NCBI GenBank assembly: GCA_964354125.1 | Contig: CAYGXW010000001.1 | Location: 22,474-86,473, forward strand | DNA from: an uncultured Dehalococcoidales bacterium | Lineage (GTDB): Bacteria > Chloroflexota > Dehalococcoidia > Dehalococcoidales > G020351185 | Direction of reading: 5' to 3' | Length of the DNA stretch: 64,000 nucleotides | Shown here: piece after piece, positions 1 through 64,000 of the stretch | How the letters are laid out: each line of letters opens with the position of its first letter | Numbering within the stretch: the stretch's first letter is position 1 | Notes under the pieces: model-generated | The model's database searches: none | The model's input: the letters and a program-made list of their open reading frames with translations, nothing else | What the model was told of the DNA's origin: nothing | Program-made: the position numbers and the translations under genes

Positions 1-1
1 G

Positions 2-913
2 GTGTGTAAACACAGTGATGCCGTACTGCTGGGTGCTGTTGGTCATCCTAAATATGATGACCCGCAAGCGCCAGTCCATCCCGAGGACGGCCTGCTGGCA
101 TTGAGGAAGGAGATGGGGTTATTTGCCAACCTGCGCCCGGTGAAGGTCTACCCGGCGCTTATTGATAATACCAATTTTAAACTTGAGGTTTTAAAAGGAG
201 TTGATTTTATCTTTGTCCGTGAGCTTACCGGAGGGCTCTATTTCGGGCGTCCCAAGAGGCAGTGGCGGACGACCAGAGGTCGCCGGGCGGTTGACTCAAT
301 GAGCTACTCGGAGCAGGAGATTAGCCGCATCGTCAGGGTTGGCTTTGAGATAGCCCGCACGCGAAAGAAGAAGCTAATATCGGTAGACAAAGCCAATGTA
401 CTGCAATCATCACGATTATGGCGGCAGATAACCATTGAGTTATCAAAAGACTACCCCGATATTGAGTTAGAACATATGCTGGTAGACGCCTGTGCCATGA
501 GGATAATCCAGAATCCACGGTATCTGGACGTACTGGTTACTGAGAATACCTTCGGTGATATACTTACCGATGAGGCGTCAATGCTGGGGGGTTCACTGGG
601 TATGCTAGCTTCAGCCAGCCTGGCCGGGGTGCCCAAAGAAGGCAGTCGTACCCTAGGTATGTATGAACCGAGTCATGGTAGTGCCCCAAGGCGTGCTGGG
701 CTGGATATGGTTAATCCCATTGCCACTATTGCCAGTATGGCGATGATGTTAAGCTATTCATTAGGACTAGCGCAAGAAGCCAAAGCGGTTGAGAAGGCTA
801 TTGAAAGGGCGCTGGAGGAAGGCTATCGCACCTATGATATAATGGGAGAGGGTAAAAAAAGGGTGGGCACCAAGAAGATGGGCGATTTAATCGCCGAAAG
901 GGCAGGAGTATAA
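2..913 (+). CDS. leuB: 3-isopropylmalate dehydrogenase, 5' end outside the window
   Basis: The ORF is open to the window edge. It carries the isocitrate/isopropylmalate dehydrogenase family motif (ENTFGDILTDEASMLGGSLGMLASASL) and is followed directly by a citramalate/isopropylmalate synthase gene. Confidence 0.85.
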   Translation: MCKHSDAVLLGAVGHPKYDDPQAPVHPEDGLLALRKEMGLFANLRPVKVYPALIDNTNFKLEVLKGVDFIFVRELTGGLYFGRPKRQWRTTRGRRAVDSMSYSEQEISRIVRVGFEIARTRKKKLISVDKANVLQSSRLWRQITIELSKDYPDIELEHMLVDACAMRIIQNPRYLDVLVTENTFGDILTDEASMLGGSLGMLASASLAGVPKEGSRTLGMYEPSHGSAPRRAGLDMVNPIATIASMAMMLSYSLGLAQEAKAVEKAIERALEEGYRTYDIMGEGKKRVGTKKMGDLIAERAGV

Positions 914-916
914 GAA

Positions 917-2506
917 TTGTTATCAGTTCAGCTTTATGACACCACACTCCGGGATGGGGCACAGCGAGAGGGTATTTCCTTCTCGGTGGTTGATAAGCTT
1001 AATATCACCCGCCGTCTGGACGAGATTGGAATCCACTTTATAGAGGGTGGCTGGCCTGGTTCTAGTCCCAAGGATGATGAGTTCTTCAATAAAGCCAGGA
1101 ATTTAAGTCTAAACAACGCCAAGCTGGTTGCCTTTGGCAGTACGCGTCATCCGAAGACTAAAGCCGAAGCAGACATAAACCTGCAGGTTCTAGCCAGTAC
1201 CGTGGTAGGGGTAATTACTATTGTTGGTAAGAGCTCGGATTTACAGGTAAAGCAGGTGCTGGAGACCACCCTGGAGGAAAATCTGGATATGGTATTTGAT
1301 TCTATCAGCTATCTAAAGGCAAAAGGGCTCACCGTATTCTTTGATGCTGAACACTTCTTTGACGGCTTTAAATCAAACCCGGAATATACCCTGCGGGTTT
1401 TAAAGGCGGCTGAAAAAGCCGGTGCTGACTGTCTGGTGCTGTGTGATACCAATGGCGGTGCTCTACCTGTTGAGGTAGCGGCTGCTGTTAACGATGCCAG
1501 GAAAATAACAAAAGTGCCACTCGGTATCCATGCTCACAACGATAGCGAGCTGGCGGTAGCCAATACGCTGGCGGCGGTAAATGCCGGCGCCAGTCAGGTT
1601 CAGGGCACCATAAATGGCTATGGCGAGCGTTGTGGCAATGCCAACCTGTGCTCTATAATCCCGGCACTCAAGCTTAAGTTGGGTATTAGTTGTGTTACTG
1701 ATGAGCAACTGGCTAAGTTGACTGAGGTGGCACACTATGTCAGTGAGGTGGCTAACCTTGTCCCCGATGCCTTTCTGCCCTATGTCGGTTCCAGTGCCTT
1801 CAGCCATAAGGCGGGCCTTCATGTTTCCGGTTTGAGCAAATGGGCGGGTAGCTATCAGCATATAGACCCGAATATGGTGGGTAATAAGCCAAGGATGTTG
1901 GTATCTGAGCTATCAGGCAGGGCAAACATTGTTCATCGTGCCCGGGAGCTGGGTGTTGACTTGCCCCCAAAGGGCAGAGAGGCAAAAGAACTACTGGAAA
2001 AGGTAAAACTGCTGGAAAGCCGTGGCTTTCAATATGAGAATGCTGAAGCTTCCTTTGATTTACTGGTGCACCGCGCCAAACCTGATTATCAGCCACCTTT
2101 TGAGCTGGTTGACCTTATGGTAGTAGTTGAAAAAAGGCGGCGACCACCAGCGATGAAAAGCGCTGAAGAGATGCTGTCTGAAGCTGTGGTCAAGGTCAGG
2201 GTAGGCGGTGAGGTAATGCATACCGCGGCAGAGGGCAACGGGCCGGTTAATGCACTGGATAAGGCGTTGCGTAAGGCACTACTTCGTTTCTATCCCAGCC
2301 TGTCGGCTGTTAGGCTGGTTGACTACAAAGTTCGCATCCTTGAGGAAAGTACCGGCACTGAATCTCAAGTTCGGGTGCTTATTGAGTCCAGCGATGGTGT
2401 TGAGCAGTGGCGGACAGTGGGCAGTTCGGCTAATATCATTGAAGCCAGCTGGCTGGCACTGGCTGATAGCCTGGAATACTGGCTATTAAAACAGGGAGTA
2501 AAATAA
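917..2506 (+). CDS. cimA: (R)-citramalate synthase (LeuA/CimA family, with C-terminal LeuA-dimer-type regulatory domain)
   Basis: N-terminus LYDTTLRDGAQREGISFSVVDKLNITRRLDEIGIHFIEGGWPGSSPKD matches the HMGL-like aldolase domain of Geobacter-type CimA as I recall it. Length is 529 aa with a TTG start 3 nt after the leuB stop. Confidence 0.75.
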   Translation: MLSVQLYDTTLRDGAQREGISFSVVDKLNITRRLDEIGIHFIEGGWPGSSPKDDEFFNKARNLSLNNAKLVAFGSTRHPKTKAEADINLQVLASTVVGVITIVGKSSDLQVKQVLETTLEENLDMVFDSISYLKAKGLTVFFDAEHFFDGFKSNPEYTLRVLKAAEKAGADCLVLCDTNGGALPVEVAAAVNDARKITKVPLGIHAHNDSELAVANTLAAVNAGASQVQGTINGYGERCGNANLCSIIPALKLKLGISCVTDEQLAKLTEVAHYVSEVANLVPDAFLPYVGSSAFSHKAGLHVSGLSKWAGSYQHIDPNMVGNKPRMLVSELSGRANIVHRARELGVDLPPKGREAKELLEKVKLLESRGFQYENAEASFDLLVHRAKPDYQPPFELVDLMVVVEKRRRPPAMKSAEEMLSEAVVKVRVGGEVMHTAAEGNGPVNALDKALRKALLRFYPSLSAVRLVDYKVRILEESTGTESQVRVLIESSDGVEQWRTVGSSANIIEASWLALADSLEYWLLKQGVK

Positions 2507-2612
2507 ATATAGTGTAAGGTATTGACAACCGAATGCGGTGGTAGTATTTTTAATCAAAATTAATATTGCTTTAAATAGCATATCGGTATGTAAGTTAGGG
2601 CGATGGAGAATG

Positions 2613-2660
2613 GGCACTGGAGTTACTAATTAGTTTTTAGCCAGTGCCTTTTTTGTTTAT
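2613..2660 (+). terminator. Rho-independent terminator downstream of cimA
   Basis: An 8-bp stem GGCACTGG (2613-2620) pairs with CCAGTGCC (2641-2648). It is followed by TTTTTTGTTTATTTTTT. Confidence 0.7.
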
Positions 2661-2713
2661 TTTTTACTAGTGATATAAGAAACTGTCATGAAATAACCTG
2701 AGGAGGTTGGTTT

Positions 2714-3190
2714 ATGAGATATAGAAATCTGCTTCTGATTCTTGTACTTACCGCTGTATTGGTTTTTCAGGCTTGTGGTACCACTCAAACTACCACCCCA
2801 ACCACAAAAACCGGGACGACTCAAACAACTACCCAAGCTGCCAGCCGTCCCTGGGAGGTAATCTATGCTGATGATGACCCCGGTTCCTTTTTTCTCCCTG
2901 GAAATCTAGTTATTGGTCTCGACTTTGGTCGGGAGATATCAGAAGCTGAACGGAGTCAGTTTAAGGCAGGGGCGAGTATAACCGACAGTAAAAACAGTCG
3001 GTTTGAGTGTCTGGCATTGATGACCGCCGGCTCTATGAATATTACCAGGCAGGATAAGAGCTATCAGTTCGGGCCGTGCGTGTTTTTCGCTTTCGATATT
3101 GAAAATGGCACACCTAACTATAGCTTCAGCCTTGAGGGTTCATCAATTAACATAGGAGACCCATTCTCCAAGCCCATCTATGGGTCATAG
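2714..3190 (+). CDS. small secreted lipoprotein, unknown function
   Basis: Signal peptide with lipobox (LVFQAC), followed by a Thr/Gln-rich linker. A strong SD (GAGGAGG) lies upstream of the ATG. Confidence 0.6.
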   Translation: MRYRNLLLILVLTAVLVFQACGTTQTTTPTTKTGTTQTTTQAASRPWEVIYADDDPGSFFLPGNLVIGLDFGREISEAERSQFKAGASITDSKNSRFECLALMTAGSMNITRQDKSYQFGPCVFFAFDIENGTPNYSFSLEGSSINIGDPFSKPIYGS

Positions 3191-3330
3191 AAGTTAGAAA
3201 GGCATAATTAAGGCATAATTGATGAGATTGTGAAGATATAGGACTGCTTATATCAAGGGAACTGCCTGTACCAGTAGAGAGGTGGTTTCCATAAGCTTCA
3301 TTAAATTAGTCTTACCTTCTGAGATAATGT

Positions 3331-4236
3331 CTATTTACCTTTAGTCCAGAAGTCCAGACTCAGGTATTTCCAGCCACCATCGGGAAGTATGGCTACTATA
3401 TTACCTTCGTCAATCTCTTTAGCAATCTTTATAGCCTGATGGACTACAGCGCCTGAAGACAAACCGGCAAAAATCCCCTCATTATCTAGCAACTTTCTGG
3501 TGGTTTCAGCCGCCTGCTGGCTGGTAACTCTAGCCCTCTTGGTAATAAAGCTTAGGTCCAGGATTGGGGGAATATATTTTTCAAGGCATCTTAGTCCCTG
3601 GATGCTGTCACCCGGTGGTGGCTCAACCCCGATTGCTTTTAGATTTGGGTATTTCTCTCTTAAACGCTTGGCAACACCCATTATGGTGCCCCCGGTGCCG
3701 ATGCCGACAATCAGGAAATCAATCCTGCCATAAGGGAAGTCATTTAAAATTTCAACCCCGGTGGTCTCGTAGTGAGCTAGTGGATTAGACGGATTAGAGA
3801 ACTGGTCGGGCATAAAGTGCTTGCTATCCTGGGCTAACAGCTCAAAGGCGGTATCAATGGCTCCCTGCACTCCATCAGCTCCCTTGGTAAGGATGAGTTC
3901 AGCCTCGAAGAGCTTGATTAGTTGCTGTCTCTCCCGGCTCATATTTTCGGGCATAACGATGGTTACCTTATAACCCTTCTTGCGCCCGAGCCAGGCTAGA
4001 GCTATCCCCGTATTGCCGCTGGTGGCTTCAATAATGGTCTTTTCCTTAGTCAGCTCTCCGCTCAGCTCCGCTTTTTCTATCATATATTTGGCTATGCGGT
4101 CTTTAATACTGGCACTGCCACCCAGGTTCTGTCCTTCCAGCTTGGCTAGGATATGTACCTTCGGCTTAGAGCTCAGCTGGGACATTTCTACCAATGGAGT
4201 ATGCCCCAGGGCTTCAATAACATTTTTATAGTACAT
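3331..4236 (-). CDS. cysK: cysteine synthase (O-acetylserine sulfhydrylase family, PLP-dependent)
   Basis: PLP-lysine motif SIKDR, plus TSGNTGIALA and GIGTGGT motifs. Length is 301 aa. Confidence 0.8.
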   Translation of the reverse strand: MYYKNVIEALGHTPLVEMSQLSSKPKVHILAKLEGQNLGGSASIKDRIAKYMIEKAELSGELTKEKTIIEATSGNTGIALAWLGRKKGYKVTIVMPENMSRERQQLIKLFEAELILTKGADGVQGAIDTAFELLAQDSKHFMPDQFSNPSNPLAHYETTGVEILNDFPYGRIDFLIVGIGTGGTIMGVAKRLREKYPNLKAIGVEPPPGDSIQGLRCLEKYIPPILDLSFITKRARVTSQQAAETTRKLLDNEGIFAGLSSGAVVHQAIKIAKEIDEGNIVAILPDGGWKYLSLDFWTKGK

Positions 4237-4368
4237 TTGGACTAGATTATAGCATTAAGAACTATAAATATAAAATAATCGGTAGCATCTAGCTTTAAGC
4301 TTGTTTGATAATCTAGTATAATGTTATTGGGAGTATATCTTGTTATTGTTAATGCAGTTGGGGCTCTG

Positions 4369-4959
4369 ATGGCTGATATAAAAAGTGCTCGTGAGATAGC
4401 CCGGGGAAAAACAGTCGGTTTTGGTGAGGCAACCGAGGAGGAGCGGCTGAGGTGGCAGTATATACCGGAGGGGGAAAGGCTGGCGGTTCAATATCTTAAC
4501 GGGGATATTGATTTAGAGGCTAAACTTTCCCGATACCAGAAAAAGGCTAAAAAGTATGTTTCTAAAGGGGCTGAGACAGTATTACTGGTAAATATTAGCC
4601 TGCCTAAAAACGATATAGCCAAGAGTAAGAATAAAAAGGCAATGGACGCCCTGATGAAATTTAAGATTAATAAGGCATCACTAGTAAAGATTTATGATAA
4701 TATAAGGCATATCTTTAATCATTATAATGAGCAGGGTGAGCAACAGAGGAAGCAAGCCTATGAATCCCTTAAGGCTGAATTCAGGTCCAAAATACACCGG
4801 GCAGTTGAGCAGCAGATGGGCTCAGTAGGGGAGCTGGAGATAAACGTTGATAACCTGCCACAATTCCAGGATGAGTGGCAGAGGACATTAGCCCAATTAG
4901 ATTCACAATATATTCAGCTTTTAGATGAATATAAGCAAGAATTAAAAAGTATTACCTAG
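4369..4959 (+). CDS. hypothetical protein, predicted helical/coiled-coil
   Basis: The ORF is open from 4321, but a TATAAT box at 4317-4322 overlaps that ATG, so the internal ATG at 4369 (MADIKSAREIA...) is preferred. I recognise no family. Confidence 0.5.
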   Translation: MADIKSAREIARGKTVGFGEATEEERLRWQYIPEGERLAVQYLNGDIDLEAKLSRYQKKAKKYVSKGAETVLLVNISLPKNDIAKSKNKKAMDALMKFKINKASLVKIYDNIRHIFNHYNEQGEQQRKQAYESLKAEFRSKIHRAVEQQMGSVGELEINVDNLPQFQDEWQRTLAQLDSQYIQLLDEYKQELKSIT

Positions 4960-4993
4960 ACTTGATTAGCTATAATTATGCAGGGGGTTCGAT

Positions 4994-5695
4994 GTGGAGG
5001 ATATTAATGATGAGAGGATAGGATATGCTGTTAGGCACACTGAGATACTCAGGCTGCCCAAGCAGTCACTGGAGACATTTGGTACCACCAATATCGGTTA
5101 CTATCTGGTTACCAAGCCTGTCTATACTGAAATAGCCAAAGATGCCAATGAAACAGTTGTTAGGGAGGGCAGGGTAATTGCCGAGAGACCCAGGATAGTA
5201 ACGCCTTACTATCTATCCCGGCTTGAGGGTTTCAGTATAGATGCTAAAAGGTACTTTGACATGCTCATTAAAACGCATGGTCCTAATGTCCCCGGGATTT
5301 TTTACACCTATCGCAATGAGCCCAAAGGGCTCACCATTGTTGCCGGAGATTTAATGTCGGTGGTGGATAAAATAAACAGTGAAATTGAACGACATGGTGA
5401 CCCGCTGGTTACTGTCATCAAGGGGCAGGACGAGCTCTGGGACGTATCGTTGATGAAGTTTATCTATGAAATCACCCGAAGCTCTATGCAGGATAACCTG
5501 TCCCAGCTAAGGTCAAGGGGTCTTTTGGATGTGGATGCCAGAGGTGTACCAATGGATGCCAGGGTGAAAATTGAGGAACTCTTTAAGAAGCTATCGCAAG
5601 GGGAGATTGAACCCCGTGAGTTAAGGGATGAACTGGAACGCTGGAACCTTTTTGATGAGTATCAGGATAGATTCTTCTCTGTGTTCCGCAGGTAA
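4994..5695 (+). CDS. hypothetical protein (233 aa, Cys-free)
   Basis: GTG start preceded by AGGGGG at good spacing. Same strand as, and tightly spaced with, the flanking genes. I recognise no family. Confidence 0.55.
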   Translation: MEDINDERIGYAVRHTEILRLPKQSLETFGTTNIGYYLVTKPVYTEIAKDANETVVREGRVIAERPRIVTPYYLSRLEGFSIDAKRYFDMLIKTHGPNVPGIFYTYRNEPKGLTIVAGDLMSVVDKINSEIERHGDPLVTVIKGQDELWDVSLMKFIYEITRSSMQDNLSQLRSRGLLDVDARGVPMDARVKIEELFKKLSQGEIEPRELRDELERWNLFDEYQDRFFSVFRR

Positions 5696-5775
5696 TAGAA
5701 GTAGTTATTTAGAAAGGACAGGGCGAAGGGCTCTGTCAGCCATAAGAGCAAATAAGTGCCAAATTCGGTCAGTTT

Positions 5776-6423
5776 ATGAAGATTTCAGTTATTGAGGCTA
5801 GAGACCTATCCGAAGCATGGTTTCTCTGTCTGCGAAAGACATTGATTGATGGTTACGAGTATGAGATTGAGCGGGGAAGCTATGCCGGCCAGCATCGCAA
5901 AGAGCTTGATTTTGTCTTTATTCAGATAATTAATCCCGGAACAAGACCCCTAACCCCTGATGTACCGCAGGGGGTGCCGGCACCAACTACCATGGAATAT
6001 ATAGAAAGCTACCTGCCCTACCTAATGACAGCCCACAGAGCCGAGGGAGAGCAATATACCTACGGTCAATACCTTGAGAAGCAGATAGCTGAAGTAATCA
6101 AGATGTATAGGGAGAACGGGTATAATACTAACCAGGCTTTTATGGCGGTAGGTGATAGCCAATCAATATTCCTTACTGACCCCCCTTGCCTGCGGGGTAT
6201 TGATACCAGGGTCAGGTATGGCAAGCTCCACTATATTGCCTATTTCCGCTCCTGGGACCTTTGGGCTGGCTTTCCCTCCAATCTGGCGGCTATTCAACTC
6301 TTGAAGGAGTATATGGCTTCTGAGATAGGCGTCGCTGATGGCGAGCTGATTGCCTTAAGTAAAGGGTTACACCTATATGAGTATGCCTGGGAGTTAGCTA
6401 GGACCGCCGCTGGGATGGGTTAG
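5776..6423 (+). CDS. short (archaeal-type) thymidylate synthase-like protein
   Basis: DPPCLRG aligns with the ThyA catalytic-Cys motif (PPCH). RSWDLWAGFPSNLAAIQLL aligns with ThyA RSxDxxLGxPFNIASYALL, including the Asn that specifies dUMP. At 215 aa it is much shorter than bacterial ThyA. Confidence 0.65.
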   Translation: MKISVIEARDLSEAWFLCLRKTLIDGYEYEIERGSYAGQHRKELDFVFIQIINPGTRPLTPDVPQGVPAPTTMEYIESYLPYLMTAHRAEGEQYTYGQYLEKQIAEVIKMYRENGYNTNQAFMAVGDSQSIFLTDPPCLRGIDTRVRYGKLHYIAYFRSWDLWAGFPSNLAAIQLLKEYMASEIGVADGELIALSKGLHLYEYAWELARTAAGMG

Positions 6424-6481
6424 GTTCTGGTATAGTGATATATTGACAAAGATACTTACCGCTTGAATCTTTCTCCGCATT

Positions 6482-6985
6482 GTGAGAGCAATCGGACTAA
6501 TGAAACTGATTATGAAATACATCATTACAGTCTTTTTGATGCTATTAATGTTTATAGTGGTATTTTTAGTAGTTGCTCCTTACTTTGGTTGGCGAATTCA
6601 TACCGCCATAGGTGATAGCATGACTCCAGTATTGAAATCGGGGGGTATAGTAATAACACAACCAGTAGAGCCGGCCGACATTAAGTTGGGCGATATCATT
6701 ACCTATAGTAGATACGATACATTGGTCGTCCACAGGGTGGTAGAGATAATAGAGGATGATTCACTTCTGTTCCGAACAAAAGGTGATGCCAATGAAGAAC
6801 CTGACAGTCACCTAGTGCATGACTATGATATCACGGGCAGGGTCTATCTCTATATCCCGATACTAGGACAGGTGGTGCAGTTCATGAAAACACCAATCGG
6901 CTTGGGCCTGTTTTTGCTAATACCTGGGCTCATTATTATTTCAATGAATATGAGAAACACCCCACGTGTGTTTATCAAACAATAG
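6482..6985 (+). CDS. signal peptidase I, SipW/ER-archaeal type (S26B)
   Basis: An N-terminal TM helix is followed by GDSMTPVL (Ser nucleophile), VVHRVV (His general base) and TKGDANEEPD, as in SipW-type peptidases. The start is uncertain: GTG at 6482, or ATG at 6500 or 6512. Confidence 0.7.
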   Translation: MRAIGLMKLIMKYIITVFLMLLMFIVVFLVVAPYFGWRIHTAIGDSMTPVLKSGGIVITQPVEPADIKLGDIITYSRYDTLVVHRVVEIIEDDSLLFRTKGDANEEPDSHLVHDYDITGRVYLYIPILGQVVQFMKTPIGLGLFLLIPGLIIISMNMRNTPRVFIKQ

Positions 6986-7033
6986 ATTGAGGGCAAATTA
7001 GGCATAGAACACATAAGCACTATTCTTTAGCGG

Positions 7034-7999
7034 TTAGTAGCTAACTTCTGCCCCTCTATCCTGTAAAGCCCTAATATTCTCCATGTCTTCAGAGCCTTCC
7101 GTCAGGTCCAGATTGTTGTCCTCAAGCTCTATCCTGTCACCTGATCGATTGCCTGCACCCAGTCCATTGTTCTCCACCAAGGGGGAAATATCACTTATCT
7201 GGTTCCCACTAAGGACAAGCATTCTCAGGTCGGTAAGGGATGAAAGAGGAGAGATATCATTTATCTGGTTTTTATCAAGGGAGAGATACTTCAATTTATT
7301 TAGTGAAGAAAGGGGGGAGATGTCGCTTATCTGGTTCTCGTTAAGGACAAGCGCATCTAGGTTGGTCAGGGAGGAAAGTAGAGAGATATTGCTTATCTGG
7401 TTCCCATGAAGTCCGAGACTTTTCAGATTGTTAAGTAAGGAAAGTGGAGATAAATCACTTACTTGATTCCCATCAAGAATGAGTGTTTCCAGGTTAGTCA
7501 AGGAGGGAAGGGGAGGGATATTGCTTATCTGATTCCCGCTAAGGTCAAGCTCAACGAGGTTGGTTAGAGAGGATAGAGGGGAGATATCACTTATACTATT
7601 AAGGCTTAGGTTGAGCCTTTCCAGATTGTTAAGGGAGGAAAGGGGGGAGATATTACTTATCTCATTCCCATAAAGATTAAGCTCAGTCAGATTGGTAAGG
7701 GAAGAAAGAGGAGAGATATCGCTTATGTGGTTGTTGTAGAGGTTTAGCTCAGTCAGGTTGGTGCAGTATTCAATACCGGAAAGGTCAGTAATAAGCCTGT
7801 ATGTAGCCCATTTCCCCAGAGTAGTAAGGCTAGCCAGTTCATCAACCGTTATCGCTTCATTTTCCGGTTTTTCAAGAAGATACCTTACGGCTGCCTCCAG
7901 GTTCTTATCAGGAAAGAATCTTTCCGACTTGGCGCAGCCAATAAGCGAAGCAACAAGTAATATAGAAAAAGCTATAGCCGATATTCTTAACCACTTCAT
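7034..7999 (-). CDS. leucine-rich-repeat (internalin-like) lipoprotein
   Basis: Start taken at MKWLRISAIAFSILLVASLIGC (lipobox LIGC). About nine consecutive 22-aa LRRs follow, with consensus LTNLxxLxLxxNQISDISPLSS. Confidence 0.8.
   Translation of the reverse strand: MKWLRISAIAFSILLVASLIGCAKSERFFPDKNLEAAVRYLLEKPENEAITVDELASLTTLGKWATYRLITDLSGIEYCTNLTELNLYNNHISDISPLSSLTNLTELNLYGNEISNISPLSSLNNLERLNLSLNSISDISPLSSLTNLVELDLSGNQISNIPPLPSLTNLETLILDGNQVSDLSPLSLLNNLKSLGLHGNQISNISLLSSLTNLDALVLNENQISDISPLSSLNKLKYLSLDKNQINDISPLSSLTDLRMLVLSGNQISDISPLVENNGLGAGNRSGDRIELEDNNLDLTEGSEDMENIRALQDRGAEVSY
7163..7759 (-). repeat. tandem 66-bp coding repeats (about 9 units) encoding the LRR array
   Basis: The periodic 22-aa repeat is visible in the translation. 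Recurrent GATATCACTTATCTGGTT-like strings appear on the plus strand. Confidence 0.8.
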
Positions 8000-8066
8000 C
8001 TCCCACTCCCGAAACAGGCCTTTTGGGGCATTATTGGTGATTATATTAGAAATATAAAGCAATGAC

Positions 8067-8858
8067 CTATTTAATCTTTGTAGGCTGGTTCCTGACCTTT
8101 ATATGCAGATAGAGGTCACCTGACTTTTTGTTTTCTACCAGTCCCATACCCTTGAGCCTGATTTTGGTGCCAGATTTAATCCCGGGTGGAATTTTAACCG
8201 TGAGTTTCTTTTTTCGCTTGCTCCTTTTATAGCTGACCTCTTTCTCACCACCAGCAGAAGCCACTGCTGGTGTCAGCTCAAGCTCAATATGAAGGTCTAG
8301 ATTGGCGGTATATTCAATTCCCAGGAGTTTTTTCAAAAGGAAGCGGCTGAGCTTGATAAATACTATGGAGAGCATTCTTTCAAACCAGTTTGGTTTATAG
8401 GTTATAGTCCCCGGGGCATATTGATGATAGGCTGTACTGCTGGCACCACTGGGGCTGGTATAGAACTGGAATATAGTACCTCTACCGCCAAAGAAGACCT
8501 GATTGAGGAAGTCACGGTCAAATCTAAGTCCTGCCTGGGTAAACATACGATTGAGCTCGTTAAGTGTGGCTTGATTGGTAAAGATACCCTGGAAAATGTC
8601 CTGCTGGGAGTATTGAAAGCCTTTATAACCAACACCGGCAAACTGCCCCTTTCGGGCGAGGTCATATTGCTGCCTTTTATTTTTATCGCTGAGTACTGCG
8701 TATGCCTCATTTATTTCCTTGAACCTTTCTTCTGCCTGCCTTTCATTACCAGGATTGGTATCCGGGTGGTATTTGAAGGCAAGCTTTCTGAAGGAGCTTT
8801 TAATATCCTGCTGACTGGCATTCTCGGGGATACCTAAAATCTTATAGTAATCTTTCAT
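8067..8858 (-). CDS. J-domain protein with a DnaJ C-terminal-like beta domain; lacks a zinc-finger region
   Basis: Contains DYYKILGI...KYHPD (HPD motif). The C-terminus GEKEVSYKR...[19 protein letters not shown]...GDLYLHIKV resembles the DnaJ CTD. Start taken at the MKDYYK ATG (8858). Confidence 0.75.
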
Positions 8859-8983
8859 AATATTTATAACTGATAACACTCAACCATTATTAGTGGTTAT
8901 TGATATTGCTATCCTCGAGTTATATTTAATGTATCTAAGTATTATAATGGTATTGTGATTGGTATTTCCAACCAGGGGGTTTA

Positions 8984-10231
8984 TTGATGCCTAAAACTAG
9001 GGTAGTATTAATTTCTGCTGTCTTTTTATCGTTATTTTGCTTATTGTTCGTAATTTTCTTTCCCTCATTAAACCTTGATTCCAGCATTAATAAGATAGTA
9101 AGCCCCTATAGATTTAGCATTTATGGCTGGGAATTGCAGGCTCTGTCCTATGAACTTGAGGAATTTGTTTTCGGTGGTGAAGAGGTTACTGCTGATGAGT
9201 CGCCTTTGGTTTTAGAATATTTTTCTCTTGTCCAGCGAATAAGGGAATTAGAGTGGCAGATTGTAGCTGTTGAAGATGGCACTGGAACCGACGAACTGGC
9301 ATCGCTTGAAGTTGAGCTAGATGTCTTGCAGAAACAGAAAGACGATCTGGAAGATAAAGCAGAGAGAGTTCTGGAAAAGCAAATAAAGGAAACCCTGGCT
9401 CAACTGGATATCTATAATCCGACGGATGACTCCCTGGGGCTTGAGATTACCTTTCCCCCGATAAACTTTGCCCTGGAGAAGCCGCCACGGCTACTTGTGG
9501 TTTCACCCAGGGACAGGATAGATAGAATCAGTGATATTACACTGCGGCAGGATATAACTATGGGAGAAATTGAAGAGATTGAAGCCGCTATTGATGAACT
9601 TGGGGTCTCTTCATTGGTGGTGGGGCTTGGTGGGGTTGCTACCTATCCCGCCTTCGTTAGCAACGACGCCAGCCTTCGCTTTGCCATTAACACGGCAATA
9701 GAAGAGTGGTTGCACCAGTACCTGTTTTTCAAGCTATTAGGATTCCTGTATTCCTTGGATTCAATCGGTATTTCACAAGATTATGAAATTATTGTTATGA
9801 ATGAGACGCTGGCTGGCATAGTCAGCAAGGAAATTGGTGATATTCTATACCAAAAGTATTACTCTCAATATGATGTTCTAAACAGTCAGATTGAGTCGGC
9901 AGAGGAAACAGAAGCTGAGTTTGATTTTTATAAAGAGATGAGGGGGATAAGAATCGCGGTTGATGAATATCTGGCTCAGGGAGAGGTTGAGAAGGCTGAG
10001 GAGTTTATGGAAAATAAACGGCTGTTTTTAGCCTCACAGGGCTACTATATCAGGAGGCTAAACCAGGCATACTTTGCTTTTTATGGTGCCTATGCTGATA
10101 GTCCAACTTCTATTGACCCTATCAGTGTTGAATTAAAGGCACTGAGGCAGAAGAGCGATTCACTTAGCGATTTTCTGAATATAGTTGCCGCTATGACCAG
10201 CCATAATGACTTAATTAATAGTATAGAATAA
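8984..10231 (+). CDS. hypothetical membrane-anchored protein (415 aa)
   Basis: N-terminal TM helix followed by an acidic coiled-coil segment. Divergent from the J-domain gene. I recognise no family. Confidence 0.55.
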   Translation: MMPKTRVVLISAVFLSLFCLLFVIFFPSLNLDSSINKIVSPYRFSIYGWELQALSYELEEFVFGGEEVTADESPLVLEYFSLVQRIRELEWQIVAVEDGTGTDELASLEVELDVLQKQKDDLEDKAERVLEKQIKETLAQLDIYNPTDDSLGLEITFPPINFALEKPPRLLVVSPRDRIDRISDITLRQDITMGEIEEIEAAIDELGVSSLVVGLGGVATYPAFVSNDASLRFAINTAIEEWLHQYLFFKLLGFLYSLDSIGISQDYEIIVMNETLAGIVSKEIGDILYQKYYSQYDVLNSQIESAEETEAEFDFYKEMRGIRIAVDEYLAQGEVEKAEEFMENKRLFLASQGYYIRRLNQAYFAFYGAYADSPTSIDPISVELKALRQKSDSLSDFLNIVAAMTSHNDLINSIE

Positions 10232-10284
10232 AAGATGCTGGCAGGTTGCGCAATAACCTGTGTTTTGTTAAACTGGATAAATTC

Positions 10285-10360
10285 GGGCCGCTAGCTCAAC
10301 TGGCAGAGCAGCTGACTCTTAATCAGCAGGTTCAGCGTTCGATTCGCTGGCGGCTCACCA
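10285..10360 (+). tRNA. tRNA-Lys (anticodon CUU), CCA encoded
   Basis: A manual cloverleaf fold works. Acceptor stem is GGGCCGC/GCGGCTC, anticodon stem-loop is GCTGA-CTCTTAA-TCAGC, and T-arm is CAGCG-TTCGATT-CGCTG, ending in ACCA. Confidence 0.9.
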
Positions 10361-10366
10361 CAATAC

Positions 10367-10395
10367 TTGCAAAACCGGCTCAATTAGTGTATATT
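10367..10395 (+). promoter_or_regulatory. sigma70-like promoter for the zinc-ribbon gene
   Basis: TTGCAA (10367-10372), a 17-nt spacer ending in TG, then TATATT (10390-10395). Confidence 0.4.
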
Positions 10396-10471
10396 GATTA
10401 TGGTGGTTTTCAGTCTAGGTTATCACGAGTAGTGAGATTACACAGAGTTTATCCTGGTTCAATCAAGCAAA

Positions 10472-10517
10472 GGATGACCTTAGAACAAACCAACTATTAG
10501 AAGAGAGGAGGTCATCC
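10472..10517 (+). promoter_or_regulatory. leader hairpin overlapping the SD of the zinc-ribbon gene
   Basis: A 9-bp stem GGATGACCT (10472-10480) pairs with AGGTCATCC (10509-10517). The right arm covers the 3' half of GAGGAGG and the spacer before the TTG start at 10519. Confidence 0.35.
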
Positions 10518-10518
10518 A

Positions 10519-10824
10519 TTGGCTTTTCAGGAAAAGTCTATCCAGTGTTCTGATTGTGGGGCTACCTTTACCTTCAGCGTGGAGGAGCAGGAGTTCTTCC
10601 AGTCTAGGGGCTATACTAATGAACCTAAGCGCTGTCCCTCATGCCGCCAAGCTAAGAAAGCAGATCGTTACCGTGATGGTAGCTCTGGCTACCGAGCTCA
10701 GCGGCAGATGTTCCACGCAGTGTGTGCCGAGTGTGGTAAAGAAACCGAAGTCCCATTTGAGCCACGTGAAGGTAGACCGGTATATTGCAGCGAGTGCTAT
10801 ACCAAGGTCAGACAAAGTAAGTAA
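10519..10824 (+). CDS. double zinc-ribbon protein (CxxC...CxxC twice)
   Basis: Contains CSDCGATFTF...EQEFF...RCPSCR and CAECGKETEVPFEPREGRPVYCSECY. TTG start with a strong SD. Confidence 0.7.
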   Translation: MAFQEKSIQCSDCGATFTFSVEEQEFFQSRGYTNEPKRCPSCRQAKKADRYRDGSSGYRAQRQMFHAVCAECGKETEVPFEPREGRPVYCSECYTKVRQSK

Positions 10825-10845
10825 CACTGGCTTAAACAAAGAGAT

Positions 10846-10880
10846 ACATAGGCTGGGGTAACCCCAGCCTATGTATTTTT
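10846..10880 (+). terminator. Rho-independent terminator
   Basis: A perfect 13-bp stem ACATAGGCTGGGG/CCCCAGCCTATGT with loop TAA, followed by ATTTTT. Confidence 0.75.
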
Positions 10881-10982
10881 AAGAGACAAACGAGCATGAT
10901 TGTGATAATATGAAAAGACTGGATAAAAAGCCCATCTCTTAATCGCAGGGATTGAAACTCAATATGGAGGTCGGTTAAGAAA

Positions 10983-11639
10983 ATGGCTGAAGAAATAGGC
11001 AAGGTGGAAAAGCCAGCGGCAGATAAATTCAGAAAAGGGAGAAAATTATTTTTCATTCCTCTTATTTTTACACCATTTAAACCAGAGCCCGATTATATGA
11101 AATTAGTTAATAAGTACTGGGAACAGGTACAGGTACAAGTGAAAAATCTTGAGGAAAAGTTAACCAAGGTAAAGAAGGTGTATCACGAACTGGTAACCAC
11201 CGGTGGCAGCGAGGGAGCTAAGGCTATTGAGCAACTGAATACGGGAAGCTACCAAATTGTTAAGGGTGTTTTAAGCAACAGAGGGGCTAAGCTTCAACCG
11301 GTTGAAGACAGTGATTTGCTGGCTGAGCTTATGGACTGGAGCCGGTGTCTGGCGACCGGCCTACAGAGTCAGAAGGTATTCTCGCAGGTTTATCAATACT
11401 TTTTAGAGGTTCAGAAAAAAAGAAATGAGCAGATTGCCAATAATATAGACAAAACCCTGAAGGGTGACCAGATTGGGGTGCTGTTGATGAGGGAGGGGCA
11501 TCAGGTTCAGTTCCCATCTGACATACAAATATTTTATGTTGCCCCACCAAGCTTAGATGAAATCAGGCGCTGGTTCCGAGAACGAGAAGCCAGACCCCCA
11601 GCCCAAAAAGAAGATGAAGCTAGAAATAGCGGCACTTAG
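10983..11639 (+). CDS. hypothetical protein (218 aa)
   Basis: Long ORF with coding-like composition. I recognise no family. Confidence 0.5.
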   Translation: MAEEIGKVEKPAADKFRKGRKLFFIPLIFTPFKPEPDYMKLVNKYWEQVQVQVKNLEEKLTKVKKVYHELVTTGGSEGAKAIEQLNTGSYQIVKGVLSNRGAKLQPVEDSDLLAELMDWSRCLATGLQSQKVFSQVYQYFLEVQKKRNEQIANNIDKTLKGDQIGVLLMREGHQVQFPSDIQIFYVAPPSLDEIRRWFREREARPPAQKEDEARNSGT

Positions 11640-11697
11640 TTGAAACGGCTAAATTTTAAATAACTTTTATCAAGTGGGGTTCAAGTATAAAATTTGG

Positions 11698-12168
11698 CTA
11701 CCGCTGATATGTGCCGGTCAGTTGAAACTGAGCCAGGATATACCCTTTTATAGCATTCAAAAGCTGGTTCTTGGATGAACCTGCCCCTAGGTTAAGATAC
11801 CTGTCCAGTGCATAGAGAGTAAAGCAGTACCGGTGTGGATAGCCTGGCGGTGGACAGGGACCACCGTAGCCGATTTTACCAAAGTCATTCCTGCCCTGCA
11901 GGGCACCACCAGGCAGCTGAGGTGTTGAAGGAACAGCTTCTAGCAAACCCTGGCTATCAGGCGGCAGATTAAATATTACCCAATGTGTGAAGACGCCGCC
12001 GGGGGCATCCGGGTCATCCATTATCAGGGCTAATGATTTGGTTTCTTCAGGAACCCCATTCCAATCAAGCTGTGGTGAAATGTTCTTCCCTTCGCAGGTA
12101 TAATTAGCCGGTATTCTCTCCCCCTTTTTAAATGATGGACTGGTAAGTGTTAATGTCATTTCTGCCAC
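11698..12168 (-). CDS. YbhB/YbcL-family phosphatidylethanolamine-binding (Raf kinase inhibitor-like) protein
   Basis: Contains DPDAP...HW and GYGGPCPPPG..HRY motifs typical of bacterial PEBP proteins. Confidence 0.8.
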   Translation of the reverse strand: MAEMTLTLTSPSFKKGERIPANYTCEGKNISPQLDWNGVPEETKSLALIMDDPDAPGGVFTHWVIFNLPPDSQGLLEAVPSTPQLPGGALQGRNDFGKIGYGGPCPPPGYPHRYCFTLYALDRYLNLGAGSSKNQLLNAIKGYILAQFQLTGTYQR

Positions 12169-12185
12169 CCCCAGATTGCAGTTTC

Positions 12186-12884
12186 CTATGACAAATATTC
12201 TACTAGCTGGTAAAGGTTGTGAATTTTGAGCTCTTTGATAACCTTATTAAAATAACTGTTTCTATCAAGAAAAACACCTTTCATACCAGCCTTTTTAGAG
12301 CCGAGAACATCAATCTGGTACTGGTCACCAATATACATTGATTCAGAAATCTTTACCCCGGCCTGCTTAGCAGCCTCTTTAAATATTTCGGGTTGAGGTT
12401 TTAGATAACCCGTTTCCTGTGATGTTACCACTACCTGAAGTAATTGTGAGAGACCCAGCTTATCAAGAAGGGGGGTTATATTGCTGTCCACATTTGAAAT
12501 TATACCCAGGATAAGCCCCTTTTCCTTGAGTTGGGTAAGAGCAGGTAAGACATCATTAAAAAGAACGCGGGTAAACTTGATTTGCTGCATTTTACTAAGT
12601 GTGTTACCAATAAGTTCGCTGGTAGGTTCAATGCCGGCTTCTTTGAACAGCATCGCTTGATATTGGGCAAAAAGGGACTTCCTTTCCTCGTCACTGCGCT
12701 TGCTTATGGGCAGGCGGGAGTGCTCCTGGTAGATAAATTCATCAGCGGCGACAATAGGTAGGCGAAGTGCCTCCGGGGTTACCTTAATACCGAGGTCATT
12801 GAGTATTCTTGCTAATGATTCTTCATGGGGTGGGTCGTAGCAAATAAGGGTTTGATACAGGTCAAAAAAGACTGCTTTAATCAT
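12186..12884 (-). CDS. HAD-superfamily hydrolase (subfamily IA)
   Basis: N-terminal FFDLYQTL (DxY/DxD-type motif I), ISN motif II, and C-terminal YIGDQYQIDVLGSKKAGM (motif IV). Confidence 0.75.
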   Translation of the reverse strand: MIKAVFFDLYQTLICYDPPHEESLARILNDLGIKVTPEALRLPIVAADEFIYQEHSRLPISKRSDEERKSLFAQYQAMLFKEAGIEPTSELIGNTLSKMQQIKFTRVLFNDVLPALTQLKEKGLILGIISNVDSNITPLLDKLGLSQLLQVVVTSQETGYLKPQPEIFKEAAKQAGVKISESMYIGDQYQIDVLGSKKAGMKGVFLDRNSYFNKVIKELKIHNLYQLVEYLS

Positions 12885-13010
12885 GACTACTCCAAATTAT
12901 GGGTCTTGCTCTCCTATTGAGGCAATGGTATTTTAGCTAAATTGGCTTGGTATGTAAAGTAGTCGTGGCTTAATTGAATTGACTTGAGTGGCACTGAGTT
13001 GTTATCATTG

Positions 13011-14324
13011 ATGAGAATGATAACAAGGCTTTCAATCTTTCCCTTAACTGCTGAAGTAAGCGAGCGAGGTCATCTCATAATTGGTGGCTGTGATACTGTG
13101 GAGCTAGCTGCCGAATATGGCACCCCCTTATACCTATTTGATGAGTTCAGTTTACGCACCAGGTGTCAGGAGTTCAAGGCTGAGTTTGGTCAGCGCTATG
13201 CTGAGACTACGGTTATTTATGCCAGCAAAGCCTTTCTGAATGGAGCACTGGCGGTTATCTTAAAGGAGGAGGGGTTGGGGCTGGATGTGGTATCCGCCGG
13301 GGAGCTTACCATTGCCGAATCGGTAGCCTTCCCCATGGATATGCTCTATTTACATGGTAATAACAAGTCAGCCGAGGAAATAGGCTTGGCACTGAAGCAC
13401 CATATTGGTCGTATAGTTGTTGACAGTTTTAATGAGCTTGATATGCTGGCTGAAATGGCTGAGGGCACAGGCCATATACCCGATATTTTACTACGCCTGA
13501 CTCCAGGGGTGGACCCCCATACTCATGAACATATTAGTACCGGTGTTACCGGTAGTAAGTTTGGTTTCTCTTTGTTTAGTGCTGATGAAGCAGTAACCCG
13601 GGCAATGTCACTTCCCAGCCTAAACCTTGTCGGTTTGCATTTCCATCTGGGTTCTCTCATCTCTGATGTTCGCCCATATCAGGAAGCTATTGAAACAGTG
13701 CTTGATTTTGCTAGCGAAATGAAACAAAAGCACGGCTTTGAGCTTGAGGAACTAGATATCGGTGGCGGGTTTACTGTGCAATATACCTTAGACCATCCGG
13801 TACCACCTATTTCACTTTATGCTGAGGCTATAGTGTCTAAAATCATTGCTAGATGCCGTAAATTGAAGCTACCACCACCGATGCTTACTATTGAGCCGGG
13901 TAGGGCAATAGTAGCTCAGGCTGGTGTAGCACTCTATAGGGCAGGTTTTATAAAGGATATACCTGGTATTAAGAAATATGTCTCTGTTGATGGTGGTATG
14001 GCTGACAATATCCGCACCGCCCTGTATGGTTCCAAGTATGAGGCATTGGTGGCTAATAGAGTTTTAGAAAAAGAAACAGAACCGGTTACCATTGCTGGTA
14101 AATATTGCGAATCTGGTGATATATTGGTCAGGGATATTAATCTACCGCCGGTTTTAAGTGGTGATATTATAGCCATACCTGTTTGTGGTGCCTATTGCCT
14201 GCCGCTTCAAAGTAACTATAACGCCTCACTCAAGCCGGCTATTGTTCTGGTTAAGGAGGGTGGGGCACGCCTTATCCGTAAGCGTGAGACCTTCCAGGAC
14301 CTTACCAGTCATGACTTGCTTTAG
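13011..14324 (+). CDS. lysA: diaminopimelate decarboxylase
   Basis: Contains YGTPLYLFDE, YASKAF (PLP Lys), EPGRAIVA and CESGD motifs. The start is uncertain: 12984 (TTG), or ATG at 13011 or 13017. Confidence 0.85.
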   Translation: MRMITRLSIFPLTAEVSERGHLIIGGCDTVELAAEYGTPLYLFDEFSLRTRCQEFKAEFGQRYAETTVIYASKAFLNGALAVILKEEGLGLDVVSAGELTIAESVAFPMDMLYLHGNNKSAEEIGLALKHHIGRIVVDSFNELDMLAEMAEGTGHIPDILLRLTPGVDPHTHEHISTGVTGSKFGFSLFSADEAVTRAMSLPSLNLVGLHFHLGSLISDVRPYQEAIETVLDFASEMKQKHGFELEELDIGGGFTVQYTLDHPVPPISLYAEAIVSKIIARCRKLKLPPPMLTIEPGRAIVAQAGVALYRAGFIKDIPGIKKYVSVDGGMADNIRTALYGSKYEALVANRVLEKETEPVTIAGKYCESGDILVRDINLPPVLSGDIIAIPVCGAYCLPLQSNYNASLKPAIVLVKEGGARLIRKRETFQDLTSHDLL

Positions 14325-14347
14325 ATGTGAAAAGGAGGCTCTGATAT

Positions 14348-15379
14348 ATGTGGCAGGTGGTTGGGCAGAGAAGGGTGGTCTCTTTACTCCAGCGTAGCCT
14401 GGAGAAAGGGATTTTAGCCCATGCCTATCTTTTTGTTGGTCCCCCTCATGTGGGTAAGATGACCTTGGCGCTTAATCTGGCTCAAGCATTGAACTGCGAG
14501 GGAGCTGACAAGCCGTGTGGCGAGTGCCTGTCCTGTCAAAAGATTGCCCAAGGGAAGTATGCTGATGTCCAGATTATCGGTCTGGATTGTGATTTGGAGA
14601 CCAATGAGCTCAAAACCAGAACTGAAATTGGCATTGAACAGATTAGACAGGTGCAACATTCGGCCAGTCTGCCGCCCTTTGAGGGAAAATACAAGGTATT
14701 TATTATTGATGGGGCGGAGCTGTTATCAATAGAGGCGGCTAACTGTCTGCTTAAAACCCTGGAAGAGCCAGTGGGTAGGGTGGTTTTTTTACTGCTGACA
14801 ACGAGCATTGGTCTCCTGCCGGATACCGTGGTTTCTCGTTGTCAGCAGCTGGAGCTTATACCCATGTCGCCTGATGAGATTGAAAATGCCTTGAGCAGTC
14901 AATGGGGTGTGGAGAGGCAAAAAGCTAAGCTCCTGTCCCGGCTGTGTCATGGGTGTTTGGGATGGGCTTTATCAGCCGTTCTTGGTGATGAATTACTAAA
15001 GCAGTATTATGAAAGAAGGGATAATATACTTGACATAATCAATGCTGGCTACGAGGAGCGCTTTGCCTATGTTGCCCAGCTGGCTGCCCAGTTCAGTCAG
15101 AAAAGGGAATCTGTTCAGGAGATATTAAATATATGGCTCAATTTTTGGCGTGACCTGTTGTTGATAAAGGCTGACTCTGCTGGGGTAATCACTAATGTTG
15201 ATATTGAAAAAACCCTCACCGACTTGGCCGGAGATTTTAGGCTGGATGAGGTAAGGGATTTTATCAGTGGTATTCAGGAAGCTAAGAAACAGCTTAAGCA
15301 GAATGCCAATCCACGCCTGGTGCTGGAGGTTTTAATGCTTAATATGCCTGAAAGAAGAGGAGAAAGGGTGCGAGGTTAG
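14348..15379 (+). CDS. holB: DNA polymerase III delta-prime subunit
   Basis: Contains HAYLFVGPPHVGKMTLA, a CxxCxxC zinc module and an SRC motif (VVSRCQ). Followed by a PSP1 gene, as in Bacillus holB-yaaT. Confidence 0.8.
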   Translation: MWQVVGQRRVVSLLQRSLEKGILAHAYLFVGPPHVGKMTLALNLAQALNCEGADKPCGECLSCQKIAQGKYADVQIIGLDCDLETNELKTRTEIGIEQIRQVQHSASLPPFEGKYKVFIIDGAELLSIEAANCLLKTLEEPVGRVVFLLLTTSIGLLPDTVVSRCQQLELIPMSPDEIENALSSQWGVERQKAKLLSRLCHGCLGWALSAVLGDELLKQYYERRDNILDIINAGYEERFAYVAQLAAQFSQKRESVQEILNIWLNFWRDLLLIKADSAGVITNVDIEKTLTDLAGDFRLDEVRDFISGIQEAKKQLKQNANPRLVLEVLMLNMPERRGERVRG

Positions 15380-15382
15380 CTA

Positions 15383-16252
15383 ATGATGGTAGAAGAAGCT
15401 GGAGATAATAAATTGGTAGATGTTGTTGGAGTGCGTTTTAAGAAAACGGGCAGGGTATATTACTTTGACCCATCCGGTATTGAGCTTAAGGTTGGTGACT
15501 TGGTAGTGGTTGAGACGGCTCGTGGTCTGGAGTTGGGCGAGGTAGTTGTAGCCCCTGCAAAGGTTCCAGATGGTGAAGTAAACAAGCCATTGAAGTCGGT
15601 GATACGCAGGGCGAATGCCGAGGATATAGAGCATGCCGATAGGCTCAAACAAAAGGAAGGTGAAGCTCTGGCTGAATGTGACAAGCTGGTTGAAAAGCTT
15701 AAGCTGTCAATGAAGCTGATATCGGCGGAATATAATCTTGATAGTAGTCGCCTGGCCGTTTTCTTTAGTGCTGAAGGCAGGGTTGATTTCCGTGAACTGG
15801 TTAGGGAATTAAGCCGCAGTTTAAAGGTCCGTGTTGAGATGCGTCAGGTAGGGCCCAGGGATGAAGCCAAGCTGTTGGGTGGTTTTGGGCGGTGTGGCCT
15901 GCCACTTTGTTGTACCAGTTTCTTGAGCGAGTTCAACCCGGTTTCAATAAAGATGGCTAAGGAACAGGACCTGCCCCTTAATCCGATGAAAATATCGGGT
16001 CTTTGTGGGCGTCTGCTATGCTGTCTGGGCTATGAATGTGAACAATATCGTATCATGAAGGAGAAGATGCCCAAGGAAGGACAAAGCATATCAACAACAA
16101 AGGGAATAGCCACTGTGGTTGGTAGCAACCCAATTGAGGGAACAGTGTTAGTTGAGATGGAAAGCGGTGTCAGGGTAGAGCTATCCCTTGATGAAATTAC
16201 TGATACTGGTAAGGAAAAAAGAGGCCAGAAGCGTAGGGATACCAAGAAATAG
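15383..16252 (+). CDS. PSP1-domain protein (RicT/YaaT-like)
   Basis: Contains a PSP1 C-terminal domain with the Cys cluster GRCGLPLCC...GLCGRLLCCL. Conserved position after holB. Confidence 0.8.
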   Translation: MMVEEAGDNKLVDVVGVRFKKTGRVYYFDPSGIELKVGDLVVVETARGLELGEVVVAPAKVPDGEVNKPLKSVIRRANAEDIEHADRLKQKEGEALAECDKLVEKLKLSMKLISAEYNLDSSRLAVFFSAEGRVDFRELVRELSRSLKVRVEMRQVGPRDEAKLLGGFGRCGLPLCCTSFLSEFNPVSIKMAKEQDLPLNPMKISGLCGRLLCCLGYECEQYRIMKEKMPKEGQSISTTKGIATVVGSNPIEGTVLVEMESGVRVELSLDEITDTGKEKRGQKRRDTKK

Positions 16253-16291
16253 GTTAATAACCCTAGATATACTTTTCAGTTAAACAGGCTA

Positions 16292-16798
16292 TCAGTAGGT
16301 GAGGTATTTTTGCCATTCGGTTATTTTTTCCAGGTAGGGATGCGGAATATAGAATGGGATTATACTGCGTGGCTGGGATGGCTGGCGAATTAGCTTCATG
16401 CCGGCCTGTTTCGGTGTTCTACCTGCCTTACGACGGTTACAGGGCACGCAAGCGCTGACCACATTCTCCCAGGTATGTTCACCACCCTGGTTTCTTGGAA
16501 CAACATGGTCTATAGTCAGTTGATGGCTTGTCTTGGCACAATACTGACAGGTATAGTGATCGCGGTGGAAAACACCGAGGCGGGTTAATTTTCTCTCAGG
16601 ATGGGGACGCTTAATCATATAGGCAAGCTTGATTACAGAAGGTATCGGGAAGATGTCATTAGCGGAGTGGATGAAACCCAAGCCGTTCTCTAGCATCTCA
16701 GCCTTGCCTCTGAGTATCAATACTACTGCCCGCCGTGCTTGGCATATATTAAGCGCTTCATAGCTCTGGTTTAGTACTAGTACTGGACTCTTTATCAT
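16292..16798 (-). CDS. HNH endonuclease
   Basis: Contains CQYC...LTIDHVVPRNQGGEHTWENVVSACVPCNRRK (HNH with a zinc-binding CxxC pair). Confidence 0.75.
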   Translation of the reverse strand: MIKSPVLVLNQSYEALNICQARRAVVLILRGKAEMLENGLGFIHSANDIFPIPSVIKLAYMIKRPHPERKLTRLGVFHRDHYTCQYCAKTSHQLTIDHVVPRNQGGEHTWENVVSACVPCNRRKAGRTPKQAGMKLIRQPSQPRSIIPFYIPHPYLEKITEWQKYLTY

Positions 16799-16877
16799 TT
16801 AGACTTCTCTTTTTAGACCTATTTTAATATAAAATTCACCACGGCACAAGCTTAAAATTACCTTATCTGATTGATAT

Positions 16878-18293
16878 TTATTGGCGTTGTCTTCTACCGC
16901 GGCTGACTGTTTTGGTGCCCTTCCTTGTGCTCACGTCCCCCCTGTAATCAGGGACATTGATGTTGAAGGGTGTGCTCAGCTTGGGGTCAACAAAGCGGGA
17001 GCTGATGCGGCTCTCAATATCTTCCAGTGCACAGCGGGTGGTAATTACCGTCGGTAGCTGGGCATTATAGCGGTAGTTAATGACCTGATATAATTTTTCC
17101 TGTGCCCAGGGTGTGGTTGCCTGTTCGCCAAAATCATCCAGGACAAGTAACGGGGTGGTCTTTACACTTTCAAAGAGCTGGTCGTAGGATATCTTGCTGT
17201 CGGGGCTGAAGGTGGAGCGTAGATGGTCAAGAAACTCGGGCACTACTACGAACATTGCCGGCTTTCCGGCCTGGTAGCGGTAGTTGACAATAGCAGAAGC
17301 AAGGTGTGTCTTGCCGCAGCCGGTGACACCCTGGAAAACCAGCCAGCTTTCGGGTGATTTAGCATAGTCCAGAGCCAACCGGTAGACATTTTCCAGACTT
17401 TCCCTTTGTTCCGGCAGCAGATTTACCCGTCGCCAGTCAAAATTCTTAAAGCTCATTTGTTTCTGCAGTTCCAGCCCTGGTGCCCAACCATAATCCAGAC
17501 TGTAAGTCCGTTTCTCTTCCAGTGTAAAAATCTGGCACAGCTTGTTATCTGTTAACCGGCTACGAATTCTTTCGTCCAGTTGTTCAATGGGGGTGCTGGT
17601 GGCAATGACGGTAGGTAGTTCCTGGTTATAGCGGTGATTTAGTAGCTGGTCCAGCTTCTCCTTAGCCCAGGGGGTACTGCTCTGTGTGCCCAGGTCATCC
17701 AGAATTAGTAGCGGGGCATTGCGTAATTGGTCAAAGGACTGGTCGTAGGGCATTTCTCGGTCGGGGCTAAAGGTGGAGCGCAGGTCATCCAGAAGGTCGG
17801 GGGTCGTTTTGTATAGAGCCGGCTGTCCCTGATTGATACGCTCGTTGGCGATAGACGCCGCCAGGTGAGTCTTGCCACAGCCGCTGGGACCGACCAGAAC
17901 CAGCCAGCCCTTGGGCTCCTTGGCAAATGCCTTGGCTGCCTCATAGGCATTGCGGAATTGCTGCTGGTTCAAGGGATAGCCACTCCTGCCCTGTGGCACC
18001 AGATTGTCAAAGGTAAGGCGCTTTAGTGAACCCAGATTGCTGTAATGCTCTAGATGGCTACGGCGTTCCTTATCCTTTTCACTGAGGGTGCAGTGGCAGG
18101 CGATCACCCGGCTGAAGTCCGGCTTACCCGAGGGCAGGGTCGGGTGTACAAAACGGGCACCTTTGCAGATATGGCAGATTGAATCTGATGAGGATTCTTC
18201 GGCTCCTTCAGCGCCGCCTGACCATATGTCCGTATTTGCCTTTGATGTACTTGTCTGGGTCTTCTTTTTCAGTGTCTCGCCTATATGCTCCAT
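16878..18293 (-). CDS. zinc-finger protein with two tandem DnaC/IstB-like AAA+ helicase-loader modules
   Basis: N-terminal CHICKG...CHC. Module 1 has GPSGCGKTHLA...LLILDDLG...TPWAKEKLDQLLNHRYNQELPTVIAT. Module 2 has GVTGCGKTHLA...LLVLDDFG...TPWAQEKLYQVINYRYNAQLPTVITT. Confidence 0.75.
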   Translation of the reverse strand: MEHIGETLKKKTQTSTSKANTDIWSGGAEGAEESSSDSICHICKGARFVHPTLPSGKPDFSRVIACHCTLSEKDKERRSHLEHYSNLGSLKRLTFDNLVPQGRSGYPLNQQQFRNAYEAAKAFAKEPKGWLVLVGPSGCGKTHLAASIANERINQGQPALYKTTPDLLDDLRSTFSPDREMPYDQSFDQLRNAPLLILDDLGTQSSTPWAKEKLDQLLNHRYNQELPTVIATSTPIEQLDERIRSRLTDNKLCQIFTLEEKRTYSLDYGWAPGLELQKQMSFKNFDWRRVNLLPEQRESLENVYRLALDYAKSPESWLVFQGVTGCGKTHLASAIVNYRYQAGKPAMFVVVPEFLDHLRSTFSPDSKISYDQLFESVKTTPLLVLDDFGEQATTPWAQEKLYQVINYRYNAQLPTVITTRCALEDIESRISSRFVDPKLSTPFNINVPDYRGDVSTRKGTKTVSRGRRQRQ

Positions 18294-18924
18294 CTTGCCT
18301 GCCTTCCCTAGCCCAGCGCTCTAGAATGGTTGCAATATAATCCCATTTACGTTTGTTCTGATTAACCGCTATTTTAATGGCATCCCTTATCCAGGTCTCA
18401 GGGTAGAGCTCTTCCGCCTCTTTTATTTCCTCGGCAATCATCGGCGTTAGCATACCGATGTTCTCTTCATAAAGGGTGAAAATATTGGGTAGTTCCTCAG
18501 TCTGTGTTGGGGGTATAGTTTTAGCTTTAAGCCCGGTGAGTTTCAGTTCTCCATCTTGAATCTTAGCCATAGACTGTCTATCGGATGGGGTGTTAAGGAA
18601 ATAGAGCTCTTCCGTTTCTCCATCACAATCTACTGCCAGATTTAGTATGGTTCCCCTTTTCACAGCCAGTTCCAGGGCACTTTTAAGTACCTCTTTAGCC
18701 GGTTTGTTAGTCTGCTCCAGGCTTCTCATCAGACCGGCATTAATTAATAACTCGCCGAAGCTTACAAATCGGGGGTGACCCTTTTTGCTATAAATTGCCA
18801 TGAAGATATGGAGTGTCGTCTTGAGCTCGTTTACATCGCTAATCTGGGACATTATATGGCTCAAAAAAGGGTTTGGGATGGGAGTAAATTCCATCCTGGC
18901 CGGGAAACCCCGAAACGGCTTCAT
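18208..18924 (-). CDS. DnaD/DnaB(Bsu)-domain replication initiation protein-like
   Basis: The C-terminal WIRDAIKIAVNQNKRKWDYIATILERWAREG resembles the DnaD-like (DnaB_2) domain. Located between dnaB and the DnaC-like gene. Its ATGA overlaps the dnaB stop. Confidence 0.6.
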   Translation of the reverse strand: MKPFRGFPARMEFTPIPNPFLSHIMSQISDVNELKTTLHIFMAIYSKKGHPRFVSFGELLINAGLMRSLEQTNKPAKEVLKSALELAVKRGTILNLAVDCDGETEELYFLNTPSDRQSMAKIQDGELKLTGLKAKTIPPTQTEELPNIFTLYEENIGMLTPMIAEEIKEAEELYPETWIRDAIKIAVNQNKRKWDYIATILERWAREGRQDGAYRRDTEKEDPDKYIKGKYGHMVRRR

Positions 18925-20315
18925 AGTAGCGTTGGCTCCGCTTTGGCAATATTTTCAAACCTGGTCAGGCTATGTTTGAAGCGTAGCTTCACCTGACCGG
19001 TGGGTCCATTACGATGCTTGGCGATTATTATATCAGCCATTTCTTTGGGGTATTCTTTATCCGGGTGCTGGCTTTGCCATTCCTCTACGGTTGGATAGTA
19101 AATCTCGTCACGGTAGATAAAAAGCACTAGGTCGGCATCCTGCTCAATACTGCCACTTTCACGCAGGTCGGAGAGTTGGGGTATGTGTGATGCCCGCCAC
19201 TCCGGAGCCCGGCTAAGCTGTGATACGGCAATAACCGGCACCTTTAATTCACGAGCCAGTGCTTTGAGGGAACGGGAGACATAGCTTATTTCCTGAACCC
19301 TGTTTTCATTTCTGCCATCCCCCTGTAGCAGCTGAAGATAGTCAACTATAATTAGGTCAATACCGCGTTCATAGTATAGACGGCGGGCTTTGCTCCTCAT
19401 TTCTACCACTCTAAGTTGTGGGGAATCGTCAATAAAAATAGACGCCTCCGAGAGTTTGCCAGTAGCCTCCATAATCAGTTTTTCTTCATCTTCTGTATTT
19501 AATCCCAGACGAATACGCCTTGAGTTTACCCCGGATTCACTGGAGAGCAGGCGCTGCACCAACCCCTCGCGAAACATCTCCAGGCTGAAAAGGGCGACAC
19601 AAGCCCCCTGTTCTATAGCGGCATTTCTGGCGATGTTAAGCACAAGGCTGGTCTTGCCCATGCTGGGTCTGCCGGCAATGATAATCAGGTCGGCGCGCTG
19701 GAAACCGCCCAGGAAATCGTCCAGGCCATCAAAACCAGACAGTGCATGCGGGATTGGCTGGTAGCCTTCTGCTTCCGGCGATGGTGGAGCCTCAAAGTAC
19801 CTGTCAAGAACCTGTTTTATGTGGACAAAATCCAGTGTTCCCCGTTCATGACGAAGCTTAAACAAGACATCTTCAGCCCTGTTTAGGGCATTACTAACAT
19901 CAGGGTCGGCTTCATAGCCGATACTGGAAATCTTTTCGGCAGAAGAAATCAGCTGTCGCATTATAGATAGACGGTAAACGATTCGGGCATAGTGTTCAAT
20001 ATCAAGGGAGGTAGGCACTATGGATATCAGGTGGCTTAAGTAGGCGGCACCGCCACATTTCTCAAGTTTCCCCTGTCGGTCCAGCTCTTGAGCCACTGTT
20101 ATCTGGTTTATTGCCTCATCACGCTGGTAGAGCGAAAGGCAGGCTTGGTATATCCACCTGTTTTGCTCGCTGTAGAAGTCCTCCGGTCTGAGTATTACAG
20201 CCACTTCATAGATAGCCTTGCCATCTATCAGCAGAGAACCGTTTACCGACTCCTCGGCATCAATATCATACGGCGGCAGTTTGTTATCCGGCACCTGAGC
20301 TGGACCCCTCCTCAC
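18921..20315 (-). CDS. dnaB: replicative DNA helicase
   Basis: N-terminal PPYDIDAEESVNGSLLIDG, Walker A GRPSMGKTS, Walker B IIVDYLQL, then SQLSR...SDLRESGSIEQDAD. Confidence 0.9.
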   Translation of the reverse strand: MRRGPAQVPDNKLPPYDIDAEESVNGSLLIDGKAIYEVAVILRPEDFYSEQNRWIYQACLSLYQRDEAINQITVAQELDRQGKLEKCGGAAYLSHLISIVPTSLDIEHYARIVYRLSIMRQLISSAEKISSIGYEADPDVSNALNRAEDVLFKLRHERGTLDFVHIKQVLDRYFEAPPSPEAEGYQPIPHALSGFDGLDDFLGGFQRADLIIIAGRPSMGKTSLVLNIARNAAIEQGACVALFSLEMFREGLVQRLLSSESGVNSRRIRLGLNTEDEEKLIMEATGKLSEASIFIDDSPQLRVVEMRSKARRLYYERGIDLIIVDYLQLLQGDGRNENRVQEISYVSRSLKALARELKVPVIAVSQLSRAPEWRASHIPQLSDLRESGSIEQDADLVLFIYRDEIYYPTVEEWQSQHPDKEYPKEMADIIIAKHRNGPTGQVKLRFKHSLTRFENIAKAEPTLL

Positions 20316-20751
20316 TAACGGTTACTTTAACTTTTGGTATTATATTCTTACCTAATTTGATAGCTATATCAAAGCTACCTAGCTCACGGATAGGCTCATC
20401 CAGTTCTATTTTTCTTTTGTCTACGGTTATCCCGGTTATTTTTTCAAGCTCGGCGGAAATATCAGCACTAGTGACTGAACCATAGAGACGGTCTTTAGCC
20501 CCAACCTTGGCTTTAATGATAACCTCTTTACCTTCCAGTTGTTTTGCCGTGTTAACCAGTTCAGCCTCTGTTTGAAATTGCTTGTTGGCTTGTGATTTAA
20601 GCCGGGCTTCAAGCCTGGCGGTTGTCTCAGGGCTAGCCGGGGCGGCCAGTTTTTTGGGTATCAGAAAGTTTCGGCCATAACCATCAGCTACCTCTTTTAT
20701 ATCGCCGGCTCTGGCTATTTTAGCTACATCTTCTAGAAAAATGACCTTCAT
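20284..20751 (-). CDS. rplI: 50S ribosomal protein L9
   Basis: MKVIFLEDVAKIARAGDIKEVADGYGRNFLIPKKLA is the canonical L9 N-terminus. Start taken at the internal ATG (20751), not the ORF-track start. Confidence 0.9.
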   Translation of the reverse strand: MKVIFLEDVAKIARAGDIKEVADGYGRNFLIPKKLAAPASPETTARLEARLKSQANKQFQTEAELVNTAKQLEGKEVIIKAKVGAKDRLYGSVTSADISAELEKITGITVDKRKIELDEPIRELGSFDIAIKLGKNIIPKVKVTVSEEGSSSGAG

Positions 20752-20803
20752 AGTGCCCTCTTTCTTTGAATAATTATACCCTAACAATACCGAAGTATAA
20801 AGC

Positions 20804-21721
20804 TTATTGCTCAATAAAGCTCTTGGCACTAAGAGCGGCGATGGCGCCGTCTCCAGCGGCGGCTACAGTCTGCATGATTGAACCGGAACGTATATCACCG
20901 GCGGCGAATATGCCTGGTATTTTAGTCTTCATCTGCTCATCGGTGATAATGTGGCCCCTTTTGTCTAGCGGAAGGGTATTTTTCAGGTAGTCGGTATTAG
21001 GTTTTAAACCGATAGCCATGAAAACCCCAGATACTTCAAGGAAAGATTGTTCACTGGTTTTTATATTTTGTAGTCTTAATCTTTGAACAGAATCCTTGCC
21101 CTCAATTGCCTTGACCACGGTATTCAAAAGGAATTCTATTTTGGCTTCGGCAGAGGCTTTTTCCTGCACCACAGCGGTTGCCCGGAGGTGGTTGCGGCGG
21201 TGTATTACGGTAATCTTGGAAGAAAATTTAGTTAGATGCAGGGCTTCATAGATAGCGGCGTTACCACCGCCAACCACAGCCACTGGTTTATCTTTAAAGA
21301 AGGGGCCATCGCAGGTGGCACAATAAGATACCCCCTTACCGGTAAACTCCTTTTCTCCAGGAATACCGAGCTTTCCCCTTTCTGAGCCGCCGGCTACAAT
21401 TACCGCCCGGGTAATAAGGTCGCCGTTAGTTGTCTTGACTATTATTTGTTCCTCTTTAATTTCAAGAGAGGTAACCTCGGCAAAAGTGCTTTCCAGCCCG
21501 TATTTTTTTGCTTGCTCATACATTAGCTTGGTCAGCTCAATGCCACTGATACCCTGTGGGAAACCGGGGTAGTTGTCAACCAGCACTGCCTCGGTTATTT
21601 TACCCCCAATTACACCCCTTTCTATAAGCAGGCTATTGAGTCTGTCTCTGGCGGTATAAATCCCGGCGGTGAGTCCAGCAGGGCCTCCGCCAATAATAAC
21701 AACATCATATACTTTATTCAC
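20804..21721 (-). CDS. trxB: thioredoxin-disulfide reductase
   Basis: FAD motif IIGGGPAG, redox-active CATCDG and NADPH motif GGGNAA. Confidence 0.85.
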
Positions 21722-22706
21722 TCTTCGCCTCGCTTATTAACTGGCTGAGCTTTACTTCAGCCGTCCGGTTGGCTAAGCCGATGGCATTTTTGATAGCCTT
21801 TGCATGGCTACGACCGTGGGAGACAATGACATTTCCCGTCACTCCAAGAAGACAGGCACCACCATATTCTCTATAGTCCATACCCTTAACAAGAAAGCCA
21901 AGACCGACATCGGATAAAAGTGCCCGACCGCGAAGGTTATGAGTGCTGTTTGAGGACTGCCCGCTCTGTCTGACCTTGATAAAAGAATCCCCCAGTCCCT
22001 CAACGGTTTTGATTACTATATTACCGGTGAAGCCATCAGTGACGATAACATCAGCAGTTCCCTTGGCGATATCGGTGCCCTCTATATTGCCGATAAAATT
22101 AAGGTTGGAGCCTTTTAGCAGTTGATGGCTTTCCTGAGCAAGGCGGTTGCCCTTGGTCTCTTCGGTACCATTGCTCAGCAAACCGATGCGCGGTGAATCA
22201 AAGCCGAAGATATTCCTGGCATAGATATTCCCCAAGCGGGCAAATTGGAATAAATGGCTTGGCCGACAATCAGCGTTAGCACCGGCATCAATGAGGAGGG
22301 ATGGGGAAGAACGATTAAGGCTGACAATACTAGCCAGGGCAGGACGCTCAATTCCCTCTATCTTACCTAAATTGAGCAAGGCGGCGCATAACACCGCCCC
22401 GGTATTACCGGCGGAAACAAAAGCATCGGCCTTACCTTCTTTTAGCAGGTTGATGCCGACCACAATGGAAGAACGAGGCTTTTTACGTATTGCCTCCATA
22501 GGGTGTTCGTGAAATTCAATTGTCTGGCTGGCACCGATGATGCTAAGCCTGAGTTTTTTTAGGTATTTACTAGCCAATACGTGAAGTAGGGCTTTCTTAC
22601 CTACCAGTATAATCTCAACGTCATACTCCTGGGCGGCTTTTATGGCTCCCTTGACTATTTCGTGGGGAGCGTATTCACCGCCAGAGGCATCTACTGCTAT
22701 CCTCAT
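21714..22706 (-). CDS. plsX: phosphate acyltransferase PlsX
   Basis: Contains [10 protein letters not shown]...[10 protein letters not shown] and TDGFTGN motifs. Confidence 0.85.
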
Positions 22707-23686
22707 TTGTTTCCTCGGCTAAAGCTCTCGGTTTTTGCAGTTTCTTGCCATTTGTCACAGAGTCCTCCCCAGCTGGCAAGAACCTGGCTATTTAGGGAAA
22801 GCTGGGCTATCTGACAGAGGTAGGGGCAATCTTCGCATTCAAAGGATGAGGCGCTATACTCTAATTCACTTACGCCAAATCCCTTGAAACTACTTTCATC
22901 GCTTTCTTTCTCTTCGTGTACCAGTAGTGCGGCGCCTATAGCACCCATGATTTCATGATGGACGGGGACGATAATATCGGTATTAAGTTCTTCTTTAAGT
23001 GCCCTGATTATACCTTTATTAAAGGCGACTCCACCCTGGAATACTATCGGTGGCTTGATATCCTTTCCCAGAGCCACATTACTGAGGTAGTTGCGCACCA
23101 GGGTCTGGCACAGACCATAGATAATGTCTTCAATGCGGTGACCCGTTTGTTGTTTGTGCACCATGTCTGATTCGGCAAAAACAGTACATCGTCCGGAAAT
23201 AATTACCGGGTTTTTGCTTTCCATCGCCAGCCGACTGAACTGCCCAATAGTCATATTCAAGCGCTGTGCCTGGTGGTCAAGGAAACTGCCGGTGCCAGCG
23301 GCACATACCGTATTCATGCCAAAGTCGGTTACGATGCCATCCCTGATGATTATAATTTTACTATCCTGACCGCCGATTTCAATTATTGTTTGCACATCAG
23401 GTATGTAGTGCAGGGCAGAAGTCGCCTGGCTGGTAATCTCATTCTTAACCGAGTCGGCACCAACAACAGCTCCGGCTAGGTCGCGGGCACTGCCGGTAGT
23501 AGCCACGCCACAGATATCACTACCTTCAGGCAAGAGCTTTTCTAGCTGCTTCAGGCCTTGCTGTACCGCCCTGACCGGGTTACCATGTGTTGGCTGGTAG
23601 GTATGACATATAAGTTCATTTGTTCCATCAAGAACAGCCATCTTGGTGGATACTGAACCAACATCAATGCCCAGAAAGACTTTCAC
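22703..23686 (-). CDS. BadF/BadG/BcrA/BcrD-type ATPase (acyl-CoA dehydratase activase-like) with a Cys-rich C-terminal tail
   Basis: ASKHA fold start [10 protein letters not shown]. Both cluster-bridging Cys contexts are present (VCAAGTGSF and [11 protein letters not shown]). The extra tail is CEDCPYLC...C. Its stop overlaps the plsX start by 4 nt. Confidence 0.7.
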
Positions 23687-23785
23687 AGCTCTCCTTGTGC
23701 CAAAATAGAGGTTTTCAATTCTTTATCTATTATACCTCAAGATACAAATAAGGGGTAGTAAGATAGAGATAATGCCGGCATCTGG

Positions 23786-24958
23786 TCATGAAGAATATTC
23801 GGCAAACTCTTTTTTGACCTGGTTAACGGTTTCTGGACTGGACAAAAGGTCAAACACCGTCATTGCCAGAGCCTGGGCGGCGTCAATCATTCCCTGAATG
23901 CCAGCCTCGGAGGTAGCCGCCTCAGCAAACTGGGGAGAATGAGTGTTCATTACTTCGGGGGCTATGGCTACTGAGGGATGGATGCTGGGTACCAGATGGC
24001 TAACATTACCCATATCGGTACTGCCAAAGGATTTACTGGCATTTTCTAACTGTACTTCACGCCCCAGAGAGTTCATATTATTGATAAAAAACTGAGCCAG
24101 GGTCAGGTTATTACGCATCGAGGCATACTGTACCTCCCCCCACCTGTATTCCAGTCTGGCACCGGTGGCAGTGGCGGCACCAATGAAGCAGTTCAAGACC
24201 TTTTCTTTTAATTCCTCAAGGTAGGCTTCATCCGGGGAGCGTACTAAAAAGTTTGCCGCACTATGAGCCGGAACAACATTGGCTGCCTGGCCGCCATCGG
24301 TGATAATCCCATGGATTCGGGCTTTATCCTTGATGTGCTGGCGCAATGAATTAATAGCGGTAAAAGACTGAATCATTGCCTCCAGGGCATTGATACCTTC
24401 TTCTGGATGGGCGGCGGCATGTGCCTCCTGACCAAAGAACTCAACCTCAAGTGAAATGCAGGCTAGGGCTCTGGTGGTGGCAGTGTCATGTCTTGAAGGG
24501 TGCACCATCATGGCCATATCAATATCTTTAAAGGCTCCTCTCTGGGCCATTATTATCTTACCACCATATAGTTCCTCGGCTGGCGTGCCCAGGACAATAA
24601 CAGTACCCCCAAAATGGTCAATAGCTGGTTTGGCAGCCACGGCGGCACCGACGGCGATACCGGCTATTAGATTGTGACCGCAGGCGTGACCAAGCTGGGG
24701 CAGGGCGTCATATTCGGCTAGAATGGCAATAGACGGTCGGCTTTTGCCATAGCTGGCTCTGAAAGCAGTCGCCAGCTGGCAGATACCCTTTTCTACGGCA
24801 AAGCCATTTGTTTCAAGATATTGGGTTAACCATTTTGAGGCTTTGTATTCCTGAAAACCCAATTCAGGGTGTGAGTGTATTTTCAGGCTCAGCCTGCTAA
24901 GCTTTTGGCGCTGTTTGTTAACTTCGGCTTTAACTAGAGCCTTGAAGTCTTGAGCCAT
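23786..24958 (-). CDS. M20-family amidohydrolase/peptidase (M20D-like)
   Basis: Contains HACGHN and GTPAEE metal-binding motifs. Length is 390 aa. Confidence 0.75.
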
Positions 24959-25037
24959 TTTTTACCCCGATGGTTATTATAGCCCATACAGGCTCAGGCT
25001 TTCTAGTCGCTTGTTGGTATTAGTGACTAGTGATAAA

Positions 25038-27917
25038 ATGGTAAAGGTTATTGGGGAGGGAAAATTGCCGCTAGATGCCATACTGGTCAAGGGGGCTCGT
25101 GAGCATAATCTTAAGAATATAGATATCACTATCCCCCGTGATAAGCTGGTGGTTATCACGGGTGTCTCTGGTTCGGGCAAGAGCTCGCTGGCATTTGATA
25201 CCATCTATGCCGAAGGACAGCGCCGCTATATGGAGTCCCTTTCGGCATATGCCCGTCAATTTCTGGGACGGATGGAAAAGCCCGATGTGGACTATATTGA
25301 AGGCTTGAGCCCGGCGATATCTATTGACCAGAAGGGTGCCAGCCGCAACCCTCGCTCTACGGTGGGCACGGTTACCGAAATCTACGACTATCTGCGTCTT
25401 CTCTTTGCCCGGGTGGGTCATCCCCACTGTCCACAATGCGGGCGGGAAATCACCATGCAGACGGTGGAGCAGATTGTTGACGCCATTCAGGCTTTACCGG
25501 AGGAGACACGCATAATGATTCTGGCGCCGCTGGTTAAAGACCGAAAGGGTGAATACCAGTCGGTGTTTAACGATTTACGAAAGGCTGGTTATGCCCGGGT
25601 TCGGATTGACGGGCAGATACATGAGCTTTCAGAAGAGTTTCAACTGGATAAATTCAAGAAGCACTCTATTGAAGCCGTTATTGATAGGCTGGTCATCGGG
25701 CAGAGCGGTAGCCAGAGCCGTATTGCCGATTCAGTGGAGACGGCTTTAAAACTTGGAGCTGGAGTAGTCCTGGTTTCCATAGTTAGCGGCGAAGAGCTGT
25801 TGTTCTCGGAGCACTTCGCCTGTGTCCACTGTGGCATCAGCCTGGGTGAGATTGCTCCCAGAACCTTCAGCTTTAACAATCCTCACGGTGCCTGTCCTGC
25901 ATGCTCTGGACTTGGGGTAAAGATGGAACTGGAGCCTGAGCTGATTATTCCAAATAAGAAGTTATCGCTGGCTGAGGGGGCTATCCACCCCTATCAGTGG
26001 CAAACCTGGTATTTATACTCGCTTGATGAGTTAGCCAAGCGCCAGGGCTTTTCCATAAATACCCCGCTTAAGAATCTGACCCCGGAGCAGATTAAACTGA
26101 TTCTATATGGCGAAGGTGGTTATTCATACAAGTACCGCAACCGCTTCGGGCGGGAGAGGGAATACTTTGACGGCTTTGAGGGGGTGATTCCCCGCCTGGA
26201 GAGACTCTATCGTGATACCGAGTCGGAGAACTCTAGGACTTATATTGAGCGCTATATGGTAACCAAACCTTGTCCTGCCTGTGAGGGCAAGCGGCTAAAA
26301 CCAGAGGCTCTGGCGGTTAGCATCGACGGCAGGAATATCAATGATGTCACTTCAATGTCGGTCACTCAGGCATCGGAGTGGGTATCTTCTCTTGGCAGCC
26401 AGGAGACAATTCTTAGTCAGCGGGAACAGGTGATTGCCCGTCAGGTTCTCAAGGAGCTTGATTCCCGCCTGGGCTTTCTGGAGAATGTCGGGCTGGATTA
26501 CCTGACTATTGATAGAACATCGGGCACCCTTTCCGGTGGTGAGGCGCAGAGAATCCGCCTGGCGACTCAGATAGGCAGTGGCCTTATGGGCGTCCTCTAT
26601 ATCTGCGATGAACCGACGGTGGGGCTTCACCCGGCGGATGACTTCCGCTTGATAGAAACATTGAAAAGGTTGAGAAATCTGGGCAATACCATATTGGTTG
26701 TGGAACACGATGAGGCGATGATGCGTGCCGCCGACCATATCATTGATATGGGGCCGGGAGCCGGTGAGCATGGCGGTTGGATTGTGGCTACCGGCACGCT
26801 GGAAGATATTATGAACTCAAAGGAGTCAATAACCGGTCAGTATTTAAGTGGCGTAAAAAAAATTCCCCTACCTCAAAAGCGGCGTCCCGGCTCGGGGGAA
26901 GAGATAGTAATCAGGGGTGCCCGGCAGAATAACCTTAAAGATATAGATGTTTCAATTCCTCTGGGCAAGTTTGTCTGTGTCACCGGGGTTTCCGGTAGTG
27001 GTAAGAGCACACTTATCAGTGACATACTGTATAAAAAGCTGGCCCAGATTTTGTATCGCTCAAAGGAAAGAGCCGGCGACTGTGATGGTATATTAGGTGA
27101 GGAAAACATTGATAAGGCAATCAATATTGACCAGTCTCCCATCGGGCGTACTCCCAGAAGCAATCCGGCTACCTATACCGGCACCTTCACCCCCATTCGC
27201 GAGCTTTTTGCCACTGCTCCTGAGGCCCGGATGAAGGGCTATGCACCGGGCAGGTTTTCATTCAATGTTAAGGGTGGGCGCTGTGAAGCCTGCCGTGGCG
27301 AGGGTTATATCCAGATTGAGATGCAGTTCCTGCCCGATGTTACCGTACCCTGTGAGGTATGCAGGGGCAAGCGTTACAACCGTGAAGTTTTAGAGATAAG
27401 ATTCAAGGGCAAGAACATCGCCGAGATACTTGATATGACCGTGGAGCAGGCTCTGGTTTTCTTTGAACATTTCCCCAAGGTCAAGAATAAACTAAAGACA
27501 TTGAATGATGTCGGGCTGGGCTATATCCGCCTGGGACAGCCGGCGACTACCCTATCCGGCGGTGAAGCACAGAGGGTAAAGCTGGCTACCGAGCTGTCAA
27601 AGCGGGCTACAGGAAGCACTCTTTATATTCTTGATGAACCAACTACCGGGCTTGCCTTTGAAGATGTAGCCGCCTTACTTAGAGTGCTGCAGCGCCTAGT
27701 TGATGCCGGCAATACAGTGGTTATTATTGAACATCACCTTGATGTGGTTAAGAATGCCGACTGGATTATCGACCTTGGGCCTGGGGCTGGTGATAAAGGT
27801 GGCTTTGTTGTCGCCACCGGTACACCTGAGGAGATAGCCAGGGAAACTACCTCCACCACCGGATATTATCTGAACCGGGTATTGCCCAAACACTCTGAGT
27901 ATGCTTTGCAGGGTTAA
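25038..27917 (+). CDS. uvrA: excinuclease ABC subunit A
   Basis: Contains [10 protein letters not shown], two ABC modules ([12 protein letters not shown] and [10 protein letters not shown]) and zinc-finger CxxC pairs. The TTG at 25065 has the better SD (GGGGAGGG) and may be the true start. Confidence 0.95.
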
Positions 27918-27954
27918 AACTTAATGGGTGGTGATTGTGAACTAAGGGGGTGAC

Positions 27955-28506
27955 ATGAAAAGAGAAGAGGTGATTGATTCTATTGAGGCTAATGTGGAGA
28001 ACGGGAACCTGATCAAGCATATGCTGGCTACTGAGGCTATTATGCGGGCGTTAGCCAGGAAACTTGGTGAGGATGAGGAGGAGTGGGGGCTTACCGGGCT
28101 GGTTCACGATATAGATGTGGAACTTACCGGGGGAGACATGGCTACCCACAGCAAGCTGGGTGCTGACCTGGTCAGGGAGATGGGTGCCAGCGATGCTATG
28201 GTAAAGGCTGTTCTGTGTCATAATGAGGCACATGGCGTCCCCCGTGAGACAAAGCTGGATAAGGCACTTTTTTGCGCTGACCCACTAACTGGCTTAATCA
28301 CCGCCGCTGCCTTGGTTCGTCCCGATAAAAAACTGGCTGATGTTGAATTAAAGTCAGTGAAGAAGAGGTTTAAGGAAAAGAGCTTTGCCGCCGGAGCCAG
28401 CCGGGAACAGATTTCAAGCTGCAGTGAACTGGGGCTTGAGCTTGAAGAGTTTATTGGGCTGGGTCTGGAGGCAATGAAGGGCATCGCTAAAGACCTGGGT
28501 TTATAG
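27955..28506 (+). CDS. HD-domain phosphohydrolase
   Basis: Contains KHMLATE...GLVHDID (H...HD metal motif). Length is 183 aa. Confidence 0.65.
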   Translation: MKREEVIDSIEANVENGNLIKHMLATEAIMRALARKLGEDEEEWGLTGLVHDIDVELTGGDMATHSKLGADLVREMGASDAMVKAVLCHNEAHGVPRETKLDKALFCADPLTGLITAAALVRPDKKLADVELKSVKKRFKEKSFAAGASREQISSCSELGLELEEFIGLGLEAMKGIAKDLGL

Positions 28507-28507
28507 C

Positions 28508-31078
28508 CTAGCTTACCTCAAGGGTTGAGCCCTGAGCCGTTTTTAAAACATTGATGCGTGTTGGGAAGGCATCTTTTAGTTCTTCAATATGGGTGATGAC
28601 AATAATCTTATCAAAGTCATCTTGAATGGAGTTAATCGCTTCTTTAACTTTTTCCAGACCGGTGCTGTCCTGAGTGCCAAAGCCTTCATCAATAATCAGG
28701 GTAGGCAGGGGTGCCCCGGCTCGTTTTGCCAGTAGCTTGGAAAGGGCAATGCGGATGGCAAAGTCGATGCGGAAGGCTTCACCGCCGCTGAATGTCTCGT
28801 AGGGTCGCGGTCCCAGCTCATCTGAGATGATAATATCCAGGGTTTCTATCAGCTCTTCCTTCTTGGACGGGCGCTGCGTTTCAATCTTAACATGCATTCT
28901 GTTATCGGTCATACGACTGAGCAACTTATTGGCTTCAGTTTCAATATCGGGAAGAGCTATTTCAATTAACATTGCCTGAATCCCCTTTTTACCGAAGGCT
29001 TGAGCTAGTTCTCGGTAGATTTTCGCCTCTTTGGTTAACTGCTCAAGCTGGCCCTTCTTTTCCTGTTTTTTTATCTCCTGCCTTAGCAGGTGTTCCAGCT
29101 TCCCCTTTAAGTTCCCGGCTATCTCCTGTGCCTGTTTTTGTTTTTCGCTTAACCCTTGGTAATCGGCTTCAGCCTGCTTCAGGTCACTCTCTAACCGGGG
29201 CAGGGCCATAAGTTCAGAAGCCAGACTGTGCCTCTTTTGGTTATCATTCTCCAGGCGATGGCTGAGTTCTTTAGCCGCCTCCTTGGCTTTAACTGACTGC
29301 TCCTGCTCCCAACCGAGTAGTTTTTCTGCTTCCTCTAACCTTCGCTTGGGTTGCTCATACTTTTCTAATGACGTCAGGCTTTGACTAGCCTGCTGATGCT
29401 GGCTTGAGTCATACTTGAGGCTGGCTAGTTCCCTCTCCAGTTCGTTTAGAGCTACCTGTTCTTGTTTAGCAAATTCCTTACCTGCCAGCCTTTTTTCAAT
29501 ATCAGCCATAAGATTTATCTCTTTTTTTAGCTTATTACCAGAATCCTCGGCTTCTGAGATGGCTTGAGTTATAATACTTACTCTACCCTGCAGTGATGCC
29601 CTGTCTTTATTTAATCTGGCTTCCAATTCCTGAAATTCTCTATCAACTTTCTTTAGCTCTGCCTTTTTTTCAGCCAGCTTGGCCTTCTGCGACTGAAGAG
29701 ATGCGGTTTTATTATCCTTATCAGTGCTGTATTTCTTTCTGATTATATCCAAGCCACCCCGGCCAATTTCTGTCTCACATAGCGGGCACTTGGCACTACC
29801 CTGGGTTTGAAGAAGTTCTATTTTTTCTTCTATTTCCCTTATCTCCTGCTCCAGCCGCTGCTTGCTGCATTCAATTTCATTGATGCTTATTTGCAGCTTC
29901 TGAACTTGTTGCCTTTTTACTTTCAGTTCCTCTTCTATTTGAGCCAGCCGACTTTGCTCACTATCAAGCTTTGTTTTTTCTTCTTTTAACCGGGGCAGTC
30001 TCTGTGAGCTGGTTTCCACTTGGTTAATTCTGCTCTGGACGACAGCATGTTCAGTAAGCAGTCTGGATTGAGCCTCCTGGATGGACTTTTCCAGCTGGCT
30101 TTTTCTATCCTTGATTTTATTGAGTATTTGTAGTTTCTGGTTTAGTTCTTCATTTAATTTCTTGACCTGGGTGAATTGTTTATAGCCCTCTTCTATATCC
30201 TCACGCTGGGATATTAAACTCTCATAATCTTTGATACGGGAGTCGTGTTTCTTAATCTCTTCATCACGGCGCTCAAGTTCTCTACTGGTAGTGGCTATAT
30301 GCTCGTCAAGTTGAGATAGTTGCATTTTTTTACTCTCCAGCGACTCCTTCTCCTGACGCAGACGGTTTAATCTGAACTGCTGCTCTTTTATTTCCTTTTC
30401 CAGATGGGAAAGCTCACCCTGTAAATTGTTAAGCGCCGCTTCAACCTCCGGTTTTTGTACCAACTCCTGCTCTATTTCTTGAATAGAGTTCTCCAGTTGT
30501 GTTGTTTCCATCTGCTGCTGTTTGGCCAGTTCCTTGGCTCTTTCTTCAAGCCGGTCATATAGCGATAGACCCAGGATATTGGCCAGCACCTCTTTACGTT
30601 TGGTCGGGGGTTGTTTGGTGAATTCATCGGCATGACCCTGCTTCAGGAAGGCACTATTGATGAAGGTATCATAGTCCATATTCAGGAGAGAAATAATCTT
30701 CTGCTGTGTTTGCTTCTGTATGTCACCCGAGATTACCTTGAAGTTATCGTTGTCAGCTATGAGCAGGTCCAGGCTGCTTTGTCCTGAGGACCTCCGACTT
30801 TTTGGCTTGGAGTGCTTGCGTATAACACGGTAAATTTGCTCACCTACGGCAAAGTCAAACTCCACTTCCATATCTGTCTCGCTAAGGTGAATTAGGTCGT
30901 CGTCACTCTTGGCTCTGGCTTTACCCCATAGTGCCCAGGTTATGGCATCAATCAGGGCTGACTTGCCGTTGCCATTATCGCCACAGATACAGGCGGTGTG
31001 GATGCCGATGAAGGAAAAAGGGGGTATATCACCACGGTAGGGCATAAAGTTGCGCATCTTTAGCTTAACTGGAATCAT
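28508..31078 (-). CDS. sbcC: SbcC/Rad50-family SMC-like ATPase
   Basis: Walker A GDNGNGKSALIDAI, long heptad-rich coiled coil, zinc hook CPLCETE, signature FSGGEAFR and Walker B LIIDEGFG. Confidence 0.8.
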   Translation of the reverse strand: MIPVKLKMRNFMPYRGDIPPFSFIGIHTACICGDNGNGKSALIDAITWALWGKARAKSDDDLIHLSETDMEVEFDFAVGEQIYRVIRKHSKPKSRRSSGQSSLDLLIADNDNFKVISGDIQKQTQQKIISLLNMDYDTFINSAFLKQGHADEFTKQPPTKRKEVLANILGLSLYDRLEERAKELAKQQQMETTQLENSIQEIEQELVQKPEVEAALNNLQGELSHLEKEIKEQQFRLNRLRQEKESLESKKMQLSQLDEHIATTSRELERRDEEIKKHDSRIKDYESLISQREDIEEGYKQFTQVKKLNEELNQKLQILNKIKDRKSQLEKSIQEAQSRLLTEHAVVQSRINQVETSSQRLPRLKEEKTKLDSEQSRLAQIEEELKVKRQQVQKLQISINEIECSKQRLEQEIREIEEKIELLQTQGSAKCPLCETEIGRGGLDIIRKKYSTDKDNKTASLQSQKAKLAEKKAELKKVDREFQELEARLNKDRASLQGRVSIITQAISEAEDSGNKLKKEINLMADIEKRLAGKEFAKQEQVALNELERELASLKYDSSQHQQASQSLTSLEKYEQPKRRLEEAEKLLGWEQEQSVKAKEAAKELSHRLENDNQKRHSLASELMALPRLESDLKQAEADYQGLSEKQKQAQEIAGNLKGKLEHLLRQEIKKQEKKGQLEQLTKEAKIYRELAQAFGKKGIQAMLIEIALPDIETEANKLLSRMTDNRMHVKIETQRPSKKEELIETLDIIISDELGPRPYETFSGGEAFRIDFAIRIALSKLLAKRAGAPLPTLIIDEGFGTQDSTGLEKVKEAINSIQDDFDKIIVITHIEELKDAFPTRINVLKTAQGSTLEVS

Positions 31079-31218
31079 TTATAAAATGTCCTGAATAGAA
31101 TATTATTTAATTTATTTTAGCATAATCAGGGATTCATTTATCTATCCTGTCAGGAGCCTACAAGACTTAACTATTGGAGTATAATTTAACTGGTTAATAA
31201 TTAAAGGAGGTGACTAGA

Positions 31219-31647
31219 ATGACAAAGGTTGAACGGAAGGTTACTATAAATGCTTCAGTAGACAAGGTTTTCGCTTACATTACTGACCCGGCAAATGAGA
31301 TGGAGTGGTTACCCGGTAATACCGATGTCCGGGACATCACCGGGCTGGGGGCAGGTCAGAGGTGGGGTTATACCTATAAGATGATGGGCCTGCCCTTTAA
31401 AGGGGTGTCGGAGGTTATCGGATATGTCTCCAACCAGAAGTATGTTACTAAGAGTACGGGTGGTATAGTTAGCACCTGGACCTGGACATTCAAGCCAGAG
31501 GATGGTGGCACCCGGTTGAACGTAGTGGTAGAATTTACTATCCCGGTGCCGGTGCTGGGCAAGGTGGGCGAAAGGTTGGCGCTGGGGCAGGTTGAGCGCG
31601 AGGCCAACTTGGCTGCTGCCAATATCAAGGCGAGGCTGGAGGGTTAA
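31219..31647 (+). CDS. SRPBCC (START/polyketide cyclase-like) family protein
   Basis: About 140 aa with the pattern V.INAS.DKVF.YITDP.N...W typical of the SRPBCC fold. ATG at 31219 follows AAAGGAGG. Confidence 0.65.
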   Translation: MTKVERKVTINASVDKVFAYITDPANEMEWLPGNTDVRDITGLGAGQRWGYTYKMMGLPFKGVSEVIGYVSNQKYVTKSTGGIVSTWTWTFKPEDGGTRLNVVVEFTIPVPVLGKVGERLALGQVEREANLAAANIKARLEG

Positions 31648-31653
31648 GCAATA

Positions 31654-33090
31654 TCACTCCAGATAATCCTTTAATTTTCGGCTGCGGATGGGATGGCGGA
31701 GTTTTCTCAGTGCCTTGGCTTCAATCTGGCGGATGCGTTCCCGGGTTACATTGAACTCCTTGCCCACTTCTTCAAGGGTTCGGCTACGCCCGTCCTCAAG
31801 ACCGAACCTGAGCTGGAGTACCCGTCGCTCACGAGGGGTAAGGCTGGAAAGGACGCCATCAATCTGCTCTTTTAGTAGTTGTCTGGAGGCGGCATCGGGA
31901 GGGGGCAGGGCATTCTGGTCTTCTATGAAGTCGCCCAGGTGGCTATCCTCTTCTTCACCTATGGGTGATTCCAGTGATATTGGCAGTTGAGAAACCTTAA
32001 TTATCTCTCTAACCCTCTCTGAAGTAATTTCCATTTCATCACCAATTTCTTTGGGTGTTGGCTCTCTCCCGTATTCTTGAGAAAGCTGGCGGCTGAGACT
32101 TAAAAGTTTATTTATCGTCTCAACCATATGAACTGGGATGCGGATGGTGCGGGCTTGGTCGGCTATGGCGCGGGTAATAGCCTGCCGTATCCACCAGGTA
32201 GCGTAGGTACTGAATTTATAACCCCTGTGGTAATCAAACTTTTCCACAGCCCGTATTAGACCGATATTCCCTTCTTGAAGGAGGTCCAGAAGTGGCATAC
32301 CACGACCGATATGCTTCTTGGCGACGCTGACTACTAAGCGGAGGTTAGCTTCAATAAGATGCCTTTCCGCTTTCTCATCCTGGCGCTCAATCTCATTCAG
32401 GTAAGACCGGAACTGATTTTCATAGACCTGAGTAGAATCTATCAGGGCCGGGTCTGATATAAATTTTTCCAGCTCAGCTAGAGAAATGTCTTTACTGATA
32501 ATGTTTAATACTTCATCCGGTATTAAGCTGCTGTTCAATGATAACTTTATGAGAATCTGTTCTATTTCCGGTATAGCCTTGTTCATTTTAAGGGCAATGG
32601 CTTGGGTCAATTTTTGGTCAATTTCATTATCAAAGCTGTCTCGTAATACCGGGTTAAAGACAGCATTTTTAAAGCTGTCATTGGATAATATGCCAAGCTC
32701 TTCCTGGAGTAAATGTATAAAATTAGCCGCCTGACCCAGCTCTTTAAGCATGCACAGGATTATCTCAGTAGCTGATGGAGACCTCCCGTATTCCTCTAAG
32801 CATGCTTGCTTAATCTCCTTAATGCGTCTGCCCTGCTCCATTCTTTTGGCTAATACCTTTTCGTCCTTACCGGTGAGGAGCGGTACCCTGCCGATTTCAT
32901 GAAGATACATGCGAATTGGGTCATCAACTATACCTTGCTCATCTATTTGTTCCAGTGGTAATGCCAGTTCGGTAGCCGGGGACTCATCCTCGTCTTCTAG
33001 GCTTTCCTTTTCTGGCAGTTCTTTTTCCTCGCTATCCTTGGGCAATAGCTCATCGGAAATTTTACTATTTTCTGAATCTTTCTGGTTCAT
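31654..33090 (-). CDS. rpoD: RNA polymerase primary sigma factor
   Basis: Contains [11 protein letters not shown], region 2 ([35 protein letters not shown]...[15 protein letters not shown]) and region 4 ([20 protein letters not shown]). Confidence 0.95.
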
Positions 33091-34871
33091 CAGATTCTCC
33101 TCTGCTTCTGACCCCCTCTAGACCTCTGGATGAAAATTTCTCTAAGCTGGTCGCTGACTTCTGTGCCTTGCTCTTCAAGCTTGCTAAGCTCGGCACTGGA
33201 GCCCATTGATGCCGCTTCCGAAGCAAATACTGCCTCCCTCTTCCTCTCCAGACGGCGCAGGAATTCCTCACGTAGCCGCAGGATGCAGTCGGAGAGCTTT
33301 TTTTCTATCTGGTTTGAAGGTAGGCTTCTTTTAATAAGCTCATCAAAGTGTTTCCAGATTGTGTTATCAAGCTCGTCTCTGATTGAAGATTTGTTTTCAG
33401 TTCGCTGATAGGCGTTAAAGATTTCGCGGTTCTCACTATTTTCAAAATGCTCAGGCAGTAGATTCTTTGACAGCTCTTTAAGCTCCGGATTTTGAAGCAG
33501 CAGTGCCAAGCAGTATTCTTCAAGGGGGCTAGCAAGGAGCGACCTACCAGTGTCTATTGTAGCTTCCAGCTTCTTTGTTGTCCCTAATCTAGATTGGCTT
33601 ATCTTATTCCTCTCAATTACCATTTCCAGTCTATGTTCACTGATATTAACCAGATGGGCTAGTTTTTGCAGATAGTGGGCTTGACGCACCAGGTCTTTTA
33701 TCTGGGTAATTATGGGTAAAAGCCTATCTACAGCTAAGGACTTATCCCGGGCGGTATTCAAGTCAAGTTCAGAAGCAACCCGGTTAAAGGTGTAGTCAAT
33801 TATCGGTATTGCCTCATCCAGAAGCTTTTGCCAGTCTTCTTTTGACTCTCTGATAACCTCATCCGGGTCTTTGCCCTTAGGTAATATGGCAATCTTGACC
33901 TCAGCACCCAGACTATTTTCATAGCCAATACACCTTAGGCTAGCCTCCTCGCCAGCGGCATCGGCGTCAAGGGCAAGTATTATGTTTTTAGTTAGTTTTT
34001 TCAGGATATTTATTTGCTTGTCAGTAATTGCAGTTCCCATTGAAGCGATTACGTTGCTGAATCCATTTTCATGAGCGGCAATTACATCCATATAACCCTC
34101 AACGATTACTGTATAATCCTGCTGGTGGATAGATTTATGGGCAAGGTCAATGCCGTAAAGACAGCTGCTCTTATCAAAGACTGGCGTCTCGGGAGAGTTT
34201 ATGTATTTGGGGAGGGAATCATCCAGCACCCTGGCGCCAAATCCGGTGGTGCGGCTTTTAGAATCATGTATGGGGAACATCAGCTTATTACGAAAGCGGT
34301 CATGGCTGACTGCTGGCTCTGTCTCTATTATTAAACCAACATTGATGAGTTCTTTTTCAGAATAGCCTTTTTCTGTAAGATATTGCTTCATGGCATCCCA
34401 GCTATTTAGGCTATAGCCCAGTTGAAAATCATTTATTGCCTTTGGTGATAACCCTCGCTGGGCAACATAGTTTCTGACTTTTTCCCCGGCTGGAGAGTTT
34501 AATAGCAGGTGATGGAAGTATTGAGCCGCCGCCTCGTTGGCTTGATATAGCCTCTCGTTCTTTTCCTTGTCTTCTGATTGTCTGGCTCTTGTTGGGATGG
34601 TGACCCCAGCCCTCTCCGCCAGAAGCCTGAGCGCCTCACCGAAGTCCAGACCATCCTTTTTCATAATAAGGGAAAAGGCATCACCGCCGGTACTGCAGGC
34701 GCCAAAGCAGTGCCAGCTCTGCTGTTCCGGGTAGACAAAGAAGGACGGGTGCTTCTCGCTATGGAAGGGGCATAGCCCCCTGAAGTTCCGCCCTGCTTTG
34801 GTCAGGGTGGTATACTGGCTGGCAACCTCTACGATGTCTGTCCTTTGTTTTACTTCGTCAATTACACCCAT
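33090..34871 (-). CDS. dnaG: DNA primase
   Basis: Zinc ribbon ([11 protein letters not shown]...WHCFGC) plus a TOPRIM domain (VEGYMDV...LDADAAG). Its stop shares 1 nt with the rpoD ATG. Confidence 0.9.
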
Positions 34872-34965
34872 ACAATTAAATTATACTACTTTCTTATGGT
34901 TATTCTCATCCTTAATAGGAAGAACGTGACTGGAAATATAGTTGGTTCTATTTTATTGTTCTTGA

Positions 34966-36003
34966 TTAAAGCGCCAGCTTTTCAGCTAGGTTCAGGGCAT
35001 AGTGGTCGGTCATGCCGGCGATATAGTCTATAACCCTTTGTTCTACCTCATCGCTATAGAAGCGGTATTCCGGCGGTAGCTCATCTGGATGTTTAATAAA
35101 ATAATTATACAGCTTTCGCACCACCCCCCGGGCTCTATCTGCTTCAGATTGGGCTGACTGCACATTATATACCCGACTAAAGAGAAACTGGCGCAGGGTA
35201 TTGGTTGCTTTAAGAACCTGTGGGCTCATCTTTATGGATGGCTTATTAGTAGTATCACAACCGGTGACACCCCATGAGTTTTCAATAATATCGCAAACCA
35301 TAGTGTTTATGCGTTCCCGGTGTGAGCTGCCTAGAACTTTGACGGTTGATAGTGGTAAATCGCCCTCGGTTAGAACGTCTGCCCTTATGGCATCCCCGAT
35401 ATCGTGATTGATATAGGCAATGATATCGGCGATCTTACACACCTCACCTTCAAAAGTACTTACCTTACCCCAGTTCTTGCCGAAGATGTTCTCCTCAGGC
35501 TTGGAGTGGTTTAGGATGCCGTCCCTTACCTCCCAGGTTAGGTTTAGCCCTTGGCCATCGTTCTCCAGCAGGTCAACAACCCGCAGGCTTTGTTCATTAT
35601 GCCTGAATTCGCCATGATAGAGTTCATTTAGAACATCTTCCCCTATGTGACCAAAAGGGGTATGCCCCAGGTCATGCCCCAGACTGATGGCTTCAGTCAG
35701 GTCCTCATTCAGGTTCAGAGCCCGGGATATGGTACGAGCCAACTGAGAAACCTCCAGGGTATGGGTCAGCCGAGTTACATAGTGGTCGCCAAGGGGGGCG
35801 ATGAAGACCTGTGTCTTGTGCTTTAGGCGGCGGAAAGACTTACAGTGTATAATACGGTCCCGGTCTCTTTGGAAGGCGGTTCGTATCGGGCAGGGCTCTT
35901 CATATCTGAGCCTGCCCCGCGATGAGCTGCTTTTAGCCGCATAAGGGGAGAGCCGGGATTCCTTCTCTTCAGCTTTCTGGCGGATATTAAGCTGATGAAT
36001 CAT
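34966..36003 (-). CDS. dgt: dGTP triphosphohydrolase-like HD protein
   Basis: Contains RTAFQRDRDRIIHC..FRRL..KTQV, HVTRLTHTLEV and HDLGHTPFGH motifs. Confidence 0.8.
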   Translation of the reverse strand: MIHQLNIRQKAEEKESRLSPYAAKSSSSRGRLRYEEPCPIRTAFQRDRDRIIHCKSFRRLKHKTQVFIAPLGDHYVTRLTHTLEVSQLARTISRALNLNEDLTEAISLGHDLGHTPFGHIGEDVLNELYHGEFRHNEQSLRVVDLLENDGQGLNLTWEVRDGILNHSKPEENIFGKNWGKVSTFEGEVCKIADIIAYINHDIGDAIRADVLTEGDLPLSTVKVLGSSHRERINTMVCDIIENSWGVTGCDTTNKPSIKMSPQVLKATNTLRQFLFSRVYNVQSAQSEADRARGVVRKLYNYFIKHPDELPPEYRFYSDEVEQRVIDYIAGMTDHYALNLAEKLAL

Positions 36004-38258
36004 TAAGCTTTCAGCTTGGCTTCTGCCTTGGCTATTATTGCTCTGGTAGCGCCTATTACATCCGGATTGACCGAAATAGATGTAATTCCCCAGGAGACTA
36101 GTTTTTCGGTAAGCTCGGGGTAGTCAGATGGTGCCTGGCCACAAATGGAGGAGGTAACCCCCATACTCCTTGTTACTTTAATCGCTCTCTCTAGAGCTAT
36201 TAGAACGGCTTCATTTCGTTCGTCAAAGGTTTTGGCTAGCCTGGCGCTGTCTCGGTCAATACCCAGGATAAGCTGGGTCAGGTCGTTACTACCAATGGAT
36301 ATGCCATCAATGCCAACCTCAATGAACTTCTCCATCAGGAAGATGTTGGATGGCACTTCAACCATCATCCAGAGTTTAAAATCCTGGGAGCGTTCCAGAC
36401 CTTGTGATTCCATGATTTCCTTGGTTTGTTTCAGTTCATTAACGGTGCGTACAAAGGGAATCATAACCCATAGATTGTTATAATCCTTTCTTACCCTCTT
36501 TACGGCTTCTATTTCCAGCTTGAAGGTATCAATATCGGTTATATAGCGGGAAGCTCCTCTATAACCAATCATTGGATTTTCTTCAACCTCTTCAAATTCC
36601 TGTCCCCCGATAAGCTCGCGATACTCGTTAGTCTTAAAATCGGTGGTTCTATAGACTACCGGACGTGGGTTGAAGGCCTTGGCAAAGGTATAAAGGCCAT
36701 TATAAAGCTTATCAATAAATTCATTACCCCTTTTTTGCTTTAGCATGTAACTTGGGTGTTCACCAATCTGGGCAACTATAAACTCAGCCCGAAGTAGGCC
36801 AACGCCGTCTACATTACGGGAGGCTACTAAATCGGCAAGCTCGGGTTGGGCCAGGTTTACATAGACTTTGGTGCGGGTCTGAATTGCCTCCTTAAGGATG
36901 CTGGTAACCAGGGTGGTCGCCATTCTACGAGTTGCCTTGCCGTTATAGACCTTGCCATGCGAGCCGTCTACAGTAATTATCTGTCCATCTTTAAGAGCAG
37001 TTGTTGCCTTCTCGGTGCCGACGATACAGGGAATCCCCAGCTCCCGACTGACAATAGCGGCATGTGCCGTTCTACCGCCGCGGTCGGTGACGATAGCCAC
37101 TGCCCTCTTCATTGCCGGTACAAAATCGGGCGTGGTCATCTCGGCGACCAGGATGTCGCCATTATATACCCTTTCTATTTGTGAGGCTTCTCGTATTATT
37201 TTAACCGGTCCTGAGGCTAGTCCTGGGCTGGCTGATACCCCACTGAGAAGAATCGGGGCTTTGATCTCAGGTTCAGCCTCAGCTGTCTCTTTAACGGTGG
37301 TTACCGGACGGGTTTGAACTATAAAAATCTGGCTATTTTCCTTTGCCCATTCAATATCCTGAGAAAATTGATAGTGCTCTTCAATCTGTTTCCCCAATTT
37401 GACCAGTTGGGTAATTTCGTCATCGGATAGCTTCTGCTTTTTCTGATATGGTGGTGGGATTGACTGCCATATGTTTGGATTCTGGTTATCGCCCTCAGGG
37501 TTTCGTATTAACTTCCTGTCTTGACGGCTTATTCTTTTGGAAATAATTGTCATTGCCTCTTTATCTATAATGTAAAGGTCTGGGGTTATTTCTCCTGAGA
37601 CAAGCCCTTCTCCTAGTCCGTATATCGCTTCAATAATAATCTTTCTAGTGTCACTGGTTACCGGTTCTATGGTGAACATAACACCAGATGTCTCAGAAGC
37701 TACCATTCTTTGTACCGGAACAGCGATACCGACTTTTAAATGGTCAAAGCCATGCTGGTGCCGATAATATATAGCCCGTGGCTCAAAGAGGGATGCCCAG
37801 CACCTTTGAACGGCATCTACTACATCATCCTCTCCCTGCATATTGAGGAAGGTGCTTTGCTGACCGGCAAAGGAGGCTTCGGGCAGGTCTTCAGCAGTTG
37901 CCGAGGAGCGTACCGCAACAAGTCCTTTGCCTAATTTAATATATGCCTGTTTAATCGCCTTGATTATATCCGGGGGCATGGTGGCGTCTAAAATTACCTG
38001 CTTAATTTTGGCGGCAATTTGTTGTAGTTGTTTACTGTCGTCTGGGTCTAAAGGTTTCAGCAGGGCGCTAATTTTATCCGTGATTTTTAATCTTTGTAGA
38101 AATTCATAATAGGTACTGGCGGTTACGATAAAACCCGGGGGGACTGGTATATTGGCTTGGGTCATCTCACCAAGGTTTGCTCCCTTGCCGCCGACTATGG
38201 AGATATCATTCTTAGTAACCTTATCAAACCATACAATAGTCTCAAGAGCCTTATGCAT
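36003..38258 (-). CDS. ppsA: phosphoenolpyruvate synthase (pyruvate, water dikinase)
   Basis: Contains GGKGANLGEM, the phosphohistidine region GGRTAHAAIVSRELGIPC, and a C-terminal PEP-utilising TIM barrel (GSNDLTQ). Confidence 0.85.
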   Translation of the reverse strand: MHKALETIVWFDKVTKNDISIVGGKGANLGEMTQANIPVPPGFIVTASTYYEFLQRLKITDKISALLKPLDPDDSKQLQQIAAKIKQVILDATMPPDIIKAIKQAYIKLGKGLVAVRSSATAEDLPEASFAGQQSTFLNMQGEDDVVDAVQRCWASLFEPRAIYYRHQHGFDHLKVGIAVPVQRMVASETSGVMFTIEPVTSDTRKIIIEAIYGLGEGLVSGEITPDLYIIDKEAMTIISKRISRQDRKLIRNPEGDNQNPNIWQSIPPPYQKKQKLSDDEITQLVKLGKQIEEHYQFSQDIEWAKENSQIFIVQTRPVTTVKETAEAEPEIKAPILLSGVSASPGLASGPVKIIREASQIERVYNGDILVAEMTTPDFVPAMKRAVAIVTDRGGRTAHAAIVSRELGIPCIVGTEKATTALKDGQIITVDGSHGKVYNGKATRRMATTLVTSILKEAIQTRTKVYVNLAQPELADLVASRNVDGVGLLRAEFIVAQIGEHPSYMLKQKRGNEFIDKLYNGLYTFAKAFNPRPVVYRTTDFKTNEYRELIGGQEFEEVEENPMIGYRGASRYITDIDTFKLEIEAVKRVRKDYNNLWVMIPFVRTVNELKQTKEIMESQGLERSQDFKLWMMVEVPSNIFLMEKFIEVGIDGISIGSNDLTQLILGIDRDSARLAKTFDERNEAVLIALERAIKVTRSMGVTSSICGQAPSDYPELTEKLVSWGITSISVNPDVIGATRAIIAKAEAKLKA

Positions 38259-38415
38259 AGTGATAGAATGTCCTACCTCCTAAAGTGAGATTGGTTTCAG
38301 TATTATACCATAATATTACCTGGATACTGTCAAAAATATTGGTATATTTAGTTGACAGCTTTATCGATGAGGGGTAGAATTAATGATGTTGGCCGAGAAA
38401 CAGGAGGGGTCCGAT

Positions 38416-38994
38416 ATGCTGGAGATGACTATTGAAAGTATCCGGGTTGGTTTGATGAACCCCCAACTTACTCTTCATAATTCTCAATATGTGGTGATGC
38501 TGAAAGAAAAAGGTGAAGAGCGCTATTTACCCATCTTTATTGGTCCTGCTGAAGCGAATGCAATAGCTATTAAGTTACGGGGGGAAACTCTACCCAGACC
38601 GTTAACTCATGACCTGTTACGCAATATAATTGAAGCCTTGGGGGCTTCTGTAAATTCTATTATCATTAATGACCTTATGAATGATACCTTTTATGCCAAG
38701 GTTATTTTTAATGTCGGGGACGGGCAGATAGAGGTTGATGCTCGTCCCAGTGATGCACTGGCGCTGGCAGTGAGAGTGGATGTGCCTATTTATGCCGAGG
38801 AATCGGTTCTGGATAGAGCCGGTATATCGCTAGATAAGGTTGAGGAGGCTGAAAAGCTTGCCACTGAGGAAAAGGAATTGGAAGCTGAGGGGAAGAGTAA
38901 AAAGATTAGCGATGAAGAGTTAAAGAGGTTATCAGCCTTCAGCGATTTCATTGATAGCCTTGACCTAGAGGACTTTGATAAACACAAATCTTAA
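38416..38994 (+). CDS. bifunctional nuclease (DUF151/BFN) family protein with an acidic C-terminal tail
   Basis: LPIFIGPAEANAI...RPLTHDLL...ARPSDALALA is typical of the BFN domain. ATG at 38416 follows AGGAGGGG. Confidence 0.65.
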   Translation: MLEMTIESIRVGLMNPQLTLHNSQYVVMLKEKGEERYLPIFIGPAEANAIAIKLRGETLPRPLTHDLLRNIIEALGASVNSIIINDLMNDTFYAKVIFNVGDGQIEVDARPSDALALAVRVDVPIYAEESVLDRAGISLDKVEEAEKLATEEKELEAEGKSKKISDEELKRLSAFSDFIDSLDLEDFDKHKS

Positions 38995-39129
38995 GAAGGT
39001 ATTTAACAACCGGATAAACTAGGAAGCCTTGGGTTTTTTTATCTTTATTCCCGGGCTTTTTAGTAATCATAGGCTTGACTTAAATAGACCAGTTTTGATA
39101 TGCTTTTGGGCGGTGGTGTTGAGGCTGGT

Positions 39130-39345
39130 ATGCGAAGGTGGCAAGCAGCCTTAAATATAATCGGTGTCGGCTGGTTTGTTGGGCTATCTATATTGTTAGG
39201 GGTATTTGGAGGGCTGTGCTTAGATAGCAAGTTTAATACACAGCCTATTTTTGTGCTAGCAGGTTTATTTCTAGGATTAATTGTTGCTGGTTTTGGTGTT
39301 TATCACATGCTTCTACCTCTCTTTAAGGACAAGGAGGATGATTAA
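39130..39345 (+). CDS. AtpZ/AtpI-like small membrane protein preceding the atp operon
   Basis: About 70 aa with two TM helices. Its TAA overlaps the atpB ATG (TAATG). Start chosen at the ATG 5 nt after a GAGG. Confidence 0.55.
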   Translation: MRRWQAALNIIGVGWFVGLSILLGVFGGLCLDSKFNTQPIFVLAGLFLGLIVAGFGVYHMLLPLFKDKEDD

Positions 39346-40304
39346 TGCCTAAGCGGCGGGGCTGCCTAGGCTGTTCCTTCCCGATGCTCATCGGGATTAT
39401 GGTTGTCTTACTTGCTTTACTTGTGGTTGGCTTTGCCGCCGGTCCTTTAGGCAAGAGCCTGTTTGGTGATAATATCTTGTCGGATTGGTTCGGTACCAAC
39501 CGACCCCAACCTGAGTTACCGGCAGAAACAGTATTCCATATATTCGGCTTCCCGATTACCAACAGTGTTATCGCTGCCTGGATTACGATTATATTTTTGG
39601 TGGGATTTGCTTATGCTGTTACCCGCCGTATGAAGCTGATACCGGGCAGGTTGCAGGCTGCCTTTGAATTTTTGCTGGGCTGGCTCTATGACCTCTGTTG
39701 TAGCGTTGCCGGCGAGAAAAATGGGCACAAATTCTTCCCGGTAGTGGCTACCATATTCCTTTTTGTTGGTTTCAATGCCTGGTTGGCATTGCTTCCGGGA
39801 TATGGTTCAATCATAGCATATACTGCCGAGGGTGAAGTGCATTTGATCCGCCCCGCCAATACCGATATCAATATGCCATTGGCTATAGCTTTGTCCGCCG
39901 TCTTTTTTGTTCAGTACTTTGGGCTAAAAACGCTGGGTCGTAAATATATAGCCAAGTTTGTTAATGTTGGCGGATTTTTTAGGAGTGCCAAACAGGTCTT
40001 TAGAGGTAAAATAGGCGCTGGTCTTAGCGGCATGTTCACCGGGGTCATTGAAATATTTGTTGGCTTTTTAGAGGGACTTAGTGAACTTATCCATATTGTA
40101 AGCTTTACCTTCCGTCTTTTTGGTAATATGACAGCCGGTGAGGTTTTGCTTTTAGTGGCTATCTTTCTTGTTCCTTGGTTATTTGCTTTACCCTTCTATG
40201 GGCTTGAGTTGCTCATCGGTTTTATTCAGGCCATTATCTTCAGTGGTCTGGCATTAATATTTCTTACGCTTGCTGTATCAACCCATCAGGAGGAGGCGCA
40301 CTAA
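39345..40304 (+). CDS. atpB: F0F1 ATP synthase subunit a
   Basis: Polytopic membrane protein with the conserved Arg region (SFTFRLFGNMTAGE). It has an N-terminal extension of about 60 aa with an extra TM helix. Confidence 0.85.
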   Translation: MPKRRGCLGCSFPMLIGIMVVLLALLVVGFAAGPLGKSLFGDNILSDWFGTNRPQPELPAETVFHIFGFPITNSVIAAWITIIFLVGFAYAVTRRMKLIPGRLQAAFEFLLGWLYDLCCSVAGEKNGHKFFPVVATIFLFVGFNAWLALLPGYGSIIAYTAEGEVHLIRPANTDINMPLAIALSAVFFVQYFGLKTLGRKYIAKFVNVGGFFRSAKQVFRGKIGAGLSGMFTGVIEIFVGFLEGLSELIHIVSFTFRLFGNMTAGEVLLLVAIFLVPWLFALPFYGLELLIGFIQAIIFSGLALIFLTLAVSTHQEEAH

Positions 40305-40364
40305 GCAGGCTATTTCATTTTTGGGACTAAGTTAAAAAATCTAAAATTATAAAGGAGGGTAAGA

Positions 40365-40601
40365 ATGGATGCTGAAGTTATGAAAATGCTGGCGGTGGGG
40401 ATAGCTGTCGGTCTGGGAATGCTGGGACCAGCCCTGGCACTGGGGCTTATAGGATTCGCGGCTTTACAGGGTATAGCCCGTAATCCTGAAGCGAGGGGCC
40501 CAATTTTCACCAATATGATTCTGGTGGCTGGCCTTGCCGAAGCCATTGGCATCTATATTCTAATTGTAGCTATTATCTTGGCTATGGGCATCGGAGCCTA
40601 G
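40365..40601 (+). CDS. atpE: F0F1 ATP synthase subunit c
   Basis: 78-aa hairpin with the ARNPE loop and the carboxylate helix (LVAGLAEAIGIY). Confidence 0.9.
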   Translation: MDAEVMKMLAVGIAVGLGMLGPALALGLIGFAALQGIARNPEARGPIFTNMILVAGLAEAIGIYILIVAIILAMGIGA

Positions 40602-40615
40602 ACTAGGGGGGTATT

Positions 40616-40726
40616 ATGGGACAAGAAGGAATACCAATATCATTATCAGTTCTAATAGTAGGCATATTAGTTGGAGCAATGATTCTCATTGGCTCAATAG
40701 TTGCTGTAGTGCTTCTTGCTTTCTAG
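40616..40726 (+). CDS. candidate 36-aa hydrophobic micro-protein between atpE and atpF
   Basis: My own translation gives MGQEGIPISLSVLIVGILVGAMILIGSIVAVVLLAF*. The ATG lies 5 nt after AGGGGGG. The ORF is below the 60-aa cutoff of the supplied track. Confidence 0.35.
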   Translation: MGQEGIPISLSVLIVGILVGAMILIGSIVAVVLLAF

Positions 40727-40748
40727 TGTGATAGAGGGAGAGGAATAT

Positions 40749-41249
40749 ATGGAAGGTCTGGGTATAAGCCTGCCGACGCTAATAGCTCAGCTGATTAACT
40801 TTATTATTCTGTTTGTCTTGCTTTGCTTTGTGGCTTATAAGCCGCTTATGAAAATGCTTGATGGGCGCTCCAGAAAGGTAAAGGAGAGCATGGAGCAGAC
40901 GGAGTATATTAAGGAGCAGGCGGCTAAGACTGGGGAGGAAGTAACCAGACGCATTGCCGAGGCAGGCAAAGAGGGGCAAAAGATAATAGACCAGGCAGTG
41001 AAGGCTGGTGAGGAGACAAGACGGGAAGTCCGCCGAGAGGCTGAAAAAGAGGCTGAAAGACTTATTGCCAGGACACGGGTTGAGATACAGAGGGAGCGTG
41101 ATGAAGCTATTGGTGAGTTGCGCAAGGAGTTTGCCGACCTAACTATACTGGCAGCCGAGAAGGTTATTGACCGCTCACTGGATAAAGAAGCGCATCGCCA
41201 GCTTATTGAAAAAGCACTTGAAGAGAGTTCGGCTCTGAAAAAGGGTTAG
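40749..41249 (+). CDS. atpF: F0F1 ATP synthase subunit b
   Basis: N-terminal TM helix (LIAQLINFIILFVLL), then a long charged helix. ATG at 40749 follows GAGGGAGAGG. Confidence 0.8.
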   Translation: MEGLGISLPTLIAQLINFIILFVLLCFVAYKPLMKMLDGRSRKVKESMEQTEYIKEQAAKTGEEVTRRIAEAGKEGQKIIDQAVKAGEETRREVRREAEKEAERLIARTRVEIQRERDEAIGELRKEFADLTILAAEKVIDRSLDKEAHRQLIEKALEESSALKKG

Positions 41250-41273
41250 CCCTTTTAATCGGAGGGAATAGCA

Positions 41274-41801
41274 GTGGCTGAAAAGGTTTCTGCCCGGCGC
41301 TATGCTCAGGCAGTCTTTGAGCTAGATGATAAGGAGCATATTGCTGAAAGGCAGGCTGAACTGGAAAAAGTTGCCAATCTGGGCAAGGATGCAATAATTA
41401 TCGCATATCTTGAGAACCCAAAGATTCATTTTGAAGATAAATCAAGGTTGTTGCGTGAGAGACTGGGTGATGTAGCCCCGATGATGCTAAATCTGGTCTA
41501 CCTTCTGATTACCAGGAAGAGGTTGAATATTCTTCCTGAGATTGCTGCTGAATTTAAGCGTTTAGTTGATGACTACAATGGTATTGAGCGGGCTGAAGTC
41601 ACTACTGCAGTTCCCCTTGATGATGAGGCTCGGAGAAATTTAAGTAAAAAACTAGGCGATATAATTGGTAAGAAGGTTGTAATTGAACCTGAATATGTTG
41701 ACCCCAGTTTAATTGGTGGGGTTGTTGTCAGGGTTGCCGGAAAATTAATGGATGGTAGTACTCAAGGCAAACTGGAGGCTTTAAAGAAGAAGATAAGTTA
41801 A
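41274..41801 (+). CDS. atpH: F0F1 ATP synthase subunit delta (OSCP)
   Basis: Contains RRYAQAVFE and a C-terminal LIGGVVVRVAGKLMDGS motif. Operon position is as expected. Confidence 0.8.
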   Translation: MAEKVSARRYAQAVFELDDKEHIAERQAELEKVANLGKDAIIIAYLENPKIHFEDKSRLLRERLGDVAPMMLNLVYLLITRKRLNILPEIAAEFKRLVDDYNGIERAEVTTAVPLDDEARRNLSKKLGDIIGKKVVIEPEYVDPSLIGGVVVRVAGKLMDGSTQGKLEALKKKIS

Positions 41802-41828
41802 GAGGTATAGTAACAAGTTAGTCAGGAG

Positions 41829-43349
41829 GTGGGCAAGTTGGCTAAGGGACAGGATATAGTTTCCGTTATTAAACAGCAGATTGAGCAGTTTGGTACTCAA
41901 GTAACCATGGTGGATGTAGGTACGGTGATTGAAGTGGGTGACGGCATTGCCCGAATCCACGGTTTAGCTGGTGCTAAATATAATGAGTTGCTTCAGTTCC
42001 CCGATGAGGTTATGGGTATTGCTTTAAATCTGGAGGAGGACAGTGTAGCCTCGGTCATCCTGGGTGATGATTCCGGGATTAAGGAAGGCGATGAGGTACG
42101 TACCACAGGGCGTATTGCTGAGGTACCGGTTGGTGAAGCTCTTATTGGTCGGGTTGTTGACCCCTTGGGGCGACCGCTAGATGGTAAGGGTGACATAAAA
42201 GCTAAAAAGACGCGACCACTTGAGAGGGTGGCTCCTAATGTGGTCGCCCGAAAGTCGGTGGATACACCGGTACAGACCGGTATTAAAGTAATTGATGCCA
42301 TGATACCTATTGGTCGCGGGCAGAGAGAGCTCATCATTGGCGACCGCTCTACAGGAAAGACGGCTATCGCCCTTGATACCATTGTAAACCAGAAGGGTGG
42401 CAACCTGACATGTATCTATGTTGCCATCGGTCAGAAGGCATCCAAGGTAGCACGGGTAGTAGCCAATCTAGAAGCGTATGGGGCTATGGAGCATACCATT
42501 GTTGTCGCCGCCAATGCCTCGGATTCGGTAGCCCTTCAGTATCTGGCTCCATATGCCGGATGTGCCATAGGCGAGGAGTTTATGGAACAGGGTAAGGACG
42601 CCCTGATAATCTATGATGACCTTTCCAAGCATGGTTGGGCTTATCGTCAGCTGTCTTTGTTATTGCGACGACCACCAGGGCGGGAAGCCTATCCTGGCGA
42701 TGTTTTCTATCTGCACAGCCGCTTGCTGGAGAGGGCGGCTAAGCTGAACGAAGAGAATGGTGGCGGTTCCCTTACTGCCTTGCCCATTATTGAAACGCAG
42801 GCTGGTGATGTCTCAGCCTATATTCCGACAAATGTTATTTCCATTACGGATGGTCAGATCTATCTGGAAACAGACCTTTTTAATGCTGGTATCAGGCCAG
42901 CACTTAATGTTGGTATATCAGTGTCCCGCGTAGGTAGTAAAGCCCAGACCAAGGCGATGAAAAAGGTAGCCAGTAAATTAAAACTTGAGATGGCACAATA
43001 CCGTGAGCTAGCTGCCTTTGCCCAGTTTGGCACCGCTGAACTGGATAAGGCTACCAAGGCTCAGATTGACCGCGGTCAGCGAATTACTGAGGTCTTAAAG
43101 CAGCTACAGTTTGTCCCTATGCCGATGGAAAAGCAGGTTGTGATTCTATATGCTGCTATAAACGGCTATATTGATAATATAGCTGTGGAAAAGGTAGTAG
43201 ATTTTGAAACCAAGTTATTAAAATTTATGGATAACGTTCACCCCGAGATAGGCAAGGCCATTGCCAAGACAAAGGAGCTCAGCGATGAGACTGAGGAAAA
43301 GCTAAAAAAAGCCATTGATGAGTTTAAAAAGGGCTTTTCTGCTGAGTAA
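41829..43349 (+). CDS. atpA: F0F1 ATP synthase subunit alpha
   Basis: Contains GDRSTGKTA (P-loop) and ITDGQIYLE. The TTG at 41838 has better SD spacing than the GTG at 41829. Confidence 0.95.
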
Positions 43350-43393
43350 GCATATTTTGGGTAGTTTAAAAGGGTGATGTGAGAACAAGATAA

Positions 43394-44251
43394 ATGGCTA
43401 ATATTCGTTTAATACGGCGGCGAATAAAGGGCATCCAGAGCACTGCCAAGATTACTAGGGCTATGGAGATGATTGCCGCCTCAAAGATGAGGAAGGCTCA
43501 GGAACGTGGTCTGGCAGGACGCCCCTATTCGGAGAAGATAACACAGGTATTATCTGCACTGGCGGCTTTGCCTACGGGAGAGAGACCACTGCATCCTTTA
43601 TTGAAGCGGAGACCGGTAACCAAAATCTCCATAGTCCACATAACCCCTGACCGCGGGCTGGCTGGTGGGCTGGTTAGTAACATCAATCGTAAAACAGCCA
43701 GCTTCATATTAGAGAGGGGTGTGCCGGTTAATATAATTGCTATTGGTCGTAAAGGGCTTGATTTCTTGAGGCGGACTGGTCAGAATGTGACTGCTGAATT
43801 TGCCGGAATTGGTGACCGCCCCAGTCTTATTGATACACTACCCATCTCTCACATCATTATTGACGATTTCAGTAATGCTGTTGTTGATGAGGTCTATCTG
43901 GCATATACCCGGTTTATCAACACTATGGTCCAGAAACCAGTTATAGAAAAGATACTACCGGTTGAACCAGCACCCATCCCGGCACCTGAAAATGTTGATT
44001 ATATCTATGAACCAGGACCAGACAATGTCCTGGGGGGACTCTTACCCCGTTTTGTGGAGATGCAGGTTTATCATCATATTCTAGAGGCTATAGCCAGTGA
44101 ACAGTCAGCCCGGATGGTGTCTATGCGCAATGCTACCGAAAGTGCCAATGAGCTTATTGAAGATTTAACGCTGGTTTACAATAAGGCACGTCAGGAGATG
44201 ATTACCAAGGAGCTCCTTGACATTACCGGTGGAGCTGAGGCACTGGAATAG
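43394..44251 (+). CDS. atpG: F0F1 ATP synthase subunit gamma
   Basis: Contains IKGIQSTAKITRAMEMIAASKMRKAQ and a C-terminal ARQEMITKELLDITGGAEAL. Confidence 0.9.
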   Translation: MANIRLIRRRIKGIQSTAKITRAMEMIAASKMRKAQERGLAGRPYSEKITQVLSALAALPTGERPLHPLLKRRPVTKISIVHITPDRGLAGGLVSNINRKTASFILERGVPVNIIAIGRKGLDFLRRTGQNVTAEFAGIGDRPSLIDTLPISHIIIDDFSNAVVDEVYLAYTRFINTMVQKPVIEKILPVEPAPIPAPENVDYIYEPGPDNVLGGLLPRFVEMQVYHHILEAIASEQSARMVSMRNATESANELIEDLTLVYNKARQEMITKELLDITGGAEALE

Positions 44252-45652
<1,401 letters not shown>

Positions 45653-45690
45653 TCAGGATTGGCTGGGAAGATAAAGGCAGTTTAAGAAAT

Positions 45691-46116
45691 ATGGCTAGTA
45701 TAAGACTTGATGTTGTTACCGCCGAGAGGGCAGTTTATTCCGATGATGTGGATATAGTTATTGCCCCGGGTGTTGAAGGACAGCTTGGCATTCTACTGCA
45801 CCACACCCCTTTAATGACTTTGCTTGAGCCGGGTGAGTTGATAGCCAGGAAGGGTGCCGAGGAGTTTAGCTTGGCTGTTTCCGGCGGTTTTCTTGAAGTG
45901 CGACCTGACCGGGTTATCGTATTGGCTGATTCTGCTGAGAGGGCTGAGGAGATTGATATAGCTCGGGCTGAAGAAGCCAAGAAACGAGCTGAACATCGGC
46001 TGGAGGAAAGATATATGCCAACTGTTGATGCCGCCCGAGCTGAAGCCTCCCTGCGTCGCTCTCTCATTAGACTTAAGGTAGCCGCAAGGCGTAGAAAAAA
46101 GCGCCCCGAACTCTAG
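45691..46116 (+). CDS. atpC: F0F1 ATP synthase subunit epsilon
   Basis: Last gene of the operon. Has a beta-sandwich N-terminus ([12 protein letters not shown]) and a helical, Arg/Glu-rich C-terminus. Confidence 0.85.
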
Positions 46117-46314
46117 GTAAGTTGACCCCATTCCCTGCCCCGGATAGGCATGATTAATACCTTAAAAGATATTATCTCTTTGATAAATTATTTGGCAGGT
46201 TACCTGAGTATGTAATGGTAGAAAAATAAAAATATAGTCTTAAATTAACCCTAAAACAGGTTTTTTAAGAGACGGGAATCTTCTAACTCTCTCTTATAAC
46301 TTAAATAAAAAGAT

Positions 46315-46542
46315 TTAGATGATCTCAAGGGTAACTCTGGTGCCTGCTTTAGCTGCCTTTACCCTGATTAAGGTGCGTATGGCTTGGGCTATACGACCCT
46401 GCTTGCCGATAATGCGGCCCTTGTCTTCGTCAGCAACCTGCAATTTTAGGACTATTCCCTCTTCCCCTGCTTCCTCGGTAACCACTACATCATCGGGTGC
46501 ATTGACCAGTGATTTGGCGATGTATTCTACTAGGTCTTTCAT
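46315..46542 (-). CDS. KH-domain RNA-binding protein (YlqC-like)
   Basis: 75 aa containing GRIIGKQGR (GxxG KH loop). Conserved position downstream of rpsP. Confidence 0.75.
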
Positions 46543-46808
46543 GTTTTCTCCTTTATTGCCTTAAACTTTTCCATAACACCTGCTTTGGTTAGCAGCCTGC
46601 TGGCAGTAACTGTGGGTTGAGCCCCTTGACCCAGCCATTTTAGGGCTTCTTCTTCATTAATAATGACTGTTTCCGGGTTGGTCAGGGGGTTGTAGTGTCC
46701 AATAATACTGATAAACGCCCCATCCCGGGGAGAGCGGGAATCGGCTACAACCAGCCGATAGCTTGGCTTTTTAGGGGCGCCTACTCGCCTGAGTCTGATT
46801 TTTACCAT
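46539..46808 (-). CDS. rpsP: 30S ribosomal protein S16
   Basis: [30 protein letters not shown] is the canonical S16 N-terminus. Start taken at the internal ATG (46808). Confidence 0.9.
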
Positions 46809-46905
46809 TTTTATTTCTTCTTGGTTATTATGCACTATAACTATACTGCTGTCAACACCAGTCGCATTAGTATCAGGGCTTTATATTTGTCACAGAACAG
46901 ATACA

Positions 46906-47634
46906 ATGGCTATAATTGGGGTTGTGAAGATAGAGGAATTGCACGCTTGGCGGCTCAATGTTGCTCAAGCCCGGGATATACAACAGCGACTGTCAAGACA
47001 GGTGTCTTGGACCGGTGAAGTAATAGAGCCGAGTTTTATTGCCGGGGTGGATATTGCTGTAGGTAAAGCCAGCGGGTTGGCTCAAGCGGCGGTTGTCGTC
47101 CTAAGCTATCCCGAAATGAGGCTGGTAGCAATAGAACTGGTGCAGGGCAGGCTTGAATTCCCTTACATACCGGGTCTTTTATCTTTCAGGGAATCGCCGC
47201 TGATTTTAGCCGCCTGCCAGAAACTTTCGCTTAATCCTGACCTGATAATTGTTGATGGGCAGGGAGTCGCCCACCCCCGGAGGCTGGGACTTGCCTCTCA
47301 TCTAGGTCTCTTTCTAGGTATACCGACCATAGGCTGTGCCAAGTCCCGGCTCTGCGGCAGCCATACACTACCCGGTGAAGAACCGGGCTGTTATACAGAT
47401 TTAGTGGACAAGGGTGAAGTTATAGGTGCTGCCCTGCGAACTAAAGCAGGTGTCAAGCCACTCTATGTTTCTACAGGTCATAAGATTAGCCTTAAGAATG
47501 CAATCTACTGGGTATTGCAGTGCTACCGAGGCTACCGCCTGCCGGAGCCAACTCGCCTTGCCCACCTGGCGGCTGGCGGAAATCTAAAACCGAACATGGT
47601 AGCATCTGGGCTAGGTTATCAGGGAAAGCTTTAA
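46906..47634 (+). CDS. nfi: endonuclease V
   Basis: Contains AGVDIA, YIPGLLSFRE, VDGQGVAHPRRLGLASHLG and IGCAKS motifs. Confidence 0.85.
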   Translation: MAIIGVVKIEELHAWRLNVAQARDIQQRLSRQVSWTGEVIEPSFIAGVDIAVGKASGLAQAAVVVLSYPEMRLVAIELVQGRLEFPYIPGLLSFRESPLILAACQKLSLNPDLIIVDGQGVAHPRRLGLASHLGLFLGIPTIGCAKSRLCGSHTLPGEEPGCYTDLVDKGEVIGAALRTKAGVKPLYVSTGHKISLKNAIYWVLQCYRGYRLPEPTRLAHLAAGGNLKPNMVASGLGYQGKL

Positions 47635-47663
47635 ACTTCTAGTACAGTGGGATAGGAGGAGAG

Positions 47664-48771
47664 ATGCAGGAATTGAAGGGTAGAATAGACGAAATTCAGC
47701 AGAGAATCTCCCTGGCGATGGTGCATCTTTGACATCGCCGGCAAGGAGAGGGAGATTAAAAAACTTGAAAAGCTAGCGGCGAAGCCCGATTTCTGGCAAG
47801 ACTCGGCTGAAGCACAGGGAATTATGCGCCGCCTGGCTGAATTAAAAAAGGCGGCCGACGAGTGGCGGGGACTGGAGAAGAAGGTAGCTGATATCGCTGA
47901 GCTAATCTCTATTGAGCCTGAGGAAGTGAGTACTTCACTCAATAAAGAGATTCAGTGTGAGGTTGATGAGATTGCCACCCGTCTTGATGAGCTTGAATTC
48001 CAGATGGCTTTCGGCGGTGAGTATGACAGCCATAATGCCATACTGGCTATTCATTCCGGGGCTGGGGGTGTTGAATCACAGGATTGGGCGGAGATGTTGC
48101 TCAGGATGTACCTTCGCTGGGTTGAGCGCCGGGGTTATAAGGCTGAGATACTGGATACCTCGCCGGGAGAAGAGGCGGGGATAAAGAATGCCATTGTTGA
48201 GGTCAGTGGTGAATATAGCTTCGGCTATTTGAAATCAGAACACGGCGTCCATCGGTTAATTCGCCTTTCCCCATTTGATGCTGACCATGCCCGGCATACA
48301 TCATTTGTTCTGGTAGAGGTAATGCCTGAGGCTGAGGGGGATGTTGATATTAGTGTTTCCCCTGATGATTTGAGGATTGATACCTATAGGTCTAGCGGGC
48401 CCGGGGGTCAGCATATGCAGAAGACCAGCAGTGCCGTCAGGATTACCCATCTACCTACAGGTCTAGTGGTTACCTGTCAGAGTGAGCGTTCTCAATACCA
48501 GAATAAAGAGAGCGCCTTAAGAGTTCTAAGAGCCCGGCTGTTAAAGTTAGAATTGGCTAAAAGAGAGGAAGATAGGGCTAGACTCAGAGGGAAACATATA
48601 ACCGCCGGTTGGGGCAATCAGATTAGAAGCTATATCCTTCACCCATATAGAATGGTAAAAGACCACAGGACCGATTATCAAGAAGGGGACACAGAAGCGG
48701 TCTTGGATGGTGAACTGGACGGCTTTATCAATGCCTATCTCAGGTCGGGTTTGGGTAAAGAAAATGATTAA
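47664..48771 (+). CDS. prfB: peptide chain release factor 2, requires a programmed +1 frameshift (47664..47729 joined to 47731..48771)
   Basis: A short frame-0 ORF (MQELKGRIDEIQQRISLAMVHL) ends at CTT TGA C. The +1 frame continues DIAGKEREIKKLE..PDFWQD. SPF and GGQ (SSGPGGQHMQKT) motifs lie downstream. Confidence 0.9.
47721..47733 (+). promoter_or_regulatory. RF2 autoregulatory +1 frameshift site (CTT TGA C)
   Basis: CTT at 47727-47729, in-frame TGA at 47730-47732, C at 47733. The 47731 frame is in phase with the long ORF starting at 47824. Confidence 0.85.
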
Positions 48772-49984
48772 AAAAATTGCCGCTCTGGCTATAGTCTTTT
48801 GCCTGTTACCGGTGGTGTTAAGCCCATTTTCAGTTCAGGCTGAGACCGGACTGAAAATTCTGGAAAGCTCAGCAGAGGCAGGATTTCCCTATTTTCTTAA
48901 CTTCAGTCTGGAAGCAGAGAGCAATGTAAATATCACCGATATTCGCCTCCACTACCAGGTTGATTGTGATAGCTTTGCCGAGGTAACCAGCGAGGTTATG
49001 ATTAAGTTTACCCCGAATACCAGCGTGGCTGTCAGCTGGACCTGGGATATGATAAAGAGCGGTGGGCTGCCTTCTGGCACTATTATTGAATATTGGTGGA
49101 CGGTAACAGACGCTGGTGATAATAAGGTTGAAACAACCCGGTTTCAGGTTCAGTTTGATGATGAGCGTTATAACTGGCTTAGCCTGAGCGAAGGTGACAT
49201 AACATTATACTGGTATCAGGGCGATGAATCCTTCGCCCGGCAGATAATGGATGCGGCACAGGAAGCACTGGTTCGGCTGGCTACAGATACTGGTGCCCAT
49301 CTGGAAAGAGCGGTTAAAGTATATATCTACGCTAGCTATCAAGACCTGAAAGGGGCTATGATATTCCCGCAGGAATGGACCGGGGGAGTAGCTTATACCA
49401 TACAGGGAACGGTAGCTATTGGCATAAGCACAGGAAATCTTGAGTGGGGTAAGATGGCGGTTGTTCATGAGCTAACACACCTGGTGACGCACCAGATGAC
49501 CTTTAACCCTTACAATAGCTTGCCTGTATGGCTGAATGAAGGCTTATCAATGTATGCTGAGGGGGAGATGGATGATTCGTTTGAATTATATTTAAGACAG
49601 GCAGTATTACAGGATAGCCTTATCTCAGTGCGTAGCCTTGCAAGCCCCTTTTCAGCCTATGCCGGGCAGTCATATCTGTCATATGCCCAGAGTATGAGTC
49701 TGGTTCAATTCCTTATTGATAGTTACAGCAAAGATAGGATGTTTGAGCTACTTAGCACCTTTAAGCAGGGCAGTAGCTATGATGAAGCCCTGTTAGAGGT
49801 TTATGGCTTTGATATGGATGGACTGGATGCCTTGTGGCGGGATTATTTTTTTGAGCAGTATCAAACAGAAACTAATAATGTTTCCAGTACGGCACAGGCT
49901 ATAGCATCATCTACCCTGGCAATAACACCTCTCCTGGCTTTAGGCTTGGTTGCCGAAAGATGCTCATGGAGGCGAGGCTTATGA
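48764..49984 (+). CDS. secreted zinc metallopeptidase (peptidase MA-like)
   Basis: Signal peptide MIKKIAALAIVFCLL, HExxH (VHELTHLV) and downstream NEGLSMYAEG. The ATG overlaps the prfB stop by 8 nt. Confidence 0.65.
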   Translation: MIKKIAALAIVFCLLPVVLSPFSVQAETGLKILESSAEAGFPYFLNFSLEAESNVNITDIRLHYQVDCDSFAEVTSEVMIKFTPNTSVAVSWTWDMIKSGGLPSGTIIEYWWTVTDAGDNKVETTRFQVQFDDERYNWLSLSEGDITLYWYQGDESFARQIMDAAQEALVRLATDTGAHLERAVKVYIYASYQDLKGAMIFPQEWTGGVAYTIQGTVAIGISTGNLEWGKMAVVHELTHLVTHQMTFNPYNSLPVWLNEGLSMYAEGEMDDSFELYLRQAVLQDSLISVRSLASPFSAYAGQSYLSYAQSMSLVQFLIDSYSKDRMFELLSTFKQGSSYDEALLEVYGFDMDGLDALWRDYFFEQYQTETNNVSSTAQAIASSTLAITPLLALGLVAERCSWRRGL

Positions 49985-50670
49985 AAAAGGGCTTTACTAT
50001 TCATGATTTACCTATATCAGAGCGTCCCAGAGAAAGGCTGCAGAAGTTAGGTCCTGAATCACTATCGGCACAGGAGATATTAGCGTTGATTCTGGGTCGT
50101 GGTATTTCTGGTGAATCGGTGATGGTAACTGCCCAGAGGTTACTGAGCCAGTTTGGCAGCCTTAAGGAGATTGCCGGTGCTTCACTGGAAGAACTGTCTC
50201 AGGTAAGGGGTATTGGTCTTGCCAAGGCATCACAGATTAAGGCGGCTTTTGAATTAGCCAATCGCCTGGAGGGATATTCGGAGGTTTCACAAAAGCCGGT
50301 AGTTAAAACGCCAGAGAATGTGGTTGATGTGGTGAAAGGTAGGTTGAAGGATAAGAAGAGGGAACACTTCCTGGTAATTTCTCTTGATACCCGTAGCCGT
50401 CTTATAAAGCTCTCCGAGATTTCGGTTGGCAGTCTGGATACCAGCATCGTTCACCCCAGGGAGGCATTCAAGGAGGCAATATCAGCCAGCGCCGCTTCGG
50501 TTGTTTTTGCCCATAACCATCCTTCAGGCGACCCCACCGCATCAGAAGATGACATAAAGTTGACTAAAAGGCTGGTTGAAGCCGGTGAGCTGATGGGCAT
50601 AGAAGTCTTAGACCATATCATTATCGGTGATAGGAGTTACCTGAGCTTGAAAAGGGAAGGCTTGTTATAG
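49981..50670 (+). CDS. radC: RadC-family JAB/MPN-domain protein
   Basis: Contains ERPRERL, a helix-hairpin-helix (GIGLAKA) and the JAMM motif HNHPSGDPTASEDD. Confidence 0.85.
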   Translation: MKKGFTIHDLPISERPRERLQKLGPESLSAQEILALILGRGISGESVMVTAQRLLSQFGSLKEIAGASLEELSQVRGIGLAKASQIKAAFELANRLEGYSEVSQKPVVKTPENVVDVVKGRLKDKKREHFLVISLDTRSRLIKLSEISVGSLDTSIVHPREAFKEAISASAASVVFAHNHPSGDPTASEDDIKLTKRLVEAGELMGIEVLDHIIIGDRSYLSLKREGLL

Positions 50671-50677
50671 ATAAATA

Positions 50678-52279
50678 ATGAAAAGACTGATATTTACACT
50701 TATCTCATTAATGTTGGTATGCCTTCTGCTGGTGTTATACCTACCCGGTGGTATATTACGTCCTAGTCAGCAAGAAACAACAATTACTGGAAATATCCTT
50801 AATCTGGACGGCATAGACCCATTTTCACTTGACCCGGCGTTGATTGGCGATGGCACTTCATATTCATACGCCATCCAGCTCTTCAGCGGGCTGGTTCGCC
50901 TTAATGAAAGCCTTGAGCCGGCACCTGATATAGCCCAGGATTGGGAGGTCAGCGATGATGGCCGGACATATACCTTTTATCTACGGGATGATGTCTATTT
51001 TCATAACGGCCGGCAGGTTAAGGCTGAGGATTTTAAATATTCCTGGGAAAGGGCTTGTCATCCGGCTACCGGCTCTCAGACAGCCGCCACCTACCTGGGT
51101 GACATTGTTGGTGCTAGGGAAATGTTGGCTGGAGAAAGCGAAGAAATAAGCGGTGTCCAGGTTATTGATGAATACACCCTTAGAGTAACCATAGATGAAC
51201 TCAAATCCTATTTCCTGTACAAGCTGACCTATGCCACCAGCTTTGTTGTAGATATGGCTAATGTGGAACGGGGTGGCGAGTGGTGGCGCCAGCCCAATGG
51301 CACCGGCCCATTCAAATTGAAGCAGTGGGACGAAAACAGCCTGCTTGTTTTAGAGAAGAATGAGAATTACTATGGCGGTTCATCTAGCCTTGATTTTGTT
51401 GAATTCCACCTGTGGGCGGGTGTACCCATGAACCTATATGAGTTAGGCCAGATTGATGTCACCTTGGTGGGTTTAGATTATATTGATAGGGTTACTGATA
51501 TGGCTGGTGATTTCTATCAAGAACTGACGGTATTCCCTGAGCTAAGTTTGACCTACATTGGCTTTAATTGCCAAAAACCACCCTTTGACGATGCTAATAT
51601 CCGACGTGCCTTTTCTCTGGCTATAGATAAAGATAAGCTAGTCTCTCTGACTTTTAAGGATGCTGTGAGTCGGGCGGATGGTATTCTGCCGCCAGGTATG
51701 CCTGGCTTTAACGATGACTTATTAGGGCTTAATTACGATGTAGAGCTTGCCCTTGAACTAATTTCTGCTTCAAAATATGGTGATGTATCCAATCTGCCCA
51801 AAATTACTATTACCACCGGGGGCTGGGGAGGGCAAATTTCACAAGAATTAGAGGCTATAATAAATGAGTGGCGGGTTAACCTGGGGGTAGAAGTGGATGT
51901 GAGGCAGCTGGAGCCGGAGGAGTACATCTATAATCTTATGCAGGAAAAGGACGAGATGTTTTATTGGGGCTGGGGTGCTGATTACCCCCATCCGCAGAAT
52001 TTTCTTGAAGTATTGTTTGCCAGTGGCTCTGAATATAACATCGGCGAATACAGCAATCCGGGGGTAGATTCATTACTAGAGATGGCGAGTTTGGAGCAGG
52101 ATAACGAGAAAAGCCTTGAGCTATATCAACAGGCGGAGCAGATACTGGTTAGTGATGCCGCCTGTCTACCCCTGTGGTTCGGGCAAAATTATGTACTTGT
52201 CAAGCCGGATGTCACCGGGTACCAGCTGAATCCCCTTGGTTTTGCTATGTTGAATGAGGTGTCTGTTGAAAGCCATTAA
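50678..52279 (+). CDS. ABC transporter substrate-binding protein, family 5 (peptide/nickel type)
   Basis: N-terminal signal anchor, 533 aa, with typical SBP_bac_5 strings (DPA...GLVRL, TYTFYLRDDVYFHNG, GTGPFKL). Confidence 0.8.
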   Translation: MKRLIFTLISLMLVCLLLVLYLPGGILRPSQQETTITGNILNLDGIDPFSLDPALIGDGTSYSYAIQLFSGLVRLNESLEPAPDIAQDWEVSDDGRTYTFYLRDDVYFHNGRQVKAEDFKYSWERACHPATGSQTAATYLGDIVGAREMLAGESEEISGVQVIDEYTLRVTIDELKSYFLYKLTYATSFVVDMANVERGGEWWRQPNGTGPFKLKQWDENSLLVLEKNENYYGGSSSLDFVEFHLWAGVPMNLYELGQIDVTLVGLDYIDRVTDMAGDFYQELTVFPELSLTYIGFNCQKPPFDDANIRRAFSLAIDKDKLVSLTFKDAVSRADGILPPGMPGFNDDLLGLNYDVELALELISASKYGDVSNLPKITITTGGWGGQISQELEAIINEWRVNLGVEVDVRQLEPEEYIYNLMQEKDEMFYWGWGADYPHPQNFLEVLFASGSEYNIGEYSNPGVDSLLEMASLEQDNEKSLELYQQAEQILVSDAACLPLWFGQNYVLVKPDVTGYQLNPLGFAMLNEVSVESH

Positions 52280-52369
52280 TGGCGGAGGGGGTGGGATTCG
52301 AACCCACGGTCCCCTTGCAGGGACAACGGTTTTCAAGACCGTCTCCATAGGCCACTCGGACACCCCTCC
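52280..52369 (-). tRNA. tRNA-Ser (anticodon UGA), long variable arm, CCA encoded
   Basis: The reverse complement folds as GGAGGGG..., with anticodon stem-loop ACGGT-CTTGAAA-ACCGT, variable arm TGTCCCTGCAAGGGGAC, T-arm GTGGG-TTCGAAT-CCCAC and 3' end CCCCTCCGCCA. Confidence 0.9.
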
Positions 52370-52389
52370 AGCGTGAAGCGAACAAGAGT

Positions 52390-52418
52390 ATTATACCCAG
52401 AAGATGTTAAAATTGCTA
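52390..52418 (-). promoter_or_regulatory. possible promoter of tRNA-Ser
   Basis: On the minus strand: TAGCAA (52418-52413), 17 nt, then TATAAT (52395-52390). This lies about 20 nt upstream of the mature 5' end. Confidence 0.3.
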
Positions 52419-52433
52419 TCAGGAGGTTGAGCT

Positions 52434-53081
52434 ATGAAGCAATATTACAGGATGGTTCAGGAGAAGATACTGGTGCAAAGGGATATAATCTGCTCCCTGC
52501 TGAAAGACCCGCAGATAATCGGTGATTATTATGAGGCGATAATCAGGGATGCGGTCAGGGAAAGCATATCAAAATCTTTTGATGTCGGGCGCGGGGTAAT
52601 CCTATCTGAAACGGGAAACAGCAGTCGTGAGTGTGACATAATTGTTTACAGCGCCGCCGAATATGGGCCGCTGTTTGTATCGGGGGATATAGTGGTGGTA
52701 AAGCCTGAGGCAGTGAGGTGTGTTATTCAGGTAAAGGGCACTCTAAGCAATGATAGCATTATGGATGCCATAAAAAATTTGACCTCAGTTAGCCGATTAA
52801 GAGAAGGTATATGGAAGCTGATAGTTGGCTTCAAAACCGATGTTCTTTACGAAACTATAGTTAAAAATTGCGCCCAGTCAAAGGTTGTAAATGGTGTGTT
52901 TGTACTTTCCACCATCAGTAGAAGAGAGAAAGAAGACATTACCTTACAGATGCAGAAGTTCATCGGGCTTCTAAAATCAATTACCGCCCCGGGTATGTAT
53001 CAAAAGACCGATGCCGGTAACTATCTAGCCCTTGAAGCCACCGGAAGAGATAAATTTGAGGGTGTGCCATTCCCAGAGTGA
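52434..53081 (+). CDS. PD-(D/E)xK-fold (restriction-endonuclease-like) protein, resembles the family I recall as DUF6602
   Basis: GDYYEAIIRDAV...FDVGRGVILSETGNSSRECDIIVYS...GDIVVVKPEAVRCVIQVKGTL fits the D...(D/E)-x-K core layout. Strong SD (AGGAGG). Confidence 0.55.
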   Translation: MKQYYRMVQEKILVQRDIICSLLKDPQIIGDYYEAIIRDAVRESISKSFDVGRGVILSETGNSSRECDIIVYSAAEYGPLFVSGDIVVVKPEAVRCVIQVKGTLSNDSIMDAIKNLTSVSRLREGIWKLIVGFKTDVLYETIVKNCAQSKVVNGVFVLSTISRREKEDITLQMQKFIGLLKSITAPGMYQKTDAGNYLALEATGRDKFEGVPFPE

Positions 53082-53098
53082 GTAATGTAGTAAAATAA

Positions 53099-53941
53099 TT
53101 ATAATTTAATTCCTGCTTTTGATGCCTTTAATTTTAAGTAATTTATAAATGCTGAACATGATACTAGCATAAATTTTGCGTCTTCAAAATCTAATTGGGA
53201 TTCATCTAATAAAGAGTGACGTATCCCATCCGCATCGCTTGTATATCCGTATAGTTTACAAAACGCCTGTTCTAAAGCAAGATGTAGAGGCATTTTATCC
53301 TTGATTACTCTTAACGCTTTCCCTAAAGTTGCTTTGTTATTACCTGTTATTATTCTACAAATTGCCTCTACGGCACTTATTGATTCTTTAATAGAATTCC
53401 TGTAATCAGGGCTTTGCTTATCTGAGAGAAAATCTAGTGCTGTTTTTAGATGTATTGTAACGGGTTTAAGAGAATCTGTAGACTCTAGTGCCTCTTCTAT
53501 TTCGGATATTTCTTCTTCAGAGGTTATAGGTGCTATTTCTCCGCCAATAAACCGCCAACCAGACACTTCACGTTCTAATATATAATTACAGTAGTTTGTG
53601 AATTTCTCATTTATACCTTGGATAGAATAGTTACCAACGACAAATTGTATAAAATCGTAAACTTCAAACCATTTGAAGGAAAAGAAATATTCTTTTACTT
53701 CTTTTCTTGCATCCTCATAATATGTAGGTATGGTATCAAAGGGTTTCTTGAAGTAATCCAGCCATAAATTAAAAAATAGTGAATAGAGATTTTTATGTTC
53801 TTTGAGCCACCCACTGCCTGTGGTTTGCAAATAGTGAATATCCAATGCGTTCCATAGCCCAACACGTAAATCGTTATCCATATTATCAATTTGCATAACA
53901 TTCTTTATTGGCCTATAACCATATTTTTCAGAAAAAAGCAT
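53099..53941 (-). CDS. AbiJ-like protein (AbiJ N-terminal domain plus C-terminal HEPN-type domain)
   Basis: N-terminus FSEKYGYRPIKNVMQIDNMDNDLRVGLWNAL and C-terminus SISAVEAI...KLYGYTSDADGIRHSLL...AKFMLVSCSAFINYL match my memory of AbiJ-NTD/HEPN proteins. G+C is about 30 %. Confidence 0.6.
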   Translation of the reverse strand: MLFSEKYGYRPIKNVMQIDNMDNDLRVGLWNALDIHYLQTTGSGWLKEHKNLYSLFFNLWLDYFKKPFDTIPTYYEDARKEVKEYFFSFKWFEVYDFIQFVVGNYSIQGINEKFTNYCNYILEREVSGWRFIGGEIAPITSEEEISEIEEALESTDSLKPVTIHLKTALDFLSDKQSPDYRNSIKESISAVEAICRIITGNNKATLGKALRVIKDKMPLHLALEQAFCKLYGYTSDADGIRHSLLDESQLDFEDAKFMLVSCSAFINYLKLKASKAGIKL

Positions 53942-53946
53942 AATTT

Positions 53947-55188
53947 TTACCTAACCACCTTCTCCCCCACATAAGGCTGCAAAACATCTGGTATAACTAT
54001 ACTACCGTCGGATTGCTGGTAGTTTTCCATTACGGCAATGAGAACCCTGGGTAGTGCCAGCCCGGAGCCGTTTAGGGTGTGGACGAACAGGGGTTTGCTT
54101 TCCGGGGAGGGGCGGTAGCGGATGCTGGCCCGGCGAGCTTGAAAATCACCGCAGTTGGAGCAGGAGCTTACCTCCAGCCACTCGGCACATCCCGGAGCCC
54201 ACATCTCAATATCATAGGACTTGGTGGAGGCAAAGCCCAAATCAGCGGTGCATAGCTGCTTTACCCGGTAGGGTAGCCCAAGCTTCTGGCAGACACTTTC
54301 GGCATCATTTACCATCTTCTCAAGCTCATCATCAGAGCTTTCCGGTTCGGTGAATTTATAAAGCTCAACCTTGTCAAACTGGTGGCCCCTTTTTATGCCC
54401 CTTGTGTCCTTGCCGGCGGACATCTTTTCCCTTCGGAAACAGGCGGTGTAGGCGACATAGTAGATGGGTAAGACCCCGGGCGTTATGATTTCCTCACGGT
54501 GGAGGTTGGTGAGGGGCACTTCAGCCGTAGGCACAAACCACAGGTCATCCTCATCATCATGATACAGGTTATCGGCAAACTTGGGCAGGTTGCTGGAACC
54601 GACCATGCATTCCCTTTTGACCATAAATGGCGGATAGACCTCCTGGTAGCCGTGCTCTCTGGTGTGGAGGTCAAGCATAAAATCAATAAGGGCTCTCTGC
54701 AGACGGGAACCTAATCCCTTGAGGACATAAAAGCGGGTGCCTGATAGCTTGACCCCTCTTTCAAAGTCAATAATGCCCAGCTCTTCACCCAGTTTCCAGT
54801 GGGGTACCGGCGGAAAATCAAACTGCGGTAACTTACCCCAGGAGCGCACTACAATGTCATCGTCTTCATCTTTGCCAACCGGCACTGAAGGGTGTGGTAT
54901 GTTGGGCACTCGCAGTAGCAGGTCTTCAAGTTGACTTTCCAGATTCCTCAGCTCTTCCTCAAGAGACTTTATCCGGCTACGAAGCTCGCGCCCTTCAACC
55001 TCAACATCAGCCTTTCTTTCTCTGGCTATCTCTTTACGCTCTCGTCTTGCCTCTTCCAATTCCAGAAGCTTCCGGCGGCGGGAAGAATCAAGTTTAAGGA
55101 TTTCGTCTAAGGGGGCGCTATCCTGACGGTTGACTACCGCCTGCCGCACCAGTTCTGTATTGTCACGGATAAACTTTAGGTCAAGCAT
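53947..55188 (-). CDS. serS: seryl-tRNA synthetase
   Basis: N-terminal coiled-coil arm (MLDLKFIRDN...) and class II motifs (FRRE, GLALPR). Confidence 0.95.
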   Translation of the reverse strand: MLDLKFIRDNTELVRQAVVNRQDSAPLDEILKLDSSRRRKLLELEEARRERKEIARERKADVEVEGRELRSRIKSLEEELRNLESQLEDLLLRVPNIPHPSVPVGKDEDDDIVVRSWGKLPQFDFPPVPHWKLGEELGIIDFERGVKLSGTRFYVLKGLGSRLQRALIDFMLDLHTREHGYQEVYPPFMVKRECMVGSSNLPKFADNLYHDDEDDLWFVPTAEVPLTNLHREEIITPGVLPIYYVAYTACFRREKMSAGKDTRGIKRGHQFDKVELYKFTEPESSDDELEKMVNDAESVCQKLGLPYRVKQLCTADLGFASTKSYDIEMWAPGCAEWLEVSSCSNCGDFQARRASIRYRPSPESKPLFVHTLNGSGLALPRVLIAVMENYQQSDGSIVIPDVLQPYVGEKVVR

Positions 55189-55214
55189 AATCTAACTTAC
55201 CCTATCTCCTTTAT

Positions 55215-55273
55215 CCCCTTCCCCTTAGCAAGGGGAAGGGGGAAGATTTTGGAAGAGGGGCGAAGCCCCTCTT
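55215..55273. repeat. double-hairpin intergenic element, copy A
   Basis: Hairpin 1 (55215-55241): CCCCTTCCCCTT-AGC-AAGGGGAAGGGG. Hairpin 2 (55253-55273): AAGAGGGGC-GAA-GCCCCTCTT. The same architecture recurs at 58755-58813. Confidence 0.8.
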
Positions 55274-55310
55274 GGACGCCCCTTTTCAGTCTTACCCTCA
55301 TACCAGTTAT

Positions 55311-55754
55311 TTACCAGTATCGCTTGCATTTTAGGAAGCTGTCAACCCCTGCCTTCTTGAGTATTTTAAGATTTGTTAGTTGAGCATCACCATGAAATGG
55401 TTTCAAGGAGTCAAGCTTATTACAGGTTTCAAAACCGTCGCATTGCCAGCAGCCGCTAATACCCTTCTTCTGGCAGCACTTTCTTATCTTGCAGAAGGGT
55501 GGACCACCCCCACCTCTACATGCTCTCTTGCAGCGAAATTTTACCAGCGCCCCCAGTACTTCATAACATTGCTGGTAGTTTTTTAATACGGTAAAGAAGG
55601 GTTCCTGGGACATCAACTCCGCCTGGTTATCAAACCTTGCCTTTCTCAGTTCTTTTCTGAGGTCTCTAGCTAAATCGGCAATCTTACCCTGATAGATAAA
55701 GCAGTCACCACAGTAGAGACCACAGCAGGCGACCAATTCTTTATCATCAGCCAT
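55311..55754 (-). CDS. Cys-rich protein, resembles the family I recall as DUF3795
   Basis: N-terminal ACCGLYCGDC plus further Cys clusters (CKRACRGGGGPPFCKIRKCC...CWQC). Confidence 0.6.
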   Translation of the reverse strand: MADDKELVACCGLYCGDCFIYQGKIADLARDLRKELRKARFDNQAELMSQEPFFTVLKNYQQCYEVLGALVKFRCKRACRGGGGPPFCKIRKCCQKKGISGCWQCDGFETCNKLDSLKPFHGDAQLTNLKILKKAGVDSFLKCKRYW

Positions 55755-55760
55755 AGTTTC

Positions 55761-56402
55761 CTATTCCTTATACATCCCCTGAATGTCACGGCAATAGTTG
55801 CCTTCCGGCGTCTCAACTACTATGTAATAGAACTGTTTGTTTACCGGGTTCTGTTCCAGGAAAGCCTTGGCAGAAGCGGCGTCGGGTGCCTTGTGAACCC
55901 GATAAGTCATGGTGGTACCATACCTTTGCACGCAGTCTTCCCTGACAAACTTAACCTGGGATGGTTTAGCCTCTTTTGCTTTAGCTGCAGGGGCGGCACG
56001 TCTCTCTGGCTCCTGGTCGTTCTTTCGCTGACCACCATGTTTGGCGAAGCTCTCCTTGGTTTTTTGCCATAGTTCATGTGTCAGGTCGTCACCGCAAATA
56101 ACTGCCTCATATTTACCTTGCTCTGTTTTGTAGTAGCCGAAAATCAAAACCTCGGTACATATTAGTTTTTGAGAATTATCCGCGATGTGGATGCAAGGTA
56201 ATTCCAGCAGGGCTTTTCTGGCATCTTCATCGTTATCAAAGGTGTACATGACGAAGGGGTCTTTCTTTGGCGAGCTTATGCGAGCCATCCAGTAGGAACT
56301 GGCGATGTCCAGGGTATCATGGCGCGTTCCCTTATTATCCTTTTCGGTGAAGATTTTAGGCGGTTTCTCCTTTTCTCCGAACAACTTGTCTAAAAAACCC
56401 AT
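55761..56402 (-). CDS. hypothetical protein with two similar small domains joined by a basic/Ala-rich linker
   Basis: 213-aa ORF located 12 nt downstream of the lysS stop. I recognise no family. Confidence 0.5.
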   Translation of the reverse strand: MGFLDKLFGEKEKPPKIFTEKDNKGTRHDTLDIASSYWMARISSPKKDPFVMYTFDNDEDARKALLELPCIHIADNSQKLICTEVLIFGYYKTEQGKYEAVICGDDLTHELWQKTKESFAKHGGQRKNDQEPERRAAPAAKAKEAKPSQVKFVREDCVQRYGTTMTYRVHKAPDAASAKAFLEQNPVNKQFYYIVVETPEGNYCRDIQGMYKE

Positions 56403-56414
56403 TTGTGAACCTCC

Positions 56415-57926
56415 TTATGTTTTTTCCCTGAGCTGTGGGAATAGAATAACCTCACGGATTGATTGCTGGTTGGTCAGTAGCATTACCAGTCGGTCAATAC
56501 CAACCCCCAGACCACCGGTTGGTGGCATTCCGTATTCCAGTGCCAGCAGAAAGTCTTCATCAATGACCTCTGTCTCGTCTTCCGTCTGGCGCTCTTTTTG
56601 TTGATTGATGAATCGCTGCTCCTGCTCAATAGGGTCATTAAGTTCGGTGAAGGCGTTGGCAATTTCCATTCCGCCGGCAAAGGCTTCAAAGCGCTCCACT
56701 AGAGAGTCATCGGCTGGCTTTCTCTTAGCCAGTGGCGACATCTCTACCGGGTAGTCAAAAAGGATGGTTGGCTGTATTAGATTGGGCTCGACAAAGGTTG
56801 AGATAAGCTCGTCTATGAGCCGTCCCCTATCTTTTTGGGGGTCAACCTCTATCTTTAGATTCTGCATCTCGGTTCTTAGTGATTTAGTATCGGGAAATTC
56901 ATTAAAGTCAATACCGCAGTATTTGATAATCGTCTGTCTCAGTTCCAGGCGTTGCCACGGCGGCTTGAAATCAATGGTATTGTCGCCAAATTCCACCTTG
57001 TATTTGCCGGTGATTTTTCTAACAATACCAGAAACCATTGCCTCAAGCATATTCATGACACCATTATAGTCGGTATAGGCTTGGTAGCTTTCCAGCATGG
57101 TGAACTCCGGGTTGTGCTTGGTGGAGATACCTTCATTACGGAAGGTGCGTCCTATTTCGTAGACCTTGTCAAAACCGCCTATTATCAGCCGCTTAAGGTG
57201 GAGTTCCAGGGCAATCCGAAGATAGAAATCTTGGTCAAGGGTATGGTGATGGGTGATAAAGGGGCGGGCGAGAGCACCCCCGGCAGATGGCTGGAGCACG
57301 GGCGTTTCCACCTCCAGAAAACCCTTCCGGTTAAGGTAACCCCTGATAGCGTAGATGACCTGGCTACGCACCCTGAAAGTCTCCCTGACTTCAGGATTGC
57401 TTATTAGGTCCAGGTAGCGTTGCCGGTGGCGGGCATCAATATCCTGAAGACCATGCCACTTTTCAGGTAAAGGCCTAAGCGACTTGACCAGCAGGGTAAA
57501 GTCTGCTACCCAGATAGTGGGTTCACCCGTTCTTGTCCGAATCAGATTCCCCTCAACCCCGATAAAATCGCCGATATCTAAATCATTGAATAGTTGAATT
57601 TGCTCTTCGTCATACTTATGGATATCCTGAAATAGTAGCTGAATTTTCCCTGAGCCATCGCGGATGTCAAGAAATGAGCTCTTACCCATGGAGCGGATAG
57701 CCATAATACGCCCGGCGACATTAACCATTTCTGAATCTCTACCAGCTAAACGGTCCAGAACTTCTTTGGAAGTATCTCTTGACTCCCACTTTTGAAGTAG
57801 TTCGACTGCTTGCTCAGCAGTATGTGTTCGCAGGTAGCTATTGGGGTAGGGATTAATGCCGCGGGCTCTGAGCCTTTCAAGCTTTTCCAGCCTCTGTTTG
57901 GCTATACGTTCTAACCTTGATGTCAT
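56415..57926 (-). CDS. lysS: lysyl-tRNA synthetase, class II
   Basis: OB-fold anticodon-binding N-domain, then class II motifs (FRNEG, and GMPPTGGLGVGIDRLVMLLT near the C-terminus). Confidence 0.95.
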   Translation of the reverse strand: MTSRLERIAKQRLEKLERLRARGINPYPNSYLRTHTAEQAVELLQKWESRDTSKEVLDRLAGRDSEMVNVAGRIMAIRSMGKSSFLDIRDGSGKIQLLFQDIHKYDEEQIQLFNDLDIGDFIGVEGNLIRTRTGEPTIWVADFTLLVKSLRPLPEKWHGLQDIDARHRQRYLDLISNPEVRETFRVRSQVIYAIRGYLNRKGFLEVETPVLQPSAGGALARPFITHHHTLDQDFYLRIALELHLKRLIIGGFDKVYEIGRTFRNEGISTKHNPEFTMLESYQAYTDYNGVMNMLEAMVSGIVRKITGKYKVEFGDNTIDFKPPWQRLELRQTIIKYCGIDFNEFPDTKSLRTEMQNLKIEVDPQKDRGRLIDELISTFVEPNLIQPTILFDYPVEMSPLAKRKPADDSLVERFEAFAGGMEIANAFTELNDPIEQEQRFINQQKERQTEDETEVIDEDFLLALEYGMPPTGGLGVGIDRLVMLLTNQQSIREVILFPQLREKT

Positions 57927-57956
57927 AATCAGTGGTTATTATATTTTATCCCGCGG

Positions 57957-58733
57957 CTATAGTAAAGCTCCATGACTTTGCTGTTTTAAGGCATCCAGCC
58001 AGGCGGCTGACTTTATTTCTTTTTCCAGGAGGTATTTAATATAATTCCTTGTTATTCCTTCAAGCTCATCGGATAGAACACGATTCATTTTTAACCTATT
58101 AATAATACTATAATCGCTATCCTGTATCAGCCTTAATACCTTTAACCCATTAACCGAAAGGGGGTAGCTGAAGGGCTGGTCTTGACTGCAATCGGGGCAT
58201 AGTATACCACCGGCACTGGAGCAGAAATAGTTAGTGGTGGATTTTAGCTGATGGTGGCATGAAACACACTGTTGAAGTCGGGGGCGGTAGCCAACTTGCT
58301 CAAGGAGGTGCAGCTCAAAATAACGCAGGATAAGTTCCTTATCTCCACCCTGGAAAAGTTGCTCCAATGTCTCAAGTAGCAGGCTGAACAGTGGGTAATC
58401 TTCAATATGGTCGGCGGTAAACTGGTTAACCAGCTCGGTAGTATAAAGAGCGTATGAGGTAAGCTCAAGGTCACTCTTAATTGGCAAAAAACTGTTGAGC
58501 GTCTGGCTGCCGGTTATGGTATCCAGATTCCGCCCCCTAGCTAGAGATACCAGGCTATAGGTCAGCAGTTCCAGGTGACCCGATAGCTTGCTTCTTGGCC
58601 GCCTGACCCCCTTGGCTACCGCCTGAATCTTACCCAGATGGGGAGTGTATAGGGTAAGGATTCTATCCGCCTCACCCAGCTTGGTTTTTTTAATGATTAT
58701 GGCTTCGGTTTGATAATTGCGCGGTTTGGTCAT
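57957..58733 (-). CDS. recO: DNA repair protein RecO
   Basis: N-terminal OB fold (EAIIIKKTKLGEADRILTLYT...G) and a zinc module (CVSC...CPDC). Confidence 0.85.
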   Translation of the reverse strand: MTKPRNYQTEAIIIKKTKLGEADRILTLYTPHLGKIQAVAKGVRRPRSKLSGHLELLTYSLVSLARGRNLDTITGSQTLNSFLPIKSDLELTSYALYTTELVNQFTADHIEDYPLFSLLLETLEQLFQGGDKELILRYFELHLLEQVGYRPRLQQCVSCHHQLKSTTNYFCSSAGGILCPDCSQDQPFSYPLSVNGLKVLRLIQDSDYSIINRLKMNRVLSDELEGITRNYIKYLLEKEIKSAAWLDALKQQSHGALL

Positions 58734-58754
58734 ATTTGAACCTCACCCTCTGTA

Positions 58755-58813
58755 TCCCCCTCTCCTTTGGAAGGAGAGGGGGAATTATTGGGAAGAGGGG
58801 CTACGCCCCTCTT
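58755..58813. repeat. double-hairpin intergenic element, copy B
   Basis: Hairpin 1 (58755-58783): TCCCCCTCTCCTT-TGG-AAGGAGAGGGGGA. Hairpin 2 (58793-58813): AAGAGGGGC-TAC-GCCCCTCTT. Confidence 0.8.
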
Positions 58814-58902
58814 AGACTCCTCAAATATTGTCTAAGGCTTTGCCCCTTTTTGAGCTCTCCCCTATTGTCTCCCTCTCCTATATCTATATATTTATATTTC
58901 CA

Positions 58903-58921
58903 CTTCCCTTGCTAAGGGAAG
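58903..58921. repeat. third, related hairpin (inverted copy of the copy-A hairpin-1 type)
   Basis: CTTCCCTT-GCT-AAGGGAAG. The loop GCT is the complement of the AGC loop at 55227-55229. Confidence 0.55.
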
Positions 58922-58940
58922 GGGGTTAGGGGAATGGATT

Positions 58941-59552
58941 TCAAAACTCCTGCCTGCCCTCAAGGGCGTGGGTCAGGGTGACATCGTCGGCATATTCCAG
59001 TTCGGTGCCGAAGGGAAGCCCACGAGCTAAGAGTGTAACCCTGATGCCCAGGGGTGAGATGAGTTTATTGAGATACATAGCGGTAGTTTCCCCCTCAAGG
59101 GTGGGGTTGGTGGCTAAAATTACCTCATCTATATGGCTACCTTTTAGCCGTCCTAGGAGCTCCTTGATTCTTATATCTTCGGTGCCGACTCCCTCGGTGG
59201 GGGAGATGGCGCCGTGCAGTACATGGTACAGCCCTTTATAGGCTCCTATATGCTCTAGAGCCAGGATATCCTGGGGCTGTTCCACGATGCATATTTTATT
59301 CTTATCCCGCTCATAGCTGTTACAAATGGGGCAGATTTCAGAGTCGGTGATATTAAAACAACTGGAGCATAGCTTGGTCTTTTGCCTTAAAGATAGTATA
59401 GCTTCAGCCAGGGTTTTGGCTTGTTCACTGGGGGCGCGGAGAAGGTAATAAGTCAGCCGCTGAGCGCTTTTGGGACCAATACCAGGTAGCTTTGATAGTT
59501 CCTGGATGAGCTTGCTTACCGAGTCAGCGGTGGTCGCCGGATTCAGATCCAA
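58941..59552 (-). CDS. recR: recombination protein RecR
   Basis: Contains [12 protein letters not shown] (HhH), a C4 zinc finger ([16 protein letters not shown]) and a Toprim domain. Confidence 0.95.
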
Positions 59553-59569
59553 TTTTAGCTCTCCTTAAC

Positions 59570-59878
59570 CTAATCAGTAATTCCCGGGATCTTGATGCCG
59601 CCGGTTAGCTTGCTGAGGTGTTTATCAGCTAGCTTTCTTGATTTATCTAGGGTATCGGTTACTGCTTTGAGCACCAGCTTTTCCAGTTGGGCTGATTTTT
59701 TGGGGTCTATAACCTCGGGTGATATTTTAATGGATAGTATTTTTTGCTGACCACTGGCGGTAACCTTAACCGCCCCATTCCCTGATTCTGCTTCAACGGT
59801 CATTTTGGCTAGCTCTTTTTGAGTCTTCTCCAGCTTGGATTTGAGTTCTAGGGCTTGTTTTACCATAGAAAGGTTCAT
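59570..59878 (-). CDS. ybaB: nucleoid-associated protein YbaB/EbfC
   Basis: 102 aa in the conserved dnaX-ybaB-recR arrangement. Contains GNGAVKVTASG and a C-terminal LTGGIKIPG. Confidence 0.85.
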   Translation of the reverse strand: MNLSMVKQALELKSKLEKTQKELAKMTVEAESGNGAVKVTASGQQKILSIKISPEVIDPKKSAQLEKLVLKAVTDTLDKSRKLADKHLSKLTGGIKIPGITD

Positions 59879-61455
59879 TTTTCCTCCATGTCAATAATTT
59901 GAGCGCCTATTTTCTGCGCCTCCCGTACTAGGTAATTCTCCTCTGGTTCATAAACGCAACGAACCTGACAGGAATAGCCCATAAAATTACTTATAATCTG
60001 GGCGGTTATTCTCCTGTTTTCCGGTTCCTCTATCTTCTCCTTATGGTAGGGATATCTGAATGTCAGGATTACGGTGTCACCCTCAAAAGCTACCGGTTGT
60101 ACACCAGCACTTCTGAGGATAGCAACAGCCGGGGTTCTTTTAACCCCTTCCGGGGCTTGCTCAATGACCTGTCTCCAGTTTGATTTTAATTGCTCTAACT
60201 TGTTATCCGTTTCTAGTGGAGTAGCTTCAGCTACTTCTACCGCTGAGGGCGAGACTTCAGCCGGTTCCGGTTCTTTCACCGGTTTTTTCTTTTGTTTGGG
60301 GATAGCTGGTGGTGTGGCTGCCTTCACAGGTTTAATAGGTTCAGGTTCACTATGCTTAACAGGTACTAATTTTTCTTCTGTTGAGGTAAGGGTGCAGTCA
60401 ACTAATGCCAGCTCTAATGGTAAGGTGGAATAATCGTTGAGAACTATCTCAAGATGACCAAAGAGTTTTACCGCTTTTAAGATTTGTTCTGTGGAGGTTC
60501 TGTTGGCTAAATCTTTTAACACAGCTATTTCTTCAGCGGTAAGGTCAAGGTCTTTCTCGCAGCCATTCTTTATAAGTAGTAAACCTCTGAGGTAGGCTAC
60601 CAGTTCCCGGTTGAATTGCTTAAGGTCAATGCCGTCACTGCTTACAGCATTTATTATTTTTATTCCAGCCGAGATATCGTTATTTACAATATGCTCAACC
60701 AGCTCTTTGGCTCGCTCATCACCGGTAACCCCTAAGATAGCCTGAGCCTGGCTCAGCCCAATATCCGAGCCGTAGTAGGCAAAGAGCTTCTCTAAAATAT
60801 TTTCGGCATCCCGAAGGCTACCGGCGGCGCTCTTGGCAATTAGCTTTAGTGCTTCTGGTTCTACATTTATGCCTTCTGAACTACAAATACGGCTCAGTTT
60901 GAGCATAATATCCTTTTGGCTGACGCGACGGAAATCAAAACGCTGGCATCGTGACATAATGGTAGGCAGTACTTTATGGACTTCGGTGGTCGCCAGGATA
61001 AAGATGACATTTGGTGGTGGTTCCTCAAGCGTCTTGAGCAGTGCATTGGATGCATTGATGCTGAGCATGTGGACTTCATCTATAATATAAACCTTATACT
61101 TGGCTTGATTTGGGGCATAACTGACCTTTTCTCGGAGGGCTCTGATATCATCAACGCCGGTGTTTGAGGCGGCATCAATCTCAATGACATCCAGGGCTCT
61201 GCCATCGGTGACTGCCCGGCACATATCACAGGTATTACACGGCTCGCCTTTGCCGTTGGTAAGGCAGTTTATCGCCTTAGCCAGAATACGGCCGGTACTG
61301 GTCTTACCCGTCCCTCTTGGGCCACAAAAAAGATAGGCGTGAGAGACACGTTCACTACTCAGGGCGTTAAGCAATGTTCTGGTTACTTGCTCCTGGCCAA
61401 CGACCTCAGCCAGGGTTTGCGGGCGCCATTTGCGATAGAAGACCTGCGAGTCCAT
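59875..61455 (-). CDS. dnaX: DNA polymerase III subunit gamma/tau
   Basis: Contains FYRKWRPQTLAEVVGQE, GPRGTGKTS, a zinc module (CxxCxxC), IIDEVHML and SRCQRF. Confidence 0.9.
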   Translation of the reverse strand: MDSQVFYRKWRPQTLAEVVGQEQVTRTLLNALSSERVSHAYLFCGPRGTGKTSTGRILAKAINCLTNGKGEPCNTCDMCRAVTDGRALDVIEIDAASNTGVDDIRALREKVSYAPNQAKYKVYIIDEVHMLSINASNALLKTLEEPPPNVIFILATTEVHKVLPTIMSRCQRFDFRRVSQKDIMLKLSRICSSEGINVEPEALKLIAKSAAGSLRDAENILEKLFAYYGSDIGLSQAQAILGVTGDERAKELVEHIVNNDISAGIKIINAVSSDGIDLKQFNRELVAYLRGLLLIKNGCEKDLDLTAEEIAVLKDLANRTSTEQILKAVKLFGHLEIVLNDYSTLPLELALVDCTLTSTEEKLVPVKHSEPEPIKPVKAATPPAIPKQKKKPVKEPEPAEVSPSAVEVAEATPLETDNKLEQLKSNWRQVIEQAPEGVKRTPAVAILRSAGVQPVAFEGDTVILTFRYPYHKEKIEEPENRRITAQIISNFMGYSCQVRCVYEPEENYLVREAQKIGAQIIDMEEK

Positions 61456-61537
61456 CCTCTTGACCCCTATTATACTCTATATTGCCTCATTTCCAAAGAA
61501 GCCATTTAGTTAGCTGATATTAATAATCTGGACCGAT

Positions 61538-61573
61538 TAAAAAAGTCCCCCTCTCGCCTAGAAGAAGGGGACT
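61538..61573 (-). terminator. Rho-independent terminator downstream of the tubulin-like gene
   Basis: On the minus strand the stem AGTCCCC...GGGGACT (61573-61567 and 61550-61544) is followed by TTTTTT (the complement of the A-run at 61539-61544). Confidence 0.7.
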
Positions 61574-61598
61574 AATTTTAGTAGATATAAATTATTAG

Positions 61599-62771
61599 TT
61601 ATAACAGAGTGGGTATGTCTTTGCCTGTCTCTTCTATGGTTTTAAGCTTAGCCTCTACCTCTTTCTGCCTCTGTTTTATGACCGGCACCAGATTGGTAGA
61701 TTTATTATAGTATTGTCTCACCTTTTCCACATCACTGAGTTCAGACAGGATAAGTGTTACATTCAGGACACCGCTTTCTCTTGGATAGTCACCATCCCTT
61801 ATTATGGAATTCGGAGCCAGGTCCTTTAGCCAGTCGCCGAGTTCCTTGACCAGGTCCATATTGATTTCCTTGGCTGGCGCCGACAGGAGATAAAGTGCTC
61901 TGCCGGCATCCTTAGCGTTGCATCTGGTTGATAGCTCGCTTATGGCTTCATCCATTGCCTGAATACCTTTATGGGTTTCGGTGCTTTTTTCCCTGAAGCT
62001 CTTTGCTCCAATTGGCAGCTTGAACCTTTTTAGATGAGACTTGCCATAGCCGATTACAGTCCAGCCCAAAAGGGTCTGTATAATATCTCCAGCATCAAGT
62101 GTCTTGGCACCAACATGCCCGGCTTTTTTCTCTTCACCGGCGCAGAGAAGGTTGTAGAATGGGTCAACTATTAAGGTATTGATTTTAGTCAGGTTGTTCT
62201 TCAGCGAGAAGTCCTTTCGGACGTATCTCTGATTGTCAATGAGAATTACAGCATCAGCCACTGAATAAAGGGATTTAAGGCATACTGCTGTGTTGTAGAC
62301 GGTTCTTTCCTCATTCTCCTCTTCATGCTCAAAGGGAAGAACGGCAAGTCCGTATAATGGTTTGTCTGAATAGCGTTCTTTAATATACTGAGCCATTATT
62401 GGTATTGAACCGGAACCGGTACCACCGGCGGCACCGGCAATCAGCAGAAAGGCATCCGTTTCATAAAATCGTTTGGTTGCCCTGAGGGCGTCAACAACCT
62501 TGTCGGCGTCTTCTCTGGCTATCTCAGCGCCCAGCTCGTTGATCTTACCGACACCGTGACCACCAGTTTTACGACCACCAATAAGTATTCGGTGTTGATA
62601 ATCAGTATTTATTGTTGCCAGCCCGCTTAAATCAGCGGCATCTGTATTAACAGCAAAAACACCCGGAGTTATCTCAATCCCGCGGTGGCTGTGTGCTCTT
62701 CTATTTAATCGGGCAAACTCATCGGCAATACGACTACCACACTGCCCAAAACCGATGACTACTAATTTCAT
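61599..62771 (-). CDS. tubulin/FtsZ-superfamily GTPase, CetZ/tubulin-like rather than canonical FtsZ
   Basis: T1 loop is IGFGQCGSRIADEF (tubulin/CetZ-style GQxG, not the FtsZ GGGGxN). T4 signature is AGAAGGTGSGS. Also has NELGAEIA and a T7-like TLDAGDIIQTL. Length is 390 aa. Confidence 0.7.
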   Translation of the reverse strand: MKLVVIGFGQCGSRIADEFARLNRRAHSHRGIEITPGVFAVNTDAADLSGLATINTDYQHRILIGGRKTGGHGVGKINELGAEIAREDADKVVDALRATKRFYETDAFLLIAGAAGGTGSGSIPIMAQYIKERYSDKPLYGLAVLPFEHEEENEERTVYNTAVCLKSLYSVADAVILIDNQRYVRKDFSLKNNLTKINTLIVDPFYNLLCAGEEKKAGHVGAKTLDAGDIIQTLLGWTVIGYGKSHLKRFKLPIGAKSFREKSTETHKGIQAMDEAISELSTRCNAKDAGRALYLLSAPAKEINMDLVKELGDWLKDLAPNSIIRDGDYPRESGVLNVTLILSELSDVEKVRQYYNKSTNLVPVIKQRQKEVEAKLKTIEETGKDIPTLL

Positions 62772-62879
62772 CTTACAACCTCCATATTCTATATATAAAC
62801 TAGATTAGTTATTTTAATCCTTATATTTTGTCAATGTCAACCTTACCAATGTACCATTAGCAAATTATTATAGTAAAGA

Positions 62880-63893
62880 CTACAGACCTTTATTGGCGAT
62901 GAAGGCAGACAGGTCAGCCAAACGGCAGCAGTAGCCCCATTCATTATCATACCAGGCAAGTATCTTGACCATGTTACCGCCTATAACCATAATACTGGGT
63001 ACATCAATAATAGAGCTGGCGGGATTGCCTTTAAAGTCACTGCTGACCAGGGGTTCCTGGCAGCACTCCAGGATTCCTTTTAACCGTCCCTCGGCGGCTG
63101 ATTGAAAAGCCTTTTTCACCTGCTCAACAGTAACATCTCTATCCAGTTCGGCGACAAGGTCAATAATAGAGACGGTGGTTATTGGCACCCTGAAGGCTAT
63201 GCCATGAAGTTTACCTTCAAGCTCGGGTATTACCTGTCCTATGGCATAGGCGGCGCCGGTGGTAGTCGGTACCAGATTTACTGCCGCCGAGCGGGCACGG
63301 CGCAGGTCTTTGTGGAACATATCCAGAAGTCTCTGGTCGTTGGTATAGGCGTGGACAGTGGTCATCAGTCCCTTTGTTATACCGAAGCTCTGATGTAACA
63401 CCTTGGCTACCGGTGCCAGGGCGTTTGTGGTACAGGAGGCATTGGATATGACATGATGCTTTTTGGGCTTATATTTATCTTCGTTAACGCCGAGAACAAT
63501 GGTAATATCTTCATTCTTAGCCGGGGCTGAGATAAGCACCTTCTTAACACTACCTTGCCGGTGAGCTATCGCCTTGGTGGCGTCGGTGAACTTGCCTGTT
63601 GACTCTATCACTATTTCTACACCATAATCTGACCAGGGAATACTAGCCGGCTCACGCTCTGAGAGCACCTTTATTTCCTTACCATCTACATTGATTGTAT
63701 CGTCGGTGGCTTCTATAGTGCCGGGGTAGGCTCCGTAGGTGCTATCCCATTTAAGAAGGTGAGCATTGGTTTTGGCATCAGTCAGGTCATTAACGGCTAT
63801 TACCTCAAGCTTGCCGCTGTAGTACTGGTTTATCGTCCTCAGCATCAGTCTACCAACCCGCCCGAATCCGTTAATACCAATATGGGTCGCCAT
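62880..63893 (-). CDS. gap: type I glyceraldehyde-3-phosphate dehydrogenase
   Basis: Contains INGFGRVGR, the catalytic SNASCTTN and WYDNEWGY motifs. Confidence 0.95.
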   Translation of the reverse strand: MATHIGINGFGRVGRLMLRTINQYYSGKLEVIAVNDLTDAKTNAHLLKWDSTYGAYPGTIEATDDTINVDGKEIKVLSEREPASIPWSDYGVEIVIESTGKFTDATKAIAHRQGSVKKVLISAPAKNEDITIVLGVNEDKYKPKKHHVISNASCTTNALAPVAKVLHQSFGITKGLMTTVHAYTNDQRLLDMFHKDLRRARSAAVNLVPTTTGAAYAIGQVIPELEGKLHGIAFRVPITTVSIIDLVAELDRDVTVEQVKKAFQSAAEGRLKGILECCQEPLVSSDFKGNPASSIIDVPSIMVIGGNMVKILAWYDNEWGYCCRLADLSAFIANKGL

Positions 63894-64000
63894 TTTATAC
63901 CTCCTCTGTATTACTTTAAAAAGCTGGGTTTTTTAGTTCTTGTTTAATGTATTTTTGCCTTTTGGGGTTGCGTTTAAGCATATCAATGAAGGCTTCGACT

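Follow-up and report, generated by a model that had tools for sequence, protein, structure and literature searches.

What are the two adjacent hairpins that stand ahead of both serS and recO in this uncultured Dehalococcoidales bacterium, and are they a device of these two genes or part of something more widespread? The stretch of DNA analysed, hereafter the window, is 64 kb long. An earlier note on it had described the hairpin pair as a recurrent intergenic element, and had proposed that it might act as a REP-like mRNA stabiliser, a terminator lacking a U-tract, a protein-binding site, or a ribosome standby or decoy site.

The element in the window

Both hairpin pairs lie between co-directional minus-strand genes, in agreement with the earlier description: copy A between a DUF3795 gene (55311-55754) and serS (53947-55188), copy B between recR (58941-59552) and recO (57957-58733), the gene calls being crude longest-ORF calls. 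Hairpin 1 ends 26 nt before the start codon of serS and 21 nt before that of recO. The two perfect hairpins of copy A are present as reported and far from chance, and the same two-hairpin unit recurs near 58755-58813; the hairpin 2 pattern was found exactly twice in the window (0.08 expected by chance), which also holds three perfect polypyrimidine/polypurine hairpins and no others. The stem of hairpin 2, AAGAGGGGC-N3-GCCCCTCTT, is identical in the two copies and its loop differs (GAA in copy A and TAC in copy B, as first read). Hairpin 1 has a perfect stem of 12-13 bp in both copies, originally read as CCCCTTCCCCTT-AGC-AAGGGGAAGGGG (55215-55241) in copy A, and reading (T)CCCCCTCTCCTT-TGG-AAGGAGAGGGGG(A) (58755-58783) in copy B.

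The limits first assigned to the element (55205-55285 and 58755-58813) place the hairpins correctly but stop short of conserved G-rich flanks, with which the copies extend over 55195-55285 and 58736-58825 (87 and 90 bits). The full element is asymmetric and ~90 nt long, the hairpin pair being only its core; on the minus (G-rich, sense) strand the order is 5' G-rich flank, 5-nt linker, hairpin 2, AT-rich spacer, hairpin 1, 5-nt linker and 3' G-rich tail. Also overlooked were a decayed third copy and the third G-rich segment that co-varies with each purine arm. In the terms used for class I/II purine-motif intrastrand triplex motifs (BoxC/PIT/TMECO; Holder et al., 2015, PMC4666352), hairpin 2 and its 5' flank would form a class I module (module 2: 5' G-rich strand, 5-nt linker, purine arm, triloop, pyrimidine arm; consensus GGGGTGTCTAAGAGGGGCGAAGCCCCTCTT), and hairpin 1 and its 3' tail a class II module (module 1: pyrimidine arm, loop, purine arm, 5-nt linker, 3' G-rich strand). 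The features are as follows.

55195 to 55285, minus strand: copy A, full composite element, upstream of serS (covariance model R1, 87.0 bits, E 9e-26)
55277 to 55282, minus strand: copy A, putative third strand of module 2 (5' G-rich flank GGGGCG), mirroring the purine arm GAGGGG at 5/6, with C opposite A
55276 to 55272, minus strand: copy A, 5-nt linker TCCAA after the putative third strand of module 2, overlapping the first AA of the stem
55253 to 55273, minus strand: copy A, hairpin 2, AAGAGGGGC-TTC-GCCCCTCTT, Watson-Crick core of the candidate class I module
55242 to 55252, minus strand: copy A, spacer CCAAAATCTTC (AT-rich and 7-14 nt family-wide)
55215 to 55241, minus strand: copy A, hairpin 1, CCCCTTCCCCTT-GCT-AAGGGGAAGGGG, Watson-Crick core of the candidate class II module
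55198 to 55214, minus strand: copy A, linker ATAAA (55214-55210) and 3' G-rich tail GGAGATAGGGTA (55209-55198), mirroring the purine arm with 2 mismatches in 12 triads
58736 to 58825, minus strand: copy B, full composite element, between recR and recO (covariance model R1, 90.4 bits, E 6e-27)
58817 to 58822, minus strand: copy B, putative third strand of module 2, GAGGAG, then linker TCTAA; mirrors GAGGGG at 5/6
58793 to 58813, minus strand: copy B, hairpin 2, AAGAGGGGC-GTA-GCCCCTCTT, same stem as copy A
58739 to 58783, minus strand: copy B, complete class II intrastrand-triplex-type motif, Y TCCCCCTCTCCTT, loop CCA, R AAGGAGAGGGGGA, loop TAC, RH AGAGGGTGAGGTT (ITxF-style scan: 13 triads, 1 mismatch, loops 3 and 3)
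58874 to 58944, plus strand: decayed third copy, opposite orientation (covariance model 20.3-20.8 bits; perfect 8-bp stem at 58903-58921)
58900 to 58939, plus strand: decayed third copy, module 1 (Y 58900-58910, loop 58911-58913, R 58914-58924, linker 58925-58928, RH 58929-58939)
Near 58834 to 58848: decayed third copy, remnant of hairpin 2

Copy A matches the covariance model at full length on the minus strand only. Terminator prediction yielded no U-tract terminator at either copy, which bears out the view that these are not classical intrinsic terminators, and promoter sites in or near the element are no more numerous than in shuffles; a single promoter-like site, TTGACA-18-GATACT, was seen upstream of copy A. 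The GC skew of the window suggests the plus strand as the leading one, and both copies track gene direction rather than the lagging-strand template, an observation that carries little weight with two copies.

Abundance, range and orientation of the family

The earlier note had allowed for the case that only these two copies exist; many were found across the Dehalococcoidales. Abundance and range were demonstrated on 8-12 kb stretches from many different genomes: the hairpin 2 pattern occurs at no fewer than 120 genome loci, 89 of 120 being labelled Chloroflexota, mostly Dehalococcoidales, and hairpin 1 stands alongside it with conserved flanks in 83 of 127 matches. About 88 copies were counted in 407 kb across 80 loci picked through RecO alone, and the density around recO in relatives is ~1 copy per 5 kb. 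The element occupies a sizeable part of the intergenic DNA of these streamlined, mostly uncultured genomes. It is a possible lineage marker, and its occurrence on contigs binned as Bathyarchaeia, Deltaproteobacteria and Planctomycetota may flag mis-binning.

Copies are strictly intergenic, scoring ~90 bits with the covariance model on one strand and 25-30 on the other, and both orientations are used. The orientation bias is clear, with the G-rich strand in the sense direction in ~80% of copies (92 versus 20 in co-directional contexts); a bias of this kind would equally arise from a transcribed RNA element. Antisense copies make up 20-25%, many of them intact, and some copies lie between convergent genes. 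Most end 8-40 nt ahead of a start codon, and the integrity of class II modules is higher upstream of co-oriented genes (73%) than elsewhere in the comparison (51%), which hints at some tie to 5' regions. Across the family, neither a conserved start-codon distance nor a common function among neighbouring genes was found.

Turnover at orthologous junctions

Presence and absence of the element vary among relatives at the same junction. Between recR and recO the site is empty in loci L140 and L139, is occupied by a single copy in L127, L148, L132, L183 and L198, and carries an opposed pair (reverse and forward, after recR) in the window, L174, L182 and L188; in the window, decayed element fragments lie in the same intergenic region. 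Upstream of serS, about 10 of 22 relatives have the element and the closest relatives lack it. Tandem copies are present in L146. A specific link to serS and recO, or an SD/anti-SD decoy in front of them, had been suggested; the element instead adjoins unrelated genes in both orientations, its distance to the start codon is variable, and close relatives (L123, L140, L151, L194) lack it at those junctions. Since 'empty' sites retain the 3' tail, the mobile unit is not cleanly bounded, and the comparison of filled with empty sites, too diverged for certainty, revealed no target-site duplication. The element marks rearrangement-prone junctions.

Covariation of stems and G-rich flanks

The compensatory arm changes of hairpin 1, noticed between the two window copies, are real and general. 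In 102 distinct copies, 97.2% of cells pair, with double-sided changes in 20 of 21 pairs; none of 500 shuffles reached these two values, slid registers pairing at 62-72%, and in the hairpin 1 helix of the family 96.5% of cells are paired. Mismatches on the G-rich strand showed no G.U-compatible excess (T.G 26 versus C.A 37, a noisy count), and the asymmetry of G.U and C.A was given up as a means of telling which strand would fold as RNA. Predicted RNA folds of the two strands were uninformative because the stems are near-palindromic.

Each G-rich flank, moreover, mirrors the purine arm of its own hairpin and co-varies with it, with G opposite G and A or T opposite A, which places the element among intrastrand triplex motifs. 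In module 1, G/non-G agreement is 0.916 for the mirror versus 0.70 for the direct-repeat reading, and falls to ~0.6 in slid registers; arm G faces tail G in 89 of 101 cases, and arm A faces tail A or T in 26 of 34. In module 2, the arm classes GAGGGG, GAGAGG, GAAGGGG and GAGGGA are accompanied by the mirrored flanks GGGGNG (GGGG[TAC]G), GGAGAG, GGGGTAG and AGGGAG, respectively, with the linker constant at 5 nt in all four. Agreement over the 14 stem types of module 1 was 0.85, against 0.715±0.03 with permuted tails (reached by 0 of 10,000), and in the triad test on an unbiased set it was 0.862 for module 1 and 0.779 for module 2, against 0.751±0.011 and 0.712±0.011 with swapped flanks (0 of 1000 in each), figures that overstate independence because the copies are related by descent and that draw their signal from only ~14 (module 1) and 4-5 (module 2) stem classes. 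A direct-repeat or target-duplication reading of the flanks was rejected, as each co-varies with its own arm and not with the other flank.

Copies were also compared with an ITxF-style class II definition (stem 6-15, at most 1 mismatch, loops 1-6, G.G-C and A/T.A-T triads). Pass rates were 70% for class II (62/88; the other family count was 64/100), ~67% for class I and 52% for both; for class I, 59/88 pass at up to one mismatch and 25/88 at none, at six triads, the minimum length, where chance matches are common. The window contains four ITxF-style matches of any class, against 0-1 in shuffles, the motif of copy B being its only strict, G/C-rich class II match. The class II module of copy A, with 2 mismatches in 12, falls outside the strict definition and is considered slightly degenerate because only the relaxed triad test accepts it, while the class I flanks of both copies form 5 of 6 triads. 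A plus-strand class I motif, whose third strand would be the end of hairpin 1, was discarded as a by-product of composition and the near-palindromic stem.

Proposed fold and alternative explanations

Judging from these sequence patterns, both loci are probably copies of a dispersed Dehalococcoidales intergenic repeat of ~90 nt, a composite of class I and class II intrastrand purine-motif triplex-type modules. Upon opening of the duplex by replication, transcription or repair, the G-rich strand would fold into two Watson-Crick hairpins, and the G-rich segment next to each would clasp it in the major groove by reverse-Hoogsteen pairing (G.G-C, A.A-T and T.A-T triads). The element would be an unstable repeat, subject to gain, loss, duplication and decay, and any effects on serS, recO and similar neighbours would be incidental, with no dedicated regulation. 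We infer that the fold under selection is the triplex, and that it would form in DNA and not in RNA because purine-motif triplexes exclude RNA strands (Semerad and Maher, 1994, as cited in PMC4666352). The prevalence of sense copies may then reflect a folding strand kept off the transcription template, or spread via single-stranded DNA.

Among the roles proposed at the outset, the REP-like one fits best, and the terminator and SD decoy do not stand. Taken at the RNA level, a REP-like element carried in polycistronic or 5'-UTR transcripts would guard mRNA ends, punctuate operons or attenuate transcription through its pair of highly stable hairpins, the G-rich flanks having some RNA role. The sense bias between co-directional genes, the dominance of both hairpins in the predicted RNA fold (z -2 to -5), the position of most copies shortly before a start codon, their higher integrity upstream of co-oriented genes, a weak resemblance to the Rfam family GA-cis, and the belief that many REPs work as RNA (PMC3733652) all point this way. 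Plain hairpins, however, leave the mirrored, co-varying flanks unexplained, the exclusion of RNA from purine-motif triplexes applies here too, and the lack of a conserved U-tract, of G.U enrichment and of any Rfam match at threshold, together with the many intact antisense copies, makes this account rather doubtful. More restricted RNA roles fare much worse. Translation control, with hairpin 1 pairing an anti-SD-like with an SD-like arm or the G-rich tail serving as SD or standby site, could draw on arms containing AAGGAG and CUCCUU, on tails such as GGGGGAGGG that contain GGAGG, and on the tail of copy B, GGGTGAGG, which ends 7 nt before the recO ATG; it is nevertheless very improbable, as the distance from tail to start is variable and usually excessive (~17 nt in copy A; most often close to 24 nt past the model end), copies lie antisense or between convergent genes, and the same genes occur in close relatives without the element. 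Intrinsic termination of the upstream gene by hairpin 2 is equally hard to credit: the same hairpin often precedes a T-run outside Chloroflexota (L031, L106, L108, L114) and some family copies read CTCTTTTTAAT, but at least 5 T in the 8 nt after the stem are found in just 15/82 and 23/96 copies (18-24%), no U-tract is conserved across the family, and neither window copy has a T-run.

At the DNA level, the element could be a REP or MITE proper, its hairpins recognised by a single-strand-DNA transposase (RAYT or IS200-like Y1) whose cleavage site would be a tag 5' of hairpin 2, with the flanks as part of the recognition site. The number of copies, their place between genes, their presence/absence polymorphism and the opposed dimers suit such an element, and the orientation bias is expected from single-strand-DNA transposition. 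A conserved G-T immediately precedes hairpin 2, and the sequence of copy A, CGTC-T-stem(AA…TT)-CCA, resembles that of CGTC-type REPs (PMC3733652). The tag varies, however: among 73 unbiased copies, GTAG occurs in 30 (~41%), AGTC/AGTT in 24, CGTC in one and no tag in 15, at 0-4 nt from the stem, copy A carrying CGTC and copy B AGTC. Recognition by an enzyme, moreover, predicts no mirror covariation with the arms, and 'empty' sites keep the 3' tail, so that we regard this origin as unlikely. The MITE candidate in particular was rejected, the ends being both G-rich on one strand and hence mirrored, not terminal inverted repeats, with no duplication visible in the diverged filled and empty sites. 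A G-quadruplex or i-motif, in which four G-tracts (two purine arms and two flanks) compete with the hairpins, would suit the types that carry four G4 tracts (GGGGAAGGGG-ATACA-GGGGATGGGG); NMR favoured the triplex over the quadruplex for TMECO (PMC4666352). Overall this reading has very little probability, and for the main types it was rejected on their unequal G-tracts, the commonest type having tracts 2-1-5 and 5-1-2, as suits the mirror and triad rule.

Intrastrand triplex repeats (BoxC/PIT/TM) have a standing of 25 years. They fold in vitro and have gone unseen in vivo (PMC4666352), and the E. coli copies are too uniform for covariation. The many stem variants of the present, abundant family amount to natural compensatory mutations in both hairpin and third strand, by which the importance of the triplex fold can be tested directly in evolution. 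Comparison of the variants raises the tentative possibility that the purine-motif intrastrand triple helix itself is selected in living cells; this would be the first comparative evidence of such selection, and the joined class I and II unit would be a functional DNA structure and not an inert repeat. It might then be the recognition fold of a single-strand-DNA enzyme that spreads the element or, alternatively, act on transcription or replication in Dehalococcoidia in a strand-specific way, as a barrier or a marker. In annotation, the element can be confused with terminators, SD sites and small RNAs.

Comparison with known systems

At the gathering threshold, no Rfam family matched the window or 20 related loci. 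A relaxed scan returned, apart from noise, a sub-threshold match of copy B to GA-cis (RF02987) on the sense strand (25.4 bits versus a gathering score of 34.7); copy A had no match, and no family copy in the 20 related loci reached the threshold. GA-cis likewise has two hairpins in the same order, the first aaggggCGAAGcccctt-like, and GAUACA after the second, but the outer stem of its model is not formed here. H-DNA offers another parallel, in that the purine arm and G-rich flank together make up a homopurine mirror repeat whose centre is 4-5 nt long. The tracts are short (6-13 nt), however, and because the strand also carries the complementary pyrimidine arm, it needs no second strand to complete the fold.

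With REP/BIME elements, both GTAG- and CGTC-tagged (Di Nocera et al., 2013, PMC3733652), the family shares short G/C-rich intergenic hairpins in high copy number, mostly between co-directional genes, opposed dimers and variability between strains; hairpin 2 has a 9-bp stem starting with two A-T pairs and a GT-containing motif just 5' of it. It differs from them in its non-uniform tag at variable distance, and in combining two different hairpins with mirrored G-rich flanks.

The closest likeness is to BoxC/PIT/TMECO (Hoyne and Maher, 2000, 2002; PMC4666352), in which a pyrimidine arm, its complementary purine arm and a mirrored G-rich strand also lie on one strand. G/C-rich stems of 9-13 nt, short loops, a strictly intergenic multi-copy distribution, frequent opposed pairs and degeneration or deletion in close relatives (local instability) are common to both, and neither is tied to what the neighbouring genes do. 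CD and NMR show that TMECO (class II) folds into a triplex when single-stranded, and DMS footprinting in vivo saw no triplex (Holder et al., 2015, PMC4666352); E. coli PIT elements had no promoter or terminator activity (Hoyne and Maher, 2002, as summarised in PMC4666352). The main text of PMC4666352 does not mention Dehalococcoidales. Membership of the BoxC/TMECO sequence family was rejected, since the window stems CCCCTTCCCCTT and CCCCCTCTCCTT differ and the covariance model gives the E. coli copy just 12 bits, on the hairpin only; a single family member, L025, fits the TMECO pattern CCCTCNCCC-N3-6-GGGNGAGGG-N3-GGGNGAGGG. TMECO copies are near-identical within E. coli, without strand bias and at a density of ~23 per 4.6 Mb, whereas the Dehalococcoidales copies, ~80% sense and ~1 per 5 kb in relatives, display many stem variants with three-way covariation. 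Finally, the E. coli copy examined is a lone class II motif, while the Dehalococcoidales unit appears to join class I and class II back to back within ~90 nt.

Repeat units in the window and their family

The two hairpin pairs of the earlier note, one upstream of serS (copy A) and one in the recR-recO spacer (copy B), were both found in the sequence as described, with the correct distances to the start codons (26 nt for serS, 21 nt for recO) and, as claimed, no U-tract terminator predicted at either copy. The hairpin 2 pattern, AAGAGGGGC-N3-GCCCCTCTT, occurs twice in 64 kb against 0.08 expected, in copies A and B only. In an exhaustive scan for perfect hairpins, polypyrimidine/polypurine stems were confined to the two intergenic regions of these copies, a third and shorter one lying at 58903-58921. 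By Pfam annotation, the neighbours of copy A are serS and a DUF3795 gene; those of copy B are recR and recO, and all four lie on the minus strand.

Features of the element in the window
55195-55285, minus: copy A, full unit (covariance model 87.0 bits)
55215-55241, minus: hairpin 1 of copy A, perfect polypyrimidine/polypurine stem (12-13 bp in both copies), 3-nt loop
55253-55273, minus: hairpin 2 of copy A
58736-58825, minus: copy B, full unit (90.4 bits)
58755-58783, minus: hairpin 1 of copy B, stem and loop as in copy A
58793-58813, minus: hairpin 2 of copy B
58874-58944, plus: decayed copy in opposite orientation (~20 bits)

The decayed copy in the recR-recO spacer (region 58834-58944, plus) abuts the recR stop codon, with a hairpin 1 module at 58900-58939; further copy fragments occur there, including AGGAGAGGGAGACAATAGGGGAGAG (minus-strand reading) and, near 58834-58848, what remains of a hairpin 2. 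A promoter-like TTGACA-18-GATACT site (55316-55345, minus), within the 3' end of the DUF3795 gene and just upstream of copy A, would, if real, place that copy in the serS 5' UTR; promoter-like sites around copy A do not exceed their count in shuffled sequence. The palindrome ATACATAGGCTGGGGT-A-ACCCCAGCCTATGTAT at 10844-10876 (perfect, 16 bp, 1-nt centre) is unrelated to the family (covariance model 15 bits).

A search for the hairpin 2 pattern, with each species represented by a single genome, yielded at least 120 loci. Among the matches listed, 89 of these loci carried a Chloroflexota label, mostly Dehalococcoidales MAGs, and a polypyrimidine/polypurine hairpin adjoined hairpin 2 at equal spacing in 83 of 127; two Dehalococcoidales MAG loci aligned with the window elsewhere, at 69-76% identity, which marks the window as coming from a Dehalococcoidales relative. 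Written along the G-rich strand (in the window the minus strand, which is also sense for the neighbouring genes), the consensus is GGGGYG-TYTAA-GAGGGGC-GNA-GCCCCTC-TT-[AT-rich, 7-14 nt]-CCCCCTCTCC-ttga-GGAGAGGGGG-AtaMA-GGGGGTGAGGT. The covariance model for the whole unit (90 nt) scored ~90 bits on the G-rich strand and 25-30 on the opposite one, and the element is therefore asymmetric.

In one subfamily the hairpin 1 loop holds a palindromic insert of ~28 nt (CATGATAGGAATACATATCCATATCATG), with stems and tail retained (related loci L142:5312-5420, L143:2-106, L199:5309-5413, L133:421-527 and L024 near 3230); in another the loop measures ~30 nt and the stem is extended (CCAAAC/GTTTGG; L014, L087, L101, L102, L107, L119). 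Some MAG contigs with other labels (Bathyarchaeia, Deltaproteobacteria, 'uncultured bacterium' and Planctomycetota; L009, L019, L026, L078, L093) also bore full composite elements, which may reflect mis-binning, mislabelling or a wider host range.

Covariation of two and three strands

Selection on pairing, which the earlier note had proposed, was borne out in 102 distinct copies from loci selected solely for encoding a RecO relative. With the alignment fitted to the covariance model and the copies related by descent, 97.2% of cells were paired and 20 of 21 pairs had changed on both sides, values matched by 0/500 shuffles; slid registers gave 62-72%.

The 3' tail is not constant, varying with the hairpin 1 stem as a mirror of its purine arm.

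Examples of hairpin 1 purine arms and their 3' tails (more pairs exist)
GGAGAGGGGG: tail GGGGGTGAGG
GGGGAAGGGG: tail GGGGATGGGG
AAGGGAGGGGG: tail GGGGGAGGGTT
AAAGGGGG: tail GGGGGATTTT

Mirror agreement of the tail was 0.916, compared with 0.70 under a direct-repeat reading and ~0.6 in slid registers; across 14 distinct stem types it was 0.85, against 0.715±0.03 with permuted tails (0/10,000). Arm G corresponded to tail G in 89 of 101 cases, and arm A to tail A or T in 26 of 34. The 5' flank mirrors the hairpin 2 purine arm likewise, in four arm-flank classes (GAGGGG-GGGGNG, GAGAGG-GGAGAG, GAAGGGG-GGGGTAG and GAGGGA-AGGGAG), with a 5-nt linker throughout. Swapping flanks between copies of the unbiased, RecO-anchored set lowered the triad score from 0.862 to 0.751 for module 1 (hairpin 1 with its tail) and from 0.779 to 0.712 for module 2 (hairpin 2 with its flank), each at 0/1000. 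No copying mechanism is known to generate mirror repeats. The observed correspondences (G.G-C, A.A-T and T.A-T, the third strand running antiparallel to the purine strand) follow the pairing rule of purine-motif triple helices. A pyrimidine-motif reading on the C-rich strand accommodates only half of the residues seen opposite A. Some copies (L182:6715-6834, L129:4550-4667, L138:5019-5138) are symmetric: two opposed hairpin 1 modules share a single hairpin 2 (AGAGGGGGC-GAA-GCCCCCTCT), and no mirrored 5' flank is present.

Genomic distribution and turnover

The RecO-anchored loci hold ~88 copies in 407 kb, nearly all outside long ORFs, with few exceptions. By crude ORF calls, the contexts of family copies comprised 92 co-directional sense (G-rich strand as coding-sense strand), 20 co-directional antisense, 13 divergent and 15 convergent.

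State of the recR-recO junction
Empty: L140 (16-nt spacer), L139
Single sense copy: L127, L148, L132, L183, L198
Opposed pair: window, L174, L182, L188

Upstream of serS, a sense copy was present in ~10 of 22 relatives, ending 7-23 nt before the ATG and falling in different stem classes; none was present in the closest relatives L123 and L124 and several others, serS lying 9 nt after lysS in L123. 'Empty' junctions often retain a 3' tail remnant, and L146 has 2.5 tandem copies. Polymorphic junctions, remnants and tandem copies therefore indicate that the element is gained, lost, duplicated and eroded.

In L146 and L150, the final ~35 nt of recR (GACCCGAGCCATCGAGGG.AGGCAGGA.TTTTAG) are duplicated downstream of a segment inserted between recR and recO, which looks like cassette insertion at the recR 3' end; many relatives carry a ~200-aa ORF (MIIEHKEDISSNFEGTIIDIETIGEF...) between the two genes. 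In the window, 55311-56402 comprises the DUF3795 gene (55311-55754) and a 213-aa ORF (55761-56402) with no Pfam match. Gene content varies at this junction: in L123, the nearest relative, neither lies between lysS and serS, the ORF alone is present in L124, and DUF3795 alone in L186. Between tRNA-Ser(tga) (52280-52369) and serS, a convergent pair, DUF6602 (52434-53081, plus) and AbiJ_NTD4 (53099-53941, minus), may be a small defence islet beside a tRNA gene.

Possible function

Family copies showed no conserved U-tract and no fixed start-codon distance, and no shared function was found among neighbouring genes, which argues against a terminator or dedicated translational switch. The element is recurrent, structured and REP-like, in part as the earlier note suggested, but is not dedicated to serS or recO. 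Triad covariation and the chemistry of purine-motif triplexes point to a DNA-level fold that the G-rich strand would adopt. Two further observations agree with it: G.U is not enriched, and there are antisense copies that are intact. The ~80% sense bias and the greater integrity of copies upstream of co-oriented genes (73% vs 51%) would also allow a role at the RNA level or one coupled to transcription. In loci of 8-12 kb the readings of this bias are inseparable: it may mean that the folding strand is kept from serving as template, that the element spreads via single-stranded DNA, or that it has a genuine mRNA function.

One lead is spread by a REP-like route, given the conserved G-T just 5' of hairpin 2, with GTAG in 30 of 73 unbiased copies (41%), and copy A (5' flank 55274-55280) reading CGTC-T-stem-CCA, which resembles CGTC-tagged REPs (PMC3733652), although the GT-containing motif is not uniform. 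Rfam GA-cis (RF02987) aligned below threshold at 58747-58824, minus (25.4 bits, 34.7 needed), spanning both hairpins and the GAUACA linker.

Comparison with intrastrand triplex motifs

Intrastrand triplex motifs run 5'-reverse-Hoogsteen, purine, pyrimidine in class I and 5'-pyrimidine, purine, reverse-Hoogsteen in class II (Holder et al., 2015; PMC4666352), orders that correspond to modules 2 and 1, respectively. When window and family copies were scored by ITxF-like criteria, copy B was a class II motif with 13 triads and 1 mismatch (58739-58783, minus), and copy A required two mismatches. The window gave 4 matches against 0-1 in shuffles, and 70% of family copies passed as class II, ~67% as class I and 52% as both. 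On the plus strand (55240-55273 and 58779-58813), the G-run ending hairpin 1, together with the spacer, also scores weakly as the class I third strand of hairpin 2 (8 triads, 1 mismatch), probably a by-product of composition and the near-palindromic stem.

The E. coli example, TMECO (= BoxC, PIT element), CCCTCNCCC-N3-6-GGGNGAGGG-N3-GGGNGAGGG, is intergenic, is found as opposed pairs and had neither promoter nor terminator activity in earlier work; as single-stranded DNA it forms a triplex by CD and NMR, which was not detected in vivo (PMC4666352). RNA strands are excluded from purine-motif triplexes (as cited in PMC4666352). TMECO also marks unstable intergenic sites (PMC4666352), a local instability like the turnover seen in Dehalococcoidales. 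The E. coli copy retrieved for comparison consisted of a class II motif alone, lacking a hairpin 2 beside it, and scored 12 bits against the covariance model, over the hairpin only. The two therefore share an architecture, but the Dehalococcoidales element is of another sequence family and appears to be a composite of class I and class II. Chloroflexi and Dehalococcoidia are not mentioned in the main text of PMC4666352. The element is best read as a composite variant of the known intrastrand-triplex (BoxC/PIT/TM) repeats, abundant in Dehalococcoidales, and its main value lies in a natural three-way covariation that could settle whether triplex folds are selected in vivo.

Follow-up and report, generated by a model that had tools for sequence, protein, structure and literature searches.

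Does the gene between gap and dnaX in this bacterial genome encode a divergent FtsZ or a protein of the CetZ type, and what might such a protein do in its host? The CetZ family (Duggin et al. 2015, cited in PMC9856176) is still called archaea-specific in recent specialist papers (PMC9856176, PMC11621097). The host of the gene described here is not an archaeon but a Dehalococcoidales bacterium, and the window (the whole stretch of 64,000 nucleotides that was analyzed) encodes a bacterial sigma-70, DnaG, DnaB, F-type ATP synthase and similar proteins.

The cetZ-like gene occupies a conserved chromosomal slot

The features of the locus are as follows.

61599..62771, minus strand: cetZ-like gene, ORF from ATG to TAA, encoding a 390-aa tubulin/FtsZ-superfamily GTPase
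62880..63893, minus strand: gap (glyceraldehyde-3-phosphate dehydrogenase), upstream neighbour; Gp_dh_N and Gp_dh_C were found on an identical Logan contig
59875..61455, minus strand: dnaX (DNA polymerase III tau/gamma), downstream neighbour, followed by ybaB, recR and recO
62811..62840, minus strand: promoter-like site TTGACA-18 nt-TAAAAT (11/12), a pattern match from a consensus scan, about 40 nt 5' of the cetZ-like ATG
62780..62784, minus strand: Shine-Dalgarno-like GGAGG, 8 nt 5' of the cetZ-like ATG, from the upstream sequence
61538..61573, minus strand: intrinsic-terminator-like hairpin and T-run; a 12-bp stem (6 G-C pairs) at 61573-61544, then TTTTTT

The names dnaX, ybaB, recR and recO were taken from synteny BLAST and from reading of the translations. 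The promoter-like site and the GGAGG ribosome-binding site are additional to the signals listed in the original prediction, which had assigned the gene its own terminator and regarded it as apparently monocistronic. The terminator was recovered as a hairpin with a T-run. Since the promoter-like site, the ribosome-binding site and the terminator occur together, a monocistronic unit is plausible from these consensus matches. The consensus scan also found a separate promoter-like site near dnaX, at 61496-61469.

The GC content of the cetZ-like gene is 0.460 and that of the window is 0.467, and both GC and GC3 agree with those of the neighbouring genes. A phmmer search against all six-frame ORFs of the window returned only the protein itself and no paralogue. 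A second 390-aa ORF in the window (23786-24958) is an M20 peptidase. The original prediction had also seen other archaeal-flavoured genes in the window, and this impression did not hold. The window has 56 ORFs of 150 aa or more. A Pfam scan of 51 of them revealed ordinary bacterial housekeeping genes; the remaining five (recO, recR, dnaX, gap and a 151-aa ORF that overlaps) were read from their translations.

The bacterial housekeeping setting between gap and dnaX was confirmed by conserved synteny, as the order gap-cetZ-like-dnaX-ybaB-recR-recO is kept in most of 79 loci. All of these loci come from Dehalococcoidia/Chloroflexota MAGs, one of which is labelled 'delta proteobacterium', and their cetZ-like proteins are 67-100% identical across different Dehalococcoidales species. 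The cetZ-like proteins fall into hundreds of 90%-identity clusters, with clade labels taken from the minority of cluster representatives that carry an organism name, and 141 stretches were confirmed in the species-representative genome collection. A branch from SAR202-type marine Chloroflexota is 36-39% identical to the protein of the window (hereafter the query). We made several conclusions from these data. First, the cetZ-like gene is a conserved core gene of Dehalococcoidales, and the relatives also carry a normal FtsZ. In addition, its composition, its own expression signals and its fixed place on the chromosome, conserved throughout the order, show that it is native. Finally, gap appears from the gene order to be a conserved syntenic partner, with no functional link indicated as far as shown. 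The gap/dnaX neighbourhood gives no functional clue for the cetZ-like protein.

Domains, fold and motifs of the protein resemble those of CetZ

The features of the protein are as follows, all genomic coordinates being on the minus strand.

Residues 3-182: Tubulin domain (Pfam PF00091)
Residues 189-356: CetZ_C domain (Pfam PF21011)
Residues 7-12, 62736..62753: T1 nucleotide-binding loop GFGQCG, of the GxGQxG type found in CetZ and tubulin, versus GGGGxN in FtsZ
Residues 71-75, 62547-62561: GHGVG, at verified coordinates
Residues 116-121, 62409..62426: T4 tubulin signature GGTGSG, 100% conserved in both bacterial groups
Residues 211-223, 62103..62141: AGEEKKAGHVGAK, between H7 and T7, holding an 8-residue insertion
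Residues 224-229, 62085..62102: T7 synergy loop TLDAGD, by alignment to 4b46
Residues 246-260, 61992..62036: extended M-loop HLKRFKLPIGAKSFR, hydrophobic/basic, of low model confidence
Residues 362-383, 61623..61688: long C-terminal helix after the C-terminal domain, from DSSP on the AF2 model
Residues 385-390, 61602..61619: C-terminal tail peptide DIPTLL, conserved

Pfam recognized the Tubulin domain at 120.5 bits (cutoff 33, E=1.4e-34) and the CetZ_C domain at 62.8 bits (cutoff 21.6, E=3.8e-17), the latter over profile positions 3-176 of 180; such a resemblance is well outside what chance would give. The best PDB match by phmmer was Haloferax volcanii CetZ1 (4b46, 1.5e-46), aligned over residues 1-382 and thus full length; further matches were CetZ2 (4b45, 5.6e-30) and 3zid (1e-15). 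The best FtsZ reached 7e-12 with the N-terminal domain only. An identity as tubulin, BtubAB or artubulin was rejected, because Pfam found no Tubulin_C domain in the protein and because tubulins, BtubA/B and the Asgard tubulin gave PDB matches of about 1e-7 to 5e-6 over partial regions only.

The AF2 model of the protein has a pLDDT of 91.5, with the minimum at residues 252-254, inside the M-loop. In a Foldseek search of the PDB, which yielded more than 1,100 superfamily matches at E<=0.001, ranks 1-3 were CetZ structures (CetZ1, TM 0.93, rmsd 1.9 Å; CetZ2, TM 0.94). These were ahead of the FtsZs (TM ~0.82, rmsd 3-3.4 Å), and no tubulin was among the best 50 matches. The model and the alignments have the two-domain fold with helix H7 and an acidic T7 loop that defines the tubulin/FtsZ superfamily. 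The sequence is ~32% identical to CetZ1 and 22-23% identical to E. coli FtsZ or the co-resident FtsZ of relatives.

The original prediction had called the protein CetZ/tubulin-like, with several blocks like those of Haloferax CetZ1. The domains and the top sequence and structure matches agree with this assignment, and the likeness to CetZ1 was borne out residue by residue in the alignment with 4b46. All of the motifs quoted there, including the tubulin signature GGTGSG, were found in the 390-aa translation at verified coordinates; AVNTDAADL, GHGVGKINELGAEIARED, DAFLLIAGAAGGTGSG and PLYGLAVLP are all present. The predicted GQxG form of T1 was likewise found, the query reading GFGQCGSR, whereas the co-resident FtsZ of relatives reads GLGGGGCN and E. 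coli FtsZ reads GVGGGGGN. In an alignment with few reference sequences, the query also showed other CetZ-type states, namely GHGVG at T3, DN[QD] versus PND, and LP versus [RK]P at T5.

The T1 residues G7, G9, Q10 and G12 are 100% conserved among 92 Dehalococcoidales and 118 SAR202-type sequences. So are D226 and D229 of T7, which align with D215/E218 of CetZ1 and with the DxxD positions of FtsZ. The E218A variant of CetZ1, altered at the position aligned with D229, is a GTPase-blocked mutant (bioRxiv 10.1101/2024.04.08.588506). The nucleotide-binding T1 and T4 loops and the catalytic T7 Asp-x-x-Asp loop are intact and invariant. The 8-residue insertion before T7 is common to the query and archaeal CetZ but missing in FtsZ, in an alignment of CetZ1, CetZ2, the pHV4 CetZ, Nitrososphaerales proteins and two FtsZs. 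The M-loop, too, is inserted with respect to FtsZ, and in the alignment it is comparable to the long M-loop of CetZ1.

A tail of the D[IV]P[ST]L[LIF] type is present in 90 of 91 Dehalococcoidales cetZ-like copies. It resembles CetZ1 LESLF and the C-terminal peptide of co-resident FtsZ (DVPSFL and IPSFM, within the tails ELDVPSFLRK and ELSIPSFMRQ). The likeness to FtsZ is that of a six-residue motif, in which the aromatic Phe of FtsZ is usually Leu in the cetZ-like proteins.

Taken together, the query is like archaeal CetZ (H. volcanii CetZ1/CetZ2; 4b46, 4b45) in its Tubulin and CetZ_C domains, full-length alignment and top structure match. It is also alike in the GxGQxG T1, GHGVG, DN[QD], the insertion before T7 and the acidic residue aligned with E218, as well as in the extended M-loop, the C-terminal helix and the short conserved hydrophobic tail. 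The differences lie in the bacterial host, the ~32% identity to CetZ1, a separate clade (181/200 bootstraps) and a D-I-P-S/T-L-L tail nearer to the FtsZ peptide than to LESLF. In addition, haloarchaeal CetZs are strongly acidic whereas the query is not, and its gap/dnaX setting bears no relation to those described for archaeal cetZ genes in PMC9856176.

The protein is distinct from the canonical FtsZ of its lineage

NCBI/JGI records of cetZ-like proteins often say 'cell division protein FtsZ' or 'cell division GTPase FtsZ', and the FtsZ model TIGR00065 weakly matches the query across the N-terminal domain. Both would suit a reading as canonical FtsZ, from a lineage that has diverged, with a superficial CetZ likeness. 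This reading is extremely improbable and is refuted by several comparisons. The query scored 71.8 bits with TIGR00065, for which the cutoff is 295.2; this is more than 220 bits short and comes from the N-domain only. Pfam found no FtsZ_C (PF12327) in the query, which has CetZ_C in its place. The FtsZ of a related MAG (locus L031), used as a positive control, scored 413.9 bits with TIGR00065 and 103.4 bits with FtsZ_C. The T1 loop is GQCG and not GGGGxN, the identity to FtsZ is lower than that to CetZ1, and the FtsZ group was split off in 200/200 bootstraps of a neighbour-joining (NJ) tree, so that the query does not fall inside bacterial FtsZ.

Nor is the protein the sole FtsZ of the lineage, an outcome under which the original prediction was to be given up. 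The L031 locus has the order mraZ-rsmH-ftsA-ftsZ-cetZ-like-nrdR, with a cetZ-like paralogue adjoining ftsZ, and the same MAG also holds a gap-cetZ-like-dnaX locus (L039). An extra cetZ-like paralogue stands directly beside canonical ftsZ in four loci. The 64-kb window itself contains neither ftsA nor ftsZ. Published data agree with the coexistence: mraZ-mraW-ftsA-ftsZ is present in all investigated Dehalococcoidales and SAR202 genomes (PMC10608941), and DET0343 (ftsZ) and DET0342 (ftsA) are accompanied by two more 'FtsZ' genes, DET0589 and DET0636 (PMC5102406).

The query shares with canonical FtsZ the superfamily fold, GGTG(S/T)G, the T7 Asp-x-x-Asp and, following a helix or linker, a C-terminal peptide of the form D-[IV]-P-x-[FL]-[LM]. 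It differs in the T1 loop, in the insertions before T7 and in the M-loop, and in its location between gap and dnaX, outside the mraZ-rsmH-ftsA-ftsZ cluster. We conclude that the gene almost certainly encodes a bacterial CetZ-like protein, a tubulin/FtsZ-superfamily GTPase distinct from FtsZ. The label 'cell division protein FtsZ' on many database records of cetZ-like proteins is a mis-annotation.

The Chloroflexota proteins form a sister clade of archaeal CetZ

The trees were built by NJ from simple distances with limited outgroups, on a 61-taxon set with 200 bootstraps. The Dehalococcoidales and SAR202-type Chloroflexota proteins formed a clade of their own (181/200). The sampled archaeal side (145/200) held CetZ1, CetZ2 and the pHV4 CetZ of H. 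volcanii, and the query lay outside it. The set had no labelled Thermococcales, and the query was not placed in the NJ tree inside a clade with Thermococcales CetZs as the deepest branch. In an earlier NJ run that included P0139, the inner query-side nodes reached 6-27/100, low values caused in part by this one unstable taxon. Three Nitrososphaerales/Bathyarchaeia proteins, non-canonical members of the tubulin superfamily (P0152, P0159 and P0203), are among the top-scoring archaeal relatives, with 34-37% identity, and the Bathyarchaeia protein P0203 ends in KDIPPLL, the tail motif of the query. Unlike the query, all three are placed on the archaeal side by the NJ trees. By these sequence comparisons, the query is in a Chloroflexota-specific clade sister to archaeal CetZ and CetZ-like proteins. 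The accurate label is therefore 'CetZ-like', as the query falls into a sister clade made up of bacterial proteins and not on the sampled archaeal CetZ side.

Among bacterial tubulin homologues other than FtsZ, TubZ and PhuZ are the best known. The nearest characterized relatives of the query are archaeal, and CetZ paralogues occur on haloarchaeal megaplasmids. Even so, a TubZ/PhuZ-type mobile-element segregation tubulin or a recent archaeal import or contaminant is hardly credible: most of the 79 loci have the gene at one and the same chromosomal site, flanked by gap and dnaX, its GC and GC3 match those of the neighbouring genes, and the neighbourhood is a housekeeping one with no mobile-element genes beside the cetZ-like gene in the window. 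A tblastn search of 72,556 plasmids returned haloarchaeal records only and no bacterial plasmid, and with the conserved synteny this led us to reject the plasmid TubZ reading. Recent transfer or contamination is effectively refuted by synteny, GC and the bacterial clade itself, which is monophyletic and diverse and therefore speaks for long vertical inheritance. An ancient transfer from archaea to the ancestor of Dehalococcoidales and SAR202 is possible; this is a question of origin and not a rival function.

The original prediction had considered a bacterial CetZ homologue notable. The bacterial cetZ-like gene is confirmed, but its novelty is weakened by Santana-Molina et al. 2023 (PMC9871819), who mention CetZ-like proteins in Chloroflexota-Dehalococcoidia in one sentence as 'sparse paraphyletic groups'. 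Their CetZ C-terminal HMM matched Chloroflexota sequences at ~1e-10, and they, too, named these proteins 'CetZ-like' and kept them apart from canonical CetZ. The query evidently belongs to this group, matched by the same taxon and the same C-terminal-domain diagnostic. Given that the group was already published, the finding is not a discovery. In contrast to the 'sparse paraphyletic' description, the proteins are here widespread, syntenic and, in a limited NJ analysis, monophyletic.

Possible roles as a polymer at the cell envelope or as an accessory in division

By analogy with CetZ1, FtsZ and tubulin, the cetZ-like protein would bind GTP and assemble head-to-tail into protofilaments, and the T7 loop of one subunit would complete the GTPase site of the next and so drive polymer turnover. 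A GTP-dependent polymer is, on this analogy, likely. CetZ1 forms GTP-dependent polymers in vitro, and mutations in its T7, T4, M-loop and C-terminal tail change its function (bioRxiv 10.1101/2024.04.08.588506). Lateral or membrane contacts are probably made via the extended hydrophobic/basic M-loop, and the polymer probably attaches to a partner through the invariant D-I-P-S/T-L-L peptide at the C-terminus. The leading candidate is FtsA, because the tail closely resembles the FtsZ C-terminal peptide. The role that we put first, although only tentatively, is a non-division cytoskeletal scaffold at the envelope, for shape or envelope organization, in peptidoglycan-less, S-layer-type bacteria; it would parallel what CetZ1 does when Haloferax cells change from discs to rods. 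The explanation as a whole (a Chloroflexota CetZ-like clade, a GTP-dependent polymer and an envelope scaffold) seems to us fairly probable.

The protein could instead be an accessory division protein, a second and divergent Z-ring component beside canonical FtsZ. By analogy, this would be like the FtsZ1/FtsZ2 division of labour in archaea without a pseudomurein wall, and the protein would share or compete for FtsA via its tail. We consider this possible but rather unlikely. The four loci in which a paralogue adjoins canonical ftsZ, such as L031, and the resemblance of the D[IV]P[ST]L[LIF] tail to the FtsZ peptide of the same genomes are consistent with it. Furthermore, peptidoglycan and most dcw genes are gone from the lineage, which must therefore divide without septal wall synthesis (PMC10608941). 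In the proteome of D. mccartyi BTF08, the 'FtsZ/tubulin GTPase' btf_0551 and the 'FtsZ' btf_0595 were detected, and both were less abundant, together with other division proteins, in co-cultures in which the cells changed from disc to barrel-like (PMC8163811); these two proteins, like DET0589 and DET0636, are tied to the cetZ-like gene by annotation. The paralogues beside ftsZ and this co-variation fit a division role no less well than a shape role. On the other hand, the window copy lies outside the dcw remnant, in the gap/dnaX slot as in most genomes. For CetZ1 and CetZ2, the closest characterized relatives, PMC9856176 and further abstracts give functions in shape and motility and mention none in division. 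The lineage still has canonical FtsZ and FtsA, and a second ring protein is therefore not obviously needed.

A broader form of the envelope-scaffold reading is speculative, and we regard it as doubtful. The Chloroflexota CetZ-like clade would be a wall-independent cytoskeleton that the common ancestor of Dehalococcoidales and SAR202 gained or kept as it gave up peptidoglycan and took on an archaeal-style proteinaceous envelope. It would shape or organize the envelope of disc-shaped or irregular cells, dock onto FtsA via its FtsZ-mimic tail and be encoded in many genomes by a four-gene module. This module may consist of two CetZ-like paralogues and two Ala/Glu-rich, apparently coiled-coil proteins. 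The window contains no coiled-coil partner genes.

Implications for peptidoglycan-less Chloroflexota

Dehalococcoidales includes Dehalococcoides, a bioremediation organism. The Dehalococcoidales and SAR202-type bacteria are Chloroflexota lineages without peptidoglycan, yet with ftsA-ftsZ (PMC10608941), and the cetZ-like protein bears on how such cells keep their shape and divide. It raises a tractable question, namely the part that a CetZ-type polymer may have in bacterial shape or division, with FtsA as a possible anchor. If the wall-independent cytoskeleton reading were true, a CetZ-type cytoskeleton would be present in SAR202, which the abstract of PMC11994032 describes as dominant in the dark ocean. 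It would then be a cross-domain solution for S-layer-bounded cell shape and not an archaeal speciality.

Sequence features of the cetZ-like gene

The cetZ-like ORF encodes a protein of 390 aa with an ATG start and a TAA stop, and all motifs quoted in the original prediction were present in its translation. The GC content of the gene (0.460; GC3 0.448) matches the window (0.467) and the neighbour genes.

61599-62771, minus strand: cetZ-like ORF; the blocks AVNTDAADL, GHGVGKINELGAEIARED and PLYGLAVLP lie within it (translation)
62736-62753, minus strand: T1 loop MKLVVIGFGQCGSRIADEF, residues 7-12 (translation)
62409-62426, minus strand: tubulin signature within DAFLLIAGAAGGTGSG (translation)
62840-62811, minus strand: promoter-like TTGACA-18-TAAAAT, 11/12 consensus match
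8 nt 5' of the ATG, minus strand: RBS-like GGAGG (sequence)
61573-61544, minus strand: terminator-like hairpin, 12-bp stem with 6 G-C pairs, then a T-run (pattern)
61496-61469: separate promoter-like site of dnaX (consensus match)

Since the gene carries its own terminator-like, promoter-like and GGAGG signals and dnaX a separate promoter-like site, the proposed monocistronic unit is plausible, as judged from consensus matches rather than transcripts; the proposed terminator was recovered as a pattern.

The protein is most similar to CetZ

Besides a Tubulin/FtsZ GTPase domain scoring 120.5 bits, Pfam detected the CetZ C-terminal domain PF21011, aligned nearly end to end at 62.8 bits (cutoff 21.6). 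The NCBIfam FtsZ equivalog TIGR00065 scored 71.8 bits (cutoff 295.2) and covered the N-terminal domain only. The top match in the PDB sequence search was H. volcanii CetZ1 (4b46, E=1.5e-46, residues 1-382 aligned), followed by CetZ2 (4b45, 5.6e-30) and Methanosaeta CetZ (3zid, 1e-15). The top FtsZ (7e-12) aligned over residues 30-184 only, and tubulins ranged from 4e-7 to 5e-6. The alignment thus upholds the block-by-block likeness to CetZ1 noted in the original prediction. An AlphaFold2 model from a 44-sequence family alignment was confident (pLDDT 91.5, pTM 0.89) and contained a long C-terminal helix (residues 362-383). In Foldseek against the PDB, CetZ1 (target-normalised TM 0.93, rmsd 1.9 A), CetZ2 (0.94, 2.0 A) and Methanosaeta CetZ ranked first, FtsZs ranked below them (TM ~0.82, rmsd 3-3.4 A), and no tubulin appeared in the top 50.

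HMMER was run exhaustively over 1.84 billion representatives clustered at 50% identity; 1,818 relatives reached E<=1e-3, and 82 reached E<=1e-30. Neighbour-joining (NJ) trees combined full-length representatives and Dehalococcoidales paralogues with archaeal anchors (H. volcanii CetZ1/CetZ2, taken from the PDB alignment, and annotated haloarchaeal megaplasmid CetZ paralogues) and FtsZ anchors (E. coli FtsZ and four FtsZs co-resident with cetZ-like genes). The 61-taxon tree (372 columns, 200 bootstraps), built like the other from simple distances and leaving out tubulin, TubZ, archaeal FtsZ and labelled Thermococcales CetZ, resolved FtsZ (200/200), a bacterial CetZ-like clade (181/200) and an archaeal side (145/200). 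In an earlier 112-taxon tree, the archaeal side split off in 100/100 bootstraps. Every named member was from Chloroflexota on the query side and from archaea (haloarchaea, Nitrososphaerales, Bathyarchaeia) on the other, the labels resting on the minority of representatives that carry organism names. On average, the bacterial and archaeal CetZ-like groups were 27% identical to each other, and either one was 21% identical to FtsZ. The phylogeny thus separated the protein from FtsZ but placed it outside the sampled archaeal CetZ side; it is accurately described as "CetZ-like, bacterial sister clade" and not as canonical CetZ.

A deeper query-side branch comprised CetZ_C-bearing proteins of 418-424 aa, from MAGs named "Chloroflexi", "Dehalococcoidia" or "SAR202 cluster". 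This SAR202-type branch (database representatives P0149, P0336, P0445 and relatives) derives from marine MAGs of SAR202 type and from others of the class Dehalococcoidia; the contigs reach 4.7 Mb.

Conservation and genomic context

The large protein database held an identical sequence and hundreds of clusters at 77-94% identity; the matches that carry names were MAG proteins from Dehalococcoidia, Dehalococcoidales or Chloroflexota. Scanning a single genome for each GTDB species confirmed 141 stretches with cetZ-like genes. The 79 loci kept were from Dehalococcoidia-type MAGs throughout (67-88% identity to the query), and most retained the order gap - cetZ-like - dnaX - ybaB - recR - recO. Given this conservation of gene order and homologues, the gene is a vertically inherited core gene of Dehalococcoidales, and a contaminant or recent import is ruled out.

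Nothing was found in support of the archaeal-flavoured genes proposed for the window. Its remainder consists of ordinary bacterial housekeeping genes, including leuB/leuA, DnaJ, holB, DnaB helicase and loader, L9, PlsX, UvrA, sigma-70, DnaG, PPDK, the F-type ATP synthase operon, endonuclease V, a release factor, SerRS and Lys/Asp-type tRNA synthetases. No ftsZ, ftsA or sepF was found within the 64 kb. Other observations concern a low-GC patch at 52-54 kb (GC 0.40 vs ~0.47 elsewhere), which may be a small abortive-infection/defence islet inserted beside serS (52434-53941); a protein unusual for a small-genome bacterium, made almost wholly of leucine-rich repeats, next to a DnaJ-domain protein; and a replication cluster (16292-20315, minus strand).

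52434-53081, plus strand: DUF6602 protein, low-GC patch
53099-53941, minus strand: AbiJ_NTD4-domain protein, low-GC patch
7034-8062, minus strand: 342-aa leucine-rich-repeat protein (LRR_4, 174.7 bits, 7 stretches)
8067-8879: DnaJ-domain protein
18921-20315, minus strand: DnaB helicase
18208-18924, minus strand: DnaB_2/DnaD-like protein
16878-18293, minus strand: 471-aa IstB/DnaC-like AAA+ protein with a second P-loop-like region
16292-16798, minus strand: HNH endonuclease gene, after the AAA+ gene
2714-3190, 4321-4959, 4994-5695, 6482-6985, 8984-10231, 10983-11639, 55761-56402: seven predicted ORFs (156-415 aa) with no Pfam match at E<=1e-5

Canonical FtsZ and additional paralogues

Tblastn of genuine E. 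coli FtsZ against the fetched Dehalococcoidales DNA revealed a canonical ftsZ in four loci (L031, L070, L066 and L061; 44-46% identity over 308-357 residues), all from related MAGs. In each, an extra cetZ-like paralogue adjoins ftsZ. The order in L031 (5811-11986) is mraZ - rsmH - ftsA - ftsZ - cetZ-like - nrdR; FtsA scored 391 bits with TIGR01174 and FtsZ 413.9 bits with TIGR00065 plus an FtsZ_C domain, and the paralogue scored 70.8 bits with TIGR00065 and has CetZ_C. The gap-side locus occurs in the same MAGs as the ftsZ-side one (NZBQ, L031 and L039; CAZCLE, L070 and L025). [quoted passage not shown] With a canonical ftsA-ftsZ pair present in related MAGs, the cetZ-like protein is ruled out as the FtsZ of the lineage.

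MAGs with the ftsZ-adjacent paralogue hold FtsZ and two or three CetZ-like proteins. In 26 of the 79 loci (e.g., L024 5688-11176 and L056 10001-14724, both outside the window), the gap-dnaX slot itself holds a second paralogue (61-70% identity to the query). In every case two genes on the opposite strand come with it; they encode repeat proteins of ~175 aa and 570-744 aa that are rich in Ala/Glu and apparently coiled-coil. In L024 the longer of these proteins matched Phasin_2; the others had no match in the Pfam search. Together, the two cetZ-like and two repeat genes resemble a cytoskeletal module of four genes. In the window genome the slot holds a single cetZ-like copy, and the 64 kb contain no such repeat-protein gene.

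Conserved features and possible function

Across 92 Dehalococcoidales and 118 SAR202-type sequences, T1 GxGQxG, T4 GGTGSG and both T7 aspartates (D226, D229) never vary. The CetZ1 residue aligned with D229 is E218, whose mutation (E218A) blocks GTPase activity (bioRxiv 10.1101/2024.04.08.588506). Unlike FtsZ, the bacterial cetZ-like proteins and archaeal CetZ share an 8-residue pre-T7 insertion, GHGVG in T3, DN[QD] where FtsZ has PND, and an extended M-loop. The query M-loop HLKRFKLPIGAKSFR is hydrophobic/basic and is the sole low-confidence stretch of the model; LLGRFR of the SAR202-type branch resembles the amphipathic LLSRL tip of haloarchaeal CetZ1, a functionally important protrusion (bioRxiv 10.1101/2024.04.08.588506). 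The extreme C-terminus D[IV]P[ST]L[LIF] (61602-61619 in the window) occurs in 90/91 Dehalococcoidales copies. It resembles the C-terminal peptide of co-resident FtsZ (ELDVPSFLRK, ELSIPSFMRQ), E. coli FtsZ DIPAFL, and the hydrophobic tail conserved among archaeal CetZs (LESLF, ELDSLF). The last residues of P0203, a CetZ-like protein from Bathyarchaeia, are KDIPPLL.

Given the invariant T1/T4/T7, the CetZ-type insertions and M-loop, and the FtsZ-like tail, the protein would form a GTP-dependent polymer with dynamic turnover, which the tail would recruit to a partner. The likeness to the FtsA-binding peptide of FtsZ may reflect a shared docking partner, FtsA being the obvious candidate.

We favor, by analogy, a role as an envelope-associated cytoskeleton for cell shape or organisation. 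According to the CetZ literature, CetZ1 polymerises in vitro with GTP and is required for the disc-to-rod transition and motility-machinery assembly in Haloferax, and CetZ2 affects morphology in the opposite way. The wall of Dehalococcoidales is of S-layer type and lacks peptidoglycan (PMC10608941), so that their envelope is somewhat like the haloarchaeal one. D. mccartyi BTF08 expresses "FtsZ/tubulin GTPase" btf_0551 and "FtsZ" btf_0595, matched to the cetZ-like gene by annotation only, and both are present at lower levels in co-cultures whose cells change from disc-like to barrel-like (PMC8163811). The main rival is an accessory role in division, to which the ftsZ-adjacent paralogues and the FtsZ-like tail point.

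Relation to previous work and annotation

Specialist papers call the CetZ family archaea-specific (PMC9856176, PMC11621097). However, Santana-Molina et al. 2023 (PMC9871819) explicitly recorded "Chloroflexota-Dehalococcoidia" as holders of CetZ-like proteins and reported that bacterial Chloroflexota sequences match their CetZ C-terminal HMM at ~1e-10; the same sequences are caught by Pfam CetZ_C and by a single JGI product name. The original prediction of a CetZ-like protein thus holds, but such proteins had been reported before. No functional study of bacterial CetZ-like proteins turned up in the literature searches. The literature searched mentions neither the synteny across the order nor the second paralogue and its two Ala/Glu-rich repeat proteins, nor the ftsZ-adjacent copies, the FtsZ-like tail or the coincidence with peptidoglycan-less lineages.

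The usual database labels are "cell division protein FtsZ" or "tubulin/FtsZ family protein", with "tubulin-like protein CetZ" once. The first is widespread in the clade (P0035, P0063, P0095, P0100, P0132 and many JGI entries), and the proteins so labelled score >220 bits under the FtsZ equivalog cutoff. These FtsZ labels are a systematic mis-annotation that conceals the CetZ-like family in genome surveys.
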